From positions 937-64,936 of the forward strand of contig CAYURP010000002.1 of NCBI GenBank assembly GCA_964447175.1: DNA of 64,000 nt, given 5' to 3'. How positions within the stretch are numbered: the stretch's first letter is position 1; each line of letters starts with the position of its first letter. The notes beneath the pieces were generated by a model, which made no database searches, was not told the DNA's origin, and worked only from the letters and a program-made list of their open reading frames with translations. Both the position numbers and the translations under genes were made by a program. Positions 1-64,000 of this stretch are shown here, one piece after another. Source of the stretch: an uncultured Ignavibacteria bacterium. Its GTDB lineage: Bacteria > Zixibacteria > MSB-5A5 > SM23-73-2.

Positions 1-32
1 ATTTTCATCTATCCTTTCAGGATTTTTTCCAA

Positions 33-866
33 TTAATACTTATTTATATCGATCAGCTGCGCTTTTTTGATTTTTTTCCCTAAAAACCTTTGACCGATCT
101 GGATGAATTTCTCAGGCTGATCCGATACAAAAAACTTGTGAACTGGAGTTTTAGACACTTGCTTTAAAAGTCCTTTTTTTCGGAGAGATTCTTTTAGCTC
201 TATGGCTGTTTCCCGGGCTGAGTTTATCAAAGTAACATCATTTCCCATTACCTGAGCAATCACTTTCTTTAATAATGGATAGTGGGTACATCCTAAAATC
301 AGGGTGTCGATTTTGTCTTTTTTTAGTGGCTTTAGATAATCTTGGGCAATCAAGTAAGTTGCTTTTTTGTCCAGAAATCCCTCCTCTGCTAAGCTCACGA
401 AAAGCGGGCAGGGGTAGGAAAAAACCGATAGCGTCTTATTGATTCTCTTAATTGCCTTGCTATAGGAGCGTGAAGCTATGGTTCCCGCAGTCCCTATTAC
501 CCCGATCCTTCCATTTCTGGTGGAGTTAACTGCAGCTTTTGATCCCGGCTCTATTACCCCCATTAAAGGTAGGTTAAAATCTCTTTTCAGATGATCTAAA
601 GCAAATGCGGATGAAGTATTGCAAGCTACTACTATGATTTTAACTCCTAAGGAAATAAGAAAATTCACGTTCTGAACGGAGAACTCCTGAACGATTCTTT
701 TGGACCTGGGTCCGTAGGGGCAGCGGGCAGTATCTCCGAAATAGATTACAGATTCAAAAGGCAGGATTTTAAAGATCTCTCCTGCCACGGTCAATCCTCC
801 CACTCCGGAGTCAAATACCCCTATTCCCCCATTAGCGGATTTTTTATAAGAGAATTTTTTACCCAT
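33..866 (-). CDS. murI: glutamate racemase
   Basis: 277-aa ORF. The N-terminal VFDSGVGGLTV motif and the later LGCTHYP motif are the two conserved Asp/Glu-racemase signatures. It lies 1 nt from the downstream amidase gene. Confidence 0.9.
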   Translation of the reverse strand: MGKKFSYKKSANGGIGVFDSGVGGLTVAGEIFKILPFESVIYFGDTARCPYGPRSKRIVQEFSVQNVNFLISLGVKIIVVACNTSSAFALDHLKRDFNLPLMGVIEPGSKAAVNSTRNGRIGVIGTAGTIASRSYSKAIKRINKTLSVFSYPCPLFVSLAEEGFLDKKATYLIAQDYLKPLKKDKIDTLILGCTHYPLLKKVIAQVMGNDVTLINSARETAIELKESLRKKGLLKQVSKTPVHKFFVSDQPEKFIQIGQRFLGKKIKKAQLIDINKY

Positions 867-867
867 A

Positions 868-2310
868 TTATAACGATTCCGGGTATTTTTCCTTGAACCT
901 GATTATAGCTTGATATAGGGCTTGAGCCACCCACTGCTTGAAACTGTCCTCCCTTAAAAGAAGCTCCTCATAAGGGTTGGAGATATAGGCTACCTGGACT
1001 AAGATACCGGGCATGTAAGCCTTTCTTAGAATCCGAAAATCAGCCTGGCCTATTCCTCTATCCTGGGTGGGAAGGATCCTTTTTAACTCCTGGTGCACTA
1101 TTGTAGCCAGCTCTTTAGATGCATTTATGAACTTGATTTGAGTGGTATCCTGATCCTGATACGCAGATAGGTCTTCAATTTCATCTAAAGAATCAATACT
1201 GGAAGCATAGTTTTCTGATATCTGAATGATGCTGTCCTCCTCTGATTTTGCTGCACCCGGGATGAAGATTTTAAAACCCGATTTTGTGGGATCCTGAGAG
1301 AAATTAGTTTGAAGGGAAATAATAAGATCCCCCCCGTTTTGATTGGCAAATCTCGCCCGTTGCTTAAGGGGTAGGTTCAGATCGGCTTCCCGGGTCAGAA
1401 ATACCTTCAGGTCATCATATCCCTGAAATAAGTCTTTTATCCTTTTGGCAATGTCCAGCACCACATCTTTTTCGCTCAAACCTTTGGGACCGACGTTACC
1501 CCAATCATCGCCTCCATGTCCCGGGTCAATGATCACCACGTCCACCAGATCGGTTCTCTGGATTATCTCTTCCAGATGGTTGGAGGCAAAATCAGATGTG
1601 GTATCCTCAATGGATATCTGGATTCTATAAGGCTCGGAGATAAGAGAATGGGAGAAGGTATCGTAAGATCTATTCAAAAGCAGAGACAGCTGAGCTGAGT
1701 TGTCGAATTGATATGCTTTGGTCTCCCTTATCAGTCCTGGAATCTTCAGTCCTGAAAAGTACTCTGTATCTATTTTTGTTCTGTAAAAATTAATGTTTAA
1801 CCAATTGTTACCCGGTAGGAAAACCTCATACTGAAGAGGTTGGGAGATGAAAATCTCGATCAACACACCATTTAACTTTCTGGAAGCCCTGAGTTCAGTT
1901 ACCTCGGGTTTCTCCTCAAATATGGAGGATTGACCTTCCTCCTCTAATCTGGTTTCCCCAGACTTGATCTTTTTTAAAAGGGGATAGAAATTATCAAGGG
2001 GAACATACAGAGTTCCTTTTTTGAACTTAACCTCATATACCAGATTATAAGCTTTGTGATCCATCAAAATATAAGGCGAGAAGAGAACTAAAGTTATCTG
2101 ATGCTCTTTTACCTCCCACAGAGCTTTCTTTTCCGGGTAGTTCCATTGAAGCTTTCCTCCGTAGATTTTTACCAGGTCATTGATTGAGATATATTTAATC
2201 CCGTCTATATACAGATATTGAATTCTGAAGCTTTTATCCTGAGCAAAAAGAAAAGAGGAAAACAAAAGAATGCTTACCATAACACACATTGTAGTAACTT
2301 TTATTTTCAT
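868..2310 (-). CDS. N-acetylmuramoyl-L-alanine amidase (Amidase_3 family, AmiC-like), secreted
   Basis: 480 aa with signal peptide MKIKVTTMCVMVSILLFSSFLFAQ. The C-terminal domain carries IIDPGHGGDDWG and an LSEKDVVLDIAKRI-type Amidase_3 core. Its cell-wall function fits the adjacent murI. Confidence 0.8.
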   Translation of the reverse strand: MKIKVTTMCVMVSILLFSSFLFAQDKSFRIQYLYIDGIKYISINDLVKIYGGKLQWNYPEKKALWEVKEHQITLVLFSPYILMDHKAYNLVYEVKFKKGTLYVPLDNFYPLLKKIKSGETRLEEEGQSSIFEEKPEVTELRASRKLNGVLIEIFISQPLQYEVFLPGNNWLNINFYRTKIDTEYFSGLKIPGLIRETKAYQFDNSAQLSLLLNRSYDTFSHSLISEPYRIQISIEDTTSDFASNHLEEIIQRTDLVDVVIIDPGHGGDDWGNVGPKGLSEKDVVLDIAKRIKDLFQGYDDLKVFLTREADLNLPLKQRARFANQNGGDLIISLQTNFSQDPTKSGFKIFIPGAAKSEEDSIIQISENYASSIDSLDEIEDLSAYQDQDTTQIKFINASKELATIVHQELKRILPTQDRGIGQADFRILRKAYMPGILVQVAYISNPYEELLLREDSFKQWVAQALYQAIIRFKEKYPESL

Positions 2311-2329
2311 ATATGTTTCACTCTTAAAT

Positions 2330-2794
2330 TTATCTCATTTTTTCCTTAAAAACCCTCTCCAGAGCTCTTTTAGCTTCGCGTTCGGCAATGGCTTTTCTTT
2401 TGTCATACTTCCTTTTGCCGGTGACCAAAGCCAGCTCAATTTTTGCATGGCTCCCCTTGAAATAAAGACGTAAGGGCACCAAGGTTAAGCCTTTTTGAAC
2501 TGTTTTTCCCAAAAGTCTTCTTATTTCTTTTTTGTGCATCAAAAGCTTTCTGGAGCGAGTGGGATCATGACCAAATTGGGAAGCCTTATCATATGGACTT
2601 ATATGCATTTGCAAAAGGTAAAGTTCCTCATTTTTTACCATGGCATAGCTGTCCTTCAGGTTGGCTTTGCCAGCTCTTAATGATTTAACCTCGGATCCCT
2701 CAAGCACCATGCCAGCCTCGTATGTTTCCAGAATGAGATAATCGTGTCGGGCTTTCCTGTTAGTAGCAACAACCTTTGTCTGATCTTTTTTCAC
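2330..2794 (-). CDS. smpB: SsrA-binding protein SmpB
   Basis: 154 aa. N-terminus KVVATNRKARHDYLILETYEAGMVLEGSEVKSLR and a C-terminal basic tail (KRKYDKRK) are typical of SmpB. Confidence 0.9.
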   Translation of the reverse strand: MKKDQTKVVATNRKARHDYLILETYEAGMVLEGSEVKSLRAGKANLKDSYAMVKNEELYLLQMHISPYDKASQFGHDPTRSRKLLMHKKEIRRLLGKTVQKGLTLVPLRLYFKGSHAKIELALVTGKRKYDKRKAIAEREAKRALERVFKEKMR

Positions 2795-2842
2795 AAATCA
2801 AAATATATCCAAAACAAAGATGCATCGCAAGAGTAATTTTGC

Positions 2843-2866
2843 AGGGGAGCCCCTTGCGGGCTCCCG
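2843..2866. repeat. GC-rich hairpin (ggggagcccc-ttgc-gggctccc), member of a recurring hairpin family
   Basis: Perfect inverted repeat seen in the sequence. A near-identical hairpin recurs at 3034-3056. Confidence 0.5.
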
Positions 2867-3033
2867 TCAAGATTTCCCAACAGATGAAACAGATAATTTT
2901 GTAGTCGCTCGATTTATCGAGCCATTTTGTAATTTGCAGATTTATGCGCAGCACCTTGACGGTCGGCTAAAAGATGCACCATAAGTGGTGCAACTACAAT
3001 CCAGAAACAAAACCCAACCAGGAGAATTATGTA

Positions 3034-3062
3034 GGGGAGTCCCTTGTGGGCTCCCTTTTTTT
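3034..3062. terminator. hairpin ggggagtccc-ttgt-gggctccc followed by T7 tract (terminator-like)
   Basis: Stem-loop plus ttttttt on the + strand. A third hairpin, gggaggag-acaa-gctcctccc, follows at 3073-3096. Confidence 0.4.
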
Positions 3063-3159
3063 AATAAGAGAGCGGGAGGAGACAAGCTCCTCCCCTACGC
3101 TTAAGTCAGGCTCTTGAAATCGGCTTGCGTAATATTCTAATTCACAGGTAAATTTTACG

Positions 3160-3189
3160 TTGACAATTAAGGCTTTGGGATTATATTAT
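3160..3189 (+). promoter_or_regulatory. candidate sigma-70 promoter (TTGACA-N16-TATATT) upstream of the repeat-protein gene
   Basis: ttgaca at 3160-3165 and tatatt at 3182-3187. It lies about 225 nt upstream of the 3415 start, implying a long 5'UTR. Confidence 0.3.
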
Positions 3190-3414
3190 AAAAAGGGATG
3201 ATGTGAAAAAGAGATGAGATTTGCTTCTTGTCGGGATAGTCTTTAAAATTGAGGGGGAACTGAAAAAGGGGCAATTTGAGAAAGAGAGGAGACCTTCTTT
3301 TAATTTCAGCTTTTTCTGGAGGTGATGCCGATATAAATTTCTTCGGATTTACTCAGAAACAGACGATAATTAGCTAATAACCTTAAACTTTCTCAAAAGG
3401 AAAGGAGAAAACAA

Positions 3415-4890
3415 ATGAGAGCTCTGAGAATGTTGTTTTTTGTTGGGTTAGCTTTCATCTTTGTTTGCTCATCTTTGATTTATGCTGGTGTGCCCCAGAT
3501 GATTAATTATCAGGGGAAAATAACTACGCCTGCAGGGGCTTTAATAGATACAACTATCGGAATGATATTCACCATTTATGACGACAGCACTTCGGGTAAT
3601 ATCTTTTGGGCAGATACCTTAGGTTCAGTGTCGGTTGAAAAAGGTATGTTCAGCGTCCTGTTAGGGAGTGTGAATCCGATTCCGGACTCTGTTTTCGATG
3701 GAAATATCAGATATTTAGGTATCAAAGTGGGTGGCGATGCGGAGATGACTCCCAGGAAAGTTATTGCCAGCGTGGCTTATGCTTACCGGGCAGGCTCAGC
3801 AGATTTAAGTGCTCATAATCACTGGGGCGAAACCTGGGCTGGTGCAGACACAGGATTGATCCTTACCAGTACCGGCGTATCCAGAGACAACGGATCTGTT
3901 GGAGTCTCCGGTAGAGGCGTTAATTCAGGAGTGCATGGAAGTAGTAATACCGGCAGCGGTGTTTCCGGAAGTAGCCAGGATGGACGCGGGGTCAGTGGTT
4001 CCAGCAATAATGGCACCGGTGTCCAAGGAACTAGCCCCAATGGACAGGGAGTCGAAGGTGCAAGCACCTGGGGCACTGGGGTTTCAGGTACCAGCAACAA
4101 CGGCAATGGAGTGTCTGGTTCCAGCACTAACAGTAATGGAGTGCAAGGGTCCAGCGGTAGCAACACCGGCTCCGGAGTAAGAGGAACCAACAGCTCTCCT
4201 GAGGGAGATGGAGTGAGTGGCCAAGCTGATGGGGGTGACGGCGTTCATGGCGAAAGCAATACTGGTGATGGTGTCTCGGGTGGCAGCAATTCGGGGATTG
4301 GCGTTCACGGTGCAAGTGCTGAGGGCACCGGAGTTTCGGGTGAAAGCGTAAACGGCACAGGTGTTCATGCAAGCTCAGCCTTCGGAACCGCCCTGGTGGT
4401 TGATGGCTCCAGTATATTTAACTGTAACGCTCAGTTCAACTGTAATGTAACAGTCGCAGGAACTCTTGAGGTGAAAAAACTCACAGCATGGGAAATCGAC
4501 CCTATCATCCTTGAGTTATTCAAAGTAGACCCATCTCAGGTTTACCAAAAAGGAGATGTTCTGGTTATCGATCCTGAAAGTGATACTTACAAGCTTTGTG
4601 ATGCTGCAAACGACACAAAGGTTTCCGGTGTTGTCTGGAATGCAGACCCGAACGAGAATGGTGAGGTTCCAGTTGTGATTCTGGGAGCTAAGACTCCATC
4701 CAATACCGTTTACATAAAAGTAGATGTCAGCTATGCTACCATTCAGAGAGGTGATTTGCTAACATCATCTCCAACCCGAGGACATGCTATGAAGGCGACC
4801 GAGCCCAAGCCTGGATCCATAATAGGCAAGGCGCTTGAACCATTTAACTCAGGGAAAGGTCTTATAAAAGTCTTTGTCAACTTGCACTAA
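3415..4890 (+). CDS. secreted repeat protein: conserved N-terminal domain + ~15 Gly-rich decapeptide repeats (G-x-G-V-x-G-x-S-x-x) + C-terminal beta-rich domain
   Basis: 491 aa; signal peptide; RBS aaggag 6 nt upstream. The N-terminal ~110 aa are about 85% identical to the next gene. Residues 159-324 are a decapeptide array. Confidence 0.75.
   Translation: MRALRMLFFVGLAFIFVCSSLIYAGVPQMINYQGKITTPAGALIDTTIGMIFTIYDDSTSGNIFWADTLGSVSVEKGMFSVLLGSVNPIPDSVFDGNIRYLGIKVGGDAEMTPRKVIASVAYAYRAGSADLSAHNHWGETWAGADTGLILTSTGVSRDNGSVGVSGRGVNSGVHGSSNTGSGVSGSSQDGRGVSGSSNNGTGVQGTSPNGQGVEGASTWGTGVSGTSNNGNGVSGSSTNSNGVQGSSGSNTGSGVRGTNSSPEGDGVSGQADGGDGVHGESNTGDGVSGGSNSGIGVHGASAEGTGVSGESVNGTGVHASSAFGTALVVDGSSIFNCNAQFNCNVTVAGTLEVKKLTAWEIDPIILELFKVDPSQVYQKGDVLVIDPESDTYKLCDAANDTKVSGVVWNADPNENGEVPVVILGAKTPSNTVYIKVDVSYATIQRGDLLTSSPTRGHAMKATEPKPGSIIGKALEPFNSGKGLIKVFVNLH
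3889..4386 (+). repeat. intragenic tandem 30-nt (10-aa) Gly/Ser/Val repeat array
   Basis: SGVHGSSNTG / SGVSGSSQDG / RGVSGSSNNG ... about 15 units. It generates several spurious antisense ORFs. Confidence 0.85.
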
Positions 4891-4954
4891 GATACTACTA
4901 ATCAAAATGACCGTATGAGCCTATCAAGTTTAAAAAAACCAAAGGAGTAACATC

Positions 4955-6952
4955 ATGAGATGTAGAAGTGTAGTTTTTTGGATGATAGGAGTTTTAATAC
5001 TCCTACTTTGCTCTATTTCATCTGCTGGCGTGCCACAGATGATAAATTATCAGGGGAAGGTAACTACGCCCTCAGGTGCTTTAATAGATACGACTATCGG
5101 AATGATATTCACCATTTATGATGACAGCACTACGGGTAATACCCTGTGGGCAGATACCTTGAGTTCGGTTGCGGTTCAAAAAGGGATTTTCAACGTTTTG
5201 CTGGGCAGTGGAAATCCCATTCCCGATTCGGTTTTTGATGGCAATATTAGATATTTAGGTACCAAGGTGGGTAGCGATGCGGAGATGACTCCCAGGAAAG
5301 CGATGGTGAGTGTAGCTTATGCCTACCGTGCCGGAACTGCAGACGGAGGTGGCGGAGGAAGCTGTGGCTGGGTAGATGATGGTGTGGTTGTCAGGCTGGA
5401 GACCAACACAGATAATGTGGGAATCGGAACCACCAGTCCGGGAGCGAATCTGGACATCGTTTCCACAAATCCGAATCTTCGTGTGGGCACTTCATCTGGT
5501 TCCCCGGTTATTACTCTAGATAAAGCTTCAGGCTTTTGGGGATATCTGGAATTCAGAGATGCCGGAGCATCCAGGTGGCAAGCAGGCGTAACAAATAGCA
5601 ACGATTATTACATCCTGAACTGGCCATCTTCTAAATATGTTTTCTATGCCAATAGCGCAGGTAATGTGGGCATCGGAACCACCAGTCCCGATGAGAGATT
5701 ACATATTGTTGGAAACATCAAGATGGTTGATGGAAATCAAGCAGCAGGCTATATCTTGACTTCTGATGCAAATGGTGTGGGAACTTGGCAGGCAGCATCG
5801 GGTGGTATTGGTGGTAGTGGTGCAACTAATTATCTCCCGAAATTCACAGGCTCTACCACCCTTGGCAACTCTGTGTTCTACGAAAACGGAGGGAAAATAG
5901 GTCTTGGAACCACCAGCCCGGGTGCAGATCTGGACATTGTTTCCACAAATCCGAATCTCAGGCTGAGCACAACATCTGGTTCTCCAGTCATCACCCTGGA
6001 TAAAGCTTCTGGCTACACATCCATACTCGAATTCCGTGAGGGTGGAGCTTCCAAGTGGCAGGCGGGAGTATCGACTACCAACGATTATTACATCTTAAAC
6101 TGGCCTGCTTCCAAATATGTTTTCTTTGCTAACAGCGCAGGTGACGTTGGTATCGGGACCACCAGTCCAAGTGAGAAACTTACTGTTAATGGTGACATCG
6201 ATATGATACAGGGCCAATCACGGATTCACGGCACAGGAGAGATAAGTTTTGACTGGTCTGCAGGAAGTACCTACGACAATCCCAGTCTTCATGGTTTTGA
6301 ATCTAAAGATGAAGCAGGAACCTGGGGAGATGAAATCAGGATAAATAGTATGAATGATATAATCAACACGGTTGATGCAAATGATAATGACGCAACGTCT
6401 TATTTCAAGGTTCAACATCACTCAACCGGAGATGGTGAGGATCTTTTCTGGGTGCGTTCAAGTGATGGTTATGCATATCACAAAAGCAGGTTGGGAATAG
6501 GCACCACCAGTCCGGGAGTTGATCTGGACATCGTTTCCACAAACCCGAATCTCAGACTGAGCACCACATCTGGTTCCCCGGTTATTACTCTGGATAAAGC
6601 CACAGGCTTTTGGGGGTACCTGGAATTCCGAGATGCTGGATCATCCAAGTGGCAGGCGGGTGTAACAAGTGGTAACGATTATTACATCCTGAACTGGCCT
6701 GCTTCCAGATATGTTTTCTATGCTAATAGTGCTGGTAATGTAGGACTCGGAACCACAAGTCCCACCGGCCCGTTGGACGTTAATGGCAATGATATCCGTA
6801 TTCGCAGCTCCCAAACGCCGGCATCTTCTACAGCAGATGGTTACACAGGAGAGATTGCCTGGGATGCCAGCTACATTTATATTTGCACCTCTGGAGATGG
6901 TCCGGGCGGTGGAACAGATAGCTGGAAAAGAGCAGCTTTAAGTACATGGTAA
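4955..6952 (+). CDS. secreted repeat protein paralog: same N-terminal domain + three ~90-aa repeats (IGTTSP...LDIVSTNPNLR...DYYILNWP) + tail-fibre-like C-terminus
   Basis: 665 aa; signal peptide; RBS aaaggag. The C-terminus GEIAWDASYIYICTSG...SWKRAALSTW resembles the terminal motif of many bacterial and phage tail-fibre-domain proteins. This is recognition from memory, not a search. Confidence 0.75.
   Translation: MRCRSVVFWMIGVLILLLCSISSAGVPQMINYQGKVTTPSGALIDTTIGMIFTIYDDSTTGNTLWADTLSSVAVQKGIFNVLLGSGNPIPDSVFDGNIRYLGTKVGSDAEMTPRKAMVSVAYAYRAGTADGGGGGSCGWVDDGVVVRLETNTDNVGIGTTSPGANLDIVSTNPNLRVGTSSGSPVITLDKASGFWGYLEFRDAGASRWQAGVTNSNDYYILNWPSSKYVFYANSAGNVGIGTTSPDERLHIVGNIKMVDGNQAAGYILTSDANGVGTWQAASGGIGGSGATNYLPKFTGSTTLGNSVFYENGGKIGLGTTSPGADLDIVSTNPNLRLSTTSGSPVITLDKASGYTSILEFREGGASKWQAGVSTTNDYYILNWPASKYVFFANSAGDVGIGTTSPSEKLTVNGDIDMIQGQSRIHGTGEISFDWSAGSTYDNPSLHGFESKDEAGTWGDEIRINSMNDIINTVDANDNDATSYFKVQHHSTGDGEDLFWVRSSDGYAYHKSRLGIGTTSPGVDLDIVSTNPNLRLSTTSGSPVITLDKATGFWGYLEFRDAGSSKWQAGVTSGNDYYILNWPASRYVFYANSAGNVGLGTTSPTGPLDVNGNDIRIRSSQTPASSTADGYTGEIAWDASYIYICTSGDGPGGGTDSWKRAALSTW
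5420..6785 (+). repeat. three long intragenic direct repeats (~270-290 nt each; approx 5420-5700, 5900-6185, 6494-6785)
   Basis: Near-identical DNA stretches, e.g. ccaccagtccgggagcgaatctggacatcgtttccacaaatccgaatct recurring. Protein repeats start at aa 156, 316 and 514. Confidence 0.8.
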
Positions 6953-7070
6953 TGTTAAGTAGGAATGCAACAACTTGTTGTTGCGAATTACAGCAATCCA
7001 TATGGATTGCACTCCAAAACGTCTGGGATAAACCCAGACGCTACAACAAAAAATGGAGGTGTTCAGAAAA

Positions 7071-7525
7071 TGAACAGATTTAATATAATCAAATTGGCGG
7101 TGTTTTTCCTGGCGGTTTCTCTTTTGCTTTGCACAGGATTTTACGCTCAATCTTACTCCCAGAATTTCAAGTTGTTAACTGATGGTCTGGACAGCTTTGG
7201 TGGAAGATCATCATCCACAAATTTCTCCCTGAGAATAGGCTCAGGTGGTCAGCCGGGAGTTATCGGAACTTCCCAGGGTTCAAGTTTTTATGGACTTCAA
7301 GGCTATGTGAACACTGCGGCATTTGTGCACGGGGATGCTAACGCAGACGGGAACACAACCATCGCTGATGTGGTCTATCTGGTAAATTATCTTTTTAAAT
7401 CAGGTCCTGAACCAATCCCTCTGGAGACAGGGGATGTGAATGGCAACAATGAAGCCACTATAGCGGATGCGGTTTATCTGGTGAGCTATCTTTTCAGAGG
7501 AGGCAATCCACCGATTAATCTTTAG
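7071..7525 (+). CDS. small secreted protein with C-terminal type-I dockerin module
   Basis: Start chosen at the internal ATG with RBS ggagg. Signal-like N-terminus MNRFNIIKLAVFFLAVSLLLC. Two dockerin repeats, GDANADGNTTIADVVYLVNYLF and GDVNGNNEATIADAVYLVSYLF. Confidence 0.7.
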
Positions 7526-7611
7526 CATTTTACCATATTTTAAATGTCCAGAACCTAACTCAAGTTAGGTTCTGGCAAATCTAATTACTGTTTTGATTTC
7601 AGGAATGCGGT

Positions 7612-7648
7612 AGCCCACCTTGTCTTCAAGGTGGGCTTAGGTTTTTTT
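7612..7648 (+). terminator. rho-independent terminator (agcccacctt-gtcttc-aaggtgggct + T7)
   Basis: Perfect 10-bp stem followed by ttttttt. It is preceded by a second hairpin at 7549-7574 (cagaacctaact-caa-gttaggttctg). Confidence 0.6.
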
Positions 7649-7879
7649 GGATTGTGACCCTTCAGGTTCACCTGGTTTTCTAAAGAGTTGGAAGTCAAGC
7701 TGAAGCTTGACAATCCAATTCTTCGGGCGAAGACAGAGCTTCGCCCCCATGTTTTCTTACGACCACCTATAAATTCAAAATCTTTTGCTTGACAAAGTGT
7801 TATGATCTACCTATAATTCCTTAGGTTGATCCAGCATGGGTGGCTGTAACTTATTTACTTCTGCGTTTTTGTAAGTTCT

Positions 7880-10630
7880 TTGCAAATGAGAGCAATTTTT
7901 ACATACCTTAACATAGTCTTTCTTCTTCTGTTTTTTGCTATTGTAAATGAAAGGGGGAACCTGCAAGCTCAGGGGTGGGGAACTATCAAAGGCGAGGTTT
8001 CCAACTTTGAAAACGGTGAGCTGCTTTCCGGTGCCAACGTGCTGGTTCAAGGAACCAGGTATGCTACCTCAACAGATGAGAATGGGGTTTTCCTGATTAA
8101 ATTCGTTCCAGCTGGTAAATACACTCTGGAGGTCTCCTTAATAGGATACATTAAGGCACAACAAACGGACGTTGAAATTGAGAAAGACGAAACGGTCAAC
8201 CTTGTATTCCAGCTCAGGCCCACTGAAGTATTATTAAAGGAAAAAATCGAGGTAATTGGAAAGCGCCCCCTTATGGACATAAATGTTCCCGCCACCCGTA
8301 GGGACATAGGAAAAGAGGATCTCGAAAGGTTAATGGTCCATCGGATTGAGGATATTCTCAGCACACAAGCTGGTATTGTGGAGCAGGACCAACAAATCCA
8401 TATCCGGGGTTCCAGAACTTATGAGAGCCTTTATCTGATTGAAGGTATGGCTATAGAGGACCCTTTCTCCACCCGGGGGTTGGGGATTAATCTTTCACCT
8501 TCTGCCATTGAGGAGTTGAGCATCATCACTGGCGGGATTGAGGCTGAATATGGTCAGGTGACCTCAGGCGTAATAGACGTTAAAATAAGGGAGGGCGAGG
8601 ATAAATTGCACGGCTTGCTGACTTACAAAAGAGATCACTTTGGATGGAGCGCTCCCTATAACTTTAATACGGATATAGTTGATTTCAGCCTTTCCGGGCC
8701 CTTTTATAAACGTCTATACTTTTTCTGTAATGCCCAGACTTATCTCAGCGATACTTATTTTTCCTCAACTAACAAACTTTATTCATCCACTTTTGGGGGA
8801 AAGACTTTTGCCCCGCGAGAGGATAATCGTTTTTCCTTGATGGGGAAGCTCAGCTTAAGGTCTAATCCCCTGCGGACTTTGTCCTTCACCTTTGGCAAAT
8901 CAGTGGTGATAAACCAGGATAAAAGTATTTTAACCACCCGAATCAAAACTCCGATTTATAGTTATGGCTACCCCTACGAATATAAAAACATCCTAGAGAG
9001 CTATAACACCTTCACCCATGAGAGCGAGTTTCAGCTAATATCCTGGGAACAGAAAATCAGTTTGAACACATCCTATCAACTTAAACTTTCCCGTTTCTTT
9101 ACCAATCTTCATTCGGATGTGAATGGTAAGCACTGGTCAGAGTATACCATGCCGGAGGATTACCTGCCTCTGGAGATAAGCATAAGCCCGGATAGCACCC
9201 ATTACGTTGTTACTGCCGGGGACGGGTTTTACGATTGGGGGGATGGGGATACTTGGTATGATCATTTTATTGAAAGCTTTGCCTTAAAAGGGGATTTCTC
9301 CCATGTGTTCAGCGAATTCTATCAAATGAAAACGGGGATTTATCATCAATATCAGACAATTCAGCTTCTGGATATATACAAACCCTGGCTGGGTGAGACC
9401 GGCCTGGGCTTGAACTATGACCTGTACCGGGTTTTTGCCAGTGACGGTGCTTTTTTCTGGCAGAATGATTTCAATCTGGGAGATGCCTGGCTTAACCTGG
9501 GGATGAGGTATGATTACTGGTTCCCCGGAAAATATGTGGAAAGGGCGGTGGAGGATACGGATTTGACTTCAGAGGAGATTCGCAGGAAATTTAATCAGGA
9601 TACATTCGAATTTCTGGGATCAAAAGCCAAGGGAGTTCTCTCTCCCCGGGTAGGTTTTTCCACCTCTTTAGGAAAAAACCAGAGGTTTTTCTTTAACTAT
9701 TCCCAGCTTTCCAAAAAACCCAACCCTCAATATGTCTATGCCAAATTGTTTACCTCCACTGAGTCCACCTACCAGCTTTTCGGAAATCCTAATTTGAATC
9801 CGGAGAGGGTGATAACCTATGAGGTGGGTTTGAAATTTCTAATAACCTCACAGGACGCTTTAAGGATAGTGGGTTATTACAGGAACATCTATGATGCCAT
9901 AACAGCTGTGGGGGTGATACCTGAGGATGAGGGTGAAAATCCCTATCTGATGTATTTCAATCTGGATTTTGGTGCCTGCCGGGGAATTGAGCTCCAGTAC
10001 CTGAAAGAGGTGAGCAAAAAGCTCTTTTTGGGAGTGGAGCTTTCACTTTCCAAAGCCTCCGGTGAAAGGTCTTTACCCTCAGACGTTCTGATGGGCATCC
10101 CTGGTCGAGCCTATCAAGCCCTGTATCAGGAATATTATCTGGACTGGGATAAGCCCTGGCAAACCTCCTTTACTCTTAACTATTATGAGGATCTCAAAAG
10201 AAAGATTTTGGGGATAACTTTGCCTGCTAATTGGGAGTTTACCCTTCGGGGATGGGCTCAGGCTGGCAAAAGATACACACCCTTTGAGATGGTTGTTGAA
10301 GATACTGATACCTCTTTTGTTCAGGCGGGGATATTCAATGAGAAGATAGGCAAATATCTAAGCTCGGTGGATCTTAATTTCCAGAAGCATTTTCACTTCA
10401 GGTCATTTAAGTATAGCCTTTTCTGTGAGATAAACAACCTTTTCGATCGAAAAAATCCCACGGTTATAAATCCTTTGACCGGGGATGCATACCAGAAAGG
10501 GGATATCATACCCTATAGCATCGATAATCTGCTTTTGCCGGAATTTGGTTTAGACTTTCCTTTCTGGGAGGATCCAGCCAGGTATTCACCCCCCCGGAAC
10601 GTAAAATTGGGGATTGTATTAAGATGGTGA
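7880..10630 (+). CDS. TonB-dependent-receptor-like outer-membrane protein with N-terminal carboxypeptidase-regulatory-like (CarboxypepD_reg) domain
   Basis: 916 aa; signal peptide. GTIKGEV...GANVLVQG...TDENGVF...GKYTLEVSLIGY is the CarboxypepD_reg signature, followed by a plug-like region and a long beta-barrel ending in ...KLGIVLRW (aromatic C-terminus). Confidence 0.75.
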   Translation: MQMRAIFTYLNIVFLLLFFAIVNERGNLQAQGWGTIKGEVSNFENGELLSGANVLVQGTRYATSTDENGVFLIKFVPAGKYTLEVSLIGYIKAQQTDVEIEKDETVNLVFQLRPTEVLLKEKIEVIGKRPLMDINVPATRRDIGKEDLERLMVHRIEDILSTQAGIVEQDQQIHIRGSRTYESLYLIEGMAIEDPFSTRGLGINLSPSAIEELSIITGGIEAEYGQVTSGVIDVKIREGEDKLHGLLTYKRDHFGWSAPYNFNTDIVDFSLSGPFYKRLYFFCNAQTYLSDTYFSSTNKLYSSTFGGKTFAPREDNRFSLMGKLSLRSNPLRTLSFTFGKSVVINQDKSILTTRIKTPIYSYGYPYEYKNILESYNTFTHESEFQLISWEQKISLNTSYQLKLSRFFTNLHSDVNGKHWSEYTMPEDYLPLEISISPDSTHYVVTAGDGFYDWGDGDTWYDHFIESFALKGDFSHVFSEFYQMKTGIYHQYQTIQLLDIYKPWLGETGLGLNYDLYRVFASDGAFFWQNDFNLGDAWLNLGMRYDYWFPGKYVERAVEDTDLTSEEIRRKFNQDTFEFLGSKAKGVLSPRVGFSTSLGKNQRFFFNYSQLSKKPNPQYVYAKLFTSTESTYQLFGNPNLNPERVITYEVGLKFLITSQDALRIVGYYRNIYDAITAVGVIPEDEGENPYLMYFNLDFGACRGIELQYLKEVSKKLFLGVELSLSKASGERSLPSDVLMGIPGRAYQALYQEYYLDWDKPWQTSFTLNYYEDLKRKILGITLPANWEFTLRGWAQAGKRYTPFEMVVEDTDTSFVQAGIFNEKIGKYLSSVDLNFQKHFHFRSFKYSLFCEINNLFDRKNPTVINPLTGDAYQKGDIIPYSIDNLLLPEFGLDFPFWEDPARYSPPRNVKLGIVLRW

Positions 10631-11790
10631 TGAAGGGACTTCTAAAATTTATAGTTTTATTCGGATTGATAATTCTTTCCGTTCAATGTGGAAAGAAAAT
10701 AAAGCTCCCCACTTCCCTGCCCTATTCTCAGGATAAAACCCTGGATACCACCTACGTTCAGATAGGGCCGGTTTGGGAGGAAGCTGGAGGGGTGTCCTTT
10801 AATAAACCCGAGGATGTGCATATCGGATATGATACTTATATTTACATCGCGGATAGCGAAAACGACCGCATTGTTAAGATGGACCGCAGGGGGAAATTCG
10901 TGGATTCCTATCCGGTTCCCCATCCCATATCCATAACCCAGGATCCTTTGTTGAGATTGGCAGCAGTATCCGGGGATGATATAATCTATCTCAAGGATAT
11001 TTTCGAGGCAGAGCCATTTCATGAGGTTTTTGCTTTTGATCAGTGGATGGATACTTTAATATTTGAAGTGGATTCAGTATTTGTAATAGATTCCACTTAT
11101 TATCCGGACTCGCTGGACACTATACTCGTTGGAGTGGATACCCTGGAGGTTCTGGTTGATACGGTCAGCGTATCCCTAAAGGCTATTGCTGCCACTCCCA
11201 TACCGGATGAGCAATATAACTTTTTTACCTGCGACCAAACCTGGCACACTTATACCGGAATTGGAGGAGAAAAACACCAGAGAGATGAGATCTCAATGTT
11301 TGTTCCTAAATTTGAGGACACAGTTCTGGTTTTTCAATATGTTGATATCGCAGTACCAAGGGGTGGGGACTTAGGGAAAACCATAAGCCCAACCGGGATT
11401 TTCACCTATCCCTATAAGAACCACTTTCGGATAGCCTTCTGTCAAGGGTATCCGACTAACAGTGCTCAAATACTAAATGGTGAAAACTTCTATCCGGTGA
11501 TTCCCAGAACGGATTTCACCGAAATATATTTTCCGGGGATGTTTGGAGTAGCTGAGGATATCACCGTGGACGAATTTGGTAATATCTACGTGGTGGATGC
11601 TTCCCGACACTCGGTTTTAAAGTTCAACCCCAAGGGGAGACTTCTTCTAAAATTTGGCTCCCTTGGTTCAGGAAACAAAGAATTCAACAGACCCAAAGGA
11701 ATAGCATACTATAACCAGACCTTATATGTGGCAGATACTGAAAACAACCGCATTCTGAGATTCCAGTTATCCACCGACGTAAGGAAATAA
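10624..11790 (+). CDS. NHL-repeat beta-propeller protein, probable lipoprotein or secreted
   Basis: 388 aa; signal peptide ending LSVQCG. NHL-type repeats ADSENDRIVKMD and ADTENNRILRF. A 7-nt overlap with the upstream OMP gene suggests an operon. Confidence 0.55.
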   Translation: MVMKGLLKFIVLFGLIILSVQCGKKIKLPTSLPYSQDKTLDTTYVQIGPVWEEAGGVSFNKPEDVHIGYDTYIYIADSENDRIVKMDRRGKFVDSYPVPHPISITQDPLLRLAAVSGDDIIYLKDIFEAEPFHEVFAFDQWMDTLIFEVDSVFVIDSTYYPDSLDTILVGVDTLEVLVDTVSVSLKAIAATPIPDEQYNFFTCDQTWHTYTGIGGEKHQRDEISMFVPKFEDTVLVFQYVDIAVPRGGDLGKTISPTGIFTYPYKNHFRIAFCQGYPTNSAQILNGENFYPVIPRTDFTEIYFPGMFGVAEDITVDEFGNIYVVDASRHSVLKFNPKGRLLLKFGSLGSGNKEFNRPKGIAYYNQTLYVADTENNRILRFQLSTDVRK

Positions 11791-11958
11791 TCCCAAGTCA
11801 AAGCTTAAAAAATATCCATAAAAACAAAATGGACTTCATTCTGTTTGAACTTTAATCTTTATAGAATATACCGAAACAGTTAAAGGAATTTGTTCGATTG
11901 GAAATTCTGGAAAAATCACTTGTTATTGATTAAAATGTAATTTATATTAAAAAGGAAT

Positions 11959-12043
11959 TGCCGAAGTGGTGGAACTGGGAGACACGCTACGTTCAGGGCG
12001 TAGTGCTCGTAAGGGCATGGGGGTTCAAATCCCCCCTTCGGCA
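11959..12043 (+). tRNA. tRNA-Leu (anticodon CAG), class II with long variable arm
   Basis: Acceptor GCCGAAG/CTTCGGC+A. The D-arm GTGGTGGAACTGGGAGACAC resembles E. coli tRNA-Leu. Anticodon loop tt-CAG-gg. T-arm GGGGGTTCAAATCCCCC. Length 85 nt. Confidence 0.9.
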
Positions 12044-12366
12044 TTTTTAACATAAAAGAGGAAGGAGTTATTCTAATAAGCCATTCCAGAAGAATTCTTT
12101 TAATTTCTTGTAAATTGCGAATTACATTAGGATTAAGTATCAGTTGACAAATAGGCAGTTTTTTGACAGATCTCCCCAATTAGAGTGAATCTTTGAGATA
12201 AAAGAGGAAGTGGTATCTTACCATTTTAGACTTGACTTTTGGGGAAAAATACGTAATTTATAGTAGAAGTAGGGGAATAAGTCTGAAGATGAACATTTAT
12301 ACCATAAGGAAAATGTTTTTTAGTTTTTAACTTAAATTTTGATATTCAGAGAGGAGGAGAGAGGAG

Positions 12367-13788
12367 ATGAAAAGCAAGACTATCATCACGATGGCGATAT
12401 CCTTGATTTTATTTGCTTTTTTAGCAACAACCTGGGCCGGAACGGATCAGGATCTGCAAGAGATAAGAAAAGCAATTAAGGAGAAAGGGGCAAAATGGGA
12501 GGCAGGCGATAACTGGGTTTTTCGTCTTTCCAAAGAGGAGAGGAAAAATCTAATGGGGGACCTCCCGGTAAAATATCTTCCCGCAAAGATCCCACAACCT
12601 TTATCTGGACTTTCGTTGCCCGACAGTTTTGACTGGCGAAGCTACAATGGATACAACTGGACCACCTCCATCAAGAATCAACTAACTTGTGGGAATTGCT
12701 GGGCTCATGCCTCCTGCGGTGCATTAGAGACGGTGGTTAAAATCACTTTAAATGAACCCAATCTATCAAATACATCCATCGACCTCTCAGAGTTGTATAT
12801 GACTTCTTGCAGTGGCAGGGGATGTGAACTGGGCTGGGATCAATCCAGCAGCCTTCAGTTTATAAAGGTTAATGGTGTCCCGGATCAAGTATGCTTCCCG
12901 GGTAATCTCCCTCCAGCTCCCTGTGGAGATACCTGTTCTAATAAATACAATAGATCTATATTCATAGAGGATTGGTATTATTATGGATCTGGGGTGTCTG
13001 TGGATTCAAATGATGTTAATGCCATAAAGGATAGGATATATAATCATGGTCCGGTTACGGTTCATTTTCTCGTTTACGAAGATTTTGGCGGTTATCAATC
13101 GGGGGTTTACGAGCACACTTGGGGTGATCCTGAAGACTGGCATGCGGTGAGCATGGTGGGATGGAATGATGTGGATAGCTGCTGGATCTGTAAAAATAGC
13201 TGGGGGCCAGATTGGGGTGATGACGGCTGGTTCAGGATAAGAATGATTCATGCTGGAGTTCATATAGAAGAGGAATGCTGGTATATGACGGTGGATTCCG
13301 CCTCCATCCCTCGGATTACAGTTACCTCACCTGTTGACGGAGATAAGTGGATGATGGGAACCCAGCATGACATCAAATGGATATCACCTTATTTTAGTGG
13401 ATATGTTAGAATCGATTATTCCACCAATGGCGGTTCGGACTGGGATAATATTACTGAGAGCACCTTAGACGATGGCAGCTTCAACTGGGTCAATATCCCG
13501 GACATCCCTTCGAGTAACTGTAAGCTTAAGATCTCCGATGCCAGCGATGGGATTCCCTGGGTCTTAAGTCGGGGAGCATTTTTTATCGTAACTTTGGGAG
13601 ATGTAAATGCTGATGGGGGTGTGGGCATAGCAGATGTGGTATATTTGGTGAACTATGTCTTGCGTAGCGGACCTGAGCCTTATATTATGGAAACCGGCGA
13701 TGTAAACTGCGACTGGTTAGTGAATATGAATGATATAGTCTTTCTGGTCAACTATATTTTAAGAAGTGGTCCTAAGCCGGAATGTTAA
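12367..13788 (+). CDS. papain-family (C1) cysteine protease with C-terminal dockerin module
   Basis: 473 aa; signal peptide; strong RBS ggaggag. Active-site Cys motif QLTCGNCWAHASCGALE, His region HAVSMVGWND and Asn/Trp region NSWGPDWGDDGWFRI. The C-terminus has two dockerin repeats, GDVNADGGVGIADVVYLVNYVL and GDVNCDWLVNMNDIVFLVNYIL. Confidence 0.85.
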   Translation: MKSKTIITMAISLILFAFLATTWAGTDQDLQEIRKAIKEKGAKWEAGDNWVFRLSKEERKNLMGDLPVKYLPAKIPQPLSGLSLPDSFDWRSYNGYNWTTSIKNQLTCGNCWAHASCGALETVVKITLNEPNLSNTSIDLSELYMTSCSGRGCELGWDQSSSLQFIKVNGVPDQVCFPGNLPPAPCGDTCSNKYNRSIFIEDWYYYGSGVSVDSNDVNAIKDRIYNHGPVTVHFLVYEDFGGYQSGVYEHTWGDPEDWHAVSMVGWNDVDSCWICKNSWGPDWGDDGWFRIRMIHAGVHIEEECWYMTVDSASIPRITVTSPVDGDKWMMGTQHDIKWISPYFSGYVRIDYSTNGGSDWDNITESTLDDGSFNWVNIPDIPSSNCKLKISDASDGIPWVLSRGAFFIVTLGDVNADGGVGIADVVYLVNYVLRSGPEPYIMETGDVNCDWLVNMNDIVFLVNYILRSGPKPEC

Positions 13789-13859
13789 CATAGAAAAGAG
13801 GTCTGATTTTCTCTTTTGGGATAGTGGTTAATTGCAGGTTCTGAGGTGGGTTTATCTTT

Positions 13860-14243
13860 TTATATGCTTACTTTTTCTTCTTTGCTCGCTTTTAATTCCT
13901 GGGTTTTCTTTAGAATTTCCCGGATCTCTTTTAGCTCAAAGGGTTTATGAATACAGGTAATAGCTCCCTCCTCCTGAGCTAATTCACTTAAAAGGTCGGG
14001 GAAACTATCCATCATAACTATAGTTATGTTCTTATCGAGGGTTCTTATCTTTTTTATCATTTCTAAGCCGTTTAATACAGGCATGTGTATATCAGAGAGG
14101 ATAAGGTCGAAGTTTGAATCTTTCACTTTATCCACAGCTTCCTTGCCGTTCTCTACTGCCACCACCTGATGCTGGTCGTCTTTGAGCACATCTGTTAGGA
14201 GATGTCTTATTATGGCTTCATCATCCACTACCAGAATTTTCAT
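13860..14243 (-). CDS. stand-alone response-regulator receiver (CheY-like)
   Basis: 127 aa. MKILVVDDE...D (phospho-acceptor region LILSDIHMP)...K. No output domain. Its start overlaps the stop of the upstream RR gene. Confidence 0.8.
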   Translation of the reverse strand: MKILVVDDEAIIRHLLTDVLKDDQHQVVAVENGKEAVDKVKDSNFDLILSDIHMPVLNGLEMIKKIRTLDKNITIVMMDSFPDLLSELAQEEGAITCIHKPFELKEIREILKKTQELKASKEEKVSI

Positions 14244-14641
14244 TATCCCAGCTTCCCCCTTACTAATTTGTTAACCAGAGCTCTAATTTGGTTTATCTGA
14301 AAGGGTTTGGCAATGTAATATGCAGCTCCCAATCTCTGACACTTTTGTTTGATCTGAGGGGTGGCGTATCCGGTTATGATTATCACTTCGGTTTTGGGAT
14401 TAACTTCTTTAGCCTTTCTCAAAACCTCAGTTCCATCCACCCCGGGCATTCGAATATCAGTGATTATGAGTTGGTACTTGTTTTGGGAGATTTTCTCCAA
14501 AGCCTCCTCTCCGTTGGCAGCTAAATCCAAATCATAACCCTCGTCCACAAAGACATCCAGAAGGAAACTCCTCATTATCTCCTCGTCATCTACGATGAGG
14601 ATCTTTTCCTCCTGCGTTAGTTTCTTCTTTTCCGGATTCAA
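14243..14641 (-). CDS. stand-alone response-regulator receiver (CheY-like)
   Basis: 132 aa. ILIVDDEEIMR...LIITDIRMPGVDG...IIITGYA. No output domain. Confidence 0.8.
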   Translation of the reverse strand: MNPEKKKLTQEEKILIVDDEEIMRSFLLDVFVDEGYDLDLAANGEEALEKISQNKYQLIITDIRMPGVDGTEVLRKAKEVNPKTEVIIITGYATPQIKQKCQRLGAAYYIAKPFQINQIRALVNKLVRGKLG

Positions 14642-14670
14642 TTTATCCCCTTTATGATCCTACTGTTTTC

Positions 14671-16347
14671 TTATCTCCCTTTTTCAAAAACTGGCAACTC
14701 CTTGCTTTTATCAGACATTTTCTTGTGCTTTTGTGTTTCCGCCACAGGTATCACTACTCTAAAGGTGGTTCCTTTTCCCATTTCACTTTCCACCAGAATC
14801 TCTCCATTATGATCCCGGATGATCCCATAGCTTACCGAAAGTCCCAATCCTGTTCCCTCACCTGGTTTTTTAGTGGTGTAGAAGGGTTCAAATATTTTAC
14901 TGAGATTCTCCTGATTTATGCCGTAGCCGGTATCTGTGAATTCAATCTGGGTAAGCCTCTGGGAATCAAATTCCTTGACGCTGGTAGCTATTCTCAATAC
15001 TCCACCCTGGGGCATTGCGTGTAAGGCATTCAGGATAATATTGGTACAAACCTGCTGCAGTTGGTTGCTGCTACCCATAATGTGTGGAAGCGAATCAGCT
15101 AATTCTAGCACCAGTTTCACCTTGGCCATATCCAGTTGATGTCGGGTGAAGACCAAGGTGTCTTGCAATACTGTATTTAAATCTAAGGGTTCAAAGGAAT
15201 CTTCCACCGAGGCTCGGGCGAACTTCAAAAGATTCTGAACAATGGTCTTGCAGCGCTGAGATTGGCACTCTATATCCCTTAGATATTGGGTATAGGTGGA
15301 GACATCATCAGAGGTCAGATCCTGGGGGGTCTTCGAGCTTATTTTCTCAATAGCGAACTGGGAGTAGCCTAAGATACCGCCCAGAGGATTGTTCAATTCG
15401 TGGGCTACCCCGGCAGCCAACTGTCCCACTGCAGCCATCTTCTCGGTCTGAACCAGTAGAGACTGTGCCTCCTTGAGCTCTTTAGTTCTCTCCTCCACTT
15501 TTCTCTCCAGATTTCGGCTGTAGTCCTCAATCTGTTTTCTGGACTCCAAAAGTGAGGTGGTCATCTGATTGAAAGCTTGAGCCAGTTTTCCGATCTCGTC
15601 TTTCCGATCCACCTCTACCATCTGGGATAGATCGCCTTTGGCGATTCTTTCAGTTGCCCTAACAAGTTTATCCACCGGTTTTACGATCAGGTTTACCAGA
15701 GCGAAAGTCAGTAAAATAGCTATAGCTACCACCAGGGCTGTCAGGAGCACAACAATGTTTTTCATCCGGCTTATCTCATTTCTCATTGTATTCAAGGACA
15801 GACCTATTCTTGCCACCCCGATTTTTTTCTCCAAACGTTTAAGATCCATATCCTTATCAAAAATGACTCCCAGTTCTTCCTTAGGCATTTCGACTTTGGT
15901 TGTTTTTATAGAATAAGCTAAATCATAAAATCCAAACCTGCCTTCATGGGTAAAATGATACTCCCCGAAAAAACCTTCCCCATTCAGGGCTAATGTGATT
16001 ATTCCTGAATCCAGATCTTTCTCTCTATGAAACTTTCTCTGATCCATTTGAGCTAGTACCTTTCCCTCTCTGTCAAATATTTGAGTATAGATCACATCCT
16101 CCTCTCGGATCAATCCTTCGATCAGGGTAGCTAAAAGCTTTTCATTTTCAATTAACACGCCATATTCACTATTATAGGCTAAGTTCTTGACCAGAGATCT
16201 CCCTCGTTTCTCCAGTTCGCTCTGGATCAGGTCGCTTTGTTTTTGGATCAGAAACCCGCTCAAGACTATGGAGGTAAAGAGTATCAAAAAAGAGATGATC
16301 AGCACAAACTTGATTTTAAGTCCTAATTGAAGATTTGGTATTTTCAT
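14671..16347 (-). CDS. membrane sensor histidine kinase (periplasmic sensor domain, HAMP, HisKA, HATPase_c)
   Basis: 558 aa with two TM segments flanking a ~150-aa periplasmic region. H-box AAGVAHELNNPLGGI. N/G boxes IILNALHAM, DTGYGI, GTGLGLSVS. Confidence 0.85.
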   Translation of the reverse strand: MKIPNLQLGLKIKFVLIISFLILFTSIVLSGFLIQKQSDLIQSELEKRGRSLVKNLAYNSEYGVLIENEKLLATLIEGLIREEDVIYTQIFDREGKVLAQMDQRKFHREKDLDSGIITLALNGEGFFGEYHFTHEGRFGFYDLAYSIKTTKVEMPKEELGVIFDKDMDLKRLEKKIGVARIGLSLNTMRNEISRMKNIVVLLTALVVAIAILLTFALVNLIVKPVDKLVRATERIAKGDLSQMVEVDRKDEIGKLAQAFNQMTTSLLESRKQIEDYSRNLERKVEERTKELKEAQSLLVQTEKMAAVGQLAAGVAHELNNPLGGILGYSQFAIEKISSKTPQDLTSDDVSTYTQYLRDIECQSQRCKTIVQNLLKFARASVEDSFEPLDLNTVLQDTLVFTRHQLDMAKVKLVLELADSLPHIMGSSNQLQQVCTNIILNALHAMPQGGVLRIATSVKEFDSQRLTQIEFTDTGYGINQENLSKIFEPFYTTKKPGEGTGLGLSVSYGIIRDHNGEILVESEMGKGTTFRVVIPVAETQKHKKMSDKSKELPVFEKGR

Positions 16348-17378
16348 CTGTAAACCTCCTTGGCCACCTCTATGAGATCCGCGGGAATTTTTAAATTTAT
16401 CTGTTGCGCCGTGTTATAATTAAGGTAAAGGTAAATCACCCGGGGCACAGAAACCGGAATATACCTGGGCTCTCTGCCGGAAATAATCTCCAAAGCCATC
16501 TCTCCTGCCTGTTTTCCTACATCCTTGTAATCTGGAACTAAGGTGAAAAGCGCTCCCGCCTGCACGAATGAGGGTGTTAGCCCCATTAAGGGTAATCCAT
16601 TTCTCAAAGTGAAAAGCAGAATGAATTGAGTGGATTGGGGAGTAAAGATTAAAGGGTCAGCAACAGCCCAGATACCGTCCACCTCATTTTTCAGTTTTTC
16701 CAAAGTTGATGGTATCTCCTTCTCCGATTGAATAAGCCGGGCTATTAACTCTATCCCCAGATTCTTTGAAACCGATTGGGCTTCCTTAATAAGGGATTCT
16801 GTCTCTGAAGTATACACTACCCCCACGCTTTTCAGATGGGGAACGATAAGTTTAAACTTCTCCAGTTGAATCTTCAAAGGTACATCCAGGGAGGCCCCAG
16901 TTAAATTCCCCTCAGGAGAATTCATATCGGAGACAAAACCACTAACCACCGGATTAAGAACGGCGGAGAAGATTATGGGTGTATCCTTAATATATTTTGA
17001 GACCAACTCTGTTGACTTAGAGCCGATAGTCAGGATCAAATCTGGTTTTTTGGCTTTGATTTCCCCTAAGATTTTGTCTTTCCCCTGGGGATCCTCAGGT
17101 ATGGTGTATTCGATGAAATCAGCCGCCTCTCCACTCTGATTAATTATCTGTTTGAATCCCTTGATGGCCCTGAGATAGGATGTGAAGTCCTCTGTTTTCG
17201 CTATGATAATTTGCTTAGATTTGGCAGGTGATTCTGGAGCGAAAAGAAAGATAAAAAAAATAATAAACAGAATCAAATGCTTAACCGTCCTGGGGGATTT
17301 CTTGAATGTGCTCGAAATTTTTCTAATCCCGGTGGTATAACTTTTTCTCATCACTTGTTTAACTATTCTGGGCTTCAT
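16344..17378 (-). CDS. periplasmic substrate-binding protein of the ABC_sub_bind (PF04392-like) type, sensor-kinase accessory
   Basis: 344 aa; signal/TM then a periplasmic-binding-protein fold (TIGSKSTELV...GVVYTSE). A 4-nt overlap with the HK gene suggests translational coupling. The family assignment is from memory. Confidence 0.5.
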   Translation of the reverse strand: MKPRIVKQVMRKSYTTGIRKISSTFKKSPRTVKHLILFIIFFIFLFAPESPAKSKQIIIAKTEDFTSYLRAIKGFKQIINQSGEAADFIEYTIPEDPQGKDKILGEIKAKKPDLILTIGSKSTELVSKYIKDTPIIFSAVLNPVVSGFVSDMNSPEGNLTGASLDVPLKIQLEKFKLIVPHLKSVGVVYTSETESLIKEAQSVSKNLGIELIARLIQSEKEIPSTLEKLKNEVDGIWAVADPLIFTPQSTQFILLFTLRNGLPLMGLTPSFVQAGALFTLVPDYKDVGKQAGEMALEIISGREPRYIPVSVPRVIYLYLNYNTAQQINLKIPADLIEVAKEVYR

Positions 17379-17980
17379 CCCACTGGACCTAAGAATTCCA
17401 TATATCTGCTTAACTATTTCTTATAATCCTGAAAAGAAGAGGATAAAGCACCTACCTCCATACAAAAAAAAATATTTCTGTATATCTCTGTGCCTGTTCA
17501 TCCAAGGAATTCAATTCTTTTTTTAAATCGGCTTGTTTTTCGAAATCTTGACAATGTGGTGTGAAATGGCTGAAATTTTAAAAATATTCTACACCGTTAA
17601 TTAAAAACTAAAATCATTTCTATACCTGTCGATAAGAACTTAGACGATAATAACTATTACCGGAAGAATTCTGACTGAAAAATGAGGTGTCACGAAATCC
17701 AAGATATGCCAAAGCCATAATTTGACTGATATCTCCTTGGTTTCTGGAGCAAGATTTTTTTATGGATCCATTGATTTTAAAACTAAAGTTATTCGGGGAG
17801 GAGTCGATTTTAAGAAAAGATTCACTCTTAACTTTTTTAAAGTGTTATGGTATGTTTTGATAGGCTAAGGAAAATCTTAAGGTAAATTCAATACAAAATT
17901 AGAACTTTAAGCTTAAAACCCAGATGAGTGAACTCAACCATAAACCCAAGAGAGATAACCTTAAATAAGGAGGGTGAAAA

Positions 17981-20653
17981 TTGTTAATCCAAAAGAGATA
18001 CAGAGAAATTTTCATCTTTGCTTTTATAATGATTTTCTGGGCGTCCTGGGTGTGGGGCGGAACCTCAGGCAAGATATCCGGTACCCTGAGAGATAAAATC
18101 ACAGGAGAACCCTTGCCCGGTGCAACCATTATGATTTTGGGAACCAATATCGGTACCTCAACGGATGAAGATGGTGATTATTTTCTGATAAATATCCCCC
18201 CGGGCAACTATACTATTCAAGCAACTTTAATCGGATATGAGCCCGTTGTTCAAAAAGAGGTTAAAGTCCTTTTGGATCTGACCACTCCGGTGGATTTCAA
18301 ATTGATGTCCTCTCCCATTGAACTGGTCGAGGGTATAACGGTGATAGCTGAACGTCCGATGATTCAGAAGGATTTAACCTATTCCGGGAACATAGTGACC
18401 CGGGAGGAGTTAAATAACCTTCCTAATGCAGTAAACCTGCAGCAGGTGGTCTCCAATATGGCTGGAACGGTGGTGGACGAAGCTGGTTTGTTACATGTCC
18501 GGGGAGGCCGGGATGGAACGGTCAGCTATTTTCTGGACGGGGTAAATGTTCAGGATCCTTTTGTGGGGCAAGCTGGCACCCGGATTACCCCGGATGCCAT
18601 AGAGGAGCTGGATGTCACTACCGGAGGCTTCACTGCTGAGTATGGGGAGGCGCTCTCAGGAGTGGTAAGCGCAGTTACAAAGCGAGGAACCAACCTCTAT
18701 CAAGGAAAGATCAAAGCCTACGATGGCGCCACTCGCTCCTACGATGTTCACAACGGAAGTTTCAAAGATCTTGCCCGAAACGATAACCAATCGGTGATCT
18801 TAAACTTGGGAGGTCCTTTGACCTTCACCAACACTGATAGAGCCACGTTCTTTTTAACCAGTGAATATCTGAGAGACAAGGGCTACCTGCCTCATAACCA
18901 GGTGGAACTTTATTCCCATACTGGAAAGATAACCTTAAAACCCACCAATGATATCATAATCCTTCTTACCGGAAACTATTATCAGAGGGATCGACAGCGA
19001 TACCAACACCGGGACGGGAATAACTTCTCTTATGATTTCAACCTGGAGGGTCTGGGTAACTACCAAAATAAAGCCTATCATTATGGAGCTAAAATTACTT
19101 ATCCCGCTTCCCAAAACACCATATACACTATTAAGTTCAACCATTTCTTCACTGAAACCAAGCTTGCGCCAGAGCATCTCTTTGACCTGTACTGGAATCA
19201 GTGGCCTGGTTATTCGGTGGACTCCAATGGGGTTTACAATGGGACCATTCATACTCAAAACTACAACGTGGATCCAGAGTATTTTAACACCGGTTTCACT
19301 AAGGCTCCAGATTACTTCCCGGTCTATCATTATCGCAGGACCCAGTATAACAGCTTTGGTCTGGATTTGATCTCCCAGATAGATAAATATAATCAGATAA
19401 AATTAGGTTGGGAATACAGAGCCAACAGGCTCAAATGGGATGACAAACAATTCTTCAATATCAGACCGTACGGGGAACGCTATGTGGTCAATCCTGCGTA
19501 TGCAGCTCTGTATGTGCAGGATAAAATCGAGTTCCGGGAGATAATTTTAAATGCAGGCTTAAGATTGGATTATATGGATGCGGACATCGATTTCTGGAAT
19601 GATCCGGTGAAAAAAAATGAAAAAATACACACCAAGTCCAAAACTCAACTTTCACCTCGTCTGGGAATTTCGCATCCCATTTCTGATCTAACGGTTATTC
19701 ATTTCAACTACGGATATTACTTCCAGGTACCTCAGTATATGTATATGTTCACCAATTTGCAGGCTGATTTAAGCACCGGATATCCTCTGGTGGGCAATCC
19801 CAATATGGAGGTGGAAAAAACGGTTGCCTATGAGATGGGAATAAGCCATATGCTTAATCCAAACATCAGATTGAAGTTAACTGCCTATTATAAGGATCTG
19901 GGCAATCTGGCTACCACCCGAGAGGTGGTTTATGCTGGTGGTTCCTACACTCAGTACACAAATGCTGATTATGGATCAGTTAAAGGATTTGATTTGGTCC
20001 TGACTAAAATTGCCAGTGACCATCTCTCCGGAGGCATAAATTATACCTATTCCATAGCTAAGGGGAATGCTTCTTCAGTAACCGAGGGTTACTATGATTA
20101 TTTCACACAGGGAACGGAAGCTCCGGTCTGGCCGGTAAAAGAATATCCCCTCTCCTTTGATCAAAGGCACACTCTCTCGGCTGACATTGATTATCGAGTT
20201 CCCCGGGACTGGAAGGGTAAGTTTTTAGGTCTGACTATGCCCGGCGCCTGGGGAGTTAATGTGTTAACTCAATACGGAAGCGGATTACCTTATACCAAAA
20301 CCGATGACCAGGGGCATAGAGTTGGAATGCTAAACGAGGGTAGACTGCCCCCCACCTACCGGGTGGACCTGAAATTCAACAAGGATTTCTATTTCCTCAA
20401 GGATAGTGATCTTCATCTCACATTTTTCACCGAGGTGGAGAATCTATTTGATAGAAGTAATATCATTGATGTTTACCCTAATACCGGAAAACCGGATGAT
20501 GATGGAAGATATTATGAGCTGACTTCTGATCCGGATGGAGACGGACCTTTAACCCCTGAGGATGTGAATTGCTATTATAGGCTGTTGGCTAAGGATCCTC
20601 AGAACTACGACTCTCCCAGAAGGATCAGATGGGGATTTGAATTTGTGTTTTAA
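17981..20653 (+). CDS. TonB-dependent-receptor-like outer-membrane protein with CarboxypepD_reg N-domain (paralog of 7880-10630)
   Basis: 890 aa. TTG start with RBS ggagggtg. GKISGTLRDKITGEPLPGATIMILGTNIGTSTDEDGDYFLINIPPGNYTIQATLIGY is CarboxypepD_reg. Plug and barrel follow, ending ...RWGFEFVF. Confidence 0.75.
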   Translation: MLIQKRYREIFIFAFIMIFWASWVWGGTSGKISGTLRDKITGEPLPGATIMILGTNIGTSTDEDGDYFLINIPPGNYTIQATLIGYEPVVQKEVKVLLDLTTPVDFKLMSSPIELVEGITVIAERPMIQKDLTYSGNIVTREELNNLPNAVNLQQVVSNMAGTVVDEAGLLHVRGGRDGTVSYFLDGVNVQDPFVGQAGTRITPDAIEELDVTTGGFTAEYGEALSGVVSAVTKRGTNLYQGKIKAYDGATRSYDVHNGSFKDLARNDNQSVILNLGGPLTFTNTDRATFFLTSEYLRDKGYLPHNQVELYSHTGKITLKPTNDIIILLTGNYYQRDRQRYQHRDGNNFSYDFNLEGLGNYQNKAYHYGAKITYPASQNTIYTIKFNHFFTETKLAPEHLFDLYWNQWPGYSVDSNGVYNGTIHTQNYNVDPEYFNTGFTKAPDYFPVYHYRRTQYNSFGLDLISQIDKYNQIKLGWEYRANRLKWDDKQFFNIRPYGERYVVNPAYAALYVQDKIEFREIILNAGLRLDYMDADIDFWNDPVKKNEKIHTKSKTQLSPRLGISHPISDLTVIHFNYGYYFQVPQYMYMFTNLQADLSTGYPLVGNPNMEVEKTVAYEMGISHMLNPNIRLKLTAYYKDLGNLATTREVVYAGGSYTQYTNADYGSVKGFDLVLTKIASDHLSGGINYTYSIAKGNASSVTEGYYDYFTQGTEAPVWPVKEYPLSFDQRHTLSADIDYRVPRDWKGKFLGLTMPGAWGVNVLTQYGSGLPYTKTDDQGHRVGMLNEGRLPPTYRVDLKFNKDFYFLKDSDLHLTFFTEVENLFDRSNIIDVYPNTGKPDDDGRYYELTSDPDGDGPLTPEDVNCYYRLLAKDPQNYDSPRRIRWGFEFVF

Positions 20654-20687
20654 TCTTTTTTAACCCTTTTCAGGAGGGAAGGTAAGT

Positions 20688-23357
20688 ATGTTTCAAAGAA
20701 AATCTATTGGCTTCTGGATTTATTCCTGGGGTTTTTTGATCTCCCTAATTCTTTTTAGCAGCAGCGGATTGTCCAAAACTACCTCTTCTTTGATTCCTCC
20801 GTCTGAGATTCAGGACCAGATCATTCAGAACAAGGGTAATATCGCAACCACAATTCAGAATTGGGGTCAGATCGGAGGACAGAGCCATCTGGGCAAACCC
20901 TCAGGGGAGTGGCCTAAGGGATCGGGTCATAACTACCTGGCAGAGATCAAATACTGGATGGGTGCCATCAAGCTCAGCGGCGATACGGTGGTAGCTAATA
21001 CCGAAGACGATTTCATGCCTATTGCTATGCCTCTCTTTGGAGAGGAGAGCTACAAGATCCGTCTTTCCACCGACCCCTCAACCTACGATTATGATTCATA
21101 TGATACGGTGGGTTTGGGAATTGGCAAACCCTCCTATGGGTGGAAAGTATGGGATTTGGAGAAGGACTCCTGGGAGTATAACAAGGTCTGGAACTTATCC
21201 TCGGGTCAATTTGAAGGAGCTGGTCCAATTTCCTTACAGGAAAGCCACTACCGGTTTAATGATGCTAATAGCGGCATAAGTGTTTTGGATTTGGAGATGA
21301 CTCAGACTATTTATCAGTGGAACTACAGCTACAACCAGGATTTTCTATTCGTGGTATTAGAGATCAAAAACAACAGTTCCGATAATTACTCTGATTTTGC
21401 TTTTGGTCTTTACTGCGATTTCGATGTGGGGGGGTATCATCCACCTACCGGGGAAAACGGGAGATTGGGTGATCTGGTGGAATTTGATTCTGCTTTGAAT
21501 TTGGCTTGGACCTATGATCAGGATGGTTATGATCCTGGTTGGGGACCCCTGGTAAAGACCGGAATGATGGGGACCAAATATATAGAGACGCCGGACAATA
21601 TCGGAATGACTGCCTTCAGAACCGGCCAATGGGAATATCTGCCGGATGATGATCCGGGGAAATATGAATATATTAATAGCCAGCAATTCGATCAGAGTTT
21701 ACCCCCCACAGACCAATACTATATTCAATGCACTCGGGGGATAGATTTGAGGTCCGGCAAAACAGTACGAGTGGTTTTTGCGCTTATTGCTGGTTATGAT
21801 GAGAAGGATTTAAAGGATAAAGCCAATATGGCTCAAACGGTATATGAGAACTATTTTATCGGTCCGGAACCACCCAAGCCATCTAATCTGGTCGCTACGC
21901 CGGGGAATGGTTTGGTAAAGCTCCTGTGGGACGATGTTTCTGAAAATTCGGTGGATCCTCTAAGCGGGATTGTAGATTTTAGGGGTTATAAGATCTATAG
22001 AAGCACAGATATGGGTTTGACCTGGGGAGATTTGGTGAAAAATCCAGATGGGAGCCTGGGTCCGGATTACATACCCATTGCAATGTTTCAGAAGGAAAAT
22101 GAGGAGGACATCCTACCGCATACCTATATCGACAGAAACCTGACCAATGGGATAGAATGCTGGTATACGGTGGTGGCTTTTGACGGGGGTGACACCACGG
22201 TTCCCATAGAGCCTTTACAGAATGCTTATGGTCGACCGGGTGAAGATCCCAACTGCCAGTTCGCCATACCTCGTACTGATCCTGCTGGATATTATCCCAT
22301 AGACGTAACTGTGGATCACAACTATTATGGATTGGAGAGCAAAAGCGATGGATGGGTAGTGCCAATGGTTTTCGATCAGGGCGCTTTGACGGGACACGAT
22401 TATAAAGTTACCTTTTCCGAGGATTATCTATCTACCTACTGGCATTTGATTGATATTTCCAACAGTGATACGGTTTTAAAAGCACAGACCGAACAGTCCG
22501 GTGATACGGTGAAATACCAGGTGGTGGATGGAATCCAGGTGATCGTCACCAACGGTCTTAAGGATCCCAGCTACTACTACCAGACTGAGTTTGCCACCGG
22601 ATCAGATACCACCTTACATATGGGATATATGTATGGGTCGATGGGAGAGACTTTTGGATTTCCTACGGGCGGAGACATCCATTTTCGCTCCACCTACGAA
22701 TTCAGATTCACCGCGGAAGGCTCTCAGGGGTTCAGCTTTCACGATGGTGTTACTCCCGTTGATCTCCCCTTTGAAGTCTGGAACGTAACCTTGGAGCAAA
22801 AGGTTTTTGCTGAGATTTATGATCGAGGAGATGGGGTATGGGACCCGGATAAGAAAGATTATATAATTATCGTTAACTATCCGTATGATGGAGAACCACA
22901 TCCCGAAGCTTTTCCCTTTTATGACGTTTGGTTCTTCAGATTCGACACCACGGATACCCAATATTCAACAGGCGATGTTTTCAGAGTTGGGGGGGCATCA
23001 CTCAATTCCCCGGATGATGAATTTTTCTTCAGTTCTCCAGGGATAGACGACAGACAAGCAAGAAGGGAACTGGCTAATGTTAAGGTTGTACCTAATCCCT
23101 ATATCGCCCGTGCCGATTGGGAAACCACAGACGGGATGAGGAAGATTCAATTCACCCATCTGCCCGATATCTGCACCATAAGAATTTACACCTTAGCCGG
23201 GGATCTAGTTCAGACCCTTATACATGATAATGGTTCTGGATCAGAAGATTGGGATCTTTTATCCGAAAATCAACAGGGAATAAGCTCAGGAGTCTATTTC
23301 TATCACGTTTCATCAAAATATGGTGAAAAGATCGGCAAATTCGCTATTATCAAATAA
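20688..23357 (+). CDS. large secreted protein with FN3-like domain and T9SS type-A C-terminal sorting domain (CTD)
   Basis: 889 aa; signal peptide. The C-terminal ~85 aa, VKVVPNPYIAR...CTIRIYTLAGDLVQTL...ISSGVYFYHVSSKYGEKIGKFAIIK, match the Por_Secre_tail pattern (VYPNP...IxIYdxxGxLV...SGvYFy...KfxiiK). Confidence 0.65.
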   Translation: MFQRKSIGFWIYSWGFLISLILFSSSGLSKTTSSLIPPSEIQDQIIQNKGNIATTIQNWGQIGGQSHLGKPSGEWPKGSGHNYLAEIKYWMGAIKLSGDTVVANTEDDFMPIAMPLFGEESYKIRLSTDPSTYDYDSYDTVGLGIGKPSYGWKVWDLEKDSWEYNKVWNLSSGQFEGAGPISLQESHYRFNDANSGISVLDLEMTQTIYQWNYSYNQDFLFVVLEIKNNSSDNYSDFAFGLYCDFDVGGYHPPTGENGRLGDLVEFDSALNLAWTYDQDGYDPGWGPLVKTGMMGTKYIETPDNIGMTAFRTGQWEYLPDDDPGKYEYINSQQFDQSLPPTDQYYIQCTRGIDLRSGKTVRVVFALIAGYDEKDLKDKANMAQTVYENYFIGPEPPKPSNLVATPGNGLVKLLWDDVSENSVDPLSGIVDFRGYKIYRSTDMGLTWGDLVKNPDGSLGPDYIPIAMFQKENEEDILPHTYIDRNLTNGIECWYTVVAFDGGDTTVPIEPLQNAYGRPGEDPNCQFAIPRTDPAGYYPIDVTVDHNYYGLESKSDGWVVPMVFDQGALTGHDYKVTFSEDYLSTYWHLIDISNSDTVLKAQTEQSGDTVKYQVVDGIQVIVTNGLKDPSYYYQTEFATGSDTTLHMGYMYGSMGETFGFPTGGDIHFRSTYEFRFTAEGSQGFSFHDGVTPVDLPFEVWNVTLEQKVFAEIYDRGDGVWDPDKKDYIIIVNYPYDGEPHPEAFPFYDVWFFRFDTTDTQYSTGDVFRVGGASLNSPDDEFFFSSPGIDDRQARRELANVKVVPNPYIARADWETTDGMRKIQFTHLPDICTIRIYTLAGDLVQTLIHDNGSGSEDWDLLSENQQGISSGVYFYHVSSKYGEKIGKFAIIK

Positions 23358-23378
23358 CCTTAAAAAAGGGAGAAAAAA

Positions 23379-24389
23379 ATGGCTAAGAGAATTCTACTAA
23401 CTTTAATCATTCTGACTCTGGTGCTGAGCCACTCCGGCGTGGCAGAGGAATTCTCCAAGGTGGGGAGTGTGGGAGCGCAGTTTTTGAAAATAGGCGTGGG
23501 TGCAAAGTATGTGGGAATGGGTGAAGCATCGGTGGCTTGCGTGAATGATGCCTATGCTATGTACTGGAACCCAGCCGGTCTGACTCAGCTTTCCCAGAAT
23601 AATCTACGCTTCACCAATGTGGATTGGATAGATGATGTCCAGCTGAATTATGTGTCTTTTGGTAAACCCTGGGGCAGCTCCTCTGCCTGGGGAATCAGTA
23701 TGACCGTTCTGACCATGGGGGATATGGAAGTTACCACGGTGCAGGAACCAGAAGGGACTGGCGAGAAGTTCTCCGCCTCGGATTACTCGATAGCTTTAGG
23801 TTATGCCAGAAAACTTACAGATAGATTTTCTCTGGGACTGAGTTTCAAATACCTGTGGGAGAGGATCTCAGAGGAATCTGCATCCGGATTTGCTTTTGAT
23901 TTCGGGACTCTGTTTTTCACCGGCATTCAGAATTTAAGGATGGGTATGAACATCTCCAATTTGGGCCCGGAGATGAAATTAGATGGACCGGAGCTGGATG
24001 TGTTTTATACCCCCTATCCCGAGAACACCAACTATGATGGGGTGAAAAGCAAGCTGGCTGTGGAACCCTATGATCTGCCGCTAACTTTTAGAGTGGGATT
24101 GGCATATGATCTTTACCCATCGGCTGATTCCAGGCTCACTCTATCCAGCGAAGCCAAACATCCCAATGATAACCTGCAGCAGGTGAGCTTTGGCGGAGAA
24201 TGGGTTTGGAAGGAAATGGTGTCCTTGAGAACCGGATATAAGCTGAACTATGAGGAAGAGGGTTTAACCTTAGGGGGTGGATTGAAGCTGAAAACCGGAG
24301 AAAGAACCACCCTGGAGCTGAACTATGCCTGGGCTGATTTCAACCGGCTACAGAGCGTTCATCGCTTTTCTGTGGGTTTTGACTTTTAA
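23379..24389 (+). CDS. PorV/PorQ-family-like outer-membrane beta-barrel (T9SS shuttle-like)
   Basis: 336 aa; signal peptide. The N-terminal GAQFLKIGVGAKYVGMGEASVACVNDAYAMYWNPAGL motif (GxxxLGMG...ayaiYWNPAGL) is characteristic of the PorV/PorQ/UPF0164 barrel family. It has alternating amphipathic strands and a C-terminal F. It is adjacent to a CTD-bearing cargo gene. Confidence 0.55.
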   Translation: MAKRILLTLIILTLVLSHSGVAEEFSKVGSVGAQFLKIGVGAKYVGMGEASVACVNDAYAMYWNPAGLTQLSQNNLRFTNVDWIDDVQLNYVSFGKPWGSSSAWGISMTVLTMGDMEVTTVQEPEGTGEKFSASDYSIALGYARKLTDRFSLGLSFKYLWERISEESASGFAFDFGTLFFTGIQNLRMGMNISNLGPEMKLDGPELDVFYTPYPENTNYDGVKSKLAVEPYDLPLTFRVGLAYDLYPSADSRLTLSSEAKHPNDNLQQVSFGGEWVWKEMVSLRTGYKLNYEEEGLTLGGGLKLKTGERTTLELNYAWADFNRLQSVHRFSVGFDF

Positions 24390-24430
24390 GGTGGACCATT
24401 ATAAAAGGGCGAGGATTTAAAAAGTTAATA

Positions 24431-24517
24431 AAAAAGGTGGCTCCCTTGCCAGGGTAGAGACGGTGGGAATTTAGACAAGGGAGCCTAATTGGGGCTTTAT
24501 GAAGTCAAATCTATAAT
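24431..24517 (+). repeat. copy 1 of ~88-nt structured element (candidate sRNA/regulatory RNA)
   Basis: aaaaaggtggctcccttgcc...aagggagcc...ggggctttatgaagtcaaa. An internal inverted repeat ggctcccttgc/gcaagggagcc forms a long stem. About 80% identical to copy 2. Confidence 0.45.
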
Positions 24518-24677
24518 ATGCTGAACCTTATTTTTTGTCAAGAAAAAATTATACTCGTTTAATATTTTACCAGAGGAATATCAACTCAAGAATTATTAGA
24601 GTCGCATATCAGACCTCGATTCAGGAGAATCTTCAAGAGAAGATCTGGCAATAGAACAACAATATAAAAAAGTATAT

Positions 24678-24765
24678 AAAAAGAGGTGGCTCCCTTGCTA
24701 GGGTAGAGACGCGGGGCTTTTCGCAAGGGAGCCGGTTGGGGCTTTATGAAGTCAAACTAATTATA
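24678..24765 (+). repeat. copy 2 of ~88-nt structured element
   Basis: aaaaagaggtggctcccttgctagggtagagacgcggggcttttcgcaagggagccggttggggctttatgaagtcaaa. Same stem and conserved 3' block as copy 1. Confidence 0.45.
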
Positions 24766-25032
24766 GCTATATAAAAATTTTTGACAATCGGGTAACAACC
24801 TTAATTTCGGTTAAAGATATCCTTTTTTCATAATAAAAAACGACCTCAAATGGAAAAAGTTTGAACTTTTTTAAAGAAAAGACCTCCCCAGGGGTTATAT
24901 CTACCTTGAATCTCCTATACTAGCCTTTTAAAACTAAAAAGCGATTCTCCCCATCATCCTTTATACATAATAATTGCCTTATCCCTTCCTGGAGTGATCA
25001 AATGTTAAGTTCCCTCCTTAGAGATAATAAAA

Positions 25033-25105
<73 letters not shown>

Positions 25106-25537
25106 CAACTTATTCTTTTATCGACCCGATATAAATTTCTTAAACAAAATAAAATATTAAAAATCAGTGTCAAGAGAAAATTGGACTCTTCATATATTTT
25201 AATTGTTACTGGCAGCAACTGAGGACACAAAAGAGTACAACCTTCCATTAAAAAGAGAAGATTTCAATAAATCATAGCCTTAAGTAGAAGGTATCAGGAT
25301 TCGGTTAGACACAATTTGAAGCATATCTATTTGGAGGAGGCCACTACAACAAATGGTTCCTTGGGATAAGGCGGCATTTGTGGAATGCTCACATATTGAA
25401 CATTAACCCTTTTTGGGTATTGCCGATAAACAAAGCAACAGGAGGAGGTGCGTAGTATATTACTGTGAATTTAACTACTTAGTATACCAATATTAAAAAC
25501 CTAAAATTTACGAAAGGAGGTGAAAGGGGTGAAAAAC

Positions 25538-26044
25538 ATGCGCACACTTTTTGAGAACCGAGCTGGTTTTACACTGGTTGAGCTGGCCATCGGTCTGGTG
25601 ATCATCGGTCTTTTGATCGGAGCTATTCTGGGAGGTGCTCAGATGATCAAGAACGCCAAGATCAAAAGGCAGATCAATGACCTTCAAGGTCTCTATGGCG
25701 CAGTGTACACCTATTTCGATAGGTTCCTGCAGCTGCCAGGTGACTATAATGCTGATGGTTATTTCGACATTGACTCCGTGGTGTGGAACGATATCGAGAG
25801 TGAGGAGTTAGCTTACGAGGCCAAGAGAAGCCCGTTTGGAGCTAAATACTATTTTGGTTCCGATACGCTTGCAACACCAGCAGCATACAGGAATGGTAAT
25901 TACGTCCTGGTAAGCCTTCCGGTGGATGTAGCGGAGAATGTGGACAAGCAGCTCGACGATGGAATTGATAGCACCGGTATCGTGACATCAGATAGTCCTT
26001 ATACCGGCACAGGGAAGATAGATGTTTATTACTTCTTAGACTAA
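25538..26044 (+). CDS. type IV (pseudo)pilin with prepilin leader, likely major pilin of the downstream MSHA-type system
   Basis: ATG at 25538 preferred over upstream GTG. Leader MRTLFENRAG | FTLVELAIGLVIIGLLIGAIL is the class-III signal with cleavage G|F and Glu+5. Confidence 0.8.
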   Translation: MRTLFENRAGFTLVELAIGLVIIGLLIGAILGGAQMIKNAKIKRQINDLQGLYGAVYTYFDRFLQLPGDYNADGYFDIDSVVWNDIESEELAYEAKRSPFGAKYYFGSDTLATPAAYRNGNYVLVSLPVDVAENVDKQLDDGIDSTGIVTSDSPYTGTGKIDVYYFLD

Positions 26045-26142
26045 AGGATAATAGTCGATTTCAAGGTGGGGGACACTGCTCAGGTGGTGTCCCCTTCCCG
26101 AATTTCACAGGAAATGCCAGATACTTTTTTTGAGAAAACTAT

Positions 26143-26994
26143 ATGAGCTTCTCATATTTCAGGATAGCTCATGAACACCCCTATAGGGGTTTCACCCTTC
26201 TGGAGTTAGCCATAGTCATGGCCATTTTCGGATTATTGACAGCATCCGCTGTAGGACTTTATGGGGCCATGTCCAAACGCAATCGAGAAGTGAAAACCAA
26301 AGACGAAATGGAAAACATAAGAGAGGCAGTGCTGGGCTATTATCGGAACTATCTGTTTTTACCCGCTCCGGAAGCCGGGTATGTTGTTCCCATTGACGAG
26401 CTGGATCTTCCACCCACAGCCCAGAAGGATGAGATCTATAAAGGAAAGTATTATGCTTACATAGCGACCAATGCCGGGTCACCATTCTCCGAGCTGTTAG
26501 TGGACGGACAGTCCATAGGAGAAACAGCTATAGTTTTGATATCCAGCGGAGCCAACTTGAGATTTGAGGAGGAAAATTCCGATCTCGGCGACGGGGAATA
26601 TTCTCAGGAGGGAACCACTGCAGATTTCGATGATATACTTATATGCCTTTCTGGCAACGAGCTGGGGTCCTCCATTGCTTGGAGAAGGGAGATCGAGGAG
26701 GAAGTGGCAGTGTTGAATCGGGCTGCAGAGATATTGGCGAAAAACGATGATGATGGAGATGGGTTTGTAGATGAGGATTCCACCGACCCTTCAGGCAACT
26801 CAGATAGCTACACTGACTGGGATCTGGTGAGTGGAACAGGGTCTTTAGTCAATGCCGGGCTTTTGTGGAATCCCGATCACATAGTGGACCCATGGGGAAC
26901 TGAATATTGTTGGGATTTTTTTAATCATGAATTTTACTCAGCCGGCTCCAACAGGACCGATGAAGGCTGTGGTGGGGATGATATCTGCCCTTAA
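26143..26994 (+). CDS. larger prepilin-type protein (minor pilin or pseudopilin)
   Basis: 283 aa. ...YRG|FTLLELAIVMAIFGLLTASAV prepilin motif, then an Asp/Glu-rich region (DDDGDGFVDEDSTDPSGNSD) resembling a Ca-binding loop. Confidence 0.65.
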   Translation: MSFSYFRIAHEHPYRGFTLLELAIVMAIFGLLTASAVGLYGAMSKRNREVKTKDEMENIREAVLGYYRNYLFLPAPEAGYVVPIDELDLPPTAQKDEIYKGKYYAYIATNAGSPFSELLVDGQSIGETAIVLISSGANLRFEEENSDLGDGEYSQEGTTADFDDILICLSGNELGSSIAWRREIEEEVAVLNRAAEILAKNDDDGDGFVDEDSTDPSGNSDSYTDWDLVSGTGSLVNAGLLWNPDHIVDPWGTEYCWDFFNHEFYSAGSNRTDEGCGGDDICP

Positions 26995-27009
26995 AAGGAG
27001 CAAAATCAA

Positions 27010-28377
27010 ATGCTTTTGTGCGTGGATTTGACAAGTAAGAAAGCCAAGGTAACCGGGATAAATAAGGGGAAAAGATCTTTCAGAGTTGTGGAATCGCTGG
27101 AATTTGACATATCTAAGCTGGAAACAGCCTTTGGAGAATATCTTAAGAGCAGATCCGGGGACATTGACGAAATAAGGGTATCCGGAGCTCTGGAGAATAC
27201 CTTTCATAAGATCTTCATTATTCCCGATCTGAAGGGAAAGATGTTTACGGCTGCCCTGTATTCTGAGGTGACAAAAGCCTTTGGAGTTATTTATCAATTC
27301 AAATACCTGGATATGGGTGAGGTCCCCGGTCCTGGTAATAAAATTAACCGAAAGATAATGTCAGCAGGTATAAAAAGAGATAACTTGGAAGAGCTCTCAC
27401 GACTGTTTAACGACTCCCCAACAAAACCGGATATGTTTACCACATATCCGGTAGCTGTGCATGCGGCTATTCAAAAACTCGAACTCATATCTGAGGAACC
27501 CCTGGGTTTTCTGGAGCTGGACTATCCCACCAGTCGTATAGTTATCTTCAAAGGGGATGAAATAAGAGTGTCTCGGGAGATCAATGTTCTGGAGGAGGAA
27601 AAAGACCCTGACCGATCAACTCTGGCTAAGGATATCTATCGAACCCTGCTTTTCTACACGGAGAACTATCCTAACGAGTTAGTGAAGAGAATAGTTTTGG
27701 CAGGAAACTCAGCCACCTCAAAAACTGTTGAGGCTTTGACTAAAAAAACAGGAGCTGAGATCATTCCCTTTTCACCCGAGGGCATGATCGAGAAATCAGA
27801 TAAAATATCCCCCGTTCCCCCTGGATGCTTGGGGCTGGCACTGTTAGATCCCGATAGCTTCCCCTTTGAATTCGTACCCATGTCGATTCAGGAGAAAAGA
27901 AAGATAAAAAAGGCATTAACCCTCTCCTTTAGTGCTATTCTGGTTATTGTCCTGATTCTTGCTTTAGCCATTTCTCGGTTTTCTCTGGATTTGAGAAATC
28001 TGAATAATTACCACAGGGGGATTAAAGGTGGAATCAAGATGAAGGAGGATCGGCTGAAAGAGCTGGGTTTGGAGTTTGTCTCTCATTCCATTGAAACCAC
28101 CCAACCCCCATGGTCTGAGGTGCTTCTGGAGATGGCAGCGGCAGTGCCGTCGGGGGTTGTTTTTGAATCCTTTGTCTTGAAGAAGACAAATAAGGTGTGG
28201 AGGGGGGAAATCGTAGGCTTGGCAGAGGGGAAAGACGAGATCAGCTCGCTTTTGCTGGTGGAAAGCTTACAAAATAATTTCAATCAGTCCCCCCTTTTTA
28301 AGGATGCTAAGCTGTTGGAAAAAGAACTGCAAGGTAAAAAAGTTGAGTTCAAAATTAATTATCAATTGAATATGTGA
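27010..28377 (+). CDS. PilM/PilN-like fusion (MshI/MshJ-like): actin-like cytoplasmic domain + TM + periplasmic domain
   Basis: 455 aa with a single TM helix ALTLSFSAILVIVLILALAISRF around residue 300. Position is first in an Msh-like gene order. The family call is inferred from architecture and synteny. Confidence 0.45.
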   Translation: MLLCVDLTSKKAKVTGINKGKRSFRVVESLEFDISKLETAFGEYLKSRSGDIDEIRVSGALENTFHKIFIIPDLKGKMFTAALYSEVTKAFGVIYQFKYLDMGEVPGPGNKINRKIMSAGIKRDNLEELSRLFNDSPTKPDMFTTYPVAVHAAIQKLELISEEPLGFLELDYPTSRIVIFKGDEIRVSREINVLEEEKDPDRSTLAKDIYRTLLFYTENYPNELVKRIVLAGNSATSKTVEALTKKTGAEIIPFSPEGMIEKSDKISPVPPGCLGLALLDPDSFPFEFVPMSIQEKRKIKKALTLSFSAILVIVLILALAISRFSLDLRNLNNYHRGIKGGIKMKEDRLKELGLEFVSHSIETTQPPWSEVLLEMAAAVPSGVVFESFVLKKTNKVWRGEIVGLAEGKDEISSLLLVESLQNNFNQSPLFKDAKLLEKELQGKKVEFKINYQLNM

Positions 28378-28378
28378 T

Positions 28379-37230: not shown

Positions 37231-40071
37231 TTAATTTTGCTTATTCTCCTGCTTAATCTTCCCCTCATCGATGATCTGAATAGGTCTGTGGCGAGGCAAA
37301 ACTTTTACTGTGATTTCCCTTTCCTCTCCTGGTTTTAGATCGAGCTGAAACTCCTCTTGCTCCAGGTAATGGTGGGTGGGTAGATTGTAGTCATAAATTT
37401 TCAGCTTCCATTTGCCAGGTCTTATATCTTCAAAGGAAAATCTACCTTTTTCATCTGTAAGTTGACGCAAAACTTCTTCTCCGTCAGTAATCTCTACTAA
37501 AATATTACCTAATCCTCTTCCCTCCCTCAAATCATCATTCTTAGGTTTTTCTTCTTTACCCGGCCCTATCAAAAACAGGCTGTCCTCGGAAATACTAACC
37601 TTATCCTCAAGTTTTTTATCCGAAGGGAGGGCGAAAATTGCTACCCTGCCTGAGAACTTACAAGAGGTTACTACACCAATCTCAGTCGTTATCGTTTCTC
37701 CACCTTTTACCTCTATTATAACAGGCAGTTTCCTGGTGGTAACCCGATTAAATCCGATAGAGGCTTTATCCACTCGCAGGTAGTAGGTTCCTGGCTCAAG
37801 CGAAGGAAAGATGTATCCTCCATTTTCGCGGGTTATCGCAGTTGCTTCATTAGCTGTTAAAATAACTTTTGGAATTGGGGGTTTTTCTGGTTTTTCTTGG
37901 TCATAAACTTTGCCTTTCAGAACTCCAATACTTTTCTTTTTGCTTACAGGAATTCTTAAGGGAATGGTATACATTAAGAGAAATGAGAACTCTCCCTTTT
38001 GCTTCTGTTCATACTTTGACCACTGGCTCCTTAAAACTAAAGCATGGTTATTTGGTAAGGTATAGTTAAGGGTGGAGAAGATATTACTTAGCTTTTGACT
38101 TCCTTCCGAACCAGATTCATCCCTCCGAAAGTTCAGGCTGATGCAAATTTCATCCTTGATATTCCAGGAACCTGAAATATCTATGGTTTTTGTCTTTTTG
38201 GGGCTCCCGGTAAAACTGCTATGTCCAGTTCTTGTGTAAAGACTATATGTTTGCCCGTAACTTGGACGAAAATGAAGATAAAGGCTATATCTTTCTAGAT
38301 TATTATTCTTGGTAGCTAAAAGTCTGTCTTCAAATTCCCCTCTTTCTACGTGGGTGCGGAGGCTGAATTTACCAAAGGTTTGTGCCACTTCTAATTTCAA
38401 TGTTTTTTCTTTGTAATTATAATTAACTGGTAAAACACAATCTTCTCTAATTAAATCTTCATACTTTAAAGAAATGTGTGTGCCAAAAGGAAATGAATAG
38501 AAAGCACTTGCCTGGCGAGACTTTTCCCGGTTAGCTGTCTCCTTAGTAGAGTCAATGTCGAGATTATTTTTGTAAGAGCGGTAGGAGAAATTTCCTCGTA
38601 GTTTACGGTAAATTGGAAAGGTTATTGTGCTACTCTTATAATCAGCATCATTGTAATAACCAAAATAGTTTGGTCCAGCATAAATATTCTCATAAGAGTA
38701 CCGAATCTGGTCAGATAACTGGCCATCCAGGTTTATTCGAAAGGCTAACTCACCAGATTCTTGTTCTCCCTCAGTATCGCAGTAACCCAATTCTAAGTCG
38801 AGATTTAAAGTCTTGGCTAATTCCACTTTTGATTCGAGACTATAGAGCTTCTCATCGTAGCTCCAGGAAGAGGAGGTGGATCTATTCCTTTTGGTCAGGA
38901 AATTTCCTTTTATGTTTAATTTCTTGGTGAATTGATAGCTAAGTGATGTTCCTACCCTTCTAAGCTTTGGTTGTGACCACCTGTTCTCTGCATAAAAAAC
39001 TTTTAATCCATACCTTTCGGGGGAGATATTTGCTTCTAATCCTCTACCATAACAGAATTTCTGGGTTAAAGGAGAAAGGGAATAACTTCCATCACCAAAA
39101 TGTAGCTGTATATCGTCATAGTGGTAACTGAGCCGGTACTCATCTCTTCTCCCGCGTCTGCTTATCTCCTGAATGTCAGGACCCCGAAATAGAAAATCAA
39201 TCCCTCGTTTGCCTTCTTCATCCAAACTACCCCTGCCGGAAAGCTCTGCCTGAAGACCGTTTTTTCCATCCTGGCCTGCACCCATTAATGCCACCTGAGA
39301 AGGCAATATAAGGTAACGACCAAATTCATCGGTTACTTTGGGGATAATCTCAACTAAAACCGTTCGGCTGACAGAAACCACTCCATTGCTTGAGTCTTCT
39401 GTCTCAGCCTTAATCTCAAGAACATTTTTGATTCTCTTTTTTAACTTTGCATCCGTCTCTACTTCAACTTTTAGAACCTGGGACTTTCCAGCTTCCAATG
39501 CTATCACAGGTGGTTTTATGCTAACCGGGTAGGTTGGAGTTGATTTTATTTTGAATCTTAAGTCGATTTTACTATTACCCTTGTTAACCAAACGCAGCAT
39601 TAACCCATAAGCATCTCCAGCAATTACCACCTCCGGTTTTCCTTCCACTAAAATCTCTAACTTCATCACTGGTAACACTACCACCGATATGCTATCACTA
39701 TCTGTGATATTATAATCCCTCTCACTTCTGATGGAATAGCCAATCTGGTAGCGACCGGTAGCACAAGTTTGAGGGACCATGAATGCGACCACCCTAACTC
39801 GTTGCTCTTCCGGCTTTAGTCTAAGAGGAAACTGGTCGGAAATAATCTCCTGCCAACCAGCAGGCAGCTTCAACTCCTCGATAAATTCCTCTTCCCCTTG
39901 GGTCTTGTTGGAAACCAGGAAACTTCCAGTAACGATTCTGCCAGGTTCTATCTCTAAAAGTTCAGGTGAGGTCGATCTTACTTCAACTCCATAACCTCTG
40001 TCTTGGGCAAAGCTTAAAGAGAATAGGAGGGAAATAAAACAAAAGAAGAAAATAAAATCCTTTTTCATCAT
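37231..40071 (-). CDS. large outer-membrane-type protein: N-terminal Ig-like region, central beta-barrel-like region, two C-terminal CarboxypepD_reg-like beta-sandwich domains (usher-like topology?)
   Basis: 946 aa; signal peptide MMKKDFIFFFCFISLLFSLSFAQ. The central ~350 aa are rich in Y/S/T/N/R alternating strands. The C-terminus has GVLKGKVYD...GGYIFPSLEPGTYYLRVD and GRVAIF...GRFSFEDIRPGKWKLKIYDYNL. Last gene of a 4-gene operon. Confidence 0.5.
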   Translation of the reverse strand: MMKKDFIFFFCFISLLFSLSFAQDRGYGVEVRSTSPELLEIEPGRIVTGSFLVSNKTQGEEEFIEELKLPAGWQEIISDQFPLRLKPEEQRVRVVAFMVPQTCATGRYQIGYSIRSERDYNITDSDSISVVVLPVMKLEILVEGKPEVVIAGDAYGLMLRLVNKGNSKIDLRFKIKSTPTYPVSIKPPVIALEAGKSQVLKVEVETDAKLKKRIKNVLEIKAETEDSSNGVVSVSRTVLVEIIPKVTDEFGRYLILPSQVALMGAGQDGKNGLQAELSGRGSLDEEGKRGIDFLFRGPDIQEISRRGRRDEYRLSYHYDDIQLHFGDGSYSLSPLTQKFCYGRGLEANISPERYGLKVFYAENRWSQPKLRRVGTSLSYQFTKKLNIKGNFLTKRNRSTSSSWSYDEKLYSLESKVELAKTLNLDLELGYCDTEGEQESGELAFRINLDGQLSDQIRYSYENIYAGPNYFGYYNDADYKSSTITFPIYRKLRGNFSYRSYKNNLDIDSTKETANREKSRQASAFYSFPFGTHISLKYEDLIREDCVLPVNYNYKEKTLKLEVAQTFGKFSLRTHVERGEFEDRLLATKNNNLERYSLYLHFRPSYGQTYSLYTRTGHSSFTGSPKKTKTIDISGSWNIKDEICISLNFRRDESGSEGSQKLSNIFSTLNYTLPNNHALVLRSQWSKYEQKQKGEFSFLLMYTIPLRIPVSKKKSIGVLKGKVYDQEKPEKPPIPKVILTANEATAITRENGGYIFPSLEPGTYYLRVDKASIGFNRVTTRKLPVIIEVKGGETITTEIGVVTSCKFSGRVAIFALPSDKKLEDKVSISEDSLFLIGPGKEEKPKNDDLREGRGLGNILVEITDGEEVLRQLTDEKGRFSFEDIRPGKWKLKIYDYNLPTHHYLEQEEFQLDLKPGEEREITVKVLPRHRPIQIIDEGKIKQENKQN

Positions 40072-40898
40072 TCAATTCCTAAATCATATTGAGCACCAAA
40101 GACGTATTCATCTCCGTTGTCGACTACTACTAAAGCCCTATACTTCCCTTTTGGAACATCCGTTAAATCAACATCATGCCTTACAGAACAGCCTGGGTAG
40201 ATCCGCTTTTTGTCACTTTCAAGGCGGTTCACCCTTGTTCCCTGGCTGTCGTAGAGTTCTACCCACATTGTGGGAGTAAGCCACCTTTCCCCGATATTTT
40301 CGATATCCATTTGAAGAATTGTTTTCTCATCCTGAATTATCAACTTCTTATCCAAAAACTTAATCTTACGGATTCCAGTATCGCTAATGTGTGTGATCAT
40401 CTGAACACCGTAGCGGATGACCTGCCTTATGCCCAACGCGGGTCTACCTTTCTCTGGCATACTGAACTCGGGTGAACTTTTTGAAATTTCCTCTACCATA
40501 AGCATACTCCAGTAGGTTCCGACCAGAGTCTCATCCTCAGGCACTTTTAAGGTATATTTAACCTCGGATACGTCTTTAGGCGGGATCACCTGCCGATGAG
40601 GGTTAAAGCTAATCCACTGGGCATTGGAGCGCTTATCCATGCCAGGCTCACCATAAATACTTCTGCCATCGTAGAAAAAAAGGTAGTCGGTCTGATAGAG
40701 CTTTACCTCTAAAGGTTCTTCCAGGGGGTTTCGGATAAAGATGACGCCCTCATAAAATTCACCCACTGTGGCTTCTCTTTCCTGGGTCAAGCCACCAACA
40801 ATAATTATCCCGGCCTGAGCTACATTCGGCATCAACAAGCAGGAAAACAAAGCAAAGAAAATAATCTTTCTTTTCAATTTCATAATCTCAACCTCCAA
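40068..40898 (-). CDS. secreted periplasmic protein (candidate chaperone-like/Ig-fold partner)
   Basis: 276 aa; signal peptide ...MPNVAQA. Beta-rich, no recognisable catalytic motif. A 4-nt overlap with the downstream barrel gene and a 1-nt gap to the upstream gene indicate translational coupling. Confidence 0.4.
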   Translation of the reverse strand: MEVEIMKLKRKIIFFALFSCLLMPNVAQAGIIIVGGLTQEREATVGEFYEGVIFIRNPLEEPLEVKLYQTDYLFFYDGRSIYGEPGMDKRSNAQWISFNPHRQVIPPKDVSEVKYTLKVPEDETLVGTYWSMLMVEEISKSSPEFSMPEKGRPALGIRQVIRYGVQMITHISDTGIRKIKFLDKKLIIQDEKTILQMDIENIGERWLTPTMWVELYDSQGTRVNRLESDKKRIYPGCSVRHDVDLTDVPKGKYRALVVVDNGDEYVFGAQYDLGIE

Positions 40899-40899
40899 G

Positions 40900-41379
40900 T
40901 CAAGTTTCGGTAACTGTGTAAATAACCGTGCCTGAATAAGTATCCGGGGTGATTTGTATGGAAACCCCTGTCAAACCACATTGTACACCGACGTTAATTC
41001 TCGTAAGTGAACCAGTAAAGAATTGTTGGTTAGCACCGGCCACTTGCTGCCATGAAGTTCCACCCGAGATTGAACCTGAACCGGTTCCATCGGTGGTTCT
41101 TCTGATGTAAAATGTCACACCGGGAGGCCATTTAGTAACGGCCCCTCTCACAGACACGACCCAGGAAGTGCTTGTATTTTCAATATCTATACCTATTTGA
41201 TCGGTGGCACTTAAATAGGTAGGGTTAAGGTCACTTCCAGCACCAGCTTGTAAATCTGAGGCATCAATAGTCAAAAACCAGCTACCAGTTACGGTAATGT
41301 CAATTGCCTGTATTTTTTCCCATATGGTAATTGACACAAATATAAAGAGCAGGATTAAGAATTTGATTGTTATTCTCAT
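40900..41379 (-). CDS. small secreted Thr/Gly/Ser-rich protein, SCPU (spore-coat-U / sigma-fimbria subunit)-like
   Basis: 159 aa; signal peptide. The C-terminus ...ITPDTYSGTVIYTVTET resembles the (A/P)GxYxDTVTVTV ending recalled for SCPU-domain proteins. Family assignment is from memory. Confidence 0.4.
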   Translation of the reverse strand: MRITIKFLILLFIFVSITIWEKIQAIDITVTGSWFLTIDASDLQAGAGSDLNPTYLSATDQIGIDIENTSTSWVVSVRGAVTKWPPGVTFYIRRTTDGTGSGSISGGTSWQQVAGANQQFFTGSLTRINVGVQCGLTGVSIQITPDTYSGTVIYTVTET

Positions 41380-41437
41380 TTTGTACTTTTTTGGGAAGAG
41401 GGCGGACCTTAAAAGGTCCGCCCATCGCCAAACTTAC

Positions 41438-41926
41438 TTACGGTCCATCTGTAAGGGTGTAGGTAACCGTGTGAACATCACTTCCCGTTCCTTGAGCTGC
41501 GGTAGCACTTGCCGTGTACTGTAAGTCACAGCCGCCAATTGTCGTCCCTATTGCGGTAACAAAATTATTGGCTCCTGTGGTGCTAAGAGTTACTTCGGAC
41601 GCTGCGGTGCCACCAGTGACGTTTTGAGCCAGAACTTTGAGGGTAAAAGTCGGAGCCGCCAGATCGGTTTCCACTGTGATCTTTTTAGTGGCTTCGTTTG
41701 TGGTCCAGTCCAGATCACAGGTGGTATTATCTACTGCGTCATCGGGCTCCTGTCCGGCAGTGGCGGTATTAATAGTCAGGACAAGGTTCCCCCCAGCAAT
41801 AGCAATCTCATTGATCGCTTGAACCTGCACGGTTACCGTGTGGTTGTCGGTGTTTGATGCCATTGCCAGTATGCCCACGGCAAGTACAAGCCCCATCACC
41901 GCCACACCCACAATCAGTTTCTTCAT
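41438..41926 (-). CDS. small secreted Thr/Ala/Gly-rich protein, possible second fibre-subunit-like protein
   Basis: 162 aa; signal peptide MKKLIVGVAVMGLVLAVGILAMA; strong RBS ggagggcgggaggag. Single Cys pair, and the C-terminus ends ...GSDVHTVTYTLTDGP. First gene of the operon. Confidence 0.4.
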   Translation of the reverse strand: MKKLIVGVAVMGLVLAVGILAMASNTDNHTVTVQVQAINEIAIAGGNLVLTINTATAGQEPDDAVDNTTCDLDWTTNEATKKITVETDLAAPTFTLKVLAQNVTGGTAASEVTLSTTGANNFVTAIGTTIGGCDLQYTASATAAQGTGSDVHTVTYTLTDGP

Positions 41927-42380
41927 CTTTCTCCTCCCGCCCTCCTGTGGTTTTTGGTTTCTTAAATTCCTATTACGACATTATCTCTAGGTATCGGGGA
42001 ACTAAGGTGAATCTGATCGGATATGTTCAGGATAATTTAGCTGGTTTTATAGATTTGCTTGTTCCCCACTCCTTCAAATTAACCTTTTGATCACCCGCAC
42101 CTAAAAAATGTAAAAAACTCCCTGTTTAGCACCTTATGATGTAATGCACCTCTTATTAATAACTCATTTTATTTTATCGGCTTAGCTTTAAATACCTTTA
42201 GGAGCTGGATTTAACTTATTCCAGAGGATTATTTTGACAATTTTTTAGAAGGATCAAATAATATTCCTATTGTTCCAGCTTTCAACAAATCATGTAAATG
42301 ATTTAAATTGGACTACTTTTAGATTGATCTTTCTCCGAGCCTGGGAGCCCCATCTACGGGCTCTGTGTAGCCCCCTTTCC

Positions 42381-42411
42381 AATAAAAAAGCCACCCAAAA
42401 ACTTGGGTGGC
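42381..42411 (-). terminator. rho-independent terminator for the sigma-54 activator gene
   Basis: The minus strand reads gccacccaag-ttttt-gggtggc followed by ttttttatt. It lies 20 nt after the stop at 42432. Confidence 0.6.
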
Positions 42412-42431
42412 TTAAATTCAGTTTATTTAGT

Positions 42432-45284
42432 CTATTCTGGTTTTTTGATTTTGTACTGTTTGATCTTGAATCTCAAGGAGGATTCCGGAATATGCAAGGC
42501 GTCTGCTGCGGCGTTTTTCACCCAGTTGCTGTCGATCAATGCCTTAATGATGTATTGACGCTCCCACAATGCTACCCGATCATAAAGGGAAAGCTTCTCC
42601 GAGTGCAAATCGGAGGGCATGGTGAATTTGTCGGAGAGGATGTCCAGACGCGGGGTTTTGGTTTCCCGGTTGAAAGCTAAAAGCCTTTTGACCTCGTTTT
42701 CCAGTTCCCTGACGTTTCCGGGCCAATTGTAATTGGTGAAAAGCTCCAGGATAAGGGGTATCAGATGGGAGAACTTAGATGGATCATCTGAGTAGGTTTT
42801 AATGAAGTGATCAACCAGCAAGGGGATATCCTCTCTTCGATCCTTGAGAGGAGTAAATTTGATATGCACGGCATTCAGCCTGTAGAAAAGATCCATCCGG
42901 AAGCCACCCTGTTGAACCTCCTCCTCCATGTTCTTGTTGGTGGCGGATATTATCCGGATATCTATTTTTCTGGGTTTGGTTTCACCTAACCGGGTTAACT
43001 CTTTATCCTCCAGGACTCTCAGTAGCTTGATCTGAATGGAGGGATGCATGTCTCCGACTTCGTCCAGATACAGAGTCCCTCCGTCCGCTTCCTCCAGAAG
43101 ACCCCTTTTATCGTAAGCAGCACCAGTGTACGCCCCTTTTCTATGCCCGAACAGCTCAGATTCGAATAAGGATTCGGGCAAAGCAGCGCAGTTTACTGGA
43201 ACAAACCTTTGATTTTTCCTGCTGCTGGAATAGTGGATGGCTTTGGCCACAAGATCTTTTCCGGTTCCGGTATCGCCTTCCAGCAATATGGAGATGGAGG
43301 AATCCTTCACCTGTTTCAGCTTCCATAACGTCTTGAGCATATCGCTGTTTTGAGTGATCACATTGGGGAAACAGTATGTGAGCTGGAGCTGTTCCTTCAA
43401 TCTCAGGTTATCTTCCTCCAGTTTCCTTTTCTGGATTTCCACTAATTTCAGGGCAAGGACGTCAGCAAAAGCCACGGCAAAGTTTAGCTGGTTCTGGTTG
43501 AAGGCTGAGCTTTGTTCACCGTTAACCACTCTATCCAGGTAAAGGTGGCCATCTATCTTCTCGCCGGTCTTCAGAGGCACACAGATCAGGCTCTGAATGG
43601 TGTTGCCGTTCTCCAGACTGGCATTGGTCTGGATAAGTGGTTTTTCCAGTTTTTCCTTTTTGTTCTGGAAAAGCTCGGTGAAGATCTCTGTGGCTTTATC
43701 CAGACTGAAGTTGTAGGCTGAGCTTATAGGAAAGTCCTCCTGGTCATTGTTTAAAACCACAAATCCTCTATCAGCAGAAATCCGATGGGCTAAAATCTGA
43801 AGGCTTTCATCCAGGCTTCCAGCTTGAATTCCTTGATATTCACCTTCGCTTAAATCCCTGCGGAACAGCCTGTACTCGTTATCAACTGAGAGACTTTTTT
43901 CACTGATGGCTTTTTCCACCTTGCTCCGCAGAGACAGAATCTGATCAAAGCAATACTGATCTTTTAGTTCGGAGAATATGTTTTGAGCCTGATCCAGCGA
44001 AGAGATAGAGTTATCGAAGTTGTTATTTGCCATTTGAACTTCTGCTCTTTGAATCAGGGTCAGACCAATCCAGTATGGGATTTTCAAACCCTTAAAGATT
44101 CTCTCACTTTCTCTGAGATAATTCAGGCTCTCCTGATGGTCGAAAAGCCTGGATTGAGCAGCTTTAAGAATAGTTTTAGCCAGCTCATATTTAGCTCCGA
44201 TCTCCCTGAAAAGATCGATACCTTTAAGGAAATACTGGGCGGCTTTGGTTTTCTCATCCTTCTGGGTATGAATCTGTCCAAAGAGCCTGTATACCGCACC
44301 CTCTTCCAGTTTGTTGTTCAATGAGAGGGAGACATCCAAAGATTTATTGCAGGAGTTTAATGCCTCCTCCAGTTGGTTTGAACTGAGCTGAAGTTCTGCT
44401 AATAGCCTGAAAGATTGATTAATTATATCACCATCCGGAGCGATCTTCTCTCCAATCTCGATTGCCTTAAGGTAGAATTCTTTTGCTTTTTGGAGCTCCC
44501 GTTTTTCGAATTCCAGCTCTCCGGAATACTCATAATAGATGGCTAACTCTCGGATCAGGTTGTTATTCTCTATTAAAGGTAAAGCTTTGAGATAGGTTTC
44601 CTCAGCTTGGAGGAAGTCCCTCATTAAAAATCTGATATAGCTCAGGGAGAGATAGCAGCGAGCTAAGTTTATCTCGTCTTTTCGATCTGTGTGAATTTTG
44701 ATGGCTGATAAGATGTTTTTCTCTGCTGCGGAGAGCTCCCCGGATCTGATATAGACCACAGCCACGTTTGCCAGAAGGTGAGCCATTACCTTATGGTTAT
44801 TGGTTTTTTCGCAGATGTGGATGCTTTCATTGAGGTATTCGATGGACCTGGAGAATTCGGATCGGATAAAGTAGATATTGGCTAATTTGTTGTATGAATT
44901 GATAATCCCCTCGTAATCCTCGATTCTCCTGTAAGTGGCTATAGCGTCCCTTAGTTCCGCCTCGGCGTTTTTGGAATGGCCCAGCCTGAGATAGGTGTTT
45001 CCCAGGATATAAAGGGTCTGAGCTATTCTTTTGTTTTCCAGGGTGTTTTTGAAGATCTCGTAGGCCTTTTTCCCTTCAGCCAGTGCTTCCTGGTACCTGC
45101 CCAGCCCGTAGAAAGTGGCAGCTAAAAGATAGGATATAGTGCCCCTATCAATAGAATAAGCGTCTTCTTTCAGCTGGGGCAAAATCTCTCTAAGCGCTGC
45201 TAACGCTTGGCTGAACCTGCCCTTCTGAACTAACGCTTCGACCTCTTCTAGCTTTGTATTTAGCTTTAGCATCGTCTTTTTCAC
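42432..45284 (-). CDS. sigma-54-dependent enhancer-binding protein with long N-terminal TPR array and GAF-like domain, C-terminal HTH
   Basis: 950 aa. About 450 aa of TPR repeats, then a GAF-like segment. AAA+ sigma-54 interaction domain: Walker A LEGDTGTGKDLVAKAIH, ESELFGHRKGAYTGA (GAFTGA variant), Walker B LYLDEVGDM. C-terminal Fis-type HTH AAADALHIPESSLRFKIKQYKI. Confidence 0.85.
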   Translation of the reverse strand: MKKTMLKLNTKLEEVEALVQKGRFSQALAALREILPQLKEDAYSIDRGTISYLLAATFYGLGRYQEALAEGKKAYEIFKNTLENKRIAQTLYILGNTYLRLGHSKNAEAELRDAIATYRRIEDYEGIINSYNKLANIYFIRSEFSRSIEYLNESIHICEKTNNHKVMAHLLANVAVVYIRSGELSAAEKNILSAIKIHTDRKDEINLARCYLSLSYIRFLMRDFLQAEETYLKALPLIENNNLIRELAIYYEYSGELEFEKRELQKAKEFYLKAIEIGEKIAPDGDIINQSFRLLAELQLSSNQLEEALNSCNKSLDVSLSLNNKLEEGAVYRLFGQIHTQKDEKTKAAQYFLKGIDLFREIGAKYELAKTILKAAQSRLFDHQESLNYLRESERIFKGLKIPYWIGLTLIQRAEVQMANNNFDNSISSLDQAQNIFSELKDQYCFDQILSLRSKVEKAISEKSLSVDNEYRLFRRDLSEGEYQGIQAGSLDESLQILAHRISADRGFVVLNNDQEDFPISSAYNFSLDKATEIFTELFQNKKEKLEKPLIQTNASLENGNTIQSLICVPLKTGEKIDGHLYLDRVVNGEQSSAFNQNQLNFAVAFADVLALKLVEIQKRKLEEDNLRLKEQLQLTYCFPNVITQNSDMLKTLWKLKQVKDSSISILLEGDTGTGKDLVAKAIHYSSSRKNQRFVPVNCAALPESLFESELFGHRKGAYTGAAYDKRGLLEEADGGTLYLDEVGDMHPSIQIKLLRVLEDKELTRLGETKPRKIDIRIISATNKNMEEEVQQGGFRMDLFYRLNAVHIKFTPLKDRREDIPLLVDHFIKTYSDDPSKFSHLIPLILELFTNYNWPGNVRELENEVKRLLAFNRETKTPRLDILSDKFTMPSDLHSEKLSLYDRVALWERQYIIKALIDSNWVKNAAADALHIPESSLRFKIKQYKIKKPE

Positions 45285-45292
45285 CCATAGAG

Positions 45293-45601
45293 TTATCTGC
45301 TGGCCTTACTCCTTGAATGACGTGAGCGGGTGGACTCAGAACCCTTGGTTTTGACTGGAGTATCCGAAACGGATACCTTGGTAAAAGTGAAAGTGAAATA
45401 GGGAGAAGCCGGTACATAACCTACGGTTACGATGATAACCTTGATGTCATCATCATAATAAGGTGTGCTGCCTGTCTCATTCCAGGGGTCAGCATCCGGG
45501 TCTGGTTTGGGGTCCGTCCCATCATTGGGAAAGGCTGAAACTATAAGGAATAGGAGAAGAAAAACCAGGGTTAAAAGACTTAGGATCTTTTTTGCTTTCA
45601 T
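45293..45601 (-). CDS. small secreted Asp/Pro-rich protein with basic C-terminal tail
   Basis: Start set at MKAKKILSLL... with RBS ggaggagggg. Signal peptide, then PNDGTDPKPDPDADPWNETG, and the C-terminus ends ...TKGSESTRSRHSRSKASR. About 9 nt from the activator gene start. Confidence 0.45.
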   Translation of the reverse strand: MKAKKILSLLTLVFLLLFLIVSAFPNDGTDPKPDPDADPWNETGSTPYYDDDIKVIIVTVGYVPASPYFTFTFTKVSVSDTPVKTKGSESTRSRHSRSKASR

Positions 45602-45934
45602 CTTTCCCCTCCTCCAAAGCGGGATCAAAAGTTTTTACTTTTTTAAAGAACTACTTTATTGGAGGAAATTAAACAAACTCCTCCATTCTAAATTTAATGC
45701 AAAAAAGCTTTTTTGTCAAGCGTTTTTTGCTAATTTCTTATGTTCCAAAAAATTATACGAAAGCTCTTTTAACTGAATTTGAACGAAATAATTAGCAACA
45801 AAAAAACTGATTATGAAATAATTCTGAGTTCTTGAGTTAAAATACTTCATCAAAGGCCACTTTACAGGACTTGAGAAGAATTGCCTGATTCGAGAGATTG
45901 CCACGACCTTCGAGCCCGCAATTACATAGGGTAG

Positions 45935-46028
45935 TCGTAGGAGGGGCTCTCCCGCCTCTACGTGGGTCTGCCTATGGCATGACCAGTCCCGCTGAGAATA
46001 TAGCCCGAGCAAGGGTGCCTGGGCTACG
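45935..46028. repeat. dispersed hairpin-repeat element (family R1: ...ctgcctatggcatgaccag...gcaagggtgcctgggctacg)
   Basis: Same element found inverted at 60588-60651. Partial copies at 49455-49495 and 60676-60709. Confidence 0.6.
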
Positions 46029-46081
46029 AAACGGTCAAAACAATTTCAGATAATGAATTGTATTTTATCTTGAAATTAATC

Positions 46082-48394
46082 CTACCACCAGGACCAGATC
46101 TCTACCCTTAGGTAGTGGATTATTCTTCTGGTTAAGACATAAATCAAACTTCGTTTTCCGCAGTAGATTTTGGCATGGCCGGTCATCCCGGGCCTTAATA
46201 GGTGCTCGGCGTTTGCTACTTTGCTGGTTATTCGGAATACTTTCCTTGAACCAATGCTTTCGGATTGATGGGAGATTCTGGAAACCTCTCCAAAAAATGA
46301 TTCAAAGGGATAGCTCCTGACTTTGGTTTTGACCTTTAATCCGGGCTGGACCACGTCCATGTCTTTTTCAGAAACATAAATCAAAACCCTTACGGTATCG
46401 ATGTTTTTGATGCTCAGGAAGTTGCTGTCTGTTTTCACTGTGGTGACAATCCCGGAGATGGGGGTTTTTATCTCGGATGCCTGTATCTGATTCTCCAATA
46501 ACTCTGCCTCTGCCTTGAATTGTTCCACCTCTGCCTGTGCCATTTTAAGTTCCTCAGGCTTTGAGCCAGCTTCCAGTATCTTGAGATCGTTTTCTGCAAT
46601 ATCCTTTTCCTTAATCAGAACAGAGTGGTCGGTGGTGATTTTTTCTAATCCCTCCTCGCTTATCAGATTCTGCTCTGAAAGCTTCTTTGCCCTATCCAGC
46701 TCAGATTTTTTGGATTTGAGTTTAAGTTCCGCTTGAGTTAACTTGTCTTTAGCATTCTGGATTTCCTCCGGGTCGGGCCAGTTTTCTAAAAGCTGGTAAT
46801 TGGCTTCTGCTTGTTTGATTCTGGCGTTTATCTCCTTTAGCTGGGTTTTATACTGGGTGGAGCTAAATGAGGCTATTACCTGTCCCGGCTTCACCATCTC
46901 CCCCTCTTTTACCCTGGTCTCCAGATTGACCACGGCATAGTCCGAGGAGATCAATTTCAAAAAATTGGTCTCCTTTTTCTCCTGGTTTTTTGCCAGAAAA
47001 ATATTCTCCTGAATATACCCGTCAGTATGGGTAATCAAGGTATAGGATTCCAGGGGTGCGATCTCGCAGTTGCTGGAGACCCTTAACTGAATCGGGAAAA
47101 GGAAAAGAAAAAGAAGAATTGCAGCAATTATGATTGACCATCGGATGATCTTTTTTGGCTTCAAAATATCCTCTTTTTTTACCAGAAAAAAGCTAACAAA
47201 CCCAGCCAGAAAAACCTGAGCCGGATGTTTAAAGATAAGATAGACTAAAACCAAAAACAAGACAAATCCATACCCCTGAAACTGGTGCACTAAGAACTTC
47301 TCGACTCTGATAAAAATATAACCCAGAAGCAAGACAGAATAGATCAGAGACAAACTTCCATAAAAGGAGTAAATCTTTTTCTCCTTGGGCGTGATATTAA
47401 CTTCCTGCACTTCCAACTTCAGGATATTCTTTTTGAAAACCGAATTCAGATAACCGAACGCTTTTTTTCTGAGGTTGGGTATCTCCAGGTAGTCTGACAG
47501 AAGATAGTAGGCATCGAATTTCATCAGGGGATTGAAGTTAAAAAGCAAAACTACACCGGAGGTCAACATCACCACGAAAAGGAAACTATTGAGCTGGGTT
47601 TGGATATCGGTGATTCTCCAGAGAATGGTTGCTGATGCCCAGAGGAAAATGTGAATGTAAATTCCGGCAAAGGAGACCCAGAGCTTTTTCGATTTCTCTT
47701 TAAAAAGCCAGGCATCGGACACGTTGGTGAAAAAAGCAGGCTGAAGATATATCAGCAAAAATCCCATCTCATGCACATCTCCACCATAGTGTTTACAGGT
47801 TACGGCATGCCCCAGCTCGTGAATTATCCCGATAAAAAAGATGGCAATCCAGAGCTTGAAGATGGTGGTGATGCGATAAAGCCCCCGAAGAGAGTATCCC
47901 AGATCGCCCCAGTTAAAGATTGTTATGAGGAAGCCTAAAACTATCACCAAAATCGAGAAGATGAAAAACCCGGGCGTGAATAGGAATCTAACCTTTTTGG
48001 TGAACCTATCCAGAAACCTGTTGGGATCAAAGGCTTTGATCTTTAAAAAGAAAATCCTTCTGAGGATGTTTTTCTTTTTCTGAGCCTGGTATTGTAATTT
48101 TGAAAGCTCCCTTTGAGATATTTCCCCTTCTAAAAAGCCTGCCTTTTCCAATTTTTCAATGAATCTATCTAAGGTTTCAGAGGATACTATGACATTCAGT
48201 TCCTGATGCAGCTTTTGTATAATCTTTTCTTTGGGTGTTTTGCCGTCGAGATATTTTATGATAAAGTGTTCTGGTTCACCCACACGGAAGAATCTTTTGG
48301 TGATAGGATCTTTTATCACATAGTAGGTTTTGTTCTCGAATACCTGCTGGCTTGTGATCAGCTTTTCCCTTATTTTGGGATAATTACCTGTCAT
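46082..48394 (-). CDS. membrane HExxH zinc-metalloprotease-like domain fused to HlyD-family periplasmic adaptor (membrane-fusion protein) domain
   Basis: The ORF runs to a GTG at 48466. The first ATG with a plausible context is MTGNYPKIRE (48394), so the start is uncertain. A multi-TM region contains GIIHELGHAVTCKHYGGDVHEMGF. The C-terminal half has an HlyD-like coiled-coil, biotin-lipoyl-like and beta-barrel segments (GEMVKPGQVIASFSS...; RVLIYVSEKDMDVVQPGLKV). Confidence 0.6.
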   Translation of the reverse strand: MTGNYPKIREKLITSQQVFENKTYYVIKDPITKRFFRVGEPEHFIIKYLDGKTPKEKIIQKLHQELNVIVSSETLDRFIEKLEKAGFLEGEISQRELSKLQYQAQKKKNILRRIFFLKIKAFDPNRFLDRFTKKVRFLFTPGFFIFSILVIVLGFLITIFNWGDLGYSLRGLYRITTIFKLWIAIFFIGIIHELGHAVTCKHYGGDVHEMGFLLIYLQPAFFTNVSDAWLFKEKSKKLWVSFAGIYIHIFLWASATILWRITDIQTQLNSFLFVVMLTSGVVLLFNFNPLMKFDAYYLLSDYLEIPNLRKKAFGYLNSVFKKNILKLEVQEVNITPKEKKIYSFYGSLSLIYSVLLLGYIFIRVEKFLVHQFQGYGFVLFLVLVYLIFKHPAQVFLAGFVSFFLVKKEDILKPKKIIRWSIIIAAILLFLFLFPIQLRVSSNCEIAPLESYTLITHTDGYIQENIFLAKNQEKKETNFLKLISSDYAVVNLETRVKEGEMVKPGQVIASFSSTQYKTQLKEINARIKQAEANYQLLENWPDPEEIQNAKDKLTQAELKLKSKKSELDRAKKLSEQNLISEEGLEKITTDHSVLIKEKDIAENDLKILEAGSKPEELKMAQAEVEQFKAEAELLENQIQASEIKTPISGIVTTVKTDSNFLSIKNIDTVRVLIYVSEKDMDVVQPGLKVKTKVRSYPFESFFGEVSRISHQSESIGSRKVFRITSKVANAEHLLRPGMTGHAKIYCGKRSLIYVLTRRIIHYLRVEIWSWW

Positions 48395-48466
48395 TTTTCT
48401 GAGAACGATTTTTTTATAATCTACCAAAACGTAATAAAATAAGTCAAGTGAAATCTGAATTAGCAC

Positions 48467-49700
48467 CCTTCGGGCGAAGATAAACTTCGCCCCTACGCGT
48501 TAATTTTATAACCTCTCCCTAACCCTCTCCTTTTAAAGGAGAGGGAATAGGTGAGGATAAACTCTTTTTAGGGAGTAGCCTGGAGTCTTCTGATCCAAGG
48601 TAATGGTGTCCGGGTTGTGAAACCTGTCATTGCGGGTGATAGCGAATCAATCTTCAATTAAGGATGTATGATTCTGTCGGGTCGGGGGACCCGACAGACA
48701 CAGAATTCCCACCTTGCCTCAATGTGGGATTACAGTTTTAACCCCTCCTGACCTCCCCTTATCAGGGGAGGAATATTTTGAGTCCCCCTGACAAGGGGGA
48801 AACGGGGGTTTATTTCGTCCTTGCCATAACTCCGGCCACATTCTCCAAATCCCCAATCAACTCTTTCTTGTCTTTCATATAACTTTGCCTTGATTCTTCA
48901 TTTTCTATTTTCTGGACAATATCATTCACGATTTTGAAAGCCAATTCAAACTCCTTATAACCTGTTTCATAATCTTTGCTCTGAATATGTAATTTTCCCA
49001 AAAAATGATGAATTCTCCACAAAGTTTCCGGCTTTCCTATTATCTTTGGCAATTTCTTTTGATTTTTTCAAATTCACCTAACCTCTGACAAAAGGTAGAC
49101 CAGTGGCCTCGGGCACTGGTCAAAATATACTTTTTCAAGGGTCTCATTCATCGGGACACGAAAAACCAATTTGATGAATCAAACCGCTACGAGAAACCCC
49201 TGTAGATATCACACCTGTCCCGTTCTTGGCGGGATTTATGCGACCCGATGAACTGTTTTAATAACCCCTCCTGACCTCCCCTTATCAGGGGAGGAACATT
49301 TTGAGTCCCCCTGACAAGGGGGGATACGGGGGTTTATTGCGTCTTCAACAGAAACCCTCCCACCCCTCCAAATCCTCCATCAACTCTTTCTTGTCTTTCA
49401 TATAACTTTGCCTTAAAGGGTACACCAGTAGCCTCTGCCACTGGTCAAAATATACTCATTAGCCCAGGCAGGGGTGCTTAGGCTACGAGACTTTTCTTTC
49501 CGAACCTCTCCCTAACCCTCTCCTTTTGAAGGAGAGGGAATGGGTGAGGATGTACTCTTTTCAGCGGGTAGCCTGGAGTCTTCTGATCCAAGGTAATGGT
49601 GTCCGGGTCAACGAAACTCTTTTACGTTGAAATAATGTTATCGTAGGGACATACCTTTAGGTCTGTCCGTGACACCAAAAAAACGGACAGGTCTGAAGAC
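48467..49700. repeat. repeat-dense region made of duplicated modules (A: 48511-48615/49504-49608; B: 48737-48814/49259-49337; C: 48845-48895/49368-49415; D: 49095-49131/49417-49454)
   Basis: Each module occurs twice with more than 85% identity. Module B is a pair of GC hairpins (ctcccct-tatc-aggggag; tccccct-gaca-aggggga) plus a T-run. The region is bounded by the direct repeat gggcgaagRtaaacttcgcccctacgcg at 48470-48500 and 50577-50603. Confidence 0.7.
48810..49052 (-). pseudogene. TPR-like gene fragment embedded in the repeat region (probable remnant)
   Basis: The 80-aa ORF contains TPR-like helices. Its 5' end (module C) is duplicated at 49368-49415 without a continuing ORF. Confidence 0.3.
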
Positions 49701-49805
49701 CTGTCCCTACATTCCTTCATTCTTTTCAAGAAGAAATCCTCTTGACACCTGATGGTTACTTTCTAAGTTATTGAGTCGTACTTTTCTTGAACGTAGAACT
49801 TAACA

Positions 49806-50543
49806 ATGGATAAAAGCAGAGCAAGTTTTAATTCAGAATTTATCAAATCGCCGGAATACCTGAAAGATTTCTTCTCAAGATTGGCTCCGTCTTATAAGAA
49901 ATTCAACAGAATAGCCAGCCTTTTTCTGGATGGATACTGGAGAGACCGGGTGGTAAGCTTTGCCCGAACCGGAATGAGTGTATTAGACCTCTGCACCGGA
50001 ACAGGTGATCTGGCATTTAAGATAGCAAGAAAGATTGGATGGGGTGGAAAGGTTGTGGGCATCGATTTCAGCCCGGAGATGTTGACCCTTGCCAAAGAGA
50101 AAAAAGAGAAGCTGAGCTTGGATTCGAGAATTGATTTTCGGTTGTCCCGGGCAGAGGATTTACCATTTGAGTCCGAAAGTTTCGATCTTGTGGTCTCGGC
50201 TTTTGCCATGCGCAATGTAAGGGCGAATTTGGAAAAAGTCTTAAAAGAGATTTTCAGGGTGCTTAAACCCGGCGGGCAAACAGCGATTTTAGAATTCTCC
50301 AGACCGAAATTTCTCATCTTAAAACTCTTGCACTTTCTTTATTTGAAAACAGTTATACCATTAGATGAGAAAATAGTCTTTGGATCAAAATGGAGCTCTG
50401 ATTATTTAACTGAATCCGTTTTACATTTTTTCAGTCCAAAGGATTTTTGCCACAAGCTTTCCCAGGCAGGTTTTTCAAAGGTGAGATATATCCCCTTGAA
50501 TTTTGGCATTGTTGTGATTCACCGGGCGAGGAAGTGTATCTAA
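49806..50543 (+). CDS. ubiE: class I SAM-dependent methyltransferase of the UbiE/MenG family (demethylmenaquinone/ubiquinone methyltransferase)
   Basis: 245 aa. SAM motif VLDLCTGTGDLAFKIA, VVGIDFSPEMLTLAKEK, and RVLKPGG...ILEFSRP, which closely parallels E. coli UbiE RVLKPGGRLLVLEFSKP. Confidence 0.7.
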   Translation: MDKSRASFNSEFIKSPEYLKDFFSRLAPSYKKFNRIASLFLDGYWRDRVVSFARTGMSVLDLCTGTGDLAFKIARKIGWGGKVVGIDFSPEMLTLAKEKKEKLSLDSRIDFRLSRAEDLPFESESFDLVVSAFAMRNVRANLEKVLKEIFRVLKPGGQTAILEFSRPKFLILKLLHFLYLKTVIPLDEKIVFGSKWSSDYLTESVLHFFSPKDFCHKLSQAGFSKVRYIPLNFGIVVIHRARKCI

Positions 50544-50718
50544 TAATACTTTTATGAACATGGTTGGGATCAATGGGCGAAGGTAAACTTCGCCCCTACG
50601 CGATGCTTTTTCCGTTTTAAATATTTTCATTTACTTATATAATTAAAAAAGCGAGGATGATTACATCCTCGCTTAGCAGATTTACTCGTAGGGTTGGAGT
50701 TTATCTCCACCCAATAAA

Positions 50719-51246
50719 CTATTGTTCTCGCAGGGATTGTAAGACCTTGTTGGTTATGTCCATTTCGTCTTTGGCGTATAAAATATCTCCACCGGCTGTA
50801 TCTAAAATCAGGGTGTAGCTATCCCTTAAAGCTATCAGGTTGATGGCAGCGTTTATCTTATCGATCAAGGGCTTGGAGAGTTCGTATTCCCTTTGAGCTG
50901 CCTCGCCGTCAGCCCCTAAAATCTTTCGGGCAAATTCCTCGTATTCCAGTTGTTTCTCCAGTATCTTCTGCTCCCTTTCCCTTCTTTTATCCTCACTTAA
51001 AAGCATCCTCTGGGTATTGAGCTCATCCTGCATATTGATGATTTCCTGCTGTAATGAATCTGCATAACCCTGCCAAATAGCCAGCTGCTGATCGAATTTG
51101 GCTTTAGCGTCGGCATATTCTTTATATTCCAATTTCAGACGATTGGTGTCCACGTATCCGATCTTGATCTGCTGGCTAAAAACGCTGGAAGCTATAAGCA
51201 AAAAAGCTAAAAAGAAAAGCATAACCGAGAATCTCTTTACAGACAT
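50719..51246 (-). CDS. skp: OmpH/Skp-family periplasmic chaperone
   Basis: Start set at MSVKRF (RBS aggagg 6 nt upstream). Signal peptide, then a long coiled-coil-rich region with a conserved core (IGYVD...ILDTAGGDILYA). Confidence 0.7.
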   Translation of the reverse strand: MSVKRFSVMLFFLAFLLIASSVFSQQIKIGYVDTNRLKLEYKEYADAKAKFDQQLAIWQGYADSLQQEIINMQDELNTQRMLLSEDKRREREQKILEKQLEYEEFARKILGADGEAAQREYELSKPLIDKINAAINLIALRDSYTLILDTAGGDILYAKDEMDITNKVLQSLREQ

Positions 51247-51586
51247 TCTTACCTCCTCTTTGTCGAATAAATTCGAACACAAAAATTTGATTTCATTGAG
51301 ATATGGTCTTCTTTCATAATTTTTACTTGGACTAAGATAAAATTCCGAGGGTGCTTGTCAAGCACTATTTAAATAAGTTTCACTATTCATATCCATATTT
51401 ACTCATATTGGTTTGAGCAAATTTGACTTTTGTCATAAAACTTCATTTCCCTTTTTCACCTTTTATGAGCTTGACTTTTGAGGAAATCCTGTTTAAATAG
51501 AGATATTGATAAAAAGTTAAGTTGCTGTTTATGATCTGACTCCTCTATTAAAGAGTAGAGGTTTTTACAGAGGAAAGGTATAAATT

Positions 51587-52474
51587 ATGGAGAATTTGAA
51601 ATTTTACATAGTGGACGTTTTTGCAGAGGAGAAATATGCCGGCAACCAGCTGGCGGTGATCAGAGGAGCAAAAGCACTTTCCACTGATCAAATGCAAAAA
51701 ATTGCCAAGGAGATGAACTATTCGGAGACCACCTTCATCCTATCAGATGTACAAAAAGGAGGGGGATACGATGTCCGCATTTTCACCCCGGAAAATGAAC
51801 TGCCCTTTGCAGGACATCCCACTTTAGGAACTGCTTATGTGATACAGCAGGAGATCGTCAAAAAGCCTGTGAAGAGGATTGTTTTAAGTCTGAAGGTAGG
51901 AAAAATTCCAGTAGATTTTAATTATGCCGGAGAAAAGGTAGACATTATGTGGATGAAGCAGGTTCAGCCCATTTTTGGGCAGACTTTTGATCCTGAGACT
52001 ATCTCTCAGATTTTGAACCTGAAAACCGAAGAAATAGATCAAAATTTTCCCATCCAGGATGTTTCCACAGGGGTTCCATTTATTATAGCACCTTTGAAGA
52101 CCTTGAAGGCTTTAAAACTGGCAAGGGTGGACCGGGATAAATATTTTAAGCTGGTTAACACCTCTCAGGCCAAAAGCCTTTTGGTTTTTTGTCCTGAAAC
52201 ATACAAAAAGGAAAACGACTTGAACGTCCGGGTATTTGCGGACTACTACGGCGTGACCGAGGATCCTGCCACTGGATCTGCCAATGGCTGCCTGGCTGGG
52301 TATCTGGTAAAGCATCGTTATTTCGGAGAGGACAAAATCGACATTCGTGTGGAACAGGGTTATGAAATAGGCAGGGAATCTTTGCTTTTTTTAAAAGCGG
52401 AAAAAAAGGAGGAGGGAATAGATGTGTTTGTAGGTGGCAGGGTGGTAATGGTGGCTAAAGGGGAACTGGTTTAG
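51587..52474 (+). CDS. PhzF-family isomerase (phenazine-biosynthesis-like protein)
   Basis: 295 aa. N-terminal FYIVDVFAEEKYAGNQLAVI and ETTFI motifs plus the second-half catalytic region typical of PhzF/DAP-epimerase-fold proteins. Confidence 0.75.
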   Translation: MENLKFYIVDVFAEEKYAGNQLAVIRGAKALSTDQMQKIAKEMNYSETTFILSDVQKGGGYDVRIFTPENELPFAGHPTLGTAYVIQQEIVKKPVKRIVLSLKVGKIPVDFNYAGEKVDIMWMKQVQPIFGQTFDPETISQILNLKTEEIDQNFPIQDVSTGVPFIIAPLKTLKALKLARVDRDKYFKLVNTSQAKSLLVFCPETYKKENDLNVRVFADYYGVTEDPATGSANGCLAGYLVKHRYFGEDKIDIRVEQGYEIGRESLLFLKAEKKEEGIDVFVGGRVVMVAKGELV

Positions 52475-52513
52475 ATTGAATTTCCTAAATGTGATCTGAA
52501 GCAGGAGAAAAAT

Positions 52514-53761
52514 ATGAATCAGAGGAATAGAGGATGGGTAAAGGTTATCCCTGTATTCTTATTGGGTCCAACTCCCTCATTTATTCGAGAGGATGGATTG
52601 GGCTTCAGTGATGTGAAAGATAAGGCTGAACAAGATGTTAAAGCAGATGAGATTCTAAAGCGATTGGACATAAAAACAGAACCCAAAATTATGGTAAAAG
52701 AGGAGGAAGACCTTTTTGGACTGGATACCCAGGCAGATGTGTTGATATTTTTTTCACACTGTATGGACAGATTCCCTTATCTTATCAGTCTTGCTGCCGC
52801 AGGCTTACCCATTATCATCTCAACTGAAGAGGGCCTGTCAAGTGATGCTTTGGATACATATGAATACCTGGCGGATTATGATAATGTAGAGCTTGTATTC
52901 AGTTTTGAAGAGATCAAACGGGAAATCAGAATTATCAACACTGTAAAGCAAATTAAAAGGACAAAAGTTTGTGTGTTCGATTTAGGTGAACGCTCCTTGG
53001 ATGGAGTTGCCTGGTATAAAAATCCCCTTTTAAAAGGAAAGTTTAAAACTCAATACATTGATGTGCAGGATTTCGAAAAAAGATACAAAGAGATCAACAT
53101 GTCAGAGGCACAAAGTTTAGCGAAAAAATGGATGGAGGAGTCTGAGGTTAAAGAGCCCTCTTTGGAGGATGTTACAAAATCCGCTCAGGTATATATTGCT
53201 ATGAAGAATATAATTGAGCACATGGAGGCGGACGTTGCCTATGTGCTCTGGTGCGGTCAGTTCAGTGAGATACTGGGCACGAAAATGTGCTTTGCCATTA
53301 CCAGATTAAACGATGCTGGTATTCCAACCGGATGCTGGAGAGGGGAGAGTCTTCTTCCCATGTTGATTCTGCACCATCTTTCGGAGAAACCTGTTTTCTT
53401 TGGAGAGGTGCACACCTATCGGGATGGAATTCTAAGCCTTCGCCACTGTGCGGTTCCCTCAAAGATATCACCCTCACCCTTTGTTTTGAGAAGGTGGCGG
53501 GATCGAGAAGGAACGGTCACCGGCTACTGTGAAATGCCAAAAGGGGAGGTTACCCTGGTTAATTCCGGCATAGGAGACAAAATAGTGGTGATGAAAGGTG
53601 AGGTTGTCAAGTGCGGAGACGTAGGTGGCGATAACTGCAGGACCACTGCCTGGGTGAAGCTTGAGGATGGATCACCTGTTTCTGAAATCACGGGCCGTGA
53701 ATTTGCCATGGTTTACGGAGATTATGTAGAAGAGGCAATAGAAGTTGCTAAGATGCTCTGA
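52514..53761 (+). CDS. hypothetical protein (two-domain, Cys-containing; possibly sugar-isomerase-like)
   Basis: 415 aa. No motif recognised with confidence. It is co-directional with phzF and separated from it by 40 nt. Confidence 0.4.
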   Translation: MNQRNRGWVKVIPVFLLGPTPSFIREDGLGFSDVKDKAEQDVKADEILKRLDIKTEPKIMVKEEEDLFGLDTQADVLIFFSHCMDRFPYLISLAAAGLPIIISTEEGLSSDALDTYEYLADYDNVELVFSFEEIKREIRIINTVKQIKRTKVCVFDLGERSLDGVAWYKNPLLKGKFKTQYIDVQDFEKRYKEINMSEAQSLAKKWMEESEVKEPSLEDVTKSAQVYIAMKNIIEHMEADVAYVLWCGQFSEILGTKMCFAITRLNDAGIPTGCWRGESLLPMLILHHLSEKPVFFGEVHTYRDGILSLRHCAVPSKISPSPFVLRRWRDREGTVTGYCEMPKGEVTLVNSGIGDKIVVMKGEVVKCGDVGGDNCRTTAWVKLEDGSPVSEITGREFAMVYGDYVEEAIEVAKML

Positions 53762-53892
53762 TGTGAAACTAAAGGGTTTGACTTTTCAAAAGGATTGTTG
53801 TAACATAATTGTGTTTTTATTCTTATTAACTACAAAATAATTCAAAAAGCTTGAAAATATGTTTTTAATTAACAAAAATGTTAGGAGAAGTT

Positions 53893-55914
53893 ATGTCACC
53901 CAAGAAACGTCGAATAACAGCAGAGGATTTATATCGTTTTAAACTTATCTCTGATTGTAAAATCTCACCGGACGGAAGTCACATTGTATACTGCCTGCAT
54001 AGAGTGGATAAAAAGACCGAGAAGAAGTATTCTAATCTCTGGATTGTGCCCACAGATGGAGGATCTGCCCAGCAGTTCACTTATGGTGATCATTCAGATA
54101 CCAAGCCACAATGGTCACCAAGTGGCAAAGAGATTGCTTTCATCTCCAATCGAAAGGATGAAAAACAGTCCCAGATCTATATAATTCCCTTTGAAGGAGG
54201 GGAGGCGCGTCAATTGACTGATTTTAAGGGTGAGTTCGGAGGTTTTGAGTGGTCACCTGACGGGAAAAGATTTGTTTGCCAGTTCCGCAAAAAGGACAAA
54301 GAGGATATTGAGCGGGAGAAGGATGAGCAGAAGAAAAAACTGGGCGTGGTTTCACGTCACATAACGCGTGTCTGGTTCAAGGAGGATGCCAGGGGATTCT
54401 TGCCCAAAGAGCGCTGGCATATCTGGGTAATTGATGCTCGCAGTGGCAATGGAAAACAATTGACTCAAAGCGATGTTTACGATGAGTGGTTTCCGAGCTG
54501 GTCACCGGACGGAAAAGAGATAGTTTTCTGTTCCAATCGAACCAAAGATCCGGACCTTGATCCGAGTGTGATTGATCTTTTTGTTATAAAAGCTACAGGT
54601 GGTAGTTTTCGTGAAATAAAAACTCCACTGGGACCCAAGATGATGCCGGTTTATTCGCCGGATGGGAAATGGATCGCCTATACTGGTAAAGAGGGTAGGG
54701 GGCAGTACTGGAAAAATAACTCCCTGTGGATCGTCCCGGCTAATGGAAAGGGAAAAGCCAAAAATCTAACTGGAAAATTTGATTTCAATGTCACCAATTG
54801 GACCATAAATGATTTGCCCGGCACTCCCCCTGACATCCCGATTACCTGGTCTAAAGACGGAAAACGGTTGTATTTCCCGGTGGCAAAACATGGTAACGGA
54901 TTTCTCAAAACAGTAGCACTGGATGGTAATAAGAAGAGTTTGCAATCTGTGATTGGTGATGAGGGGGTGGTGGGAGCTTGCAATTTCAGCAAGGACCAAT
55001 CCAAGCTCTGTTATTTTCGCGGGGATATGAAAGATCCAGGTGAAGTCTGGATTAGAGATATGCTTACTGGTCGCTCTCGTAAACTGACCCAGGTCAACGA
55101 TGACCTGCTGAAGACCATCAACCTGGGACAAATTGAAGAGGTTTGGTTCAAGGGTGCTGCAGGCAACAATCTGCAGGGCTGGATTCTCAAACCGCCCGGT
55201 TTTAACAAAATGAGGAAATATCCATCCATTTTAGAAATACACGGTGGACCAAGGGTGCAGTATGGTAACTATTTCATGCACGAGTTCTATTATTTAGCTG
55301 CGCAGGGATATGTGGTCTATTTCTGTAATCCCCGCGGGGGCCAGGGATACGGCGAGAAGTTCTCCAAAGCTATTCATAACAACTGGGGCACGGTGGACTA
55401 TGATGATCTGATGGCCTGGACGGATTTTGTCAAGAGAAAACCATATATAAACAAAAAGAGAATGGGAGTCACAGGTGGCAGTTACGGCGGCTACATGACT
55501 AACTGGATCATAGGGCAAACCAATCAATTCGCAGCAGCGGTAACCCAGCGAAGCGTGAGCAACCTGATCAGTATGTATGGCTCCAGCGATTTCAACTGGG
55601 AGTTTCAACACGAGTTCAGCAACCTGTCTCCCTGGGAGGATTTTAAAAACTACTGGCGTCAGTCTCCAATGAAATACATCGGCGATGCTAAAACGTCTAC
55701 CCTGGTGATTCACTCAGAGCAGGATTTACGCTGTGCCATGGAGCAGGGAGAGCAGGTCTTTGTGGCTCTGAAGAAATTAGGTGTAGACACCGAAATGGTA
55801 CGCTTCCCGGACGAGCCTCATGGGCTTTCCCGGGGAGGTCGCACAGACCGCAGAATCGAAAGGCTGAAACATATGCTGCGCTGGTTTGATCGATATCTTA
55901 AAAAAAGAAAATAG
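53893..55914 (+). CDS. S9-family serine peptidase (N-terminal beta-propeller + C-terminal alpha/beta-hydrolase; acylaminoacyl-peptidase / dipeptidyl-aminopeptidase-like)
   Basis: Start at MSPKKRR (RBS aggaga). Propeller blades with repeated SPDGK motifs. Catalytic Ser in GVTGGSYGGYMTNW. Asp and His in the C-terminal region (HSEQDLRC..., PDEPHGLS). Confidence 0.85.
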   Translation: MSPKKRRITAEDLYRFKLISDCKISPDGSHIVYCLHRVDKKTEKKYSNLWIVPTDGGSAQQFTYGDHSDTKPQWSPSGKEIAFISNRKDEKQSQIYIIPFEGGEARQLTDFKGEFGGFEWSPDGKRFVCQFRKKDKEDIEREKDEQKKKLGVVSRHITRVWFKEDARGFLPKERWHIWVIDARSGNGKQLTQSDVYDEWFPSWSPDGKEIVFCSNRTKDPDLDPSVIDLFVIKATGGSFREIKTPLGPKMMPVYSPDGKWIAYTGKEGRGQYWKNNSLWIVPANGKGKAKNLTGKFDFNVTNWTINDLPGTPPDIPITWSKDGKRLYFPVAKHGNGFLKTVALDGNKKSLQSVIGDEGVVGACNFSKDQSKLCYFRGDMKDPGEVWIRDMLTGRSRKLTQVNDDLLKTINLGQIEEVWFKGAAGNNLQGWILKPPGFNKMRKYPSILEIHGGPRVQYGNYFMHEFYYLAAQGYVVYFCNPRGGQGYGEKFSKAIHNNWGTVDYDDLMAWTDFVKRKPYINKKRMGVTGGSYGGYMTNWIIGQTNQFAAAVTQRSVSNLISMYGSSDFNWEFQHEFSNLSPWEDFKNYWRQSPMKYIGDAKTSTLVIHSEQDLRCAMEQGEQVFVALKKLGVDTEMVRFPDEPHGLSRGGRTDRRIERLKHMLRWFDRYLKKRK

Positions 55915-55938
55915 ATTCTTCTGGTATGTTCTATAGTA

Positions 55939-56523
55939 ATGAGTTCTTTTGAGGAACCCCTTAAGGTTTTTAAGCTTTTAGCTGGTTTTAAAATACACTG
56001 GTTTGTGGCTGGTGGATGGGCTATAGATCTTTTTTTAGGCAAGGTAACCCGGGAGCACGAGGACATTGAAATAGTTATTTTCAGGTGCGATCAGCTGACG
56101 CTTCGAGATTACCTTAAGGATTGGGAATTCAAAAAAGTAATACCCGTACCCAAAATGCACACGGAACTCTGGAAAGAGAACGAATGGCTGGACTTGCCAG
56201 TTCATGAAATTCACGCCCAGAATTCGAACAGTGATCTGCCGCATCTGGAAATTCTTGTGAATGAATCTTCTGGTGACGAGTGGAGGTTCCGCAGGAATCC
56301 TAATATCACTCGATCAATTTCAATGCTTGGCACTCGCTCTCAAAATGGTATACCTTTTTTAAATCCTGAAATCATTCTGCTGTACAAGGCAAAAAATCCT
56401 AATCCTCAGGATGAAGCTGACTTCAAGAACGTTCGCAAGATACTGGGGCAAGAACCACGTGGCTGGCTAAAGCAGGCTGTCAAAGTCTGTTATCCCGGGC
56501 ACCAGTGGCTTGAGACTCTGTAA
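55939..56523 (+). CDS. aminoglycoside 2''-nucleotidyltransferase (ANT(2'')-Ia)-like nucleotidyltransferase family protein
   Basis: 194 aa. N-terminal WFVAGGWAIDLFLGKVTREHEDIEIVI closely parallels ANT(2'')-Ia GGGWAIDARLGRVTRKHDDIDL (recalled from memory). Confidence 0.55.
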   Translation: MSSFEEPLKVFKLLAGFKIHWFVAGGWAIDLFLGKVTREHEDIEIVIFRCDQLTLRDYLKDWEFKKVIPVPKMHTELWKENEWLDLPVHEIHAQNSNSDLPHLEILVNESSGDEWRFRRNPNITRSISMLGTRSQNGIPFLNPEIILLYKAKNPNPQDEADFKNVRKILGQEPRGWLKQAVKVCYPGHQWLETL

Positions 56524-56628
56524 CTTTGATAAAGCTTAAAATCAAGAGTTAATAATGTAGTTCATATTTAACTATATAAAAAGCGGATTCTATCTGGAAA
56601 AAGGTAGGCCAATTTGGAGGTGAGGTAG

Positions 56629-57198
56629 ATGAACGTTTTAGGAATATCCGGAACTCCCAGAGAAAACGGAAACAGCGAGATCCTGTTGGAGTATGCATTA
56701 CGGCCATTTAAGGCAAGAGGATGGAATATCCTGCACCTTCGCCTGAGGGAGATGAACATCCATCCATGTCGAGCCTGTGAAGAATGCAAAAAGCAAGGGG
56801 AATGTATAACCGATGATGATATGCACACGGTCTATGACTCTTTTAGATGGTGTGACGCGATCCTGATTTCCAGTCCAGTTTATTCCCGTAATGTTTCCGC
56901 TCAGGTGATGGCTGTTTTAGATCGAAGCTACGCTTTAAATCATGAAAGAGCTTTGCAGGGAAAGGTTGGGGGAGCAATTGCCGTGGGACGGGGAACCTGC
57001 GGAGGACAGACCATCACCATAAACGGAATTTATAACTGGATGCTGAGCGCTGGCATGGTGTGTGTTCCAGGTGAATTAAATGGCGTTACTGCCGTAGCAT
57101 CTGAGCCAGGGGATGTTCTGAAGCAGGAGAATCGCCTGAGGCAGGCTATAATTTTAGGTGAGAACGTGTTGAATGTGGCTCACAAGCTGAAGTCATAA
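56629..57198 (+). CDS. flavodoxin-fold NAD(P)H-dependent FMN reductase / iron-sulfur-flavoprotein-like protein
   Basis: 189 aa. MNVLGISGTPRENGNSEILL... plus a CRACEECKKQGEC cysteine cluster, as in Isf-type FMN-reductase-fold proteins. Confidence 0.6.
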   Translation: MNVLGISGTPRENGNSEILLEYALRPFKARGWNILHLRLREMNIHPCRACEECKKQGECITDDDMHTVYDSFRWCDAILISSPVYSRNVSAQVMAVLDRSYALNHERALQGKVGGAIAVGRGTCGGQTITINGIYNWMLSAGMVCVPGELNGVTAVASEPGDVLKQENRLRQAIILGENVLNVAHKLKS

Positions 57199-57312
57199 TA
57201 TCTGAAATTTATCGGGAGCGAGTATAAAACAGAATTTATGAGTTTATAAAAATAGACAAAATCTTACAAATGGATAAAGATGTAAAAAATTAAGTAACCA
57301 GGGAGTGCAATT

Positions 57313-57651
57313 ATGTCAGATATATTTCCGGAGCCAATAAGAAATCTGCCTGAAGCAGACGTTCCATTGAAAGGGGTTAAGGCATATCTTTCCCAATCGG
57401 AGACCCATCAGATTATTTTTATGGAATTCTCAGAAGATATCGAAGTGCAGGAGCATTCGCACGAAAGCCAATGGGGAATCATTCTGGCGGGTAAGATAGA
57501 TTTGACTGTGGATGGTGTTAAACGGACGTATTCAAGAGGTGACCGCTACTTCATTCCTAAAGGCGTAAAACACGGGGCAAAGATATATGCAGGCTATGCT
57601 GACATGACATTTTTCAACCAGAAGGATCGCTACAAAGCAAAACAAGATTAG
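57313..57651 (+). CDS. cupin-domain protein
   Basis: 112 aa. Two-His motif E-x-H-x-H (VQEHSHESQWGIIL) and a second motif (YFIPKGVKHG) typical of the small cupin fold. Confidence 0.55.
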   Translation: MSDIFPEPIRNLPEADVPLKGVKAYLSQSETHQIIFMEFSEDIEVQEHSHESQWGIILAGKIDLTVDGVKRTYSRGDRYFIPKGVKHGAKIYAGYADMTFFNQKDRYKAKQD

Positions 57652-57865
57652 TCAACTCAATTATCCAAAAGTTTGAAAGTATTTTAGCGTACCTCATCAA
57701 GATATGATTTCGGTCTAATCTAAAGGCTTGACTTAACATTTTATATCATTATCTTAATGACGGTCTGCAATTCTATAAAGACCCCTTAAATGAAGTAAAT
57801 GGTTTGATAATTAAAGTCCTATGTTTCTTAGATGAATTAGTAAAAATGATTGAAAAGGAGGTAAT

Positions 57866-59230
57866 ATGTTCCAGAAGTTACGAGAAATCTTAAGCAAAAT
57901 TGACGCTGATTATGCGGACGTCCGCTACGAGATCAAAAAGGAGTCTGTTATCTCATTCAGCGGAAAGGAGCTTACCCAGATCGGCTCTAATTCCACGGAT
58001 GGATATGTGATAAGGGCGCTAAAAGACGGTGGGTTGGCTTCGGTTGTCTTCACCAAACAGTCCGATGCTGAGAAAGCAGTCAGATCCGTGGTGGAGAACG
58101 CACAGCTGATTTCTAAAAACATTGATAAGCCGGTTAAGCTGGCGCAGGTGGAAAAAGCGAAGGATACCTTTATCCCTACCTTGAAGGAGGACCCCAGAAA
58201 AGTTAGTATGGAGGAGAAACTGGAGTTGATTAGAAAGTATAATGATATAGTCCTGGGATTTGACAAGATTGCCACCACAGCCATAGGCTACGAGGAGGTA
58301 ATGAGGGAAAAATACTTCCTCAGCTCAGAGGGTTCAGAGATACGGGAGGATCTGATAACCACCAGGCTGAGAGGTGAGCTGATAAGCACAGAGGGTAACT
58401 TAAGGCAGAATATCCGGGTAGCTGCTGGCGGGAGCAACGGATTTTCCACTATCAGGGATCAGGAAAGCTATTTTGAGAAGCGAGCCAAAACAGTAATTGA
58501 CCTTTTGAAAGCCAAGCCGGTCAAAGGCGGAACTTATAACTGTATTTTGAATCCCAGCATGGCAGGTGTTTTCACCCATGAGGCATTTGGCCATTTTTCC
58601 GAAGCGGATTTGATTGAGAACCTTCCGGCAATGCGGGAGAAAATGAAAATTGGAAACAAGCTGGGCAATGACATCCTGAATATAGCGGACAATGCTACAT
58701 TACCGGATCAGCTCGGATTCTACAAATATGATGATGAAGGAATAAAGGTTCGACACACCCAGCTTATGAAAAATGGCGTTTTAACCGGTCATTTACATTC
58801 AAGAAGAACTGCTGCTGAATTCGGGGAACCCATCTCGGGCCACACAGTGGCTGAGGATTATCGCTATGCTCCCATAATCAGGATGGGGACCATATTCATC
58901 GAGCGGGGCAAGCATACCTTCGATGATCTGGTTAAAATGCTGGGCGATGGATTGTACGTCCTGGATGCCAAGGGCGGCGAGACCTCCGGTGAGAATTTCA
59001 GTTTCGGTGCCCAGTATGCCTACCATGTGAAAAATGGCAAGGTGGGTGAGATGGTGCGGGATATAAACGTCTCGGGCAACCTGTACCAGACATTGAAGAA
59101 CATAAATGCAATCGGGAATGATTTTACCCTGTCAAAAGTTGGGGGCTGTGGCAAGTGGCAGGCTAATATCCGTTCCTGTTACGGGGGTCCGCATATACTT
59201 GTCAACAATCTCGTCATAGGAGGTGTGTGA
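57866..59230 (+). CDS. tldD: TldD-family metalloprotease
   Basis: 454 aa. HExxxH-type motif FTHEAFGHFSEAD and a GxC-containing C-terminal region (GGCGKWQ) typical of TldD. Confidence 0.8.
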   Translation: MFQKLREILSKIDADYADVRYEIKKESVISFSGKELTQIGSNSTDGYVIRALKDGGLASVVFTKQSDAEKAVRSVVENAQLISKNIDKPVKLAQVEKAKDTFIPTLKEDPRKVSMEEKLELIRKYNDIVLGFDKIATTAIGYEEVMREKYFLSSEGSEIREDLITTRLRGELISTEGNLRQNIRVAAGGSNGFSTIRDQESYFEKRAKTVIDLLKAKPVKGGTYNCILNPSMAGVFTHEAFGHFSEADLIENLPAMREKMKIGNKLGNDILNIADNATLPDQLGFYKYDDEGIKVRHTQLMKNGVLTGHLHSRRTAAEFGEPISGHTVAEDYRYAPIIRMGTIFIERGKHTFDDLVKMLGDGLYVLDAKGGETSGENFSFGAQYAYHVKNGKVGEMVRDINVSGNLYQTLKNINAIGNDFTLSKVGGCGKWQANIRSCYGGPHILVNNLVIGGV

Positions 59231-60540
59231 TGGAGAAATTACTGGAAATGGCTAAAAAGGTATGCGACAAGTCAGAGGTTTATTCGGTGGAATATACCAA
59301 CAATCACGTTTCATTTGAAAATGCCAAACTTCAGAACATAGATAACAAGTTTCAGTCAGGGTTAAGTCTGAGAATAATCAAAGACGGTAAGCTGGGATTT
59401 GCCTACACCAGGAATCTGATAAATCGGGAAGAGCTTGTGCAGAATGCCCTTGAGTCTTTGAAAGGTGGAGTGGAGGCAGAGTATGATTTTCCTTTGACCA
59501 ATGATCTTCCCAAGCTCAATACCTATGATTCATCTATGGAAAAGCTTTCAGGCAGGGATATGGTGAATGAGTGTGCTCGGGTGTGCGATCACTTAAAATC
59601 CAATACGGACGGTGAGATCGAGATGAATTCACTTGCCGTCACAGATAAGTTACGCATCATAAACACCGAGGGAACCGACATCACCGGGCAAAGCACCACC
59701 TACGCCATGTTCGGAGCTATAACCTATCCCGGAGTCGGCACAGGCATCTTGAGATTTTTCCAGGATAAAAAATTCGATAAGTTTCCTGACGACACAGCAA
59801 ACGATATGATCCAGCTTTACCAGGCATCCTCCAAAGTTGTGGAAATCAAAGGGGGCAAGATGAAGGTGATGTTTATGCCCAACAGCTGGATTACGCTCAC
59901 CTGGAGAATCTCAAGCGGCACAAGCTCCAAATCGGTTTACGAGAAAATCTCGCCTGTGGCAGATAAGGTGGGAAAGAAGATATTCGATGAAAAACTCACC
60001 ATCTGTGACGATCCCTTAGACGATAAATTCCCCGGAGCCCGGGCATTCGATGATGAGGGAGTCAAATGCAGGCCCTTAACCCTGGTGGAAAACGGGGTAT
60101 TGAAAAGCTTTTACTATGATCTGGACTACGCCAAAAAGATGAAAGCTAAATCCACCGGACACGGGTACAGAACGTCAATGTGGGGAGGGGATTCCATTAC
60201 AATGAAGCCCATACCAGCCCTTTCTCACTTAAGAGTAAAAACCGGCAATAAGTCCTTCTCGGATTTGTTAAAATCAATGGACAAAGGCATCATAATCGAA
60301 GGAGCATTAGGACCCCACAGTGGAAACATACCCAATGGAGATTACTCAGTTGGTATCAGTCCGGGATTGTATGTGGAGAACGGCGAGATAGTAGGCCGGG
60401 TAAAGGACGTAATGGCAGCAGGCAATATCTACGAGACCTTGAAAAACGTCGTGGATATCGGCGACACCCTATATCCCACCTGGTTTGGTGCCTGGGTGCC
60501 GGCAATAGTATTCGACAACGTAAGCGTCGCCGCGAAGTAG
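59227..60540 (+). CDS. pmbA: PmbA/TldE-family protein (TldD partner)
   Basis: 437 aa. PmbA_TldD fold with no HExxxH. A 4-nt overlap with tldD suggests a coupled heterodimer pair. Confidence 0.75.
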   Translation: MMEKLLEMAKKVCDKSEVYSVEYTNNHVSFENAKLQNIDNKFQSGLSLRIIKDGKLGFAYTRNLINREELVQNALESLKGGVEAEYDFPLTNDLPKLNTYDSSMEKLSGRDMVNECARVCDHLKSNTDGEIEMNSLAVTDKLRIINTEGTDITGQSTTYAMFGAITYPGVGTGILRFFQDKKFDKFPDDTANDMIQLYQASSKVVEIKGGKMKVMFMPNSWITLTWRISSGTSSKSVYEKISPVADKVGKKIFDEKLTICDDPLDDKFPGARAFDDEGVKCRPLTLVENGVLKSFYYDLDYAKKMKAKSTGHGYRTSMWGGDSITMKPIPALSHLRVKTGNKSFSDLLKSMDKGIIIEGALGPHSGNIPNGDYSVGISPGLYVENGEIVGRVKDVMAAGNIYETLKNVVDIGDTLYPTWFGAWVPAIVFDNVSVAAK

Positions 60541-60585
60541 TGTATGGTTGATAGTTATTAGTAGTTAGTAAAGATCAAAACATAT

Positions 60586-60710
60586 AGCCCGTAGGCTGGG
60601 CACCCTTGCCCAGCCGTAGATTCGGAAGGGCTGGTCATGCCATAGGCAGATCCCTGCCAACGAAAGTAAAGACATATATCCCGTGTAGGTCGGGCACCCC
60701 TGCCCGACCA
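60586..60710. repeat. inverted copy plus partial copy of dispersed hairpin-repeat family R1
   Basis: cccgtaggctgggcacccttgcccagccgtag...ggctggtcatgccataggcagatc is the reverse complement of 45968-46028. A second partial copy is gtaggtcgggcacccctgcccgacc. Confidence 0.6.
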
Positions 60711-60940
60711 CCCTCTCCTCCTTTTTTCACGGTTATAGATTCTCTACAAAATAAAAGCTTGACTGAAGGGGTAAATGAACATAGTTTTATAATAGTTGAA
60801 GCTTTTGCGAATTTGGAATTTTCGGGTGGTTCACAGTAGCCAAGTACAACTCAGAATCTGGGAATTAGAAAATGTCGATGCTGAAAGACTAAGAAGCATG
60901 GGCAGTTTTATTGCTGTATGGCCAAAAAGAGGAGGCTTAA

Positions 60941-61399
60941 ATGAAGTACTTAGATCGAGCTAAAGAAATCATTGAAGAATTCCGTAAAGTAAGTCATTTG
61001 CCTGTTGACTTAGACGAACTTTGCTTTGAGATCAAAGCTCCAGAAGACCATGAAAGAGGGAGAAGGTTCTTTTTGTTTGCTCGAGATTTCAATCAAGCTG
61101 GCGCAGTTGAGTTTGAAATAAAGTGTGTACTCGGTACAATCGAGGACCCTATAGCTTGTGTGAATCTCGCGCTCCTTAATGGACGAAATTGTGGATACAA
61201 GCATGGTCTTTTTGCATGCGGCTTACGCGCAGATCCCTCGGTTCCTCCGTTTTTTGTTTTGGCGAGACGCATGGCATTTGCCCCTTCGACTTTTGCACGA
61301 GAGGCGGGTGGTATGCTTTGGGCAGAGCTTATCCCCATTATACGTCCGCCTTTTACATCTATGGAATTAGAAGCCCCGGAGGGTGTTTCCTTGTTTTAG
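60941..61399 (+). CDS. hypothetical protein (partner of downstream STAND NTPase?)
   Basis: 152 aa with RBS gaggagg, no signal peptide and no recognised motif. By eye the GC content looks higher than in flanking DNA. Confidence 0.4.
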   Translation: MKYLDRAKEIIEEFRKVSHLPVDLDELCFEIKAPEDHERGRRFFLFARDFNQAGAVEFEIKCVLGTIEDPIACVNLALLNGRNCGYKHGLFACGLRADPSVPPFFVLARRMAFAPSTFAREAGGMLWAELIPIIRPPFTSMELEAPEGVSLF

Positions 61400-61468
61400 A
61401 ATGATTGCTAATTTCTCTCGATGCATCGCCATTAGGAAATATTGAGGCTTATGAAGGAGTGAGTTAGA

Positions 61469-63919
61469 ATGGAAATAATCGTAGCGCTGATTGGAGTGGC
61501 AGGTGGGATTGCAGCGGTATATTTCGGCTATTGGCTCGTGAAGAGGGACCGCGAGAAGGACAAAGGCCAAGAACCACGAAAACCACTTCGTCCACCATCC
61601 CCTCCGACACCAAGCAGTCTACCGGAAGCGATTCCTAAACTTCCTGATCCCTACTTTGCTCATCCCTATCCTTTGCAGAAAAATTTCACTGGCAGGATGG
61701 CTGAAAGAATGGAGTTAACCGAATGGTTCACTAAAAGCTCTGATCCAATGTTTGCCTATATTGCCATTGGAGGTATGGGTAAGTCTGCACTTACCTGGTA
61801 TTGGTTGAATGAGGATATCATTAAACAGGGATTGGCACCGGAGGGAGTTATCTGGTGGTCTTTTTATGACGAAGAAGCAAGATTTGAGACTTTCTTACTG
61901 AAAGCCATCCAATATGCAAGCAAAGGCAAAACCGATCCTAAAACGATAGACTCCACACGAGATAGAATGGAGTGCCTTTGCCACCTCCTTCGTGATAACC
62001 GATTTCTCTTAGTTCTTGACGGCGTAGAGCGCGTCCTTCGGGAGTACGCCGGCTTGGGGTCTCCTTATAAAGGTGATGAGGTGAAAGAGGATGAAAGGGG
62101 AGATTTCCGGGTGTGTGTCGATCCGAATGTTGGCATGTTTTTACAGTGGTTATGCTCTAGTAATCCACAGACAAAGATACTCCTCACCAGTAGATTGTTT
62201 CCAAAAGAGCTGGATGGTATGTCAGGATGCTGTAAAGAAGAACTGGAGGAGATGTACAAACAGGATGCAGTTGAGTTTTTTCTTCTGCAAGGAGTTAAAG
62301 GAACAAGAGCTGAAATCGAGAGGGCTTGTGAGCCTTATGGTTGTCATCCGTTGGGCTTAAGACTACTCTCAGGTATGATTTTGAAAGATCCAAAATTTCA
62401 GGGTGATATAGTGGGATGGACAAGACATAATCCCATACCTGAATTAACAGGGACACAAAGACAACATCATATATTAGGATTATCCTATGACTCATTAGAT
62501 TCGTCGAAACAATCGCTAATAAGCAAACTATCAGCATTCAGGTATCCGATGGCCTATGATGCAATCTCTATTTTAAATGAATTTGGAAATGAAAAGGAAT
62601 TCGATGAAGCATTAATTGAATTGAGAGATAGGGGCCTGTTACTGCGAAATGACAAGACAAATAGATACGACCTGCACCCTATTGTAAGAAGCTACTGCTA
62701 TGATAGACTGTTAGATAAAAAAGGCGTTCATTCTCAATTACGCGACTACTTTGCAAAAGTGCCACAACCTGAAAGGGTAGAATCTCTGGACGATTTAGCG
62801 CCGGTTATTGAATTGTATCACCATACAGTGAATTCGGGGAGGTATGATGAGGCTTTTCATTTGGTACCTGAACGGCTTCATGGCCCCCTTTATTATGTTC
62901 TTGGTGCTTATCAAACTGTTATTGACCTTCTTTGCGCTTTATTCCCAGATGGTGAAGATAAGCCACCGCGGTTAAAAGAAAAAAATGCTCAGTCGTGGGC
63001 ACTGCACTCATTAGCAGGCTCCTACTCCATATCTGGTCAGAGTAATAAGGCAGTCCCGCTGTTGCAGATGGGAAATGAGATTGACCAGAGACTAGAAAAT
63101 AAACAAGGGCTTGCTGTCGGTTTGGGATGTCTTGCCCTTGGGCCTCAAATTTTGCTTGGTGAACTTAAGTCTGCTGAGGCTAACTTACGGCGTTCAATTG
63201 ACTTATCTCACGAAATTGAGCATGAATTTGATGAAGCTGTTGGCCATGAAGAGCTTGGTCGATTGCTCGCATATCAAGGTAGGTTTGAGGAATCAGAAAC
63301 CGAGCTTTTAAAAGCACAAGGAGTGTTTGACCAATACGGCCATACTGAAACCAATTTAGTGTCTGTTGTCCGAGCATATCTTTCCTTGCTTGCCCTTTTC
63401 ATCGACAAGCCTTCGGTAGCTTTAGAATTTGCAGAAAAGGCGTTTGAACTTGCTAAGAAATCACAGAAAGCAAAATGTCCATATGCCGGACCTCAGGACA
63501 TCATTCGAGCTGAATGGATACTTGGTGCTTCGTATCTTGCTAACGAGGATTTGCCAAATGCTGAGAAACATTTACATGAGTCATTGAATAGGGACAGAAG
63601 AATAAATATGGTGGATTTAGAGCCGGACATCCTTTTGGAACTGGCGAAACTTAGATTTAAACAAAAACATAAGGGACATAAAGAAGAAGCATTAAAACTG
63701 GCTAATGAGGCTTTGCAGATTGCAGATAGATGCGAGTATAGGCTGAAGCAGGCGGATATACATAATTTCATGGCAGAATTTTATCTTGGCAAAAAGGATT
63801 ATTCGACCGCAAAAGAACACGCTGATATTGCCGAAGAGCGAGCGAAATGCGGGTATAAGCCGGCGCTGGATAAAGCCATAAAATTATCGAAGTTGATTGC
63901 TGAAAAATCGAAGAGTTGA
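61469..63919 (+). CDS. membrane-anchored STAND-class NTPase (NB-ARC/AAA-like P-loop domain + C-terminal TPR array)
   Basis: 816 aa. N-terminal TM IVALIGVAGGIAAVYFGYWLV and a Pro-rich linker. Walker A IAIGGMGKSALT, Walker B FLLVLDGVE. The C-terminal ~350 aa are TPR-like helices. Confidence 0.65.
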   Translation: MEIIVALIGVAGGIAAVYFGYWLVKRDREKDKGQEPRKPLRPPSPPTPSSLPEAIPKLPDPYFAHPYPLQKNFTGRMAERMELTEWFTKSSDPMFAYIAIGGMGKSALTWYWLNEDIIKQGLAPEGVIWWSFYDEEARFETFLLKAIQYASKGKTDPKTIDSTRDRMECLCHLLRDNRFLLVLDGVERVLREYAGLGSPYKGDEVKEDERGDFRVCVDPNVGMFLQWLCSSNPQTKILLTSRLFPKELDGMSGCCKEELEEMYKQDAVEFFLLQGVKGTRAEIERACEPYGCHPLGLRLLSGMILKDPKFQGDIVGWTRHNPIPELTGTQRQHHILGLSYDSLDSSKQSLISKLSAFRYPMAYDAISILNEFGNEKEFDEALIELRDRGLLLRNDKTNRYDLHPIVRSYCYDRLLDKKGVHSQLRDYFAKVPQPERVESLDDLAPVIELYHHTVNSGRYDEAFHLVPERLHGPLYYVLGAYQTVIDLLCALFPDGEDKPPRLKEKNAQSWALHSLAGSYSISGQSNKAVPLLQMGNEIDQRLENKQGLAVGLGCLALGPQILLGELKSAEANLRRSIDLSHEIEHEFDEAVGHEELGRLLAYQGRFEESETELLKAQGVFDQYGHTETNLVSVVRAYLSLLALFIDKPSVALEFAEKAFELAKKSQKAKCPYAGPQDIIRAEWILGASYLANEDLPNAEKHLHESLNRDRRINMVDLEPDILLELAKLRFKQKHKGHKEEALKLANEALQIADRCEYRLKQADIHNFMAEFYLGKKDYSTAKEHADIAEERAKCGYKPALDKAIKLSKLIAEKSKS

Positions 63920-64000
63920 ATAATGCTATGACGAATGACGTATGATTGATGACGAATAACGGATAACGAAACGGATTTTACGAATCACGAATAACGTATA

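Follow-up and report, generated by a model that had tools for sequence, protein, structure and literature searches.

The closest described counterparts of the two proteins analysed here are the MAT (mosaic adhesive trimer) fibres, the prey-recognition toolkit of the predator Bdellovibrio bacteriovorus (Caulton et al. 2024, PMC10769870), strain HD100 of which has 21 MAT genes (PMC10769870). Like the present proteins, those of the MAT family consist of a signal peptide, a conserved N-domain without a PDB homologue and a long phage-like body; as in the wider family of the present proteins, MAT paralogues have the N-region in common and differ beyond it, end in S74 as well as non-S74 termini, and are found in many copies per genome. 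A tail-fibre-like gene is reported to be conserved beside the pam operons, which encode the Pam pilus of CPR bacteria (bioRxiv 10.64898/2026.03.03.709456).

In the stretch of DNA studied here (64 kb at its full length, hereafter the window), two tandem genes, A and B, probably encode Sec-exported chimeric surface fibres of the MAT superfamily, in which a shared N-module is joined to exchangeable phage-derived bodies; the product of a downstream partner gene is proposed as a possible adaptor. The N-module is the constant end, which, by analogy with MAT and phage tail fibres, would fasten the fibre to a conserved element of the cell surface, and the remainder of each protein is regarded as an exchangeable phage-derived fibre body.

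Organisation of the tandem locus

The two tandem paralogous ORFs described in the initial annotation are both present on the plus strand, and both have secreted-type leaders. The features of the transcription unit are the following:

3160..3189, + strand: candidate promoter of the sigma-70 type ahead of gene A, 11/12 consensus match (TTGACA, 16–18 nt spacer, TATATT/TATTAT), by consensus match only
3415..4890, + strand: gene A, MAT-like chimeric fibre protein of 491 aa; ORF with an AGGAG Shine-Dalgarno sequence upstream
4955..6952, + strand: gene B, MAT-like chimeric fibre protein of 665 aa; ORF with an AGGAG Shine-Dalgarno sequence
7070..7525, + strand: partner gene of 151 aa with a signal/TM segment, a core of ~55 aa and a type I dockerin (Dockerin_1); identical NCBI gene call, conserved position
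7612..7637, + strand: intrinsic-terminator-like hairpin at the end of the A-B-partner unit, 11-bp stem with 7 GC pairs, followed by a T-run

Proteins identical to A and B are on record at NCBI/JGI, both unnamed. Genes A, B and the partner gene (7070-7525) appear to be co-transcribed; a perfect-consensus promoter (7789-7817) follows the terminator-like hairpin and lies ahead of a gene for a TonB-dependent receptor.

Since a shared N-terminus with swapped tips is typical of phage fibres, A and B might instead encode the tail fibres of a prophage, a tailocin or a contractile injection system, with the N-module as a baseplate-attachment domain. The surroundings argue against this, as the neighbours of the A-B locus are murI, an amidase gene, smpB and the genes for the TonB-dependent receptor and an NHL protein, and genes for phage structural proteins, lysis or integration were not found near it. 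Nor is the locus bordered by a tRNA or tmRNA gene (smpB adjoins it, ssrA does not), and a prophage origin was rejected on these grounds. In addition, virion fibres are made without the Sec signal peptides that A and B carry.

The shared N-module and its family

The N-terminal regions of the two proteins have the following features:

3415..3486, + strand: Sec-type signal peptide of A, residues 1-24; hydrophobic N-terminus, AF2 helix at residues 2-19, variable family leader ending A-x-VP
3487..3804, + strand: N-module of A, residues 25-130, beta-sandwich; NF053851 E-value of 2.6e-7 without the signal peptide, AF2 model, 84% identity to B
5027..5344, + strand: N-module of B, residues 25-130; NF053851 E-value of 1.4e-6, 84% identity to A

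The signal peptide of about 24 residues ends in A-G, followed by VPQ, directly before the conserved domain, which in the AF2 model of A has 6-7 strands (pLDDT 83). BLASTP aligned residues 1-130 of A and B without gaps (73% identity; E-value, 3e-61) and found no significant similarity beyond residue 130. The identity of about 85% originally assigned to residues ~24-128 was closely reproduced, at 88 of 105 positions (84%) in protein and 83% in DNA. At the nucleotide level, identity per 30-nt block is 0.7-0.93 over codons ~21-130 and 0.33, the random level, after codon 130. The N-modules differ by a dS of 0.81 and a dN of 0.075 (dN/dS, 0.09), which indicates an old duplication under purifying selection and not a recent gene conversion.

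Two other export or anchoring routes were considered and rejected. The Cys residues of the two leaders stand outside a lipobox context and are unconserved in the family, which speaks against lipoprotein anchoring of A and B. T9SS export was dismissed since a C-terminal sorting domain (Por_Secre_tail / TIGR04183) is absent from both proteins; a PorV match of B was below the cutoff, with 0 qualifying stretches, and represents noise.

Profile searches revealed that the best match of both N-modules is NF053851 (Bdello_MAT_N), a model also matched by all of the 99 relatives tested (best E-value, 5e-20) and by 10 out of 10 diverse modules. The N-module is thus, on sequence grounds, homologous to the MAT N-domain and not a known enzymatic domain. 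A and B score 27-31 bits against a curated cutoff of 60, aligning to positions ~13-77 of the 162 in the model, and are therefore regarded as superfamily relatives outside of the curated Bdellovibrio subfamily. A role of the N-module as an anchoring or secretion domain is presumed here, as it is in the literature.

The family is very large: at 50% identity it falls into 80,306 clusters, the majority of them from MAGs and metagenomes, and it has no Pfam model. Its genes are organised in tandem and in multiple copies. A tblastn search of the window detected two copies of the N-module, those of A and B, while at least 10 dispersed N-module genes are present in the closed related Zixibacteria genome CP070839.1. 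The module is hence far from restricted to these two genes, and its initial description as widespread was right; it is not wholly uncharacterised, since an NCBIfam model and a 2024 paper on the Bdellovibrio subfamily exist. A few giant proteins have internal N-modules (P0027 and P0028 have three copies each), and the fold is thus not confined to an N-terminal anchoring position.

The family also bears on the possibility of phage origin. The N-module was absent from a pattern scan of IMG/VR and had no structural relatives in BFVD at E ≤ 0.001, and at least ten dispersed copies in a small genome are hardly what tail-fibre genes of a prophage would give. One IMG/VR contig (L084) does bear a gene with the N-module and the tip domain of A, but the leader of this gene product is of the lipoprotein type, and PHROG gave no match to it. 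Phage-like features of the C-terminal parts (PHROG tail-fibre matches of B, and a tip of A that is abundant at viral tail-fibre C-termini) notwithstanding, the phage explanation is largely refuted and the least credible of those considered.

The C-termini of the family form a mosaic network that includes S74, Collar and gp12-like modules (Peptidase_S74 in 13 of the 99 relatives), and the shuffling seen there is mirrored by A and B, which are unrelated beyond residue 130. The initial reading of a cassette system, in which a constant N-domain is combined with variable fibre and repeat parts for surface or adhesin diversification, gains support from the NF053851 homology and fits the published MAT concept (PMC10769870). 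The polarity could also be the reverse, with the N-module as the ligand-binding end (e.g., a carbohydrate-binding beta-sandwich) and the C-terminal parts as spacers or anchors. However, a conserved N-module (dN/dS as above) with shuffled C-termini is the signature of an attachment end, as in adhesins and phage fibres; the S74, Collar and gp12-like receptor-binding or chaperone modules are distal in phage fibres, and C-terminal tips of Bdellovibrio fibres were shown to bind ligands (PMC10769870). Reversed polarity is accordingly considered improbable.

Proposed fibre bodies of proteins A and B

Protein A is proposed to have a body that consists of a decapeptide-repeat shaft capped by a beta-tulip domain of the phi29 gp12 type:

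3874..4389, + strand: decapeptide array of A, G-x-G-V-x-G-x-S-x-x, ~16 units, residues ~154-325; recognised by G-V spacing, presumed fibre shaft
4498..4887, + strand: C-terminal beta-tulip domain of A, residues ~362-491, gp12-type autochaperone-like
4498..4521, + strand: D362-P-I-I-L-E367-L-F of A, counterpart (profile alignment) of the phi29 gp12 autocleavage boundary between S691 and D692 in S691-D692-F-A-E695-Y-F

The G-x-G-V-x-G-x-S array noticed at first was recovered as 16 in-phase units in residues 172-316, with a spacing of 10 (twice 12). TRF detected a 30-nt period with 2.4 copies only, because the DNA of the array has diverged. The array is presumed to be the fibre shaft, and the confidence of the structural model is low around its end (pLDDT 40-77, residues 310-360).

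The shaft is followed by a globular C-terminal domain of ~130 aa (residues ~360-491) that the initial annotation did not mention, and its fold is similar to that of the released gp12 fragment (3gqh). At the sequence level, the similarity of the tip-family profile to gp12 is marginal (E-value, 0.0064), with the consensus D-l-A-E-e-F aligned on DFAEYF, the first residues of 3gqh. Compared to gp12, the motif of A is longer by two residues between D and E, and a loose gp12-like pattern fits no more than about half of the homologues of the tip. Domains of this type are frequent in viruses as the C-terminal end of tail-fibre proteins. The suggestion that shaft and tip always go together is only partly true, as at least three in-phase G-V-x-G units were found in 14 of 73 tip homologues, a set of length-limited matches. 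Pfam Peptidase_S74 (PF13884) was not matched by A or B at E ≤ 1. By analogy with gp12, the beta-tulip would most likely nucleate shaft trimerisation, after which cleavage between about I361 and D362 may remove it.

The body of protein B would consist of three tail-fibre-like modules, with IGTTSP motifs at their boundaries, and a short C-terminal cap:

5393..5737, + strand: fibre module 1 of B, residues 147-261, IGTTSP motifs at the borders; three-way alignment
5870..6214, + strand: fibre module 2 of B, residues 306-420; three-way alignment, residues 307-374 match PDB 8ojn
6464..6808, + strand: fibre module 3 of B, residues 504-618; three-way alignment
6809..6949, + strand: C-terminal tail of B, residues 619-665, ending ...WKRAALSTW; phrog_37350 (residues 515-647) and phrog_21017 (residues 620-648), both of unknown function

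The number of modules agrees with that given initially, but their length is ~105-115 aa, not ~90 aa. Modules 1, 2 and 3 share 69-70% pairwise identity, with a three-way mean column identity of 82%. Residues 307-374 match the beta-helix region of Bd3182 (PDB 8ojn; E-value, 0.0024), a further point of likeness to the MAT family, and the PHROG tail-fibre families phrog_9942 (E-value, 2.9e-13) and phrog_18345 are matched over residues 393-551. Judged by these similarities, the body of B is tail-fibre-like.

Trimer formation by A and B is suggested by analogy with trimer-specific C-terminal modules; the fibres are presumably surface-located and ligand-binding, and A may undergo autocleavage. The two proteins might otherwise be monomeric secreted beta-solenoids, such as ice-binding or matrix proteins: the Gly/Ser/Thr/Asn-rich decapeptide array of A resembles solenoid repeats, and three family members match Pfam LbR_Ice_bind (antifreeze beta-roll). 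The gp12-type autochaperone, the S74 domain of relatives and the tail-fibre modules are, in characterised homologues, trimer-specific folding devices (PMC10769870), which makes the solenoid explanation very improbable.

The dockerin partner and comparison with known systems

The product of the gene downstream of B has two domains after its signal/TM segment:

7148-7318, + strand: partner core of ~55 aa in which the motif S-x-N-[FY]-x-L...G-Q is doubled
7328-7492, + strand: type I dockerin (PF00404) of the partner, residues 122-176 of the ORF; Dockerin_1 score of 32.3 bits (cutoff, 22.9)

The 55-aa core is novel, and its relatives were gathered with HMMs run locally and by scanning metagenomes for a pattern. 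The partner gene follows 41 out of 70 fibre-gene runs, and when loci were anchored on the partner instead, 15 of 16 bore out the linkage. Synteny is maintained on the same strand with gaps mostly below 120 bp, and holds when anchored on either gene. Longer variants of the partner at other loci have a T9SS sorting domain, which is missing from that of the window, and the presence of this domain in some lineages suggests that the partner is a surface-attachment device. The partner is proposed to be the adaptor that ties the N-module to a surface scaffold, either one that bears a cohesin or one anchored by the T9SS; no cohesin was identified within the 64-kb window.

Weak matches to NF058579 (PamT) were obtained for 13 of 27 partner cores (best E-value, 1.4e-4; score, ~20 bits; cutoff, 240; leader region included), and none for the partner of the window. 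The small beta-rich core of the partner weakly resembles a donor-strand-accepting tip pilin.

Small assembly-chaperone genes often follow phage fibre genes, and the MAT-like fibres may be real while the dockerin protein has another role, in assembly, as a chaperone or as unrelated, co-transcribed cohesin-dockerin cargo; the N-module would then bind something else, such as LPS, an outer-membrane protein or pili. In agreement with this, dockerins are frequent on many unrelated proteins of such genomes (the window has another on a C1 peptidase, 12367-13788), and the partner is undetected in ~40% of the fibre-gene runs, including a six-gene run (L055) and most non-Zixibacteria loci, so it is no universal requirement. 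Against it stands the tight, directional synteny from either anchor gene, and an exported protein that bears a dockerin, joined in some lineages by a T9SS sorting domain, is a poor fit to a cytoplasmic chaperone. The distances of N-modules and adjacent partner cores also correlate (Mantel r 0.445, 0/2000 permutations), but the test is confounded by phylogeny and was not relied on, since shared phylogeny or duplication of the unit could each explain the correlation. A partner without an anchoring role is somewhat unlikely in our view. As to the adaptor itself, direct physical contact between the N-module and the partner is possible, if doubtful. Less likely than such contact is that the partner is the surface receptor or adaptor for the MAT-type N-domain; the near-invariant mature N-terminus (VPxMINYQG...) might then be linked to the beta-rich partner core by strand complementation.

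The MAT-type N-domain heads a very large family without a Pfam model in uncultured, non-predatory lineages, with shuffled phage-derived bodies, and the Zixibacteria are not known to be predators. This breadth suggests that chimeric fibres may be a general bacterial device for surface diversification and not a speciality of predators. The dockerin partner is a concrete candidate for the anchor of the MAT N-domain, a published gap in Bdellovibrio. If the proposal is true, Zixibacteria and related bacteria of the FCB group mount interchangeable phage-derived fibres via a dockerin-cohesin or T9SS-anchored adaptor, a previously undescribed mode of fibre attachment to a diderm surface that would show where to seek the Bdellovibrio anchor. 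The gp12-type terminus would be a second class of intramolecular chaperone in cellular fibres, besides S74. Family models would be worthwhile for three well-delimited domains: the N-module, the tip of A and the core of the partner.

Compared to the MAT family, the host here is of the Zixibacteria type (judged by nearest relatives), A and B are shorter (491 and 665 aa vs. ~1,000 aa), and their NF053851 scores are below the cutoff and cover only the first half of the model. The tips described for Bdellovibrio do not include a gp12-type terminus like that of A, and no dockerin partner gene was reported there, whereas a conserved one is located downstream of A and B. The C-terminal autochaperone of the phi29 gp12 preneck appendage (PDB 3gqh, 3suc, 6qz9), to which the sequence similarity of the A-tip family is marginal, lies downstream of an enzymatic right-handed beta-helix, in place of which A has the decapeptide array; gp12 undergoes autocleavage and ATP-dependent release, for which A may or may not have counterparts. 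Spikes and fibres with Peptidase_S74 are functional analogues, having a C-terminal trimer-nucleating domain that is then removed; it occurs in the relatives counted above and in neither A nor B. Phage tail fibres resemble A and B in their constant N-terminus, shuffled distal modules, IGTTSP-type repeat junctions and, for B, PHROG matches, but A and B are Sec-exported cellular proteins with an N-module undetected in viral collections. As in cellulosome-type cohesin-dockerin display, the C-terminal part of the partner is a type I dockerin that scores over the Pfam threshold; unlike there, no enzyme is attached, and the dockerin is fused to the novel core and linked to fibre genes. PamT (NF058579), the tip pilin of the Pam pilus, is likewise a small exported single-domain protein, predicted to be a donor-strand acceptor (bioRxiv 10.64898/2026.03.03.709456), but the other pam genes are absent here.

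Genes A and B and their common N-terminal block

Genes A and B encode tandem secreted fibre-like proteins separated by 64 bp, and they are followed directly by a small gene, referred to here as the partner.

Features of the fibre locus (coordinates run along the window)
3160-3189, promoter-like site, 5' bracket of A, B and the partner
3415-4890, + strand, ORF A, 491 aa, AGGAG ribosome-binding site; chain of 16 in-phase G-x-G-V-x-G-x-S-x-x units at residues ~154-325
4955-6952, + strand, ORF B, 665 aa, AGGAG ribosome-binding site; three modules at residues 147-261, 306-420 and 504-618 (~70% identical to one another), with IGTTSP motifs at the boundaries of each
7070-7525, + strand, partner, 151 aa as called in NCBI; leader, ~55-aa core, type I dockerin
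7612-7637, strong terminator-like hairpin, 3' bracket of A, B and the partner

BLASTP aligned A and B without gaps over residues 1-130 (73% identity, E 3e-61) and revealed no significant similarity past residue 130. This confirms the two tandem paralogues with a common N-domain and unrelated downstream parts described in the initial annotation. Its estimate of ~85% identity for the N-domain agrees with the 84% measured over residues 24-128 (88/105 amino acids; 83% at the DNA level). The edges of the block are sharp, with nucleotide identity per 30-nt block of 0.7-0.93 at codons ~21-130 and 0.33 beyond. For the ~105-aa N-terminal domains (N-modules), dS is 0.81, dN 0.075 and dN/dS 0.09; judged from these rates, the N-module in A and B is therefore an old duplicate under purifying selection rather than a recent conversion tract. 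No N-module copies other than those of A and B were found within the 64-kb window.

The decapeptide array reported for A was recovered as the 16 units listed, and the number of modules in B also stood, while their length is about 105-115 aa rather than ~90 aa. Across 3819-4372, alternative reading frames on both strands contain several ORFs of 80-120 aa that overlap the repeat region of A; they are a side effect of the Gly/Ser/Val-rich repeat. The higher G+C over 4001-6000 (0.48, versus 0.41-0.44) is likewise explained by the amino acids that the fibre genes encode.

Identity and spread of the N-module

Neither A nor B matched any Pfam family. The single NCBIfam match for both was NF053851, the model of the N-domain of the mosaic adhesive trimer (MAT) fibres of Bdellovibrio (E 1.9e-6 and 3.6e-6; 27-28 bits, cutoff 60). 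In control searches, this model was matched by 99/99 diverse full-length relatives (best E 5e-20), and the match survived removal of the signal peptide both in the window modules (E 2.6e-7 and 1.4e-6) and in eight N-modules from other phyla (down to 1e-12), NF053851 being the top family every time. Since only model positions ~13-77 of 162 are aligned, the homology to the MAT N-domain is, on the sequence evidence, real but partial, and A and B lie outside the curated Bdellovibrio subfamily.

The possibility that only these two genes carry the N-module, raised in the initial annotation, does not hold. A profile built from 18 N-modules matched 80,306 of 1.84 billion representative proteins at E<=1e-3 (42,761 at E<=1e-10; 5,201 at E<=1e-30), with the module at residues ~5-140 in nearly all matches and protein lengths of 140-1,500 aa. 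Scanning GTDB species genomes gave 139 confirmed N-module stretches, mostly in Zixibacteria MAGs. The closest relative shows 76-83% identity, and a Zixibacteria-type organism is therefore the probable source of the window; other matches fell in bins labelled Ignavibacteria, FCB group, Armatimonadota, Planctomycetota, Cloacimonadota, Elusimicrobiales, Bipolaricaulia and others. At least 10 N-module genes are present on the closed 2.56-Mb chromosome CP070839.1. Tandem runs are common; the longest consists of six short (271-370 aa) genes in uninterrupted succession (L055:1552-7966), and no partner gene was detected downstream of it.

Four giant proteins among the representative matches (P0027, P0028, P0040, P0078; up to 1,542 aa) contain three internal N-module copies that alternate with a ~60-aa segment, with Ig-like and beta-propeller-like regions C-terminal to them. 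The N-module is therefore an autonomous fold that is not confined to the N-terminus. At L001:8001-8821, a 147-aa ORF consisting of the N-module only shares 4 bp with the beginning of a 126-aa ORF, possibly as the remains of a fibre gene that was truncated or frameshifted; the arrangement is kept in three independent assemblies (L001, L002, L003).

Variable bodies and the terminus of A

The C-terminal regions across the N-module family form one mosaic network, and those of the 99 relatives include Peptidase_S74 (13/99), phage Collar (5) and beta-helix domains. Protein B has no S74 domain; at residues 307-374 it resembles the beta-helix region of Bd3182, a MAT protein (PDB 8ojn; E 0.0024), and it also matches PHROG tail-fibre families (E 2.9e-13).

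Protein A ends in a beta-tulip domain (the tip, residues ~362-491), whose family profile has its best PDB sequence match to phi29 gp12 (E 0.0064). The family consensus D-l-A-E-e-F aligns on DFAEYF of gp12, with which the released fragment begins; in the pre-mature gp12 crystal form (3suc), Q replaces the E of this motif. The putative counterpart of the cleavage boundary in A, where processing might likewise occur, reads D362-PIIL-E367-LF. The tip domain is abundant on IMG/VR contigs (at least 494 stretches), where at most 5 residues follow it before the ORF stops in 83/83 cases and where the proteins bearing it include PHROG tail-fibre families. Based on the gp12 match and this terminal position in viral tail-fibre proteins, the terminus of A is read as a phage-type trimerisation or chaperone module, a putative functional analogue of S74, and not necessarily as a receptor-binding tip.

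A derivation of A and B from a prophage or tailocin is contradicted by their signal peptides, by the housekeeping neighbours (murI, amidase, smpB, TonB-dependent receptor, NHL protein) and by the lack of N-modules in viral collections: the IMG/VR pattern scan did not detect any, and BFVD contained no structural relative at E<=0.001. The sole N-module seen among viral loci is on an IMG/VR viral-classified contig (L084:5107-6363), in a gene that has a leader of lipoprotein type (LIGSGC), a gp12-like tip and no PHROG match; this locus probably represents cellular DNA or a miscalled provirus boundary.

The partner gene and a model of the fibres

Neither Pfam nor the PDB yielded a match to the core of the partner, in which an S-x-N-[FY]-x-L...G-Q motif occurs twice. 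In dozens of further loci, partner homologues lie directly 3' of an N-module gene, with similarity running through the non-dockerin core. When an HMM of the core alone was applied (-200 to +600 bp, same strand), a core-bearing gene was found downstream of 41/70 fibre-gene runs with enough downstream sequence, and 45 of the 50 core-bearing ORFs of all loci occupied that position. Because these loci had been picked via the fibre gene, the test was redone by scanning metagenomes with the partner as the anchor: an N-module gene was upstream in 15/16 partner loci with at least 1.6 kb of upstream sequence. The remaining locus (L173:5839-6381) has an unrelated 799-aa ORF upstream.

All partner variants possess a dockerin, and the longer ones (L016, L018, L019, L021, L025) also a T9SS sorting domain. 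In the Armatimonadota loci, the gene 3' of the fibre genes (L045:7766-10840, L067:7343-9472) encodes a large protein with CHAP, LGFP, OmpL47-type barrel and Big_13 domains, which contains the motif of the partner core, S-x-N-Y-x-L...G-Q...G-Y-W, internally. The conserved linked element may be this motif rather than the dockerin architecture. The PamT (CPR tip-pilin) model was weakly matched by 13/27 cores (about 20 bits, cutoff 240), a resemblance in sequence to be taken as a lead only.

The window also encodes a C1 peptidase of the papain family that carries a fused type I dockerin (12367-13788, +). Together with the many large dockerin-bearing proteins of related loci (e.g., L015, L038, L053), it suggests that these Zixibacteria-type genomes encode an extensive cohesin-dockerin surface system; the window ORFs scanned yielded no cohesin. 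Two CarboxypepD_reg-Plug-TonB-dependent receptor genes are also present (7880-10630 and 17981-20653, +), the second followed by an 889-aa ORF without a Pfam match (20688-23357, +) and a gene for a PorV-like (T9SS) outer-membrane protein (23379-24389, +). A TonB-dependent receptor adjoins the N-module gene in L001/L002 too. The beginning of a type IV pilus or T2SS-like cluster lies at 26143-28377 (+), encoding one protein that bears a prepilin-type N-methylation motif and another that has a PilN domain; the authors of the MAT paper (PMC10769870) speculate that type IV pili and adhesion by MATs may interact.

The evidence best supports an interpretation of A and B as Sec-exported chimeric fibres that belong to the MAT superfamily. 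In this reading, the constant N-module would form the cell-proximal end of a surface-displayed fibre, the exchangeable phage-derived bodies would supply reach and specificity for ligands, and the C-terminal modules would drive trimer folding. The conservation pattern speaks against the opposite orientation, in which the N-module would be the binding end. As a candidate adaptor, the partner would contact the N-module and couple it to a cohesin-bearing or T9SS-anchored surface scaffold; a role as chaperone or unrelated cargo is a serious rival. About 40% of fibre-gene runs have no detectable partner, and thus it cannot be a universal adaptor.

The cassette principle and the fibre family itself are already known (2024 paper, PMC10769870; NCBIfam NF053851). 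In searches of the literature for MAT papers, we did not find descriptions of the scale of the family outside predators, of a gp12-type terminus on a cellular fibre, or of a conserved dockerin partner. The split of the C-termini of the N-module family into S74 and non-S74 types is the same dichotomy as that reported for the Bdellovibrio MATs (PMC10769870).

Follow-up and report, generated by a model that had tools for sequence, protein, structure and literature searches.

Why would an uncultured bacterium carry the same dockerin module on a papain-family protease and on a small secreted protein encoded upstream of it, and to what would the two modules dock? The question is raised by a 64,000-nucleotide stretch of DNA (the window) from a Candidatus Zixiibacteriota MAG, whose closest named homologues are from Zixibacteria. 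The original prediction took the two genes as parts of a cohesin-based display system that targets proteolysis, or alternatively as decoy or anchoring modules in a non-cellulosomal lineage. The observation behind it is real but mostly ordinary. A dockerin on the protease is unsurprising, since NCBI already annotates such proteins as dockerin-containing; the link between the small protein and a set of fibre genes is the less expected result. The features concerned are listed in Table 1.

Table 1. Features of the window discussed in the text (positions count from the first nucleotide of the window; residues are those of the encoded protein).
Feature	Position	Residues	Strand	Evidence
Two fibre-like genes (491 and 665 aa), common N-terminal domain, different C-terminal parts	3415..6952		+	
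Small secreted dockerin protein gene, 151 aa	7070..7525		+	ORF; NCBI product of exactly the same length (P0121)
Small protein, signal peptide		1-26		
Small protein, conserved Gly/Ser-rich N-module	7148-7327	27-86		
Small protein, dockerin, two 22-residue Ca-loop/helix repeats	7331..7522	88-151	+	Pfam, AF2, Foldseek
Terminator-like hairpin, 11-bp stem and T run, ending the fibre/small-dockerin unit	7612..7637		+	
Perfect sigma-70 consensus TTGACA-17-TATAAT, ahead of the TonB-dependent receptor-like gene	7789..7817		+	
Intervening dockerin-free unit: TonB-dependent receptor-like outer-membrane protein (916 aa) and NHL-repeat beta-propeller protein (388 aa)	7880..11790		+	Pfam
tRNA-Leu(CAG) gene, between the NHL gene and the protease gene	11959..12044		+	
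Secreted papain-family (C1A) protease gene with C-terminal dockerin, 473 aa	12367..13788		+	Pfam; orthologues of same architecture
Protease, signal peptide		1-24		
Protease, pro-region		25-83		
Protease, Peptidase_C1 domain	12616-13284	84-306		
Protease, beta-sandwich domain		about 315-405		
Protease, dockerin	13597..13785	411-473	+	Pfam; AF2
T9SS evidence: 889-aa sorting-domain protein (20688-23357), then PorV/PorQ-family protein	20688..24389		+	

Two C-terminal dockerin modules

Both proteins end in a duplicated Ca-binding dockerin segment, as had been predicted. The motifs GDANADGNTTIADVVYLVNYLF and GDVNGNNEATIADAVYLVSYLF are present in the small protein and GDVNADGGVGIADVVYLVNYVL and GDVNCDWLVNMNDIVFLVNYIL in the protease, and all four repeats consist of a 12-residue EF-hand-like loop (Asp/Asn at positions 1, 3 and 5; Asp at 12) followed by a helix. 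Pfam Dockerin_1 (PF00404), with a gathering score of 22.9 bits, matches the small protein with 32.3 bits (E 1.2e-7; residues 122-176 of a 186-aa ORF) and the protease with 33.6 bits (E 4.4e-8; residues 410-465). The 186-aa ORF corresponds to an alternative longer start at 6965, which is absent from the NCBI record; the small-protein gene itself was found where it had been placed, with its start corrected by one nucleotide from 7071. Six-frame translation of the window revealed no further dockerin motif.

The two modules share 35 of 67 residues (52%) and 114 of 201 nucleotides (57%), so they are not a recent duplication, and their description as old paralogous copies, similar in protein and not identical in DNA, stands. 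About 100 homologues of the small protein, 150-152 aa long and 55-94% identical, were collected, and D89, D100 and D133 are invariant across 92 homologues. Across 174 dockerin domains, the Ca ligands of the first repeat are conserved at 95% (D1), 83% (N3), 89% (D5) and 98% (D12), and those of the second at 91, 82, 83 and 97%. The helix face of the module is extremely conserved between proteins and genomes.

The AlphaFold (AF2) model of the small protein gives the dockerin a pLDDT of 91-98 and the N-module a pLDDT below 50. Using this dockerin as a Foldseek query against the PDB, the best 29 matches are without exception dockerins from cohesin-dockerin complexes, with target-normalised TM-scores of 0.44-0.84 (at least 0.6 in 27 of the 29), and most of the best matches superpose at 1.6-2.8 Å. 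Parvalbumin first appears at rank 31, with a probability of 0.02. These results bear on the reading that the motif is a chance match or, as the original prediction had itself allowed, an EF-hand-like repeat of another family, such as thrombospondin type 3 or calmodulin-like repeats, which the general resemblance of the Ca loop to EF-hand loops might suggest. A chance match is excluded by the Pfam E-values, the Ca-ligand positions kept in orthologues and the AlphaFold model taken together. No other family was reported on the segment, and the exclusively dockerin structural matches already contradict membership of one, leaving this reading with hardly any probability.

In the protease, Peptidase_C1 (PF00112) is matched over its cut-off with 139 bits, and 19 orthologues without exception keep the catalytic residues Q105, C111, H259 and N277. 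Among solved structures, cathepsin C and cathepsin B come closest (E 1e-35 to 1e-24). The AF2 model, built on a 19-sequence alignment, has a mean pLDDT of 57, and the catalytic and middle domains were therefore judged by sequence evidence, which shows an intact active site; the protease is predicted to be active. The dockerin was modeled with a pLDDT of 73-90 and shows the three expected helices at residues 421-432, 441-444 and 454-465. Two invariant cysteines, Cys448 (the fourth residue of Ca loop 2) and Cys473 (at the C-terminus), could form a disulfide. Both modules are thus genuine type-I-like dockerins, which tag the C-termini of two Sec-exported proteins that are unrelated apart from them.

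A fibre-gene cassette upstream of the protease

The original prediction treated positions 7071-13788 as one system, and this part of it does not hold. The span comprises three transcription units, split by the terminator, the consensus promoter and the tRNA-Leu gene, and the small dockerin gene belongs genetically to the upstream fibre cassette, not to the protease. In a relative, the orthologues of the two dockerin genes lie on one contig about 90 kb apart, their adjacency lost. Relatives at 64-66% identity have the TonB-dependent receptor and NHL genes in the same order with respect to the protease gene; at 49% this order is lost. A "protein-utilisation locus" uniting the protease with the TonB-dependent receptor and the NHL protein was considered and rejected on account of the tRNA gene and the separate promoter and terminator signals; its synteny is moreover limited to close relatives.

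The two fibre genes and the small dockerin gene form one cassette, with the small dockerin gene last. At all 13 loci where the neighbourhood could be checked, the gene directly preceding the small dockerin gene is a fibre gene, and the two fibre genes of the window share 300 nt at 84% identity. Both fibre proteins match Bdello_MAT_N (NCBIfam NF053851), with 27.8 and 26.9 bits (E 2e-6 and 4e-6), below its 60-bit cut-off, and all 19 related fibre proteins match it at E<=1e-3, the best at 5e-11 and again all below the cut-off. Judged by sequence, the fibre N-terminal domain is homologous to Bdello_MAT_N, yet it is not a member of the family by the NCBI criterion. Caulton et al. described the mosaic adhesive trimer (MAT) fibres of Bdellovibrio and left the surface element that binds their N-terminal domain unidentified (Caulton et al., 2024; PMC10769870). 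The window's fibre genes resemble them in combining a conserved N-terminal domain with variable C-terminal parts, and an S74 domain is present in some relatives. They differ in that the host belongs to Zixibacteria, not a known predator, and in that a dedicated small dockerin protein follows the fibres.

It is tentatively proposed that the small protein serves as a surface tether of MAT-like adhesive fibres. Its 60-residue N-module, disordered alone, would fold together with the fibre trimers' invariant N-terminal base, its dockerin would plug into cohesins anchored by the type IX secretion system (T9SS), and a single universal socket could take interchangeable fibres that differ in their tips. 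As an alternative, the small protein could be a fibre assembly chaperone or tip factor of the type encoded downstream of many phage tail-fibre genes. Its gene always comes directly after a fibre gene, and its conserved N-module is not confidently folded alone, as expected of a protein that folds on its partner. However, the small protein has a signal peptide and a dockerin, and the N-module is also found fused to cohesin, dockerin, T9SS sorting domains and Ig-like surface domains, which suits a surface-anchored component and not a transient chaperone; we consider a chaperone role rather improbable.

Cargo, cohesins and sorting domains in Zixibacteria

The dockerins of the window belong to a subtype with the consensus GDANGDGxVxVxDVVYLINYLFKxGPxP, present twice and often with a Cys at loop position 4 and a C-terminal Cys. 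A scan of species-representative genomes, in which the best match to the window was 64%, gave more than 544 matching stretches, and single Zixibacteria genomes contain many. The literature on Zixibacteria together with dockerin or cellulosome yielded nothing relevant. Of 170 dockerin ORFs in the sampled loci, 162 have the module no more than 15 aa from the C-terminus, and 143 of 159 carrier proteins pass Dockerin_1. At least 41 of the 159 carriers (at least 26%) are peptidases of the C25, C1, S8, M6, M1, M14 and C10 families, C25 gingipain-like domains being the commonest, though the loci were sampled by their dockerins, which biases this census and the dockerin:cohesin ratios. Adhesin-like repeat proteins, beta-propellers, FG-GAP repeats and beta-helices also recur.

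This cargo agrees with the earlier description of the lineage as non-cellulosomal. A true cellulosome that degrades plant polysaccharides, with this locus as a part, is suggested only by the Pfam family name and a weak NCBIfam match to the dockerin end of CelK. No glycoside-hydrolase family is found among the recurrent cargo (families matched by at least two of the 159 dockerin proteins), and dockerins on these 159 carriers are not mainly on carbohydrate-active enzymes. The window has no CAZyme, no CBM and no scaffoldin gene combining several cohesins with a cellulose-binding module, and the host is Gram-negative with T9SS anchoring. A cellulosome is already contradicted by these findings and deserves almost no credence.

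In the 64-kb window no cohesin was found by Pfam on all ORFs of at least 150 aa, and an iterated cohesin HMM at E<10 gave no match either there or in the nearest relatives' loci (about 190 kb). Four unannotated window ORFs (3415-4890, 20688-23357, 40068-41926 and 52514-53761) likewise hide no cohesin even at E<10. A cohesin in the window's own genome is therefore something that we infer. In other Zixibacteria, the sampled loci were searched iteratively for cohesins and the matches checked with Pfam. Pfam Cohesin (PF00963) scored 36.8-62.9 bits (cut-off 24.1) alongside Por_Secre_tail in three loci, L054 (OY970208.1), L034 (JAUYBY01) and L031. The genomes with verified cohesins are distant members of the phylum, their small-protein orthologues being 35-49% identical to that of the window.

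Several architectures link these cohesins to the T9SS. By the local HMMs, the sampled loci hold 19 cohesin-like ORFs, of which seven have a T9SS C-terminal sorting domain (CTD) and nine a dockerin. The cohesin proteins of relatives combine one or two cohesins with a T9SS CTD, and no CBM was reported in them. One Zixibacteria protein reads Coh-Doc-T9SS CTD by Pfam and Coh-Doc-Coh-CTD once the local HMMs, which detect a further cohesin-like stretch, are taken into account. In 12 loci, drawn from several genomes, cohesin-CTD proteins and Coh-Doc adaptors are encoded no more than 10 kb from a dockerin of the window's subtype. A three-sequence cohesin profile was also built from related C1 proteases, and a large homology search with it returned three proteins only.

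The T9SS type A sorting domain (Por_Secre_tail / TIGR04183) is absent from both window dockerin proteins. More generally, dockerin and T9SS CTD are almost mutually exclusive as tags; an internal dockerin followed by a CTD occurs in L054:3154-4944, P0273, P0295 and P0305. The window itself carries evidence of a T9SS. Its PorV-family protein matches PorV_fam (NCBIfam) with 235 bits against a cut-off of 90. The neighboring 889-aa protein scores 20.9 with Por_Secre_tail against a cut-off of 23, is also matched by the local CTD HMM, and has a homologue that NCBI names a T9SS sorting-domain protein. The predicted cohesin-based, protease-targeted display thus finds support in other Zixibacteria, from their cohesin-T9SS proteins and the share of peptidases among the cargo, and lacks a cohesin at the locus itself; for decoy modules no evidence was found.

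The docking model, its alternatives and its relatives

The most likely function of the modules, and one that we regard as probable, is Ca2+-dependent docking of secreted enzymes and adhesins onto T9SS-anchored cohesins. Cohesin carriers would be exported by the T9SS and fixed to the outer membrane through their C-terminal sorting domain, and dockerins would bind the cohesin modules in a Ca2+-dependent manner. The C1A protease would thereby be kept at the cell surface instead of being lost by diffusion. The dockerin of the small protein would tether something, most plausibly the conserved fibre base, to the same T9SS anchors. The dockerin proteins have no T9SS signal and may pass the outer membrane through a pathway of their own or by riding on cohesin-CTD carriers.

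Docking to cohesins has to be weighed against two other roles for the module. Were the genome without a cohesin, the dockerins would be orphans, that is, Ca-stabilised C-terminal domains with a stabilising role or with another ligand (LPS or polysaccharide, a different protein such as the fibre base, or a second dockerin). This would fit the absence of cohesins from the window and the nearest relatives' loci, and the 170 dockerin ORFs against 19 cohesin-like ORFs in the sample. That sample, however, is biased to dockerins, and cellulosomal bacteria too have far more dockerins than cohesins. Together with the 12 loci in which cohesin-CTD proteins and Coh-Doc adaptors accompany the same subtype, the extreme conservation of the helix face, which fits a common protein partner, makes orphan dockerins unlikely. 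The module could instead be a C-terminal export or sorting signal that functionally replaces the T9SS CTD. Its position almost always at the extreme C-terminus, the cargo classes C25, C10, M6 and S8, which are typical of T9SS substrates, and the rarity of dockerin and CTD together would all agree with this, as would the more distant C1 homologues in KSB1, Marinimicrobia and WOR-3, which have a T9SS CTD at the position of the protease's dockerin. Yet the dockerin has a three-helix fold, not the beta-sandwich of T9SS signals, and the proteins with an internal dockerin and a terminal CTD show that the two modules have different tasks; a sorting signal is accordingly quite improbable.

The docking model can be compared with several known systems. 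Clostridial and ruminococcal type I dockerins (e.g. C. thermocellum Doc48S) have the same two-repeat module of about 65 residues and the same 33-residue loop spacing. The recognition positions 10 and 11 are V/I-G/S/A in the Zixibacteria subtype, versus Ser-Thr in C. thermocellum, and many Zixibacteria copies differ from the clostridial and ruminococcal modules in having a Cys pair that could staple the repeat. The cargo differs from that of cellulosomes in consisting of peptidases and adhesin-like proteins instead of CAZymes, and the candidate anchors use T9SS sorting domains, not SLH or sortase anchoring. Dockerin-borne peptidases as such have already been documented in R. flavefaciens (PMC2930009).

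Closer parallels exist in other phyla. In Cloacimonadota, Williams et al. inferred a cellulosome-like complex with a role in polypeptide degradation in 'Ca. Stygibacter', in which signal-peptide enzymes, including S8 and C25 peptidases, bear C-terminal dockerins, and the cohesin protein is a 3,755-aa scaffoldin with CBMs and, at its C-terminus, a conserved domain that serves its attachment to the surface of the producing cell (Williams et al., 2021; PMC8542988). Both cases involve an uncultured candidate phylum, C-terminally dockerin-tagged peptidases and a CTD-anchored cohesin, the last being seen in other Zixibacteria. The window's cargo differs in being a C1A protease and a fibre-linked small protein, and the Zixibacteria cohesin proteins are small. 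The proposed outcome is the same as for the gingipain-type T9SS proteases of Bacteroidota, a secreted cysteine protease held on the outer-membrane surface, whereas the link proposed for Zixibacteria would be non-covalent and indirect, from dockerin to cohesin to CTD.

If the docking model is true, Zixibacteria load their outer surface with proteases and adhesins through a cohesin-dockerin plug-and-socket, the sockets being fixed by the T9SS. Zixibacteria are abundant in sediments and aquifers and are uncultured, and the model fits a protein-scavenging lifestyle. It would also carry the in silico proposal made for Cloacimonadota to a second candidate phylum. The link between the fibres and the small dockerin protein offers a candidate for how MAT-type fibres are mounted on cells, and, if the tether is true, would, at least in Zixibacteria, name the surface element to which the MAT fibre base is attached.

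Identity of the dockerin modules and of the protease

The original prediction that both the small secreted protein and the papain-family protease end in dockerin modules was borne out by a Pfam search, in which Dockerin_1 (PF00404) matched the C-terminus of each, at 32.3 and 33.6 bits respectively, above the gathering score of 22.9, and by canonical repeats. Each module consists of two 22-residue repeats with loop starts 33 residues apart; the loop is EF-hand-like, with D1, N3, D/N5 and D12, and is followed by a helix (I/V)xD(V/A/I)V(Y/F)LV(N/S)Y. The two modules share 52% identity in protein and 57% in DNA, in agreement with their description as old copies. No third dockerin was found in the window when all six reading frames were searched. 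The NCBI record holds exactly the 151-aa product of the small gene, and a longer start at 6965 is absent from it.

Modelled with AlphaFold on an alignment of 92 homologues, the small protein reaches pLDDT 91-98 over aa 85-150. The best 29 Foldseek matches of this model in the PDB are all dockerins, from cohesin-dockerin complexes, with target-normalised TM-scores of 0.44-0.84 and rmsd values of 1.6-2.8 Å in most; the first non-dockerin EF-hand match, parvalbumin, comes only at rank 31 with a probability of 0.02. The motif is therefore not that of another EF-hand-like family, the alternative that had been named as a refutation.

In the protease, Peptidase_C1 covers aa 84-306 (139 bits, Pfam). 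About 20 orthologues of 458-476 aa are 44-78% identical to it, most of them annotated with C1 plus dockerin. Across 19 orthologues the papain Gln-Cys-His-Asn set (Q105, C111, H259, N277) is unchanged, as are positions 1 and 12 of both Ca loops and the Cys pair C448/C473. Because the catalytic residues are invariant and the most similar sequences of solved structure are those of cathepsin C and cathepsin B, the protease is very probably active. In more distant C1 proteases from KSB1, Marinimicrobia and WOR-3, a type IX secretion system (T9SS) sorting domain takes the place of the dockerin seen in the Zixibacteria family; a few of these proteases bear a cohesin. Among C1 relatives found by homology searches, P0047, P0268, P0033 and P0062 combine a cohesin and a dockerin-like segment within one chain; the dockerin repeats are Cys-rich in some of them, and some terminate in a T9SS sorting domain. 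Enzymes of this kind could serve both as docking partner and as docking site.

Host and arrangement of the two loci

Several window proteins have their closest named relatives in Candidatus Zixiibacteriota MAGs. The window lies within a 114-kb NCBI contig, and fragments were also found in JGI sample 3300031698 and Logan run SRR9700688. The host cell is Gram-negative: TonB-dependent receptor-like proteins, OmpH and a PorV-family protein (235 bits; cut-off, 90) are encoded, together with a T9SS-sorting-domain protein and a type IV pilus/type II secretion-like cluster.

Features of the window and cohesin-like ORFs in relatives (L-numbers, loci fetched around dockerin matches)
Feature	Position	Strand	Remarks
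Fibre-like gene 1	3415-4890	+	491 aa
Fibre-like gene 2	4955-6952	+	665 aa; three internal 272-nt repeats
Small dockerin gene	7070-7525	+	151 aa
Terminator-like hairpin, strong	7612-7637	+	3' of small dockerin gene
Promoter, perfect TTGACA-17-TATAAT	7789-7817	+	5' of TonB-dependent receptor-like gene
ORF, mechanical call	11916-12179	-	87 aa; overlaps the tRNA; probably spurious
tRNA-Leu(CAG)	11959-12044	+	in 577-nt gap from NHL-repeat gene to protease gene
Protease gene	12367-13788	+	473 aa
Second TonB-dependent receptor-like gene, then 889-aa T9SS-sorting-domain protein, then PorV/PorQ-family gene	17981-24389	+	order conserved in relatives
Type IV pilus/type II secretion-like cluster	25520-36201	+	two N-methyl pilin-like genes, PilN, secretin, AAA_22 ATPase, TPR protein, T2SSE ATPase with MshEN domain, T2SSF
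ORF	46082-48466	-	794 aa; weak Peptidase_M50-like region and HlyD-type membrane-fusion domains; unusual fusion
ORF	40068-41926	-	no Pfam match at E<=0.001
ORF	52514-53761	+	no Pfam match at E<=0.001
ORF	60941-61399	+	no Pfam match at E<=0.001
Cohesin ORF	L054:1073-2692		OY970208.1, Zixibacteria; 41.9 bits (Pfam); two cohesin-like modules (local search)
Cohesin ORF	L034:3177-6740		JAUYBY01, Zixibacteria; 62.9 bits (Pfam)
Cohesin ORF	L031:850-3225		36.8 bits (Pfam)
Cohesin ORF	L054:3154-4944		43.3 bits (Pfam); order cohesin, dockerin, T9SS sorting domain
Possible stand-alone cohesin	L024:10398-10973	-	192 aa
Possible stand-alone cohesin	L036:583-1158	-	192 aa

The ORFs lacking a Pfam match, among them the three tabulated, are in the range of 150-415 aa.

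The small dockerin gene and the protease gene, which had been described together under 7071-13788, are not one system. A terminator, a promoter and a tRNA gene lie between them, and ~90 kb separates their orthologues on a JGI contig of 194 kb. Relatives at 64-66% identity keep the order receptor, NHL gene, protease, with a fibre gene as upstream neighbour instead of the small dockerin gene, and in a relative at 49% identity the protease has a different neighbourhood.

Distribution of the tag and its putative cohesin partners

The small-protein alignment was used to scan one genome per bacterial species, with matching through the patterns D[VA]VY[LIE][IV]NYx[FL] and VY[LK][VI][NI]YLF[KR]. More than 544 stretches were confirmed, of which the best 80 are mostly from Zixibacteria MAGs, and several from MAGs that bear the label Ignavibacteria. 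Loci often share a genome, at least seven being from the closed chromosome OY970208.1. A local HMM found 170 dockerin ORFs in 1.34 Mb of fetched loci, and in 162 of these no more than 15 residues separate the end of the module from the C-terminus. In a Pfam census of 159 of the proteins, a biased sample since the loci were centred on dockerins, Dockerin_1 was found in 143, SBBP in 14, Peptidase_C25 in 12, FG-GAP in 11, Peptidase_C1 in 9, Beta_helix and He_PIG in 8 each, Peptidase_S8, M6 and M1 in 5 each, Peptidase_M14 in 3 and Peptidase_C10 in 2; no glycoside-hydrolase family occurs among the families with at least two members. Within the limits of this sample, the census shows the dockerin to be a tag of general use, carried by secreted proteases and by adhesin-like proteins. 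Over 174 dockerin domains, subject to the same bias, Ca ligands are conserved at 82-98%, the helix face is nearly invariant, and Cys occurs at second-loop position 4 in 60% and at the C-terminus in 68%. The Cys pair (window 13696-13785 in the protease) may form a disulfide staple peculiar to dockerins of this subtype. Some dockerin copies have an equivalent Cys pair in repeat 1.

Pfam Cohesin had no match among window ORFs of at least 150 aa, and an iterated cohesin HMM, even at E<10, gave no hit across the window and ~190 kb of the closest relatives' loci. In the other fetched loci the same HMM identified 19 cohesin-like ORFs in 12 loci; of ten examined with Pfam, four exceeded the Cohesin cut-off, and each of these four also has a T9SS sorting domain. 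By local HMMs, seven of the 19 terminate in a T9SS sorting domain, nine in a dockerin and three are standalone; dockerin and sorting domain occur together in a single ORF (cohesin-dockerin-cohesin-sorting domain). Two of the cohesin genomes, JAUYBY01 (L012, L085) and OY970208.1 (L066, with partial matches in L020 and L054), also bear the fibre/small-dockerin cassette. From these distant members of the phylum, we infer that the window's own genome encodes a cohesin. Two Zixibacteria genomes (L024, L036) encode, next to a dockerin gene, secreted proteins of 192 aa that are nearly identical to each other and score ~87 bits against the iterated cohesin profile without a Pfam match; they may represent a divergent stand-alone cohesin family.

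The fibre cassette and a proposed model of surface display

The small-protein family comprises about 100 clusters at 90% identity, nearly all of 150-152 aa and 55-94% identical to the window protein. At all 13 loci with DNA available upstream of a small-protein homologue, the homologue is directly preceded, on the same strand, by a gene with the N-terminal domain common to the fibres. Each cassette has between one and three fibre genes, whose C-terminal parts differ widely; the two in the window have 300 nt in common (84% identity, 3483-3782 and 5023-5322) and unrelated C-terminal parts, so that 3415-6952 looks like a tip-swapping adhesin cassette. All 19 fibre proteins matched NCBIfam Bdello_MAT_N, the N-terminal domain of Bdellovibrio mosaic adhesive trimer (MAT) fibres, with a best E of 5e-11 and all below the 60-bit family cut-off, and one relative bears the S74 chaperone domain that fibres of this type usually have. 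The Bdellovibrio study presumes that the invariant N-terminal domain attaches to some surface element, which it leaves unnamed (PMC10769870).

The N-terminal module of the small protein (aa 27-86) is highly conserved, yet its pLDDT is below 50, which fits a segment that would fold on a partner. Its profile matched 56 of 1.84 billion representative proteins, directly after the signal peptide in nearly all; the exceptions are the very large multi-copy proteins P0270 and P0321. P0270 (4385 aa) matches the middle of the profile (positions 19-45) 17 times, and the Gly-rich 'GGQP' core can therefore form a long tandem repeat. In the larger of these proteins the module is accompanied by a dockerin and T9SS sorting domain, by a cohesin, dockerin and sorting domain, or by Ig-like domains. 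This recurrent association with surface-anchoring devices favours a tether or adaptor over a transient chaperone as the probable role of the small protein.

The best fit is a T9SS-anchored cohesin with docked cargo and adaptors. The T9SS would export cohesins and fix them on the outer membrane, dockerin-tagged enzymes and adhesins would plug into them, and cohesin-dockerin proteins would serve as adaptors. The dockerin proteins have Sec signal peptides and no T9SS signal; they might cross the outer membrane through the pilus/type II secretion-like cluster at 25.5-36.2 kb or by co-export with carriers bearing cohesin and sorting domain. The same architecture has been inferred in the Cloacimonadota genus Ca. 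Stygibacter, with dockerin-bearing S8 and C25 peptidases and a cohesin scaffoldin anchored by a sorting domain (PMC8542988), and dockerin-bearing peptidases are known from Ruminococcus flavefaciens (PMC2930009). A search of the accessible literature found no paper joining Zixibacteria with dockerins. The earlier interpretation, a cohesin-scaffold or surface display of proteolysis, was right in kind, but it joined two unrelated genes, and the partner in this genome is putative. A dockerin on a protease is of a kind already known and annotated; the part worth following up is instead the fibre-linked small dockerin protein.

Follow-up and report, generated by a model that had tools for sequence, protein, structure and literature searches.

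The window, by which we mean the whole 64-kb stretch of DNA analysed here and to which all coordinates refer, contains at 17981–24389 on the forward strand a unit of three genes that encode a TonB-dependent receptor, a secreted protein of 889 aa (here called X) and an outer-membrane barrel of 336 aa. Beside this unit lies a sensor module, whose first gene (ABC_sub_bind) is transcribed divergently from it. The features are as follows:

17981..20653, + strand: TonB-dependent receptor, first gene of the operon (TTG start after AGGAGG; Pfam domains)
20688..23357, + strand: secreted protein X, 889 aa (signal peptide, beta domains, divergent C-terminal domain, CTD)
23073..23354, + strand: CTD of X, aa 796–889 (seven predicted strands; alignment with canonical CTDs)
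23379..24389, + strand: PorV/PorQ-family 14-strand outer-membrane barrel, 336 aa (NF033709, PF19572, PDB profile, Foldseek)
16344..17378, − strand: periplasmic ABC_sub_bind protein (PF04392, 145.5 bits)
14671..16347, − strand: sensor histidine kinase (sCache_4, HAMP, HisKA, HATPase_c; Pfam)
13860..14641, − strand: two single-domain response regulators, 132 aa at 14243–14641 and 127 aa at 13860–14243 (ORFs homologous to genes annotated PF00072 in loci L001 and L002)

The X and barrel genes are exact open reading frames with ATG starts. An earlier note had reported both as genes, and this is borne out by their coordinates, a ribosome-binding site in front of each and their database homologues (816 for X and 4471 for the barrel). 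A Shine–Dalgarno site precedes each of the three genes. The intergenic gaps are 34 nt between receptor and X and 21 nt between X and barrel, the latter previously given as 22 nt and containing a GGGAG ribosome-binding site; reading frames overlap in many orthologous loci. The segment 17981–24389 is one three-gene outer-membrane operon, and the libraries searched hold no functional annotation for it. The extent given in the earlier note includes both genes that it described and omits the first gene of the operon, the receptor gene at 17981–20653; that gene and the regulatory module had been passed over.

The receptor is composed of an N-terminal CarboxypepD_reg domain (PF13620, 69.6 bits), a Plug (PF07715, 40.1 bits) and a 22-strand-type barrel (PF00593, 90.7 bits), an Oar/SusC-like architecture. 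The CarboxypepD_reg extension, Plug and TonB_dep_Rec barrel that characterize Oar-type TonB-dependent transporters (PMC6434023) are all present. On the SusC/RagA model TIGR04056 the receptor scores 61.8 bits, below the cutoff of 368 and over the N-terminal region only. It matches the receptors found with X and barrel homologues in other phyla at 318–465 bits, compared with only 144–196 bits for the other receptor in the window. Several of these cassette receptors match PF25183.

Protein X begins with a predicted Sec signal peptide, by inspection MFQRKSIGFWIYSWGFLISLILFSSSGLS, with an N-terminal helix at aa 2–28 in the AF2 model and no lipobox cysteine. A beta-supersandwich (aa ~41–392), an FN3-like domain (~393–515) and two beta-sandwich domains (~516–795) follow, and the CTD occupies aa ~796–889. 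The supersandwich is a generic fold. No significant match came from a PDB sequence-profile search with X, and neither a binding site nor catalytic residues were identified in X. The X family comprises 10210 representatives (50%-identity clusters) at E ≤ 1e-3 and 1138 at E ≤ 1e-30. The sources call its members "hypothetical protein", and some orthologues carry the PGAP name "T9SS type A sorting domain-containing protein".

The CTD of X reads, in order, VVPNPY, an insertion ARADWETTDGM, F-HLP, CTIRIYTLAGDLV, GVYFYHV and GKFAIIK; the C-terminal sequence quoted in the earlier note is present in the protein. Seven strands are predicted between aa 799 and 887 (AF2), and the PNP, GxY and terminal K motifs are there. 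Among 40 X orthologues V801, P802, P804, Y805, G868, Y870, G883, F885 and A886 never vary, and at least 90% retain K889. The tail had been described as a textbook Por_Secre_tail, a label that it does not earn, as it carries the insertion and scores below the cutoffs of both TIGR04183 (20.9 bits against 23) and PF18962 (14.3 against 27); CHU_C is likewise missed (18.9 against 27). Other Zixibacteria proteins have canonical type A CTDs with scores of 38 and 48.8 bits, above the TIGR04183 cutoff, which X homologues of other loci (0–16.3 bits) miss in every phylum tested. Because 34 of the 40 orthologues match TIGR04183 or PF18962 at E < 0.01 and some have PGAP type A names, we consider the CTD family borderline type A despite the sub-cutoff scores. 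That the 889-aa protein ends in a T9SS-type domain is upheld by the predicted strands, the motifs and a profile comparison with canonical type A CTDs of the same loci (hhalign probability 95.7%, E 9e-9, with a 9-residue insertion). An insertion of 9–21 aa is confined to X-family CTDs of several phyla and absent from the canonical type A CTDs of neighboring genes. The top T9SS-family match of the X CTD is the C-terminus of PorZ (NF052228, 24.7 bits), and across the X proteins tested the retained CTD of PorZ is the best or near-best such match. Judged by its sequence, the CTD is a divergent, type-A-like, cassette-specific subclass that lies below the HMM cutoffs. An HMM built on it detected no further such tail in the window, L001 or L002.

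The barrel has a signal peptide, a WNPA motif, a C-terminal Phe and, at aa 62–68, the YWNPAGL motif reported previously. Its AF2 model (pLDDT 80.4) has 14 strands. It scores above the cutoffs of the PorV/PorQ family NF033709 (235.3 bits against 90) and of PF19572 (51.6 against 27), and below those of the equivalogs for PorQ (NF033711, 113.5 against 220) and PorV (NF033710, 105 against 250). The designation "PorV/PorQ-like" therefore holds at the family level and does not extend to either equivalog. In structure-based comparisons PorV comes first, both in a PDB profile search (6h3i_F, E 6e-28, compared with 0.014 for TodX) and in Foldseek (TM 0.71 for 8gl6_F and 0.70 for 6h3i_F, then 0.60 for FadL; for Flavobacterium johnsoniae PorV, TM 0.71, E 1.5e-17). 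At the sequence level the barrel is closer to the cassette barrels of other loci (132–271 bits) than to F. johnsoniae PorV (57 bits) or to the second PorV-family paralogue of a Zixibacteria genome (50 bits), which argues against taking it for the PorV shuttle of the organism. We place it, from these similarities, in a cassette-specific clade of the PorV/PorQ family. A large protein followed by a barrel was also considered as a general theme in Zixibacteria and rejected, because the protein upstream of the second PorV-family barrel in L064 ends in dockerin repeats and has no CTD.

Orthologues with 47–89% identity are found in 124 GTDB species genomes. In the clustered orthologous loci X occurs in 84, the barrel in 82 and the receptor, directly upstream of the X gene, in 79, the absences coinciding with contig ends; wherever the flanks of a Zixibacteria locus are intact, the receptor stands ahead of the pair. 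The sensor module stands beside the operon in 60–66 clustered loci (ABC_sub_bind in 66, histidine kinase in 65). Since the X and barrel genes are adjacent in every examined locus that is not ended by a contig break, the pairing proposed in the earlier note is not accidental. Seven homologous loci outside the Zixibacteria orthologue group were inspected. Six share the order receptor, X, barrel, with proteins homologous to those of the window (receptor as above, X 133–277 bits, barrel 224–271 bits), and the seventh, L091, has X and a homologous barrel (132 bits) with no adjacent receptor. Those labelled include Calditrichaeota (L087), WOR-3 (L088) and "Bacteroidetes" (L090), and the X family also has proteins named KSB1, Cloacimonetes and Delongbacteria. 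Four of the seven (L087–L090) contain starch-utilization genes, namely CBM20 proteins with canonical CTDs together with GH13 amylases, GH57, a maltose ABC transporter or TrmB; L086 has just one weak CBM20 match, on a canonical-CTD protein. In Zixibacteria the orthologue is present throughout the phylum as a single copy, beside a two-component system and not beside glycoside hydrolases, a pattern that is also compatible with a housekeeping envelope role.

We also looked for SprA/Sov, PorK/L/M/N, PorU and PorT, the T9SS core of the putative FCB-type secretion system for which the earlier note cited the pair as support. Pfam and NCBIfam found no such gene among the ~46 window proteins scanned, none was seen in the contig flanks reached beyond both window ends, and the non-module genes sampled from 80 orthologous loci included no SprA-sized ORF and no T9SS core match. 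In the full-text literature we found no paper that connects Zixibacteria with T9SS or type IX secretion, and a search for Zixibacteria with secretion terms and the TRIP paper yielded nothing relevant. The cassette is not described in the Caldithrix genome paper, and a Cloacimonadota paper names T9SS in its reference list alone.

These results lead us to propose, with a probability of roughly 0.55, that the operon is a polysaccharide-utilization-like uptake module in which the PorQ-like barrel holds a T9SS-type surface protein beside the transporter. The proposal builds on gene order and its conservation, the homology of the three components across phyla, the CTD subclass, the barrel family and the starch-locus context of relatives. 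From these we infer the export route, retention of the CTD, a physical complex and the substrate of X, with gene linkage as the sole guide to contacts of X with the barrel and the receptor. X would be exported by Sec and would pass through the outer membrane along a T9SS-type route. PorV normally serves every type A CTD, and type B substrates show genetic linkage to cognate PorP/SprF carriers (PMC12618676); here the co-encoded barrel, rather than a general PorV, may recognize the CTD of X. PorQ retains the PorZ CTD, and one proposal is that cognate PorV-like barrels shield CTDs from cleavage (PMC10202324). By analogy with PorZ on PorQ and with type B CTDs on PorP/SprF carriers, the CTD of X could remain on its barrel, which would keep X on the cell surface beside the transporter. 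There the supersandwich, FN3 and beta-sandwich domains of X could capture a polymeric substrate, probably a glycan, which the TonB-dependent transporter would take in, and the neighboring binding-protein, kinase and response-regulator genes may control expression. The module would be a functional analogue of SusC and a surface-glycan-binding protein, with the CTD–barrel anchor replacing a lipid anchor.

One alternative is that X and the barrel are parts of the secretion machinery, analogues of the PorZ–PorQ arm of the T9SS attachment complex, rather than nutrient-capturing cargo and carrier. We consider this unlikely. The two beta-propellers of PorZ are absent, the model of X consisting of sandwiches; NF052228 is matched at positions 666–755 alone, with 24.7 bits against 260, and Foldseek TM to PorZ is 0.11–0.12. 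A TonB-dependent receptor almost always precedes the pair, and the pair occurs within starch loci of other phyla, so it behaves as a substrate-specific module. A family as large and diverse as this one, with 10210 clusters, also suits a module recruited many times better than a single core part of a machine.

A less probable scenario is that X is ordinary T9SS cargo that chances to adjoin the general PorV shuttle serving all type A cargos of the organism. In its favor are the barrel scores above the Pfam PorV and NCBIfam PorV/PorQ family cutoffs, PorV as the nearest solved structure, the homology of the X tail to type A CTDs and the PGAP type A names of some orthologues. However, the barrel reaches 105 bits where the PorV equivalog demands 250, the pairing does not change between phyla and goes hand in hand with a special CTD subclass, and the upstream receptor is conserved along with it. 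Moreover, neighboring canonical-CTD proteins have no barrel of their own, and an additional PorV-family paralogue is present in at least one Zixibacteria genome (L064).

Comparably doubtful in our view is that receptor, X and barrel make up a self-sufficient outer-membrane unit that dispenses with a SprA/PorKLMN translocon, X reaching the surface by way of its own TonB-dependent and PorQ-like barrels or assisted by them. If true, the triad would represent a minimal and perhaps ancestral version of CTD-dependent surface display among FCB candidate phyla. It is very unlikely that the receptor is itself the export conduit, an Oar-like transporter that secretes X to the barrel independently of the T9SS translocon. 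The Oar architecture, the PF25183 matches of several cassette receptors, the tight gene linkage and the lack of a T9SS core in the sequence scanned would fit this notion. On the other hand, the same architecture dominates ordinary Bacteroidetes importers (PMC6434023), the relatives in starch loci with inner-membrane sugar transporters point to import, the L091 pair has no adjacent receptor, and a T9SS is suggested by the canonical type A CTD proteins that Zixibacteria genomes encode at other sites. A FadL-type channel for hydrophobic compounds, functionally unlinked to the upstream protein, can practically be dismissed: there are weak sub-threshold Toluene_X and UPF0164 matches, the JGI label "long-subunit fatty acid transport protein" on some orthologues and FadL as second-best structural class (TM about 0.6), but Toluene_X (PF03349) reaches 22.4 bits against 29.7, the profile search and Foldseek favor PorV, adjacency to X is invariant, and the FadL/OmpP1 assignment that the earlier note had named as evidence against its reading did not occur.

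Returning to the uptake module, current T9SS models give all type A tails one shuttle, PorV, with private carriers only for type B, and here a type-A-like subclass is always found with its own PorQ-like barrel. A TonB-dependent transporter is nearly always encoded alongside this barrel, and the cassette recurs in several FCB and neighboring candidate phyla that have no cultured models. If the proposed mechanism is true, non-Bacteroidota FCB bacteria do without SusD lipoproteins in building SusCD-like machines for capture at the surface, and the operon offers a way into the function of a family with more than 10,000 clusters and a compact, testable CTD–carrier specificity pair.

Among known systems, PorZ–PorQ and PorU–PorV of Porphyromonas gingivalis are similar in that the CTD of a secreted protein is recognized and retained by a 14-strand barrel of the PorV/PorQ family, as would be the case here. 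The X CTD is no less similar to that of PorZ than to generic type A tails, and the barrel is PorQ-sized, with a PorQ score slightly above its PorV score. Unlike PorZ, X has no propellers in its passenger, and its gene is associated with that of a TonB-dependent receptor and, in other phyla, with starch genes; neither X nor the barrel reaches the equivalog cutoffs of PorZ, PorQ or PorV. In P. gingivalis, porZ and porQ are not known to form an adjacent gene pair. The type B substrates (SprB–SprF in F. johnsoniae) share the arrangement of a substrate gene followed by the gene of its own carrier barrel, and in these systems the PorP/SprF carrier sets the final surface localization (PMC12618676); the X CTD is instead type-A-like, and the barrel belongs to the PorV/PorQ and not the PorP/SprF family. 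Oar of Myxococcus xanthus has the same N-terminal extension, Plug and barrel as our receptor, but it acts in protein secretion and has no PorV-like partner. Nothing in the present data points to an export role for our receptor.

The SusC/SusD loci of Bacteroidota also co-encode a CarboxypepD_reg TonB-dependent transporter with a surface protein and a sensor or regulator, and relatives of the cassette sit among amylases and CBM20 proteins as such loci do. They differ in that no SusD-family match was found among the window proteins scanned, the receptor scores far from SusC/RagA (61.8 against 368 bits) and the hosts of the cassette are non-Bacteroidota FCB phyla. With a T9SS-type CTD and without a lipobox cysteine, X probably relies on the barrel for its anchoring.

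The 889-aa secreted protein (hereafter X) and the 336-aa barrel protein that follows it are part of a compact group of genes, laid out in the window as follows.

13860-17378, minus strand: sensor module, divergent from the receptor gene (ABC_sub_bind periplasmic protein, HAMP histidine kinase, two single-domain response regulators)
17981-20653, + strand: TonB-dependent receptor, 890 aa, with CarboxypepD_reg, Plug and barrel domains
20688-23357, + strand: X, 889 aa
23379-24389, + strand: barrel, 336 aa
24424-24545 and 24655-24792, minus strand: two tandem putative small RNA genes, just downstream of the barrel gene and opposite to it

The reading frames of X and the barrel have exactly the coordinates claimed in an earlier note on this DNA, and the C-terminal sequence of X and the YWNPAGL motif quoted there were also found. 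Both are real genes, with database homologues numbering 816 for X (the named ones all from Zixibacteria, equal in length and 54–89% identical) and 4471 for the barrel. The two genes are separated by 21 nt with a GGGAG ribosome-binding site. They had been presented as a pair, but the unit is larger, with the receptor gene directly upstream, 34 nt and an AGGAGG site away from X.

With each GTDB species represented by a single genome, relatives of X turned up in 124 of the genomes scanned, labelled Zixibacteria (a member of the FCB group according to the NCBI taxonomy), GN15 or ENA's 'uncultured Ignavibacteria'. Many ENA third-party MAGs with the latter label (loci L008, L011, L016 and others) carry the Zixibacteria-type operon at 50–72% identity, and the label is probably an artefact of taxonomy mapping. 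Complete Zixibacteria genomes with the operon include CP070796.1, CP070839.1, LS998015.1, OY969724.1 and OY760907.1. When 80 species-representative loci and four others were clustered, X was present in 84, the barrel in 82 and the receptor in 79; their order is invariable, the absences fall at contig ends, and many loci have overlapping reading frames. The pairing of X with the barrel is real and not due to chance. Sensor genes occur in 60–66 of the clustered loci, and the neighbours of the cassette among Zixibacteria orthologues are regulatory, not catabolic.

In 32 Zixibacteria loci (L001 13865-15451, L002 13824-15401 and 30 more) a fourth gene on the same strand follows the barrel and encodes a secreted protein of ~530 aa with neither a Pfam/NCBIfam match nor a C-terminal domain (CTD). 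It is missing from the window, where sRNA-like repeats and tRNA-Phe take its place. The putative small RNAs, ~75–85 nt each, have sigma-70-like promoters (TTGACA-17-TATTAT at 24541-24513 and TTGTCA-16-TATAAT at 24787-24760), and both copies contain the conserved transcribed core UUUGACUUCAUAAAGCCCCAA... and a U run preceded by a GC-rich hairpin of 11–12 bp (−23 kcal/mol, z ~ −4). They match no Rfam family; the pair is kept at the equivalent place in another species (L005 13777-14111).

The family reaches beyond the Zixibacteria: among 1.84 billion cluster representatives searched with a profile, 10210 are related to X at E ≤ 1e-3, of which 1138 remain at E ≤ 1e-30, and most are 900–1400 aa long. 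The named relatives are from Delongbacteria, Cloacimonetes, Calditrichaeota, KSB1 and WOR-3, plus one MAG under the label 'Bacteroidetes', and all are annotated as 'hypothetical protein'. For seven of these homologues (loci L085–L091) we inspected the surrounding genes. Six of them (L085–L090) have a CarboxypepD_reg receptor, the X homologue and a barrel of ~335–349 aa in the same order as the window, with one additional CTD protein inside the cassette of L088; in L091, the X and barrel genes overlap and the receptor is not adjacent. The window receptor scores 318–465 bits against cassette receptors elsewhere, compared with 144–196 bits for the window's other receptor, and X matches its homologues collinearly at 133–277 bits. 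Judged by sequence comparison, all three components of the cassettes elsewhere are homologous to those of the window.

Four of these loci (L087–L090) are starch or alpha-glucan loci, each with some combination of GH13 amylases, GH57, GDE_C/Glucodextran_C, TrmB, a maltose-type ABC transporter and CBM20 proteins whose Por_Secre_tail is canonical. In L086 the only such sign is a weak match to CBM20, in a protein with a canonical tail, and the cassette of L085 is followed by genes for alanine racemase, an MR_MLE epimerase-family protein and Amidase_3. No Pfam domain covers the passenger of X, whose most conserved part is the supersandwich (23% of columns invariant). The X proteins of the starch branch (L086–L090) carry a ~200-aa insertion within the supersandwich domain, rich in DNDGD / DDGIDNDGDWD / GEGDGxPT repeats that look like calcium-binding thrombospondin-type-3-like motifs.

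The tail of X, described earlier as a textbook type-A Por_Secre_tail, is of the T9SS type but not a textbook case. All HMM matches of X lie within its last ~100 residues and under the curated cutoffs (TIGR04183, 20.9 bits against 23; PF18962, 14.3 against 27; CHU_C, 18.9 against 27), and the top match to a T9SS family is the PorZ C-terminus at 24.7 bits. The picture is the same for 40 X orthologues, of which 35 have a tail matching PorZ, 34 one matching TIGR04183 and 13 one matching the PorU tail. In the AF2 model of X (pLDDT 78.6), aa 799–887 contain seven strands; the orthologues show no variation in the residues of the PNP, GxY and G-F-A motifs, and at least 90% of them keep the terminal lysine. 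An alignment against canonical type A tails, drawn from the loci in question or from related ones, shows four traits common to the X-family tails of every group sampled: VVPNPY in place of YPNPFNP, an insertion of 9–21 aa behind the first strand, the motifs F-HLP / CTIRIY, and G(K/R)FA(V/I)IK as the terminus. TIGR04183 gives 0–16.3 bits on the X-family tails of six further loci, and canonical tails of other Zixibacteria proteins clear it with 38 and 48.8 bits. X-family and canonical tails are nonetheless homologous by profile-profile comparison (95.7% probability, E 9e-9). The domain therefore forms a conserved type-A-like CTD subclass of its own.

The barrel scores 235 bits with the NF033709 PorV/PorQ family (cutoff 90) and 51.6 bits with Pfam PorV (PF19572, cutoff 27), and misses the cutoffs of the PorQ equivalog (113.5 bits against 220), the PorV equivalog (105 against 250) and PorV2 (86 against 325). 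Its designation as PorV/PorQ-like thus holds at the family level, and by equivalog models it is neither PorV nor PorQ. The outcome named earlier as refuting that designation, assignment of the barrel to FadL, does not apply, and a FadL-type function is disfavoured by the sub-cutoff Toluene_X (FadL family) score (22.4 bits against 29.7), by a PDB search with the barrel-orthologue profile (F. johnsoniae PorV, E 6e-28; TodX, 0.014) and by the 14-stranded AF2 model (pLDDT 80.4), which is closest to PorV chains (TM 0.71 and 0.70, next FadL at 0.60). The barrel belongs to a cassette-specific clade, because it scores 132–271 bits against the cassette barrels of the seven loci, only 57 bits against F. 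johnsoniae PorV and 50 bits against a second PorV-family paralogue in the Zixibacteria locus L064. These scores, the equivalog results and the special CTD all conflict with the notion that X is an ordinary cargo beside a general PorV. The second barrel of L064 (16612-17619, minus strand) has NCBIfam 'PorV2' as its nearest model (102 bits, cutoff 325) and clears PorV_fam with 92.9 bits; there are therefore several PorV-family paralogues per genome.

No T9SS core genes were detected in the 64-kb window or in the contig flanks reached. A T9SS in these bacteria is plausible, since other Zixibacteria proteins bear canonical, above-threshold CTDs; L002 also encodes one Por_Secre_tail protein. T9SS has been listed as possible in several non-Bacteroidota FCB phyla, with Zixibacteria unmentioned (PMC11285876), and our literature search found no paper joining Zixibacteria with T9SS or type IX secretion.

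Other features of the window are as follows.

3415-4890 and 4955-6952: adjacent paralogues of 491 and 665 aa, N-termini weakly like the Bdellovibrio mosaic adhesive trimer fibre N-domain
7880-10630 and 10624-11790: second CarboxypepD_reg TonB-dependent receptor, overlapped by the next gene, which encodes a 388-aa beta-propeller protein with NHL repeats
25520-36201: type II secretion / type IV pilus-like cluster, starting ~1.1 kb past the operon and tRNA-Phe
46082-48466, minus strand: 794-aa protein in which a daptide-type HExxH intramembrane metalloprotease-like domain (214 bits, cutoff 300) is fused to an HlyD-type periplasmic adaptor

In the 665-aa paralogue, aa 369-406 match Pfam PorV weakly, and the NHL-repeat gene is followed by tRNA-Leu and no PorV-like barrel. 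The secretion cluster comprises two N_methyl pseudopilins, a PilN-like protein, a secretin, AAA_22, a TPR protein, GspE/PilB and GspF/PilC. Dockerin type I domains occur in a papain-family protease and a 186-aa protein of the window (12367-13788 and 6965-7525) and in SBBP-type propeller proteins of related genomes (L064 19711-22314, L085 3285-4808), which suggests a cohesin-dockerin-like surface display system alongside the CTD-based one.

The reading that fits best is that the receptor, X, the barrel and the sensor module form a surface capture-and-import module, in which the barrel would be the cognate carrier and anchor of X. We consider it the most likely because it accounts for a combination of four elements: a PorQ-like barrel and a CTD subclass that are both private to the cassette, a co-encoded TonB-dependent transporter and a sensor module. 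The linkage of the genes, their homology, the CTD subclass, the family of the barrel and the starch surroundings of the relatives are direct results, whereas we infer the export route, the retention of the CTD, the physical complex and the substrate. PorV alone is thought to handle type A CTDs, whereas type B substrates show linkage to cognate PorP/SprF carriers (PMC12618676; PMC10994853). The CTD of PorZ, whose retained tail the private CTD subclass of X resembles, stays on PorQ; protection of CTDs from cleavage has been put forward as a role of cognate PorV-like barrels (PMC10202324). A rival, that X and the barrel are a PorZ/PorQ-like part of the secretion machinery, draws on this tail similarity and on single-copy conservation across the phylum, but the X passenger has no propellers, and the linkage to a receptor and the starch loci also speak against it. 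An Oar-like export role of the receptor (PMC6434023) is less likely, as the genomic context is of the import type and the pair in L091 lacks the receptor.

The earlier interpretation was half right, the actual unit being a three-gene cassette with a dedicated CTD-barrel pair. This conserved outer-membrane cassette is found, without functional annotation, across FCB candidate phyla, and the known kinds of system nearest to it are the cognate T9SS carriers and the SusC-type uptake loci.

Follow-up and report, generated by a model that had tools for sequence, protein, structure and literature searches.

The LhrC1-5 RNAs of Listeria are tandem sibling small RNAs that carry C/U-rich seeds. In the Firmicutes, RsaE/RoxS is a short RNA in which several unpaired C-rich motifs are followed by a terminator hairpin, and through these motifs it base-pairs with many mRNAs in their G-rich or Shine-Dalgarno regions (PMC6158497, PMC4409812). 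The C-rich loops of 6C/B11 in the Actinobacteria are seeds that act independently of known chaperones (PMC6486639, PMC10470900). CcsR/cuckoo RNAs of Rhodobacter are small RNAs with multiple C-rich patches, and they also occur as tandem paralogues (PMC4615179). The candidate phylum Zixibacteria is uncultured, and the literature that was searched contained no paper mentioning both "Zixibacteria" and "sRNA." In the 64-kb stretch of Zixibacteria DNA analyzed here (the whole stretch is called the window), two related elements, designated A and B, lie between a tRNA-Phe gene and a PorV-like gene. Their sequence features suggest a new small-RNA family of a known kind with a candidate regulatory role.

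Two related elements between tRNA-Phe and PorV

The PorV/PorQ-family gene (23379-24389, plus strand; PF19572 PorV) has named homologues from Candidatus Zixiibacteriota and is convergent with element A, which adjoins it. Element B adjoins the gene for tRNA-Phe (GAA), located by ARAGORN and Rfam at 25033-25106 on the minus strand, with its own promoter at 25173-25146. The U-tract of A ends 40 nt from the PorV stop codon, and because PorV is convergent, there is no downstream gene on the same strand for A or B to lead into. ARAGORN and Rfam reported only tRNA-Phe near the elements, and neither element matched an Rfam family: Rfam 15 found only two tRNAs in the whole window at the gathering threshold, and in 24300-25200 at E values up to 10 there were chance-level hits only (Histone3 at 19.6 bits vs. 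34, RUF6-5, and SscA).

Genes on either side of this region were also inspected. PorV is preceded by a TonB-dependent-receptor-like gene and a gene encoding 889 aa. Divergent from tRNA-Phe, plus-strand genes at 25520-31059 resemble those of type IV pilus or type II secretion systems when their translations are read, with N-terminal prepilin-like leaders and PilM-, PilO-, and secretin-like proteins among the products. The far side of tRNA-Phe shows no synteny in lineages L004 and L015.

Positions 24390-24780 contain the two elements, each about 85 nt long with a palindromic stem of 10-11 bp, and the copies have an exact 19-nt block in common. The only two places in the 64 kb with this block, GGGGCTTTATGAAGTCAAA, are 24491 and 24738, and none of 100 dinucleotide-preserving shuffles had two or more matches to it, even at three mismatches. 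Likewise, GGTGGCTCCCTTGC has exactly two occurrences in the window. A repeat search of the window recovered direct repeats at an offset of about 248 nt, in segments of 54 nt (80%), 30 nt (87%), and 21 nt (76%). The inverted arms of each element, GGCTCCCTTG(C)/(G)CAAGGGAGCC, enclose a loop of 23-24 nt. All 11 pairs in the stem of copy 2 are perfect (GGCTCCCTTGC/GCAAGGGAGCC); in copy 1, 10 pairs are perfect, and on the minus strand a U.G and a C-G pair extend its stem to 12.

A first-pass annotation of this DNA had described two structured copies downstream of a PorV-like gene, and both were confirmed where it had placed them. It gave the enclosed loop as about 28 nt, longer than the 23-24 nt measured, and called the loop variable, which is correct for one half; the half adjoining one arm (plus AGGGTAGAGACG, minus CGUCUCUACCCU) is alike in both copies. 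Other landmarks that it listed exist but have a different meaning. Its A-rich lead is the complement of the minus-strand U-tract, its conserved 3' block is exact over 19 nt but complements the 5' tail of the minus-strand RNA, and the A/T-rich sequence that it saw trailing this block is the -10 promoter hexamer of the other strand. It had assumed the plus strand, but the conserved promoters, the U-tracts, and a U.G pair whose plus-strand counterpart would be mismatched (A.C) all point to the minus strand, the same as tRNA-Phe. The tRNA-Phe that it noted about 270 nt away on the opposite strand lies at a distance of 268 nt.

The window contains further repeats. A cluster of repeated, hairpin-rich blocks occupies 48400-50650, including a 73-nt unit (TAACCCCTCCTGACCTCCCCTTATCAGGGGAGG…TCCCCCTGACAAGGGGGA…) at 48739 and 49262 (92% identical), 106-nt units at 48510 and 49503 (93%), and more pairs of 42-49 nt. 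Positions 49251-49307 gave a weak, chance-level hit (E = 0.31) with the covariance model described below. A short hairpin element, GGGCGAAGATAAACTTCGCCCCTACGCG, is present in three copies (3074-3109, 48472-48507, and 50575-50610) that are 67-89% identical, and could represent a REP-like or terminator-type repeat. At 3483-6763 there are direct repeats of 272-300 nt with 77-86% identity, probably repeated domains within coding sequence.

Predicted promoters, anatomy, and folding of A and B

Each element is preceded on the minus strand by a predicted promoter with 11 of the 12 sigma-70 consensus bases. The promoter of B has TTGTCA, a 16-nt spacer, and TATAAT (24787-24760), and the promoter of A has TTGACA, a 17-nt spacer, and TATTAT (24541-24513). 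Between 24300 and 25300, the sole further promoter-like site precedes tRNA-Phe; it is also on the minus strand and is of the same promoter type. In the seven lineages described below, the B promoter keeps its hexamers, its 16-nt spacing, and its 26-nt distance to the stem (7/7), while the spacer sequence varies. The -35 hexamer and 17-nt spacing of the A promoter are also kept in all seven, with a weaker -10 in L015 and L042. Ten of the 14 copies from these lineages score 11/12, and the distance from promoter to stem is fixed at 24-27 nt. The opposite strand has no consistent promoter signal across the 14 copies.

When the sequences between tRNA-Phe and B from the seven lineages were aligned, a region of about 110 nt ahead of the B promoter (24788-24900, minus strand) was partly conserved. 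It contains A-tracts and the sequences TTCAAAAAAG.TTACAA, AAAAAAGG, and AATTAGrGTnTTTGCCCGATTG, and it may be a regulator site or an UP element. Very short ORFs ahead of this promoter (MKKGYL and a stop) are not conserved in the seven-lineage alignment.

On the minus strand, both elements have the same order: promoter, about 7 nt, a C-rich unpaired tail (CUUCAUAAAGCCCCAA), a hairpin of 11-12 bp, and a U-tract. The conserved sequence GACUUCAUAAAGCCCCAA, which is the complement of the plus-strand 3' block, starts about 7 nt past the -10 hexamer. With transcript ends predicted from the promoter and U-tract, B would be a small RNA of about 76 nt running from 24753 to 24678. It consists of a 5' tail, GACUUCAUAAAGCCCCAACC (24753-24734), a 5' arm (24733-24723), a 24-nt loop, GAAAAGCCCCGCGUCUCUACCCUA (24722-24699), a 3' arm (24698-24688), and a 3' end of ACC followed by the U-tract, with its last position at 24678. 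Predicted in the same way, A would be about 77 nt long and run from 24506 to 24430, also on the minus strand, with a 5' tail (24506-24486), a 5' arm (24485-24474), a 23-nt loop, UAAAUUCCCACCGUCUCUACCCU (24473-24451), a 3' arm (24450-24439), and ACC followed by UUUUUU, ending at 24430. Overall, A and B are likely to be independently transcribed minus-strand RNA genes.

Each RNA has three unpaired, G-poor, C-rich patches, located in the tail and in both halves of the C-rich loop, which is 23-24 nt long and includes …CGUCUCUACCCU…. The first patch is AUAAAGCCCCAA in the 5' tail. The second, in the first loop half, is AAAGCCCC in B and UUCCCAC in A; AAAGCCCC is present twice in B, with the loop copy an exact repeat of the tail 8-mer. 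The third patch, CGUCUCUACCCU, is in the second loop half and is common to A and B. The motifs GCCCC (tail), GCCCC or UCCCA (loop), and ACCCU (loop) are all unpaired in both minimum-free-energy and centroid folds. CCUCC, the exact complement of the GGAGG Shine-Dalgarno sequence, is absent from the unpaired patches.

Other candidate features were rejected. Anti-Shine-Dalgarno mimicry by the 3' ACCUC was ruled out by the presence of ACUUC in four lineages, and a tail-loop pseudoknot was ruled out when inspection found no complementarity. The sole ORF overlapping the elements is a TTG-start ORF of 46 aa (24726-24586), which was discarded; it starts inside the stem, and its stop position differs among relatives.

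At the 3' side, 13 of the 14 copies have 6-8 T within 12 nt after the stem, and conservation collapses directly past that run. The U-run is weaker in the L005 copy of A. The terminator features are atypical, with loops of 23-26 nt across copies and 2-3 nt between stem and U-run. A terminator scanner that allowed loops of 3-8 nt made no call; a stem of about -23 kcal/mol and a U-run are present and conserved. On the plus strand, no U-tract directly follows the hairpin, and the tails read GGTTGGGGCTTT or TAATTGGGGCTT.

Predicted folding also differs by strand. The minus-strand fold of B has a free energy of -22.8 kcal/mol (z = -2.8), and that of A has -23.1 kcal/mol (z = -3.5) with 12 pairs including the U.G; tail and loop are unpaired in both. 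The plus-strand z-scores are -1.2 for A and -2.3 for B, compared to -3.5 and -2.8 for the minus strand. One stem pair, 38-65, has two forms, C-G in B and U.G in A; on the plus strand, every A copy has an A.C mismatch at this pair.

Conservation, covariation, and limits of the family

Relatives of this locus were drawn from contigs encoding PorV homologues and from one metagenome pattern scan. The order tRNA-Phe → B → A → ←PorV was found in seven diverged Zixibacteria lineages, which are the window, L001/L002/L003/L011, L013/L014/L070, L004, L015, L005/L006, and L042. Among them, PorV is 83-94% identical at the protein level and 77-89% at the DNA level, and its four-fold degenerate sites are 38-65% identical (mean 50%). 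The B RNA has a mean identity of 97.7%, and its 66-nt core (CTTCATAAAGCCCC…GGAGCCAC) is 100% identical in all seven lineages (recomputed for six), compared to 98.4% for tRNA-Phe, which has two variable positions in the six lineages compared. Mean identity of the A RNA is 80.8%, with changes clustered in the tail, the linker, and the first loop half. The spacer between B and A is 33% identical, the sequence beyond the U-run of A is 35% identical, and the distance from tRNA to B is held at 236-255 nt. The weaker -10 hexamers of A in L015 and L042 and its weaker U-run in L005 suggest that A is a faster-evolving duplicate, or that it is partly decaying. The first-pass annotation had considered the pair to be more than a simple terminator and a candidate functional RNA, and conservation far above that of the flanks in seven diverged relatives agrees with this.

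Compensatory change in paired positions is a separate matter. In the 14 copies from seven lineages, 9 of the 12 stem pairs are invariant, and none has changed on both sides. The same annotation had stated that the pairing arms are preserved while sequences differ, which describes the loop but not the arms; they are invariant and hence give zero covariation evidence. Conservation and covariation in relatives had been its proposed check, and conservation is strong but covariation is absent. An unvarying stem cannot covary, and the absence neither supports nor contradicts the predicted stem. The hairpin, as modeled, rests on thermodynamics (about -23 kcal/mol), on both arms being kept, and on the strand-specific G.U pair. 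The stem is invariant; therefore, the stem sequence itself is selected, beyond pairing alone.

The limits of the family were explored with several searches. Covariance model R1, built from the 14 copies, identified exactly two copies per locus and no extras in the window or in 12 loci. At PorV loci with 74% identity or less (L007, L008, L009, and L016-L018), nothing recognizable was found downstream of PorV. A stem-free two-block pattern searched against 185,579 species genomes (one each) returned one true species (the MAG of L002) and two chance hits. A stem-only pattern returned 58 loci from metagenomes, and only L042 and L070 (on the same contig as L014) were true. Viral contigs, phage genomes, and plasmids had no matches. 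The earlier suggestion of a mobile RNA module does not fit only two copies in a constant syntenic place, with none elsewhere in the window or in plasmids or phages. Judged from these searches, the family is narrow, roughly at the genus or family level, and is not mobile.

The metagenome search also yielded unrelated elements. Twelve loci (L020, L024, L033, L041, L043, L046, L052, L058, L064, L071, L075, and L076) contain a recurrent element that has the same 10-bp arms and reads …GGCTCCCTTGAGGCTGGCGG…CAAGGGAGCCcc…ctcatgctcacacgggaggacgac. At L046, there is a group II intron Rfam hit nearby, so this element may belong to group II introns. Another unrelated family (L026, L030, L032, L065, and L068) has long perfect hairpins, GGAGGCTCCCTTGTGGACCTC…GAGGTCCACAAGGGAGCCTCC, and matched no Rfam family at the gathering threshold.

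Proposed function and relation to known small RNAs

We give an even chance to the reading that A and B are sibling trans-acting base-pairing small RNAs, each with its own promoter and its own hairpin and U-tract. That they act by C-rich seed pairing, by analogy with RsaE/RoxS, 6C/B11, CcsR, and LhrC1-5, all of which pair with sequences that are G-rich or close to a Shine-Dalgarno site, is a tentative proposal to which we give slightly less than an even chance. Under this proposal, each copy would be transcribed from its own sigma-70-type promoter, and each RNA would probably end at its own hairpin and U-tract, giving about 76-77 nt. The C-rich patches would pair in trans with G-rich stretches of mRNAs (e.g., GGGGCUUU-like, AGGGUAGAG-like, or Shine-Dalgarno-proximal sequences), and pairing would alter translation or stability of the mRNA. 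The GC-rich stem and U-tail would function as terminator and stabilizer, and might also offer a handle for chaperone binding. Shine-Dalgarno sequences of the GGAGG type are present at genes in the window. When duplexes were predicted with 47 crude gene starts from the window, the best result was no better than with shuffled seeds, and seed complements are not enriched in the window over shuffled background. These 47 gene starts are the only ones covered; therefore, targets may lie elsewhere in the genome.

B is invariant over its whole length, including the stem, which exceeds the needs of simple seed pairing. This whole-length invariance would be explained at least as well if A and B were minus-strand RNAs that bind or sequester a protein, or form part of a ribonucleoprotein, with the invariant stem and loop as the recognition surface. 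All 66 positions of the B core are invariant (tail, both arms, and the 24-nt loop), against a background of nearly saturated neutral sites and of a tRNA-Phe that itself has two variable positions. The same stem is found in both paralogues and in all lineages without any compensatory swaps, and no targets were found locally within the window. However, no gene for a partner protein is conserved in the neighborhood, where the far side of tRNA-Phe differs between lineages, and there are no repeated known protein-binding motifs, such as GGA in loops. A also tolerates many changes in the tail and first loop half, a pattern that resembles seed diversification, and overall we consider a protein partner unlikely. 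More doubtful is a version in which every nucleotide of B, a clade-specific RNA, would be constrained through recognition by a dedicated protein or ribonucleoprotein partner, and A would be a duplicate that is diverging; if true, Zixibacteria would have in B a new RNA of a housekeeping-like or sequestering type.

The position of the elements next to PorV suggests explanations in cis. A, and perhaps B, could be a cis-antisense or convergent element that opposes the 3' end of the PorV mRNA or its read-through tail and that regulates how stable this transcript is or stops read-through from reaching tRNA-Phe. The end of A and the stop codon of PorV, on opposite strands, are 40 nt apart, linkage to PorV is found in all seven lineages, and no U-tract follows the hairpin on the plus strand, so PorV transcripts may enter A. 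We consider this improbable: B is more conserved yet is 290-400 nt from PorV and would be left unexplained, and perfect antisense pairing needs no per-nucleotide conservation of unpaired C-rich patches. The linkage could also be a plain consequence of synteny between tRNA-Phe and PorV, and relatives at 74% PorV identity or less have no element downstream of PorV. The location directly downstream of PorV and a palindromic stem that folds on either strand would also suit a plus-strand element of the PorV 3' UTR, such as a terminator, a stabilizer, or a 3'-UTR-derived small RNA. We regard this as very improbable, with conserved -35 and -10 hexamers that fit the minus strand only, neither a U-tract nor a promoter on the plus strand, an A.C mismatch in all A copies, and weaker fold z-scores. 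The perfect inverted arms of 10-11 bp in two copies might instead reflect a DNA-level palindromic repeat (REP-like or MITE-like, or a protein-binding or recombination site) that has no RNA function. This explanation is hardly credible for only two copies that are always syntenic between tRNA-Phe and PorV, with no others found by the covariance model in 64 kb or 12 other loci, zero matches in phage or plasmid collections, and no flanking target-site duplications; furthermore, conservation is not confined to the palindrome but includes the tail and the promoter hexamers.

Read as base-pairing small RNAs, A and B are clean candidates for post-transcriptional regulators under very strong purifying selection in an uncultured phylum. 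They open no long-standing question, and their importance would come mainly from the extreme conservation of B. The 66-nt core of B is a defined probe for metatranscriptome mining.

Intrinsic (Rho-independent) terminators consist of a GC-rich hairpin followed by a U-run, and A and B have this arrangement on the minus strand. However, their loops are 23-26 nt, compared to the usual 3-8 nt, and the hairpins are preceded by a conserved promoter and a 20-nt tail, with no upstream gene to terminate. The hairpin would be the 3' module of a small gene rather than a stand-alone terminator.

Compared to RsaE/RoxS, A and B also have multiple unpaired C-rich motifs and high sequence conservation, and the likeness is one of resemblance only. 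Unlike RsaE/RoxS, they are found in a different phylum, have no Rfam RsaE match even at E values up to 10, and have one hairpin with a very large loop and a 5' tail; their motif is GCCCC/ACCCU and not UCCC(C). A and B resemble 6C/B11 in carrying a C-rich loop as candidate seed, but the two hairpins of 6C both carry a C-rich loop (at least 6 C), whereas A and B have a single hairpin, lack an Rfam match, and come from a host that is not high-GC.

Although A and B have no sequence similarity to LhrC1-5 or CcsR, and CcsR is co-transcribed with an upstream gene whereas A and B each have their own promoter, the organization of the locus is similar to both. In each case there are tandem paralogues in one intergenic region with a shared stem or terminator, redundant C-rich seed motifs (candidate seeds in A and B), and one copy that diverges faster. 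As candidates, A and B would extend the "several C-rich seeds" design, described in Firmicutes, Actinobacteria, and Alphaproteobacteria, to the FCB superphylum (Fibrobacteres-Chlorobi-Bacteroidetes group).

Follow-up and report, generated by a model that had tools for sequence, protein, structure and literature searches.

What do the four minus-strand genes at positions 37231 to 41926 of the window (the whole stretch of DNA analysed, 64,000 nucleotides from an uncultured Ignavibacteria bacterium) assemble, and by what kind of machinery? A preliminary description compared them with archaic (sigma/Csu-type, SCPU) chaperone-usher (CU) loci and suggested sigma-54 control, with the caveat that a different, undescribed assembly system was equally possible. 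The caveat was correct. No component belongs to a classical CU family by sequence. We propose, with a probability of about 0.6, that these genes specify a chaperone-usher-type pathway of non-canonical make-up that builds a donor-strand-exchange (DSE) surface fibre, with components from protein families that have no earlier link to pili. Since none of them falls into a classical family, the fibre reading is supported by mechanism and architecture, and membership in the archaic Csu type is unsupported. The earlier notion of a chaperone-usher-like surface-fibre locus holds for the architecture and for the fold of the first gene product, which resembles DSE pilins, and finds no support for any classical CU family.

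The four genes, g1 to g4, are real, and all six open reading frames of the region are present at the coordinates and on the strand reported earlier. Overlaps of 1-4 nt had been described throughout; only g3 and g4 overlap (4 nt, ATGA), while g1 and g2 are separated by 58 nt and g2 and g3 by 16 nt. The most likely start of g3 is ATG 40883 and not TTG 40898 (276 aa); initiation at this ATG yields a protein of 271 aa, the length seen in almost every homologue, and places a GGAGG of its own 8 nt ahead of the gene, so that a strong ribosome-binding site (RBS) is not limited to g1. Direct reading of the translations confirms an N-terminal signal peptide on all four products. In the g1-g2 gap lies a stem-loop, GGGCGGACC-TTTT-AAGGTCCGCCC (41400..41423, minus strand; predicted -28.4 kcal/mol), with strong hairpins at the matching position in two related loci, L002 (-35) and L007 (-41), and none in L003 and L005. 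By analogy with major-pilin genes it may be an attenuator or an mRNA stabiliser favouring g1 expression. The locus resembles pilus operons in its gene order, in having a hairpin behind g1 and in the ATGA coupling of g3 to g4.

The cassette, in the order g1(n)-g2-g3-g4, recurs across more than a dozen diderm phyla. The genomes that carry it, at least 325 at species level, are all metagenome-assembled genomes (MAGs) and all unannotated. Among independent loci with enough flanking DNA, g3 is followed by g4 in 58 of 58, g1 precedes them in 54 and g2 is kept in 44. This arrangement is far beyond chance. The small D/P-rich ORF of 111 aa (45293-45628), earlier noted as lying upstream of the operon, has a counterpart in none of 82 other loci and does not belong to the system.

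One indication of a fibre comes from g1 (41438..41926, minus strand), which encodes a secreted protein of 162 aa with a signal peptide at residues 1-24 and is the candidate major subunit. The structural neighbours of its AF2 model (pLDDT 87) are almost exclusively polymerising DSE subunits, namely TLP-1b, cannulae, CS1/CFA-I, Csu, and Fim, and Foldseek agrees (CfaB, 6.9e-4; TasA; Caf1). The N-terminal stretch of g1 is nearly invariant (H29, V31, and V35 are each 100% conserved), yet it lies outside the monomer fold in the model; residues 25-38 (nt 41813-41854, minus strand) are the predicted donor strand. The donor strand of TLP-1 is likewise disordered in AlphaFold (PMC11494351). TLP-1a/b are bacterial environmental fibrils (CryoSeek; PDB 9ikk) formed by DSE; TLP-1b differs from g1 in sequence (9% identity) and in size, its protomer having 237 residues versus about 138 in mature g1. 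No g1-family member of TLP-1b size was found among the loci fetched, and a g1 profile found no TLP sequence in the PDB. Other top matches of g1 include subunits of the TasA/TapA fibres, the AbpA archaeal bundling pili and the cannulae (CanA/CanX), which are DSE fibres with minimal machinery or no chaperone, and which, unlike this locus, have neither an outer-membrane component nor a two-domain periplasmic partner. A Pfam search of g1 found no Peptidase_M73 or DUF1102 signature.

The partner in question is g3 (40068..40883, minus strand; alternative TTG start 40898), a 271-aa periplasmic protein of two Ig-like domains and the candidate chaperone. The absence of a PapD signature, remarked on earlier, was upheld by hhalign against PapD-like chaperones (1%). 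By remote sequence comparison g3 is instead a distant relative of the Gram-positive cell-surface protein WxLIP (DUF916+DUF3324) that lacks the membrane anchor. Three independent tests back this homology: hhalign against eight Gram-positive WxLIPs (94.6%, E 6.7e-8, the alignment being colinear across 236 columns and reversed controls giving E>=0.05); the best PDB sequence match, EfmWxLIP1 (9i25_C, E 0.0024); and Pfam, where WxLIP_PGBD was matched by 34 and WxLIP_HBD by 9 of 144 diverse members of the g3 family (705 clusters at 50% identity, E<=1e-30). In published AlphaFold models of WxLIP-WxL pairs, a strand of WxLIP completes the WxL sandwich (PMC10599100). The known WxLIPs have been described as cell-wall scaffolds and not as pilus chaperones.

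The second small protein, g2 (40900..41379, minus strand), is a secreted protein of 159 aa whose alignment shows conserved motifs; it is a second subunit-like product that may serve as a minor, tip, or adaptor subunit. No relatives of g2 were found in Pfam or the PDB. A weak similarity links its C-terminal half both to g1 (70.9%, E 3.8e-5) and to the second, C-terminal WxL motif (71.6%, E 3.5e-5), likenesses that we regard as suggestive only.

These relationships bring up a possible, though rather unlikely, explanation: a non-filamentous outer-surface complex, the diderm counterpart of the Gram-positive WxL/Csc clusters. Here g1 and g2 would be bound and stabilised by a strand inserted from g3 and exported or anchored by g4, the product being a surface coat or an adhesion complex and not a polymer. 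The WxL clusters, such as the Csc clusters of L. plantarum, contain a small WxL protein, a WxLIP (DUF916+DUF3324 followed by a transmembrane helix) and a large WxL protein, and the cassette has the same order of small secreted proteins, a WxLIP-like gene and a large protein; the remote homology of g3 covers both WxLIP domains in the same order, the predicted strand insertion into an incomplete sandwich is the same (PMC10599100), and g1 and g2 have a C-terminal strand motif that may recall the second WxL motif. WxL proteins are, moreover, reported to be surface-bound and not to form fibres (PMC10599100, PMC9772566). However, g3 has no C-terminal transmembrane helix, full-length g1 (0.1%) and g2 (6%) are not significantly similar to WxL domains and do not match Pfam WxL, an outer-membrane barrel takes the place of a WxL-anchored adhesin as the large protein, the hosts are diderm, and there is no LPXTG protein. 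Against such a complex stand also the almost exclusively polymerising neighbours of g1, its invariant unpaired N-terminal strand, which a 1:1 complex leaves without an obvious role, and the occurrence of several g1 paralogues in tandem and the hairpin downstream of g1, which suit a major structural subunit.

In the DSE-fibre reading the candidate outer-membrane platform is g4 (37231..40071, minus strand), a 946-aa usher-like protein with a signal peptide at residues 1-22, Ig-like domains at 29-132 and 138-243 (nt 39343-39987), a beta-barrel at about 253-711 (nt 37939-39315) and two paralogous CarboxypepD_reg-like sandwiches at 716-814 and 849-926 (nt 37294-37926), all on the minus strand. The assignment of the C-terminal domains to the CarboxypepD_reg type was borne out by Pfam (2.7e-11). 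The plugged 24-strand barrel of an usher was not found; the barrel has no inserted plug and seemingly 26 strand segments. Among its structure matches, ushers lie ahead of generic large barrels by just ~2 Z units (17.0 versus 14.7).

That the locus is instead a highly divergent true member of the classical CU pathway, of the archaic sigma/Csu type, is hard to maintain, and we consider it improbable, even with CsuA/B and CFA/I-class pilins among the g1 matches and a faint PapD_N signal in the second Ig domain of g4 (Pfam E 0.003; hhalign 37%, E 3.5e-4). None of the proteins reached the Pfam cut-off for Usher, PapC_N/C, PapD_N/C, Fimbrial, or SCPU, none matched in an NCBIfam search, and hhalign against seven real CU operons gave 1% for the chaperone, 6% for the usher and less than 0.5% for the subunits. 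With the missing plug and the significant relationship of g3 to another family, this argues against the archaic class proposed at first. Likeness to Fim/Pap, CFA/I, Caf1, and Csu/CupE pili remains in the order of a major subunit, a minor subunit, a periplasmic protein of two Ig-like domains and a large outer-membrane protein, and in the g1 fold, while the components show no sequence homology to those systems, the N-terminus of g4 consists of two Ig-like domains and not PapC_N, its C-terminal domains are CarboxypepD_reg-like, and the candidate chaperone is of the WxLIP and not the PapD lineage. The least credible reading, an uptake or porin-type system with g4 as a large channel or receptor and g1-g3 as periplasmic or surface binding proteins, could appeal to the 'porin' label of some homologues, with faint Porin_4 matches, and to CarboxypepD_reg domains, which are frequent in SusC/TonB receptors, but in SusC-type receptors this domain is N-terminal and both g4 copies are C-terminal, Pfam gave no match to a TonB plug or to any family of TonB-dependent receptors, the g1 fold is that of a pilin and not of a binding protein, and the cassette neighbourhood has no conserved transporter, TonB/ExbBD or catabolic genes.

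For the DSE fibre we envisage the following pathway. Sec would export all four proteins. The soluble g3, by homology to WxLIP (PMC10599100), would act as a periplasmic chaperone lending a beta-strand to unassembled subunits. Fold matches and conservation suggest that g1 is the major subunit, an incomplete Ig-like beta-sandwich, whose invariant N-terminal strand (alternating V/V/V/A) would complete the adjacent subunit's fold within the polymer, and g2 would be a second, scarcer subunit serving as tip, adaptor or terminator. The usher-like order of its domains, together with the fold match, suggests g4 as platform and pore in the outer membrane. Complexes of chaperone and subunit would be received in the periplasm by its N-terminal Ig domains and its two C-terminal sandwiches, and the growing fibre would pass through the 24-26-strand barrel. 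The strong RBS of g1 and the hairpin behind the gene would favour its expression in excess. The existence of such pilus variants is shown by the recently found Pam system of CPR bacteria (bioRxiv 10.64898/2026.03.03.709456), which, likened to g1-g4 by its published description, also has low sequence identity to CU components, Ig-like DSE pilins and two-Ig-domain chaperones predicted to insert strands into them. Its pilins are two-domain proteins, its chaperones are membrane-anchored, an usher is absent, since CPR bacteria lack an outer membrane, and the system is reported to be exclusive to CPR.

Finally, the proposed sigma-54 control does not apply to the locus in the window. The neighbouring 950-aa protein (42432..45284, minus strand; terminator 42388-42413) is, as had been recognised, a TPR-GAF(weak)-sigma54 AAA-HTH activator with its own terminator (Sigma54_activat, 2e-67). 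The reported absence of a canonical -24/-12 box was reproduced in a scan of 41927-42431 (best 4/11 with GG/GC fixed), and three close relatives (L100, L101, and L102/L009) have no such activator beside the cassette. It is a neighbour, and only a candidate member of the system. Transcription is probably initiated at a sigma-70-type and not a sigma-54 promoter, and would proceed via a ~300-nt 5' leader of g1 conserved in this clade (41927..42225, minus strand), which aligns with the g1-upstream regions of relatives that have different genes further upstream. The candidate promoter, TTGAAA-16-TATTAT (42258..42285, minus strand), a consensus match only (10/12 in a consensus scan), lies ~30 nt upstream of the start of leader conservation. 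With nhmmer the leader was found directly upstream of g1 in six loci outside the training set of the model (E 2e-20 to 2e-4); an Rfam search with it gave no matches. RNAalifold on 11 leader sequences yielded a hairpin of ~62 nt in which 13 of the 18 pairs show compensatory changes, and in relatives the leader has an attenuator-like hairpin followed by a U-tract, from which the copy in the window has diverged. The sigma-54 link does exist in other clades, and the earlier idea was therefore reasonable, although not valid here: an NtrC-size activator is found near the cassette in 17 further loci, such cassette-linked activators having 454-492 aa, unlike the 950-aa neighbour, and a sigma-54 promoter scoring at least 9/11 is present in all seven loci with an upstream activator on the same strand.

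The best-supported reading of the four-gene cassette g1-g2-g3-g4 is a chaperone-usher (CU)-like assembly line for a donor-strand exchange (DSE) fiber, built from protein families that are not recognizably classical. Chaperone-usher pili are a textbook model of ATP-independent fiber assembly, believed to occur mainly in Proteobacteria and a small number of other lineages. We put at roughly 0.4 the probability that the cassette represents a previously unrecognized class of DSE pili, spread over many diderm phyla, whose chaperone shares an ancestor with the Gram-positive WxL-interacting protein WxLIP (DUF916 plus DUF3324).

All six ORFs named in the preliminary description are present on the minus strand. 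The four genes of the cassette encode the 162-aa subunit candidate g1 (41438-41926), the 159-aa protein g2, which we treat as a second subunit-like protein (40900-41379), the two-domain periplasmic chaperone candidate g3 (40068-40898 as first delimited), and the 946-aa outer-membrane protein g4 (37231-40071). Typical Sec signal peptides are found at the N-termini of all four (AMA-S, IQA-I, AQA-G, and SFA-Q, respectively). Overlaps of 1-4 nt had been reported throughout, but only g3 and g4 overlap (ATGA); g1 and g2 are separated by 58 nt, including a hairpin at 41423-41400 (minus strand, predicted -28 kcal/mol), and g2 and g3 by 16 nt. The originally described g3 ORF is real, but its start most probably moves to the ATG at 40883, from which its homologs, nearly all of 267-283 aa, align; a GGAGG lies 8 nt 5' of this ATG.

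Homologs of the cassette proteins are numerous. A protein collection clustered at 90% holds 355 for g1, 558 for g3, and at least 160 for g4, almost all unnamed and, where a source is stated, derived from metagenomes or metagenome-assembled genomes (MAGs). The g3-family profile, searched exhaustively, returned 3,563 clusters (50% identity) at E<=1e-3 and 705 at E<=1e-30, the best 150 matches all being strong members of the family. When each species was represented by one genome, at least 325 genomes carried a g3 relative; the 80 listed of these 325 are all MAGs, and their phyla include Zixibacteria, Ignavibacteria/Bacteroidota, Desulfobacterota, Planctomycetota, Nitrospirota, Armatimonadota, Riflebacteria, Bdellovibrionota, Verrucomicrobiota, Spirochaetota, Synergistota, Dictyoglomota, and Thermotogota. 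The nearest relatives of the window locus are MAGs labeled Ignavibacteria or Zixibacteria, and every carrier is an uncultured bacterium. No paper describing the cassette or diderm relatives of WxLIP was found in the searchable literature.

Conservation of the cassette was established on 83 non-redundant loci, using our own ORF calls and profile searches. The prevailing order is g1 (one to five copies)-g2-g3-g4, and at the loci with enough flanking DNA, g3 is accompanied by g4 in 58 of 58 cases, by g1 in 54 of 58, and by g2 in 44 of 58. Since the flanking genes vary between loci, g1-g4 are the functional unit. A variant in Bacteroidota/Ignavibacteria MAGs (loci L056, L061, L064, L065, L072-L075, L082, L084, and L088) has three to five tandem g1-like paralogs, no recognizable g2, and an additional g1-like gene 3' of g4; a divergently transcribed sigma-54 activator of NtrC size is present at many of these loci. 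In a Deltaproteobacteria MAG (JAGXTA010000032.1; loci L007:3610-19646 and L008), the cassette lies amid conjugation and mobile-element genes, with a type IV secretion coupling protein TraG/VirD4, TrbI, a lytic transglycosylase (SLT), and ParB as neighbors; a gene for an ECF-type sigma factor follows shortly after its downstream end. This setting suggests that the cassette can move horizontally.

The earlier remark that g3 shows no PapD signature is borne out: Pfam found neither PapD_N nor PapD_C (PF00345 and PF02753) in g3 and 144 diverse relatives, and comparison with seven CU chaperones (FimC, MrkB, PefD, FaeE, SafB, Caf1M, and a Pantoea chaperone) scored 1.0% in hhalign (E 0.05). At the level of sequence, g3 is not detectably PapD-like. 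Three independent tests indicate a remote homology of g3 to WxLIP. Aligned by hhalign after removal of signal peptides and the transmembrane anchor, 82 g3-family sequences and eight WxLIPs from annotated plasmids match with 94.6% (E 6.7e-8) and are colinear across 236 columns, whereas controls with reversed sequences gave E>=0.05. Single-protein sequence searches of PDB gave no match; the top PDB sequence match of the g3 profile is EfmWxLIP1 (9i25_C and 9i1y_A, E 0.0024), with 168 colinear positions extending across both domains. Pfam and NCBIfam scans of g1-g3 yielded nothing over the curated cut-offs; below the Pfam gathering cut-offs, WxLIP_PGBD is found in 34 of the 144 g3 relatives (best 3.1e-5) and WxLIP_HBD in nine of 144, and the tandem order DUF916 (PGBD) to DUF3324 (HBD) is the one seen in g3. 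All WxLIPs compared have a C-terminal transmembrane helix, whereas g3 and its homologs end directly past the second domain (...VFGAQYDLGIE), without a hydrophobic tail.

How a WxLIP may act has been modeled by Hassan et al. (PMC10599100), in whose confident AlphaFold models a disordered hairpin of WxLIP becomes a strand filling a gap in the beta-sandwich of WxL. The modeled insertion is in effect donor-strand complementation. In the g3 segment aligned to this hairpin by HMMER, an acidic loop precedes a long amphipathic strand that contains the near-invariant R157, Y158, and Q161, and the candidate strand comprises residues 145-166 (LGIRQVIRYGVQMITHI). We infer that g3 is a strand-donating chaperone, and its homology to WxLIP suggests the same function for the latter. 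PDB entries 9i1y and 9i25 are solved structures of EfmWxLIP1, for which no paper was found in the searched literature; EfmWxLIP1 is chain C in 9i25, and therefore further chains are present. If these are WxL proteins, the entry would directly display the WxLIP-WxL strand insertion that is relevant to the proposed role of g3. A further EfmWxLIP1 match came from a plasmid labeled Klebsiella pneumoniae (comparison locus L099, CP069367.1:96782-106504), where an unannotated region is 94% identical to the Enterococcus faecium protein; the record has six annotated features only and looks mislabeled or contaminated.

The main rival explanation sees in the cassette a surface complex that does not polymerize, an analog of the WxL clusters of Gram-positive bacteria, whose small WxL protein, WxLIP, and large protein are arranged in parallel to the cassette genes. 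Such clusters have two or more proteins with a WxL domain (PF13731, with the dual Trp-x-Leu motif); Pfam found this domain in neither the g1 nor the g2 family. Untrimmed hhalign comparisons of g1 and g2 with WxL gave 51-86%, falling to 0.1-6% once the signal peptides were trimmed (0.1% for g1 and 6% for g2 over the full length); because a control of g2 against g3 likewise gave 72%, we ascribe the untrimmed signal to signal peptides. What remains is a motif-level similarity of g2 to the second WxL motif, confined to its C-terminal 27 columns (71.6%, E 3.5e-5), a region picked after the motif had been seen.

The subunit candidate g1 is unusually conserved, with a mean column identity of 61% across phyla. 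In its AlphaFold model (pLDDT 87.2, pTM 0.73), g1 is a seven-strand beta-sandwich, and the fold class predicted in this way is that of its top Foldseek matches in PDB, which are mainly DSE-fiber subunits: CfaB (6.9e-4), the TasA fiber, Caf1, the Hyper2 tube (TM 0.49), CfaE, FimF, AbpA, CanA, and CsuA/B. Residues 25-38 (NTDNHTVTVQVQAI) lie outside the modeled monomer fold; H29, V31, and V35 are invariant, and hydrophobic positions alternate. Polymerization of g1 would proceed via this N-terminal strand. The g2 proteins form a conserved family of their own (alignment A7) with no relatives found in Pfam or PDB, and g2 may be a minor subunit. Its full-length paralogy with g1 was considered and rejected: BLASTP detected no similarity, and the hhalign score of 51% (E 1.6e-4) is exceeded by that of g1 against its own reversed alignment (76%). 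The C-terminal 53 columns of g2 match g1 with 70.9% (E 3.8e-5), with controls at or below 8%.

A classical chaperone-usher system fares less well as an alternative, none of the cassette proteins being assignable to the CU families by sequence comparison. The proposed membership of the small proteins among SCPU/Csu-type subunits had to be abandoned, as neither Fimbrial (PF00419) nor SCPU (PF05229) was matched by Pfam or NCBIfam in g1, g2, and 42 g1-family and 36 g2-family members, and hhalign of g1 and g2 against ten real CU subunits remained below 0.5%. The usher-like topology of g4 holds in part. The AlphaFold model (pLDDT 84.9), from which its architecture and nearest folds are read, has two Ig-like domains at residues 29-132 and 138-243, 26 consecutive beta-strand segments at 253-711, and two beta-sandwiches at 716-814 and 849-926 with a disordered linker between them. 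This is the domain order of an usher, namely periplasmic N-terminal domain(s), pore, CTD1, and CTD2. However, ushers have as their hallmark a 24-strand barrel whose strands 6 and 7 are interrupted by a plug domain, whereas the longest inter-strand gap in the 253-711 region of g4 is 13 residues, so that there is no inserted plug domain, and the strand number, taken from DSSP text only, looks like 26. Usher (PF00577), PapC_N, and PapC_C gave no Pfam match in g4, and hhalign against seven ushers gave 6.3% (E 0.006). The C-terminal sandwiches are mutually paralogous (96.6%) and match CarboxypepD_reg in Pfam, in agreement with the preliminary description. By its architecture, g4 would be the secretion and assembly pore.

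The idea that the N-terminal Ig pair of g4 is a chaperone in fused form, related to g3 or PapD, was also considered and rejected, the signals being weak (55% against g3 domain 1 and 37% against the PapD N-domain). Many g4 homologs, the closest relatives included, are about 1,100 aa long versus about 940 aa, with some 160 extra residues (protein homologs P0244-P0259; L002:10849-14160, L009:10813-14127, and L101:7215-10529).

TasA/camelysin fibers use an M73-family subunit together with TapA and a signal peptidase of their own, SipW. In the cassette, Peptidase_M73 had no Pfam match in g1 or g2, Pfam annotation revealed no signal peptidase in the conserved neighborhood, and the match of g1 to TasA is at the level of fold only (Foldseek E 1.9e-3, TM 0.39). 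A TonB-dependent or SusC-like receptor is not supported for g4, in which the N-terminal plug (PF07715) within a 22-strand barrel (PF00593) is not seen.

Variants of DSE assembly are still emerging. The "Pam" pili of CPR bacteria, described in a preprint (bioRxiv 10.64898/2026.03.03.709456), have DSE pilins and membrane-anchored two-Ig chaperones but no usher; they show that such variants are surfacing only now and make a diderm version with a soluble chaperone plus an usher plausible. If the proposed pilus class is real, the WxL clusters of Firmicutes, perhaps the CPR pili with membrane-anchored chaperones, and the present cassette would belong to one ancient family of envelope fiber and surface-display systems, separate from the classical chaperone-usher pathway or its deep sister, and g4 would either have converged on the architecture of ushers or be the most divergent of the known ones. 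The same working logic, implemented by unrelated sequence families, would extend the CU mechanism over much of the uncultured bacterial tree, and four large families of "hypothetical proteins", of which g3 alone accounts for at least 705 clusters (50% identity), would gain a testable function. The mechanism of the Gram-positive WxL clusters is still debated, and the g3-WxLIP homology provides the first evolutionary bridge between them and a diderm usher-type system. The cassette also supplies candidates for the genes that assemble orphan fibrils seen by cryo-EM in the environment, and the class could explain some unidentified DSE fibrils of this kind, e.g. TLP-1-like ones.

Control of the cassette by sigma-54 had been proposed from the adjacent 950-aa activator (42432-45284, minus strand), which contains Sigma54_activat (2e-67), TPR, weak GAF, and HTH_8 domains by Pfam and is followed by a clean terminator at 42413-42388 (minus strand). 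At the window locus this control is not supported. Strict and relaxed scans found no -24/-12 promoter (TGGCAC-N5-TTGC) 5' of g1, the best candidate with GG/GC fixed reaching 4/11, and the sole relaxed match of 8/11 falls within the terminator of the activator. The only two sites with at least 9/11 in the entire window, at 29744 and 54123 on the plus strand, are both within ORFs and were discarded. The close relatives L100, L101, and L102 (82-87% g1 identity), and likewise L009, have the cassette behind unrelated genes and no activator. A sigma-54 activator is found within 10 kb of the cassette at 18 of the 83 loci, and 17 of these 18 proteins are of 454-492 aa, corresponding in size to the NtrC-type protein with a REC domain at locus L005, versus the 950-aa TPR-GAF type of the window; the linkage of activator and operon is thus not a conserved one. 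Besides the window, all seven loci with an upstream activator on the same strand possess a promoter of at least 9/11, e.g. TGGCACGCCGATTGCA in L013, and such promoters occur at 13 of 62 loci versus 4.6% of control windows. Therefore, sigma-54 control is real in some clades.

Two further ORFs lie beyond the activator. The 111-aa D/P-rich secreted ORF (45293-45628, minus strand), formerly counted as an operon neighbor, has a TTG start, no RBS, and no homolog in 82 of 82 other cassette loci; it is outside the cassette system and may be no real gene. Upstream of the activator lies a 794-aa ORF (46082-48466, minus strand). Read by eye, its N-terminal half passes the membrane several times and contains a HELGH zinc-protease-like motif, and its C-terminal half is a long coiled-coil/HlyD-like region.

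A non-coding leader of about 300 nt directly 5' of g1 is common to the Zixibacteria-like clade of the window (window 41927-42225, minus strand; L100:7690-8003; L101:5022-5339; L102:931-1244; L009:8627-8940; L033:8590-8910; L002:8645-8957; L030:2788-3115; L031:8655-8969; L039:1298-1610; L003:8642-8958), and nhmmer found it at six Zixibacteria loci outside the model-building set. It contains the blocks CTAAAG and GCCGAYAA and a hairpin of about 62 nt, in which 13 of the 18 pairs show compensatory changes. In nine of 11 sequences this hairpin is followed by a U-tract about 100 nt 5' of the ATG. Neither leader nor hairpin matches Rfam, and the element looks like an attenuator or riboswitch-type structure; the copy in the window is diverged and without the U-tract. 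A candidate sigma-70-like promoter, TTGAAA-16-TATTAT, lies just 5' of the leader (42285-42258, minus strand).

On its other side, the cassette is convergent with a type II secretion/MSH-type pilus-like cluster (26143-36201, plus strand). Genes for an MshEN/T2SSE ATPase and T2SSF are among its members, as are those for a secretin and for TPR and AAA proteins; the two genes read in the window, both by eye, are the ATPase (33362-35002) and the GspF-like gene (35002-36201). The arrangement recurs in relatives (L009:15368-20816 and L102:7677-9727) and is kept inside this subclade, not outside it.
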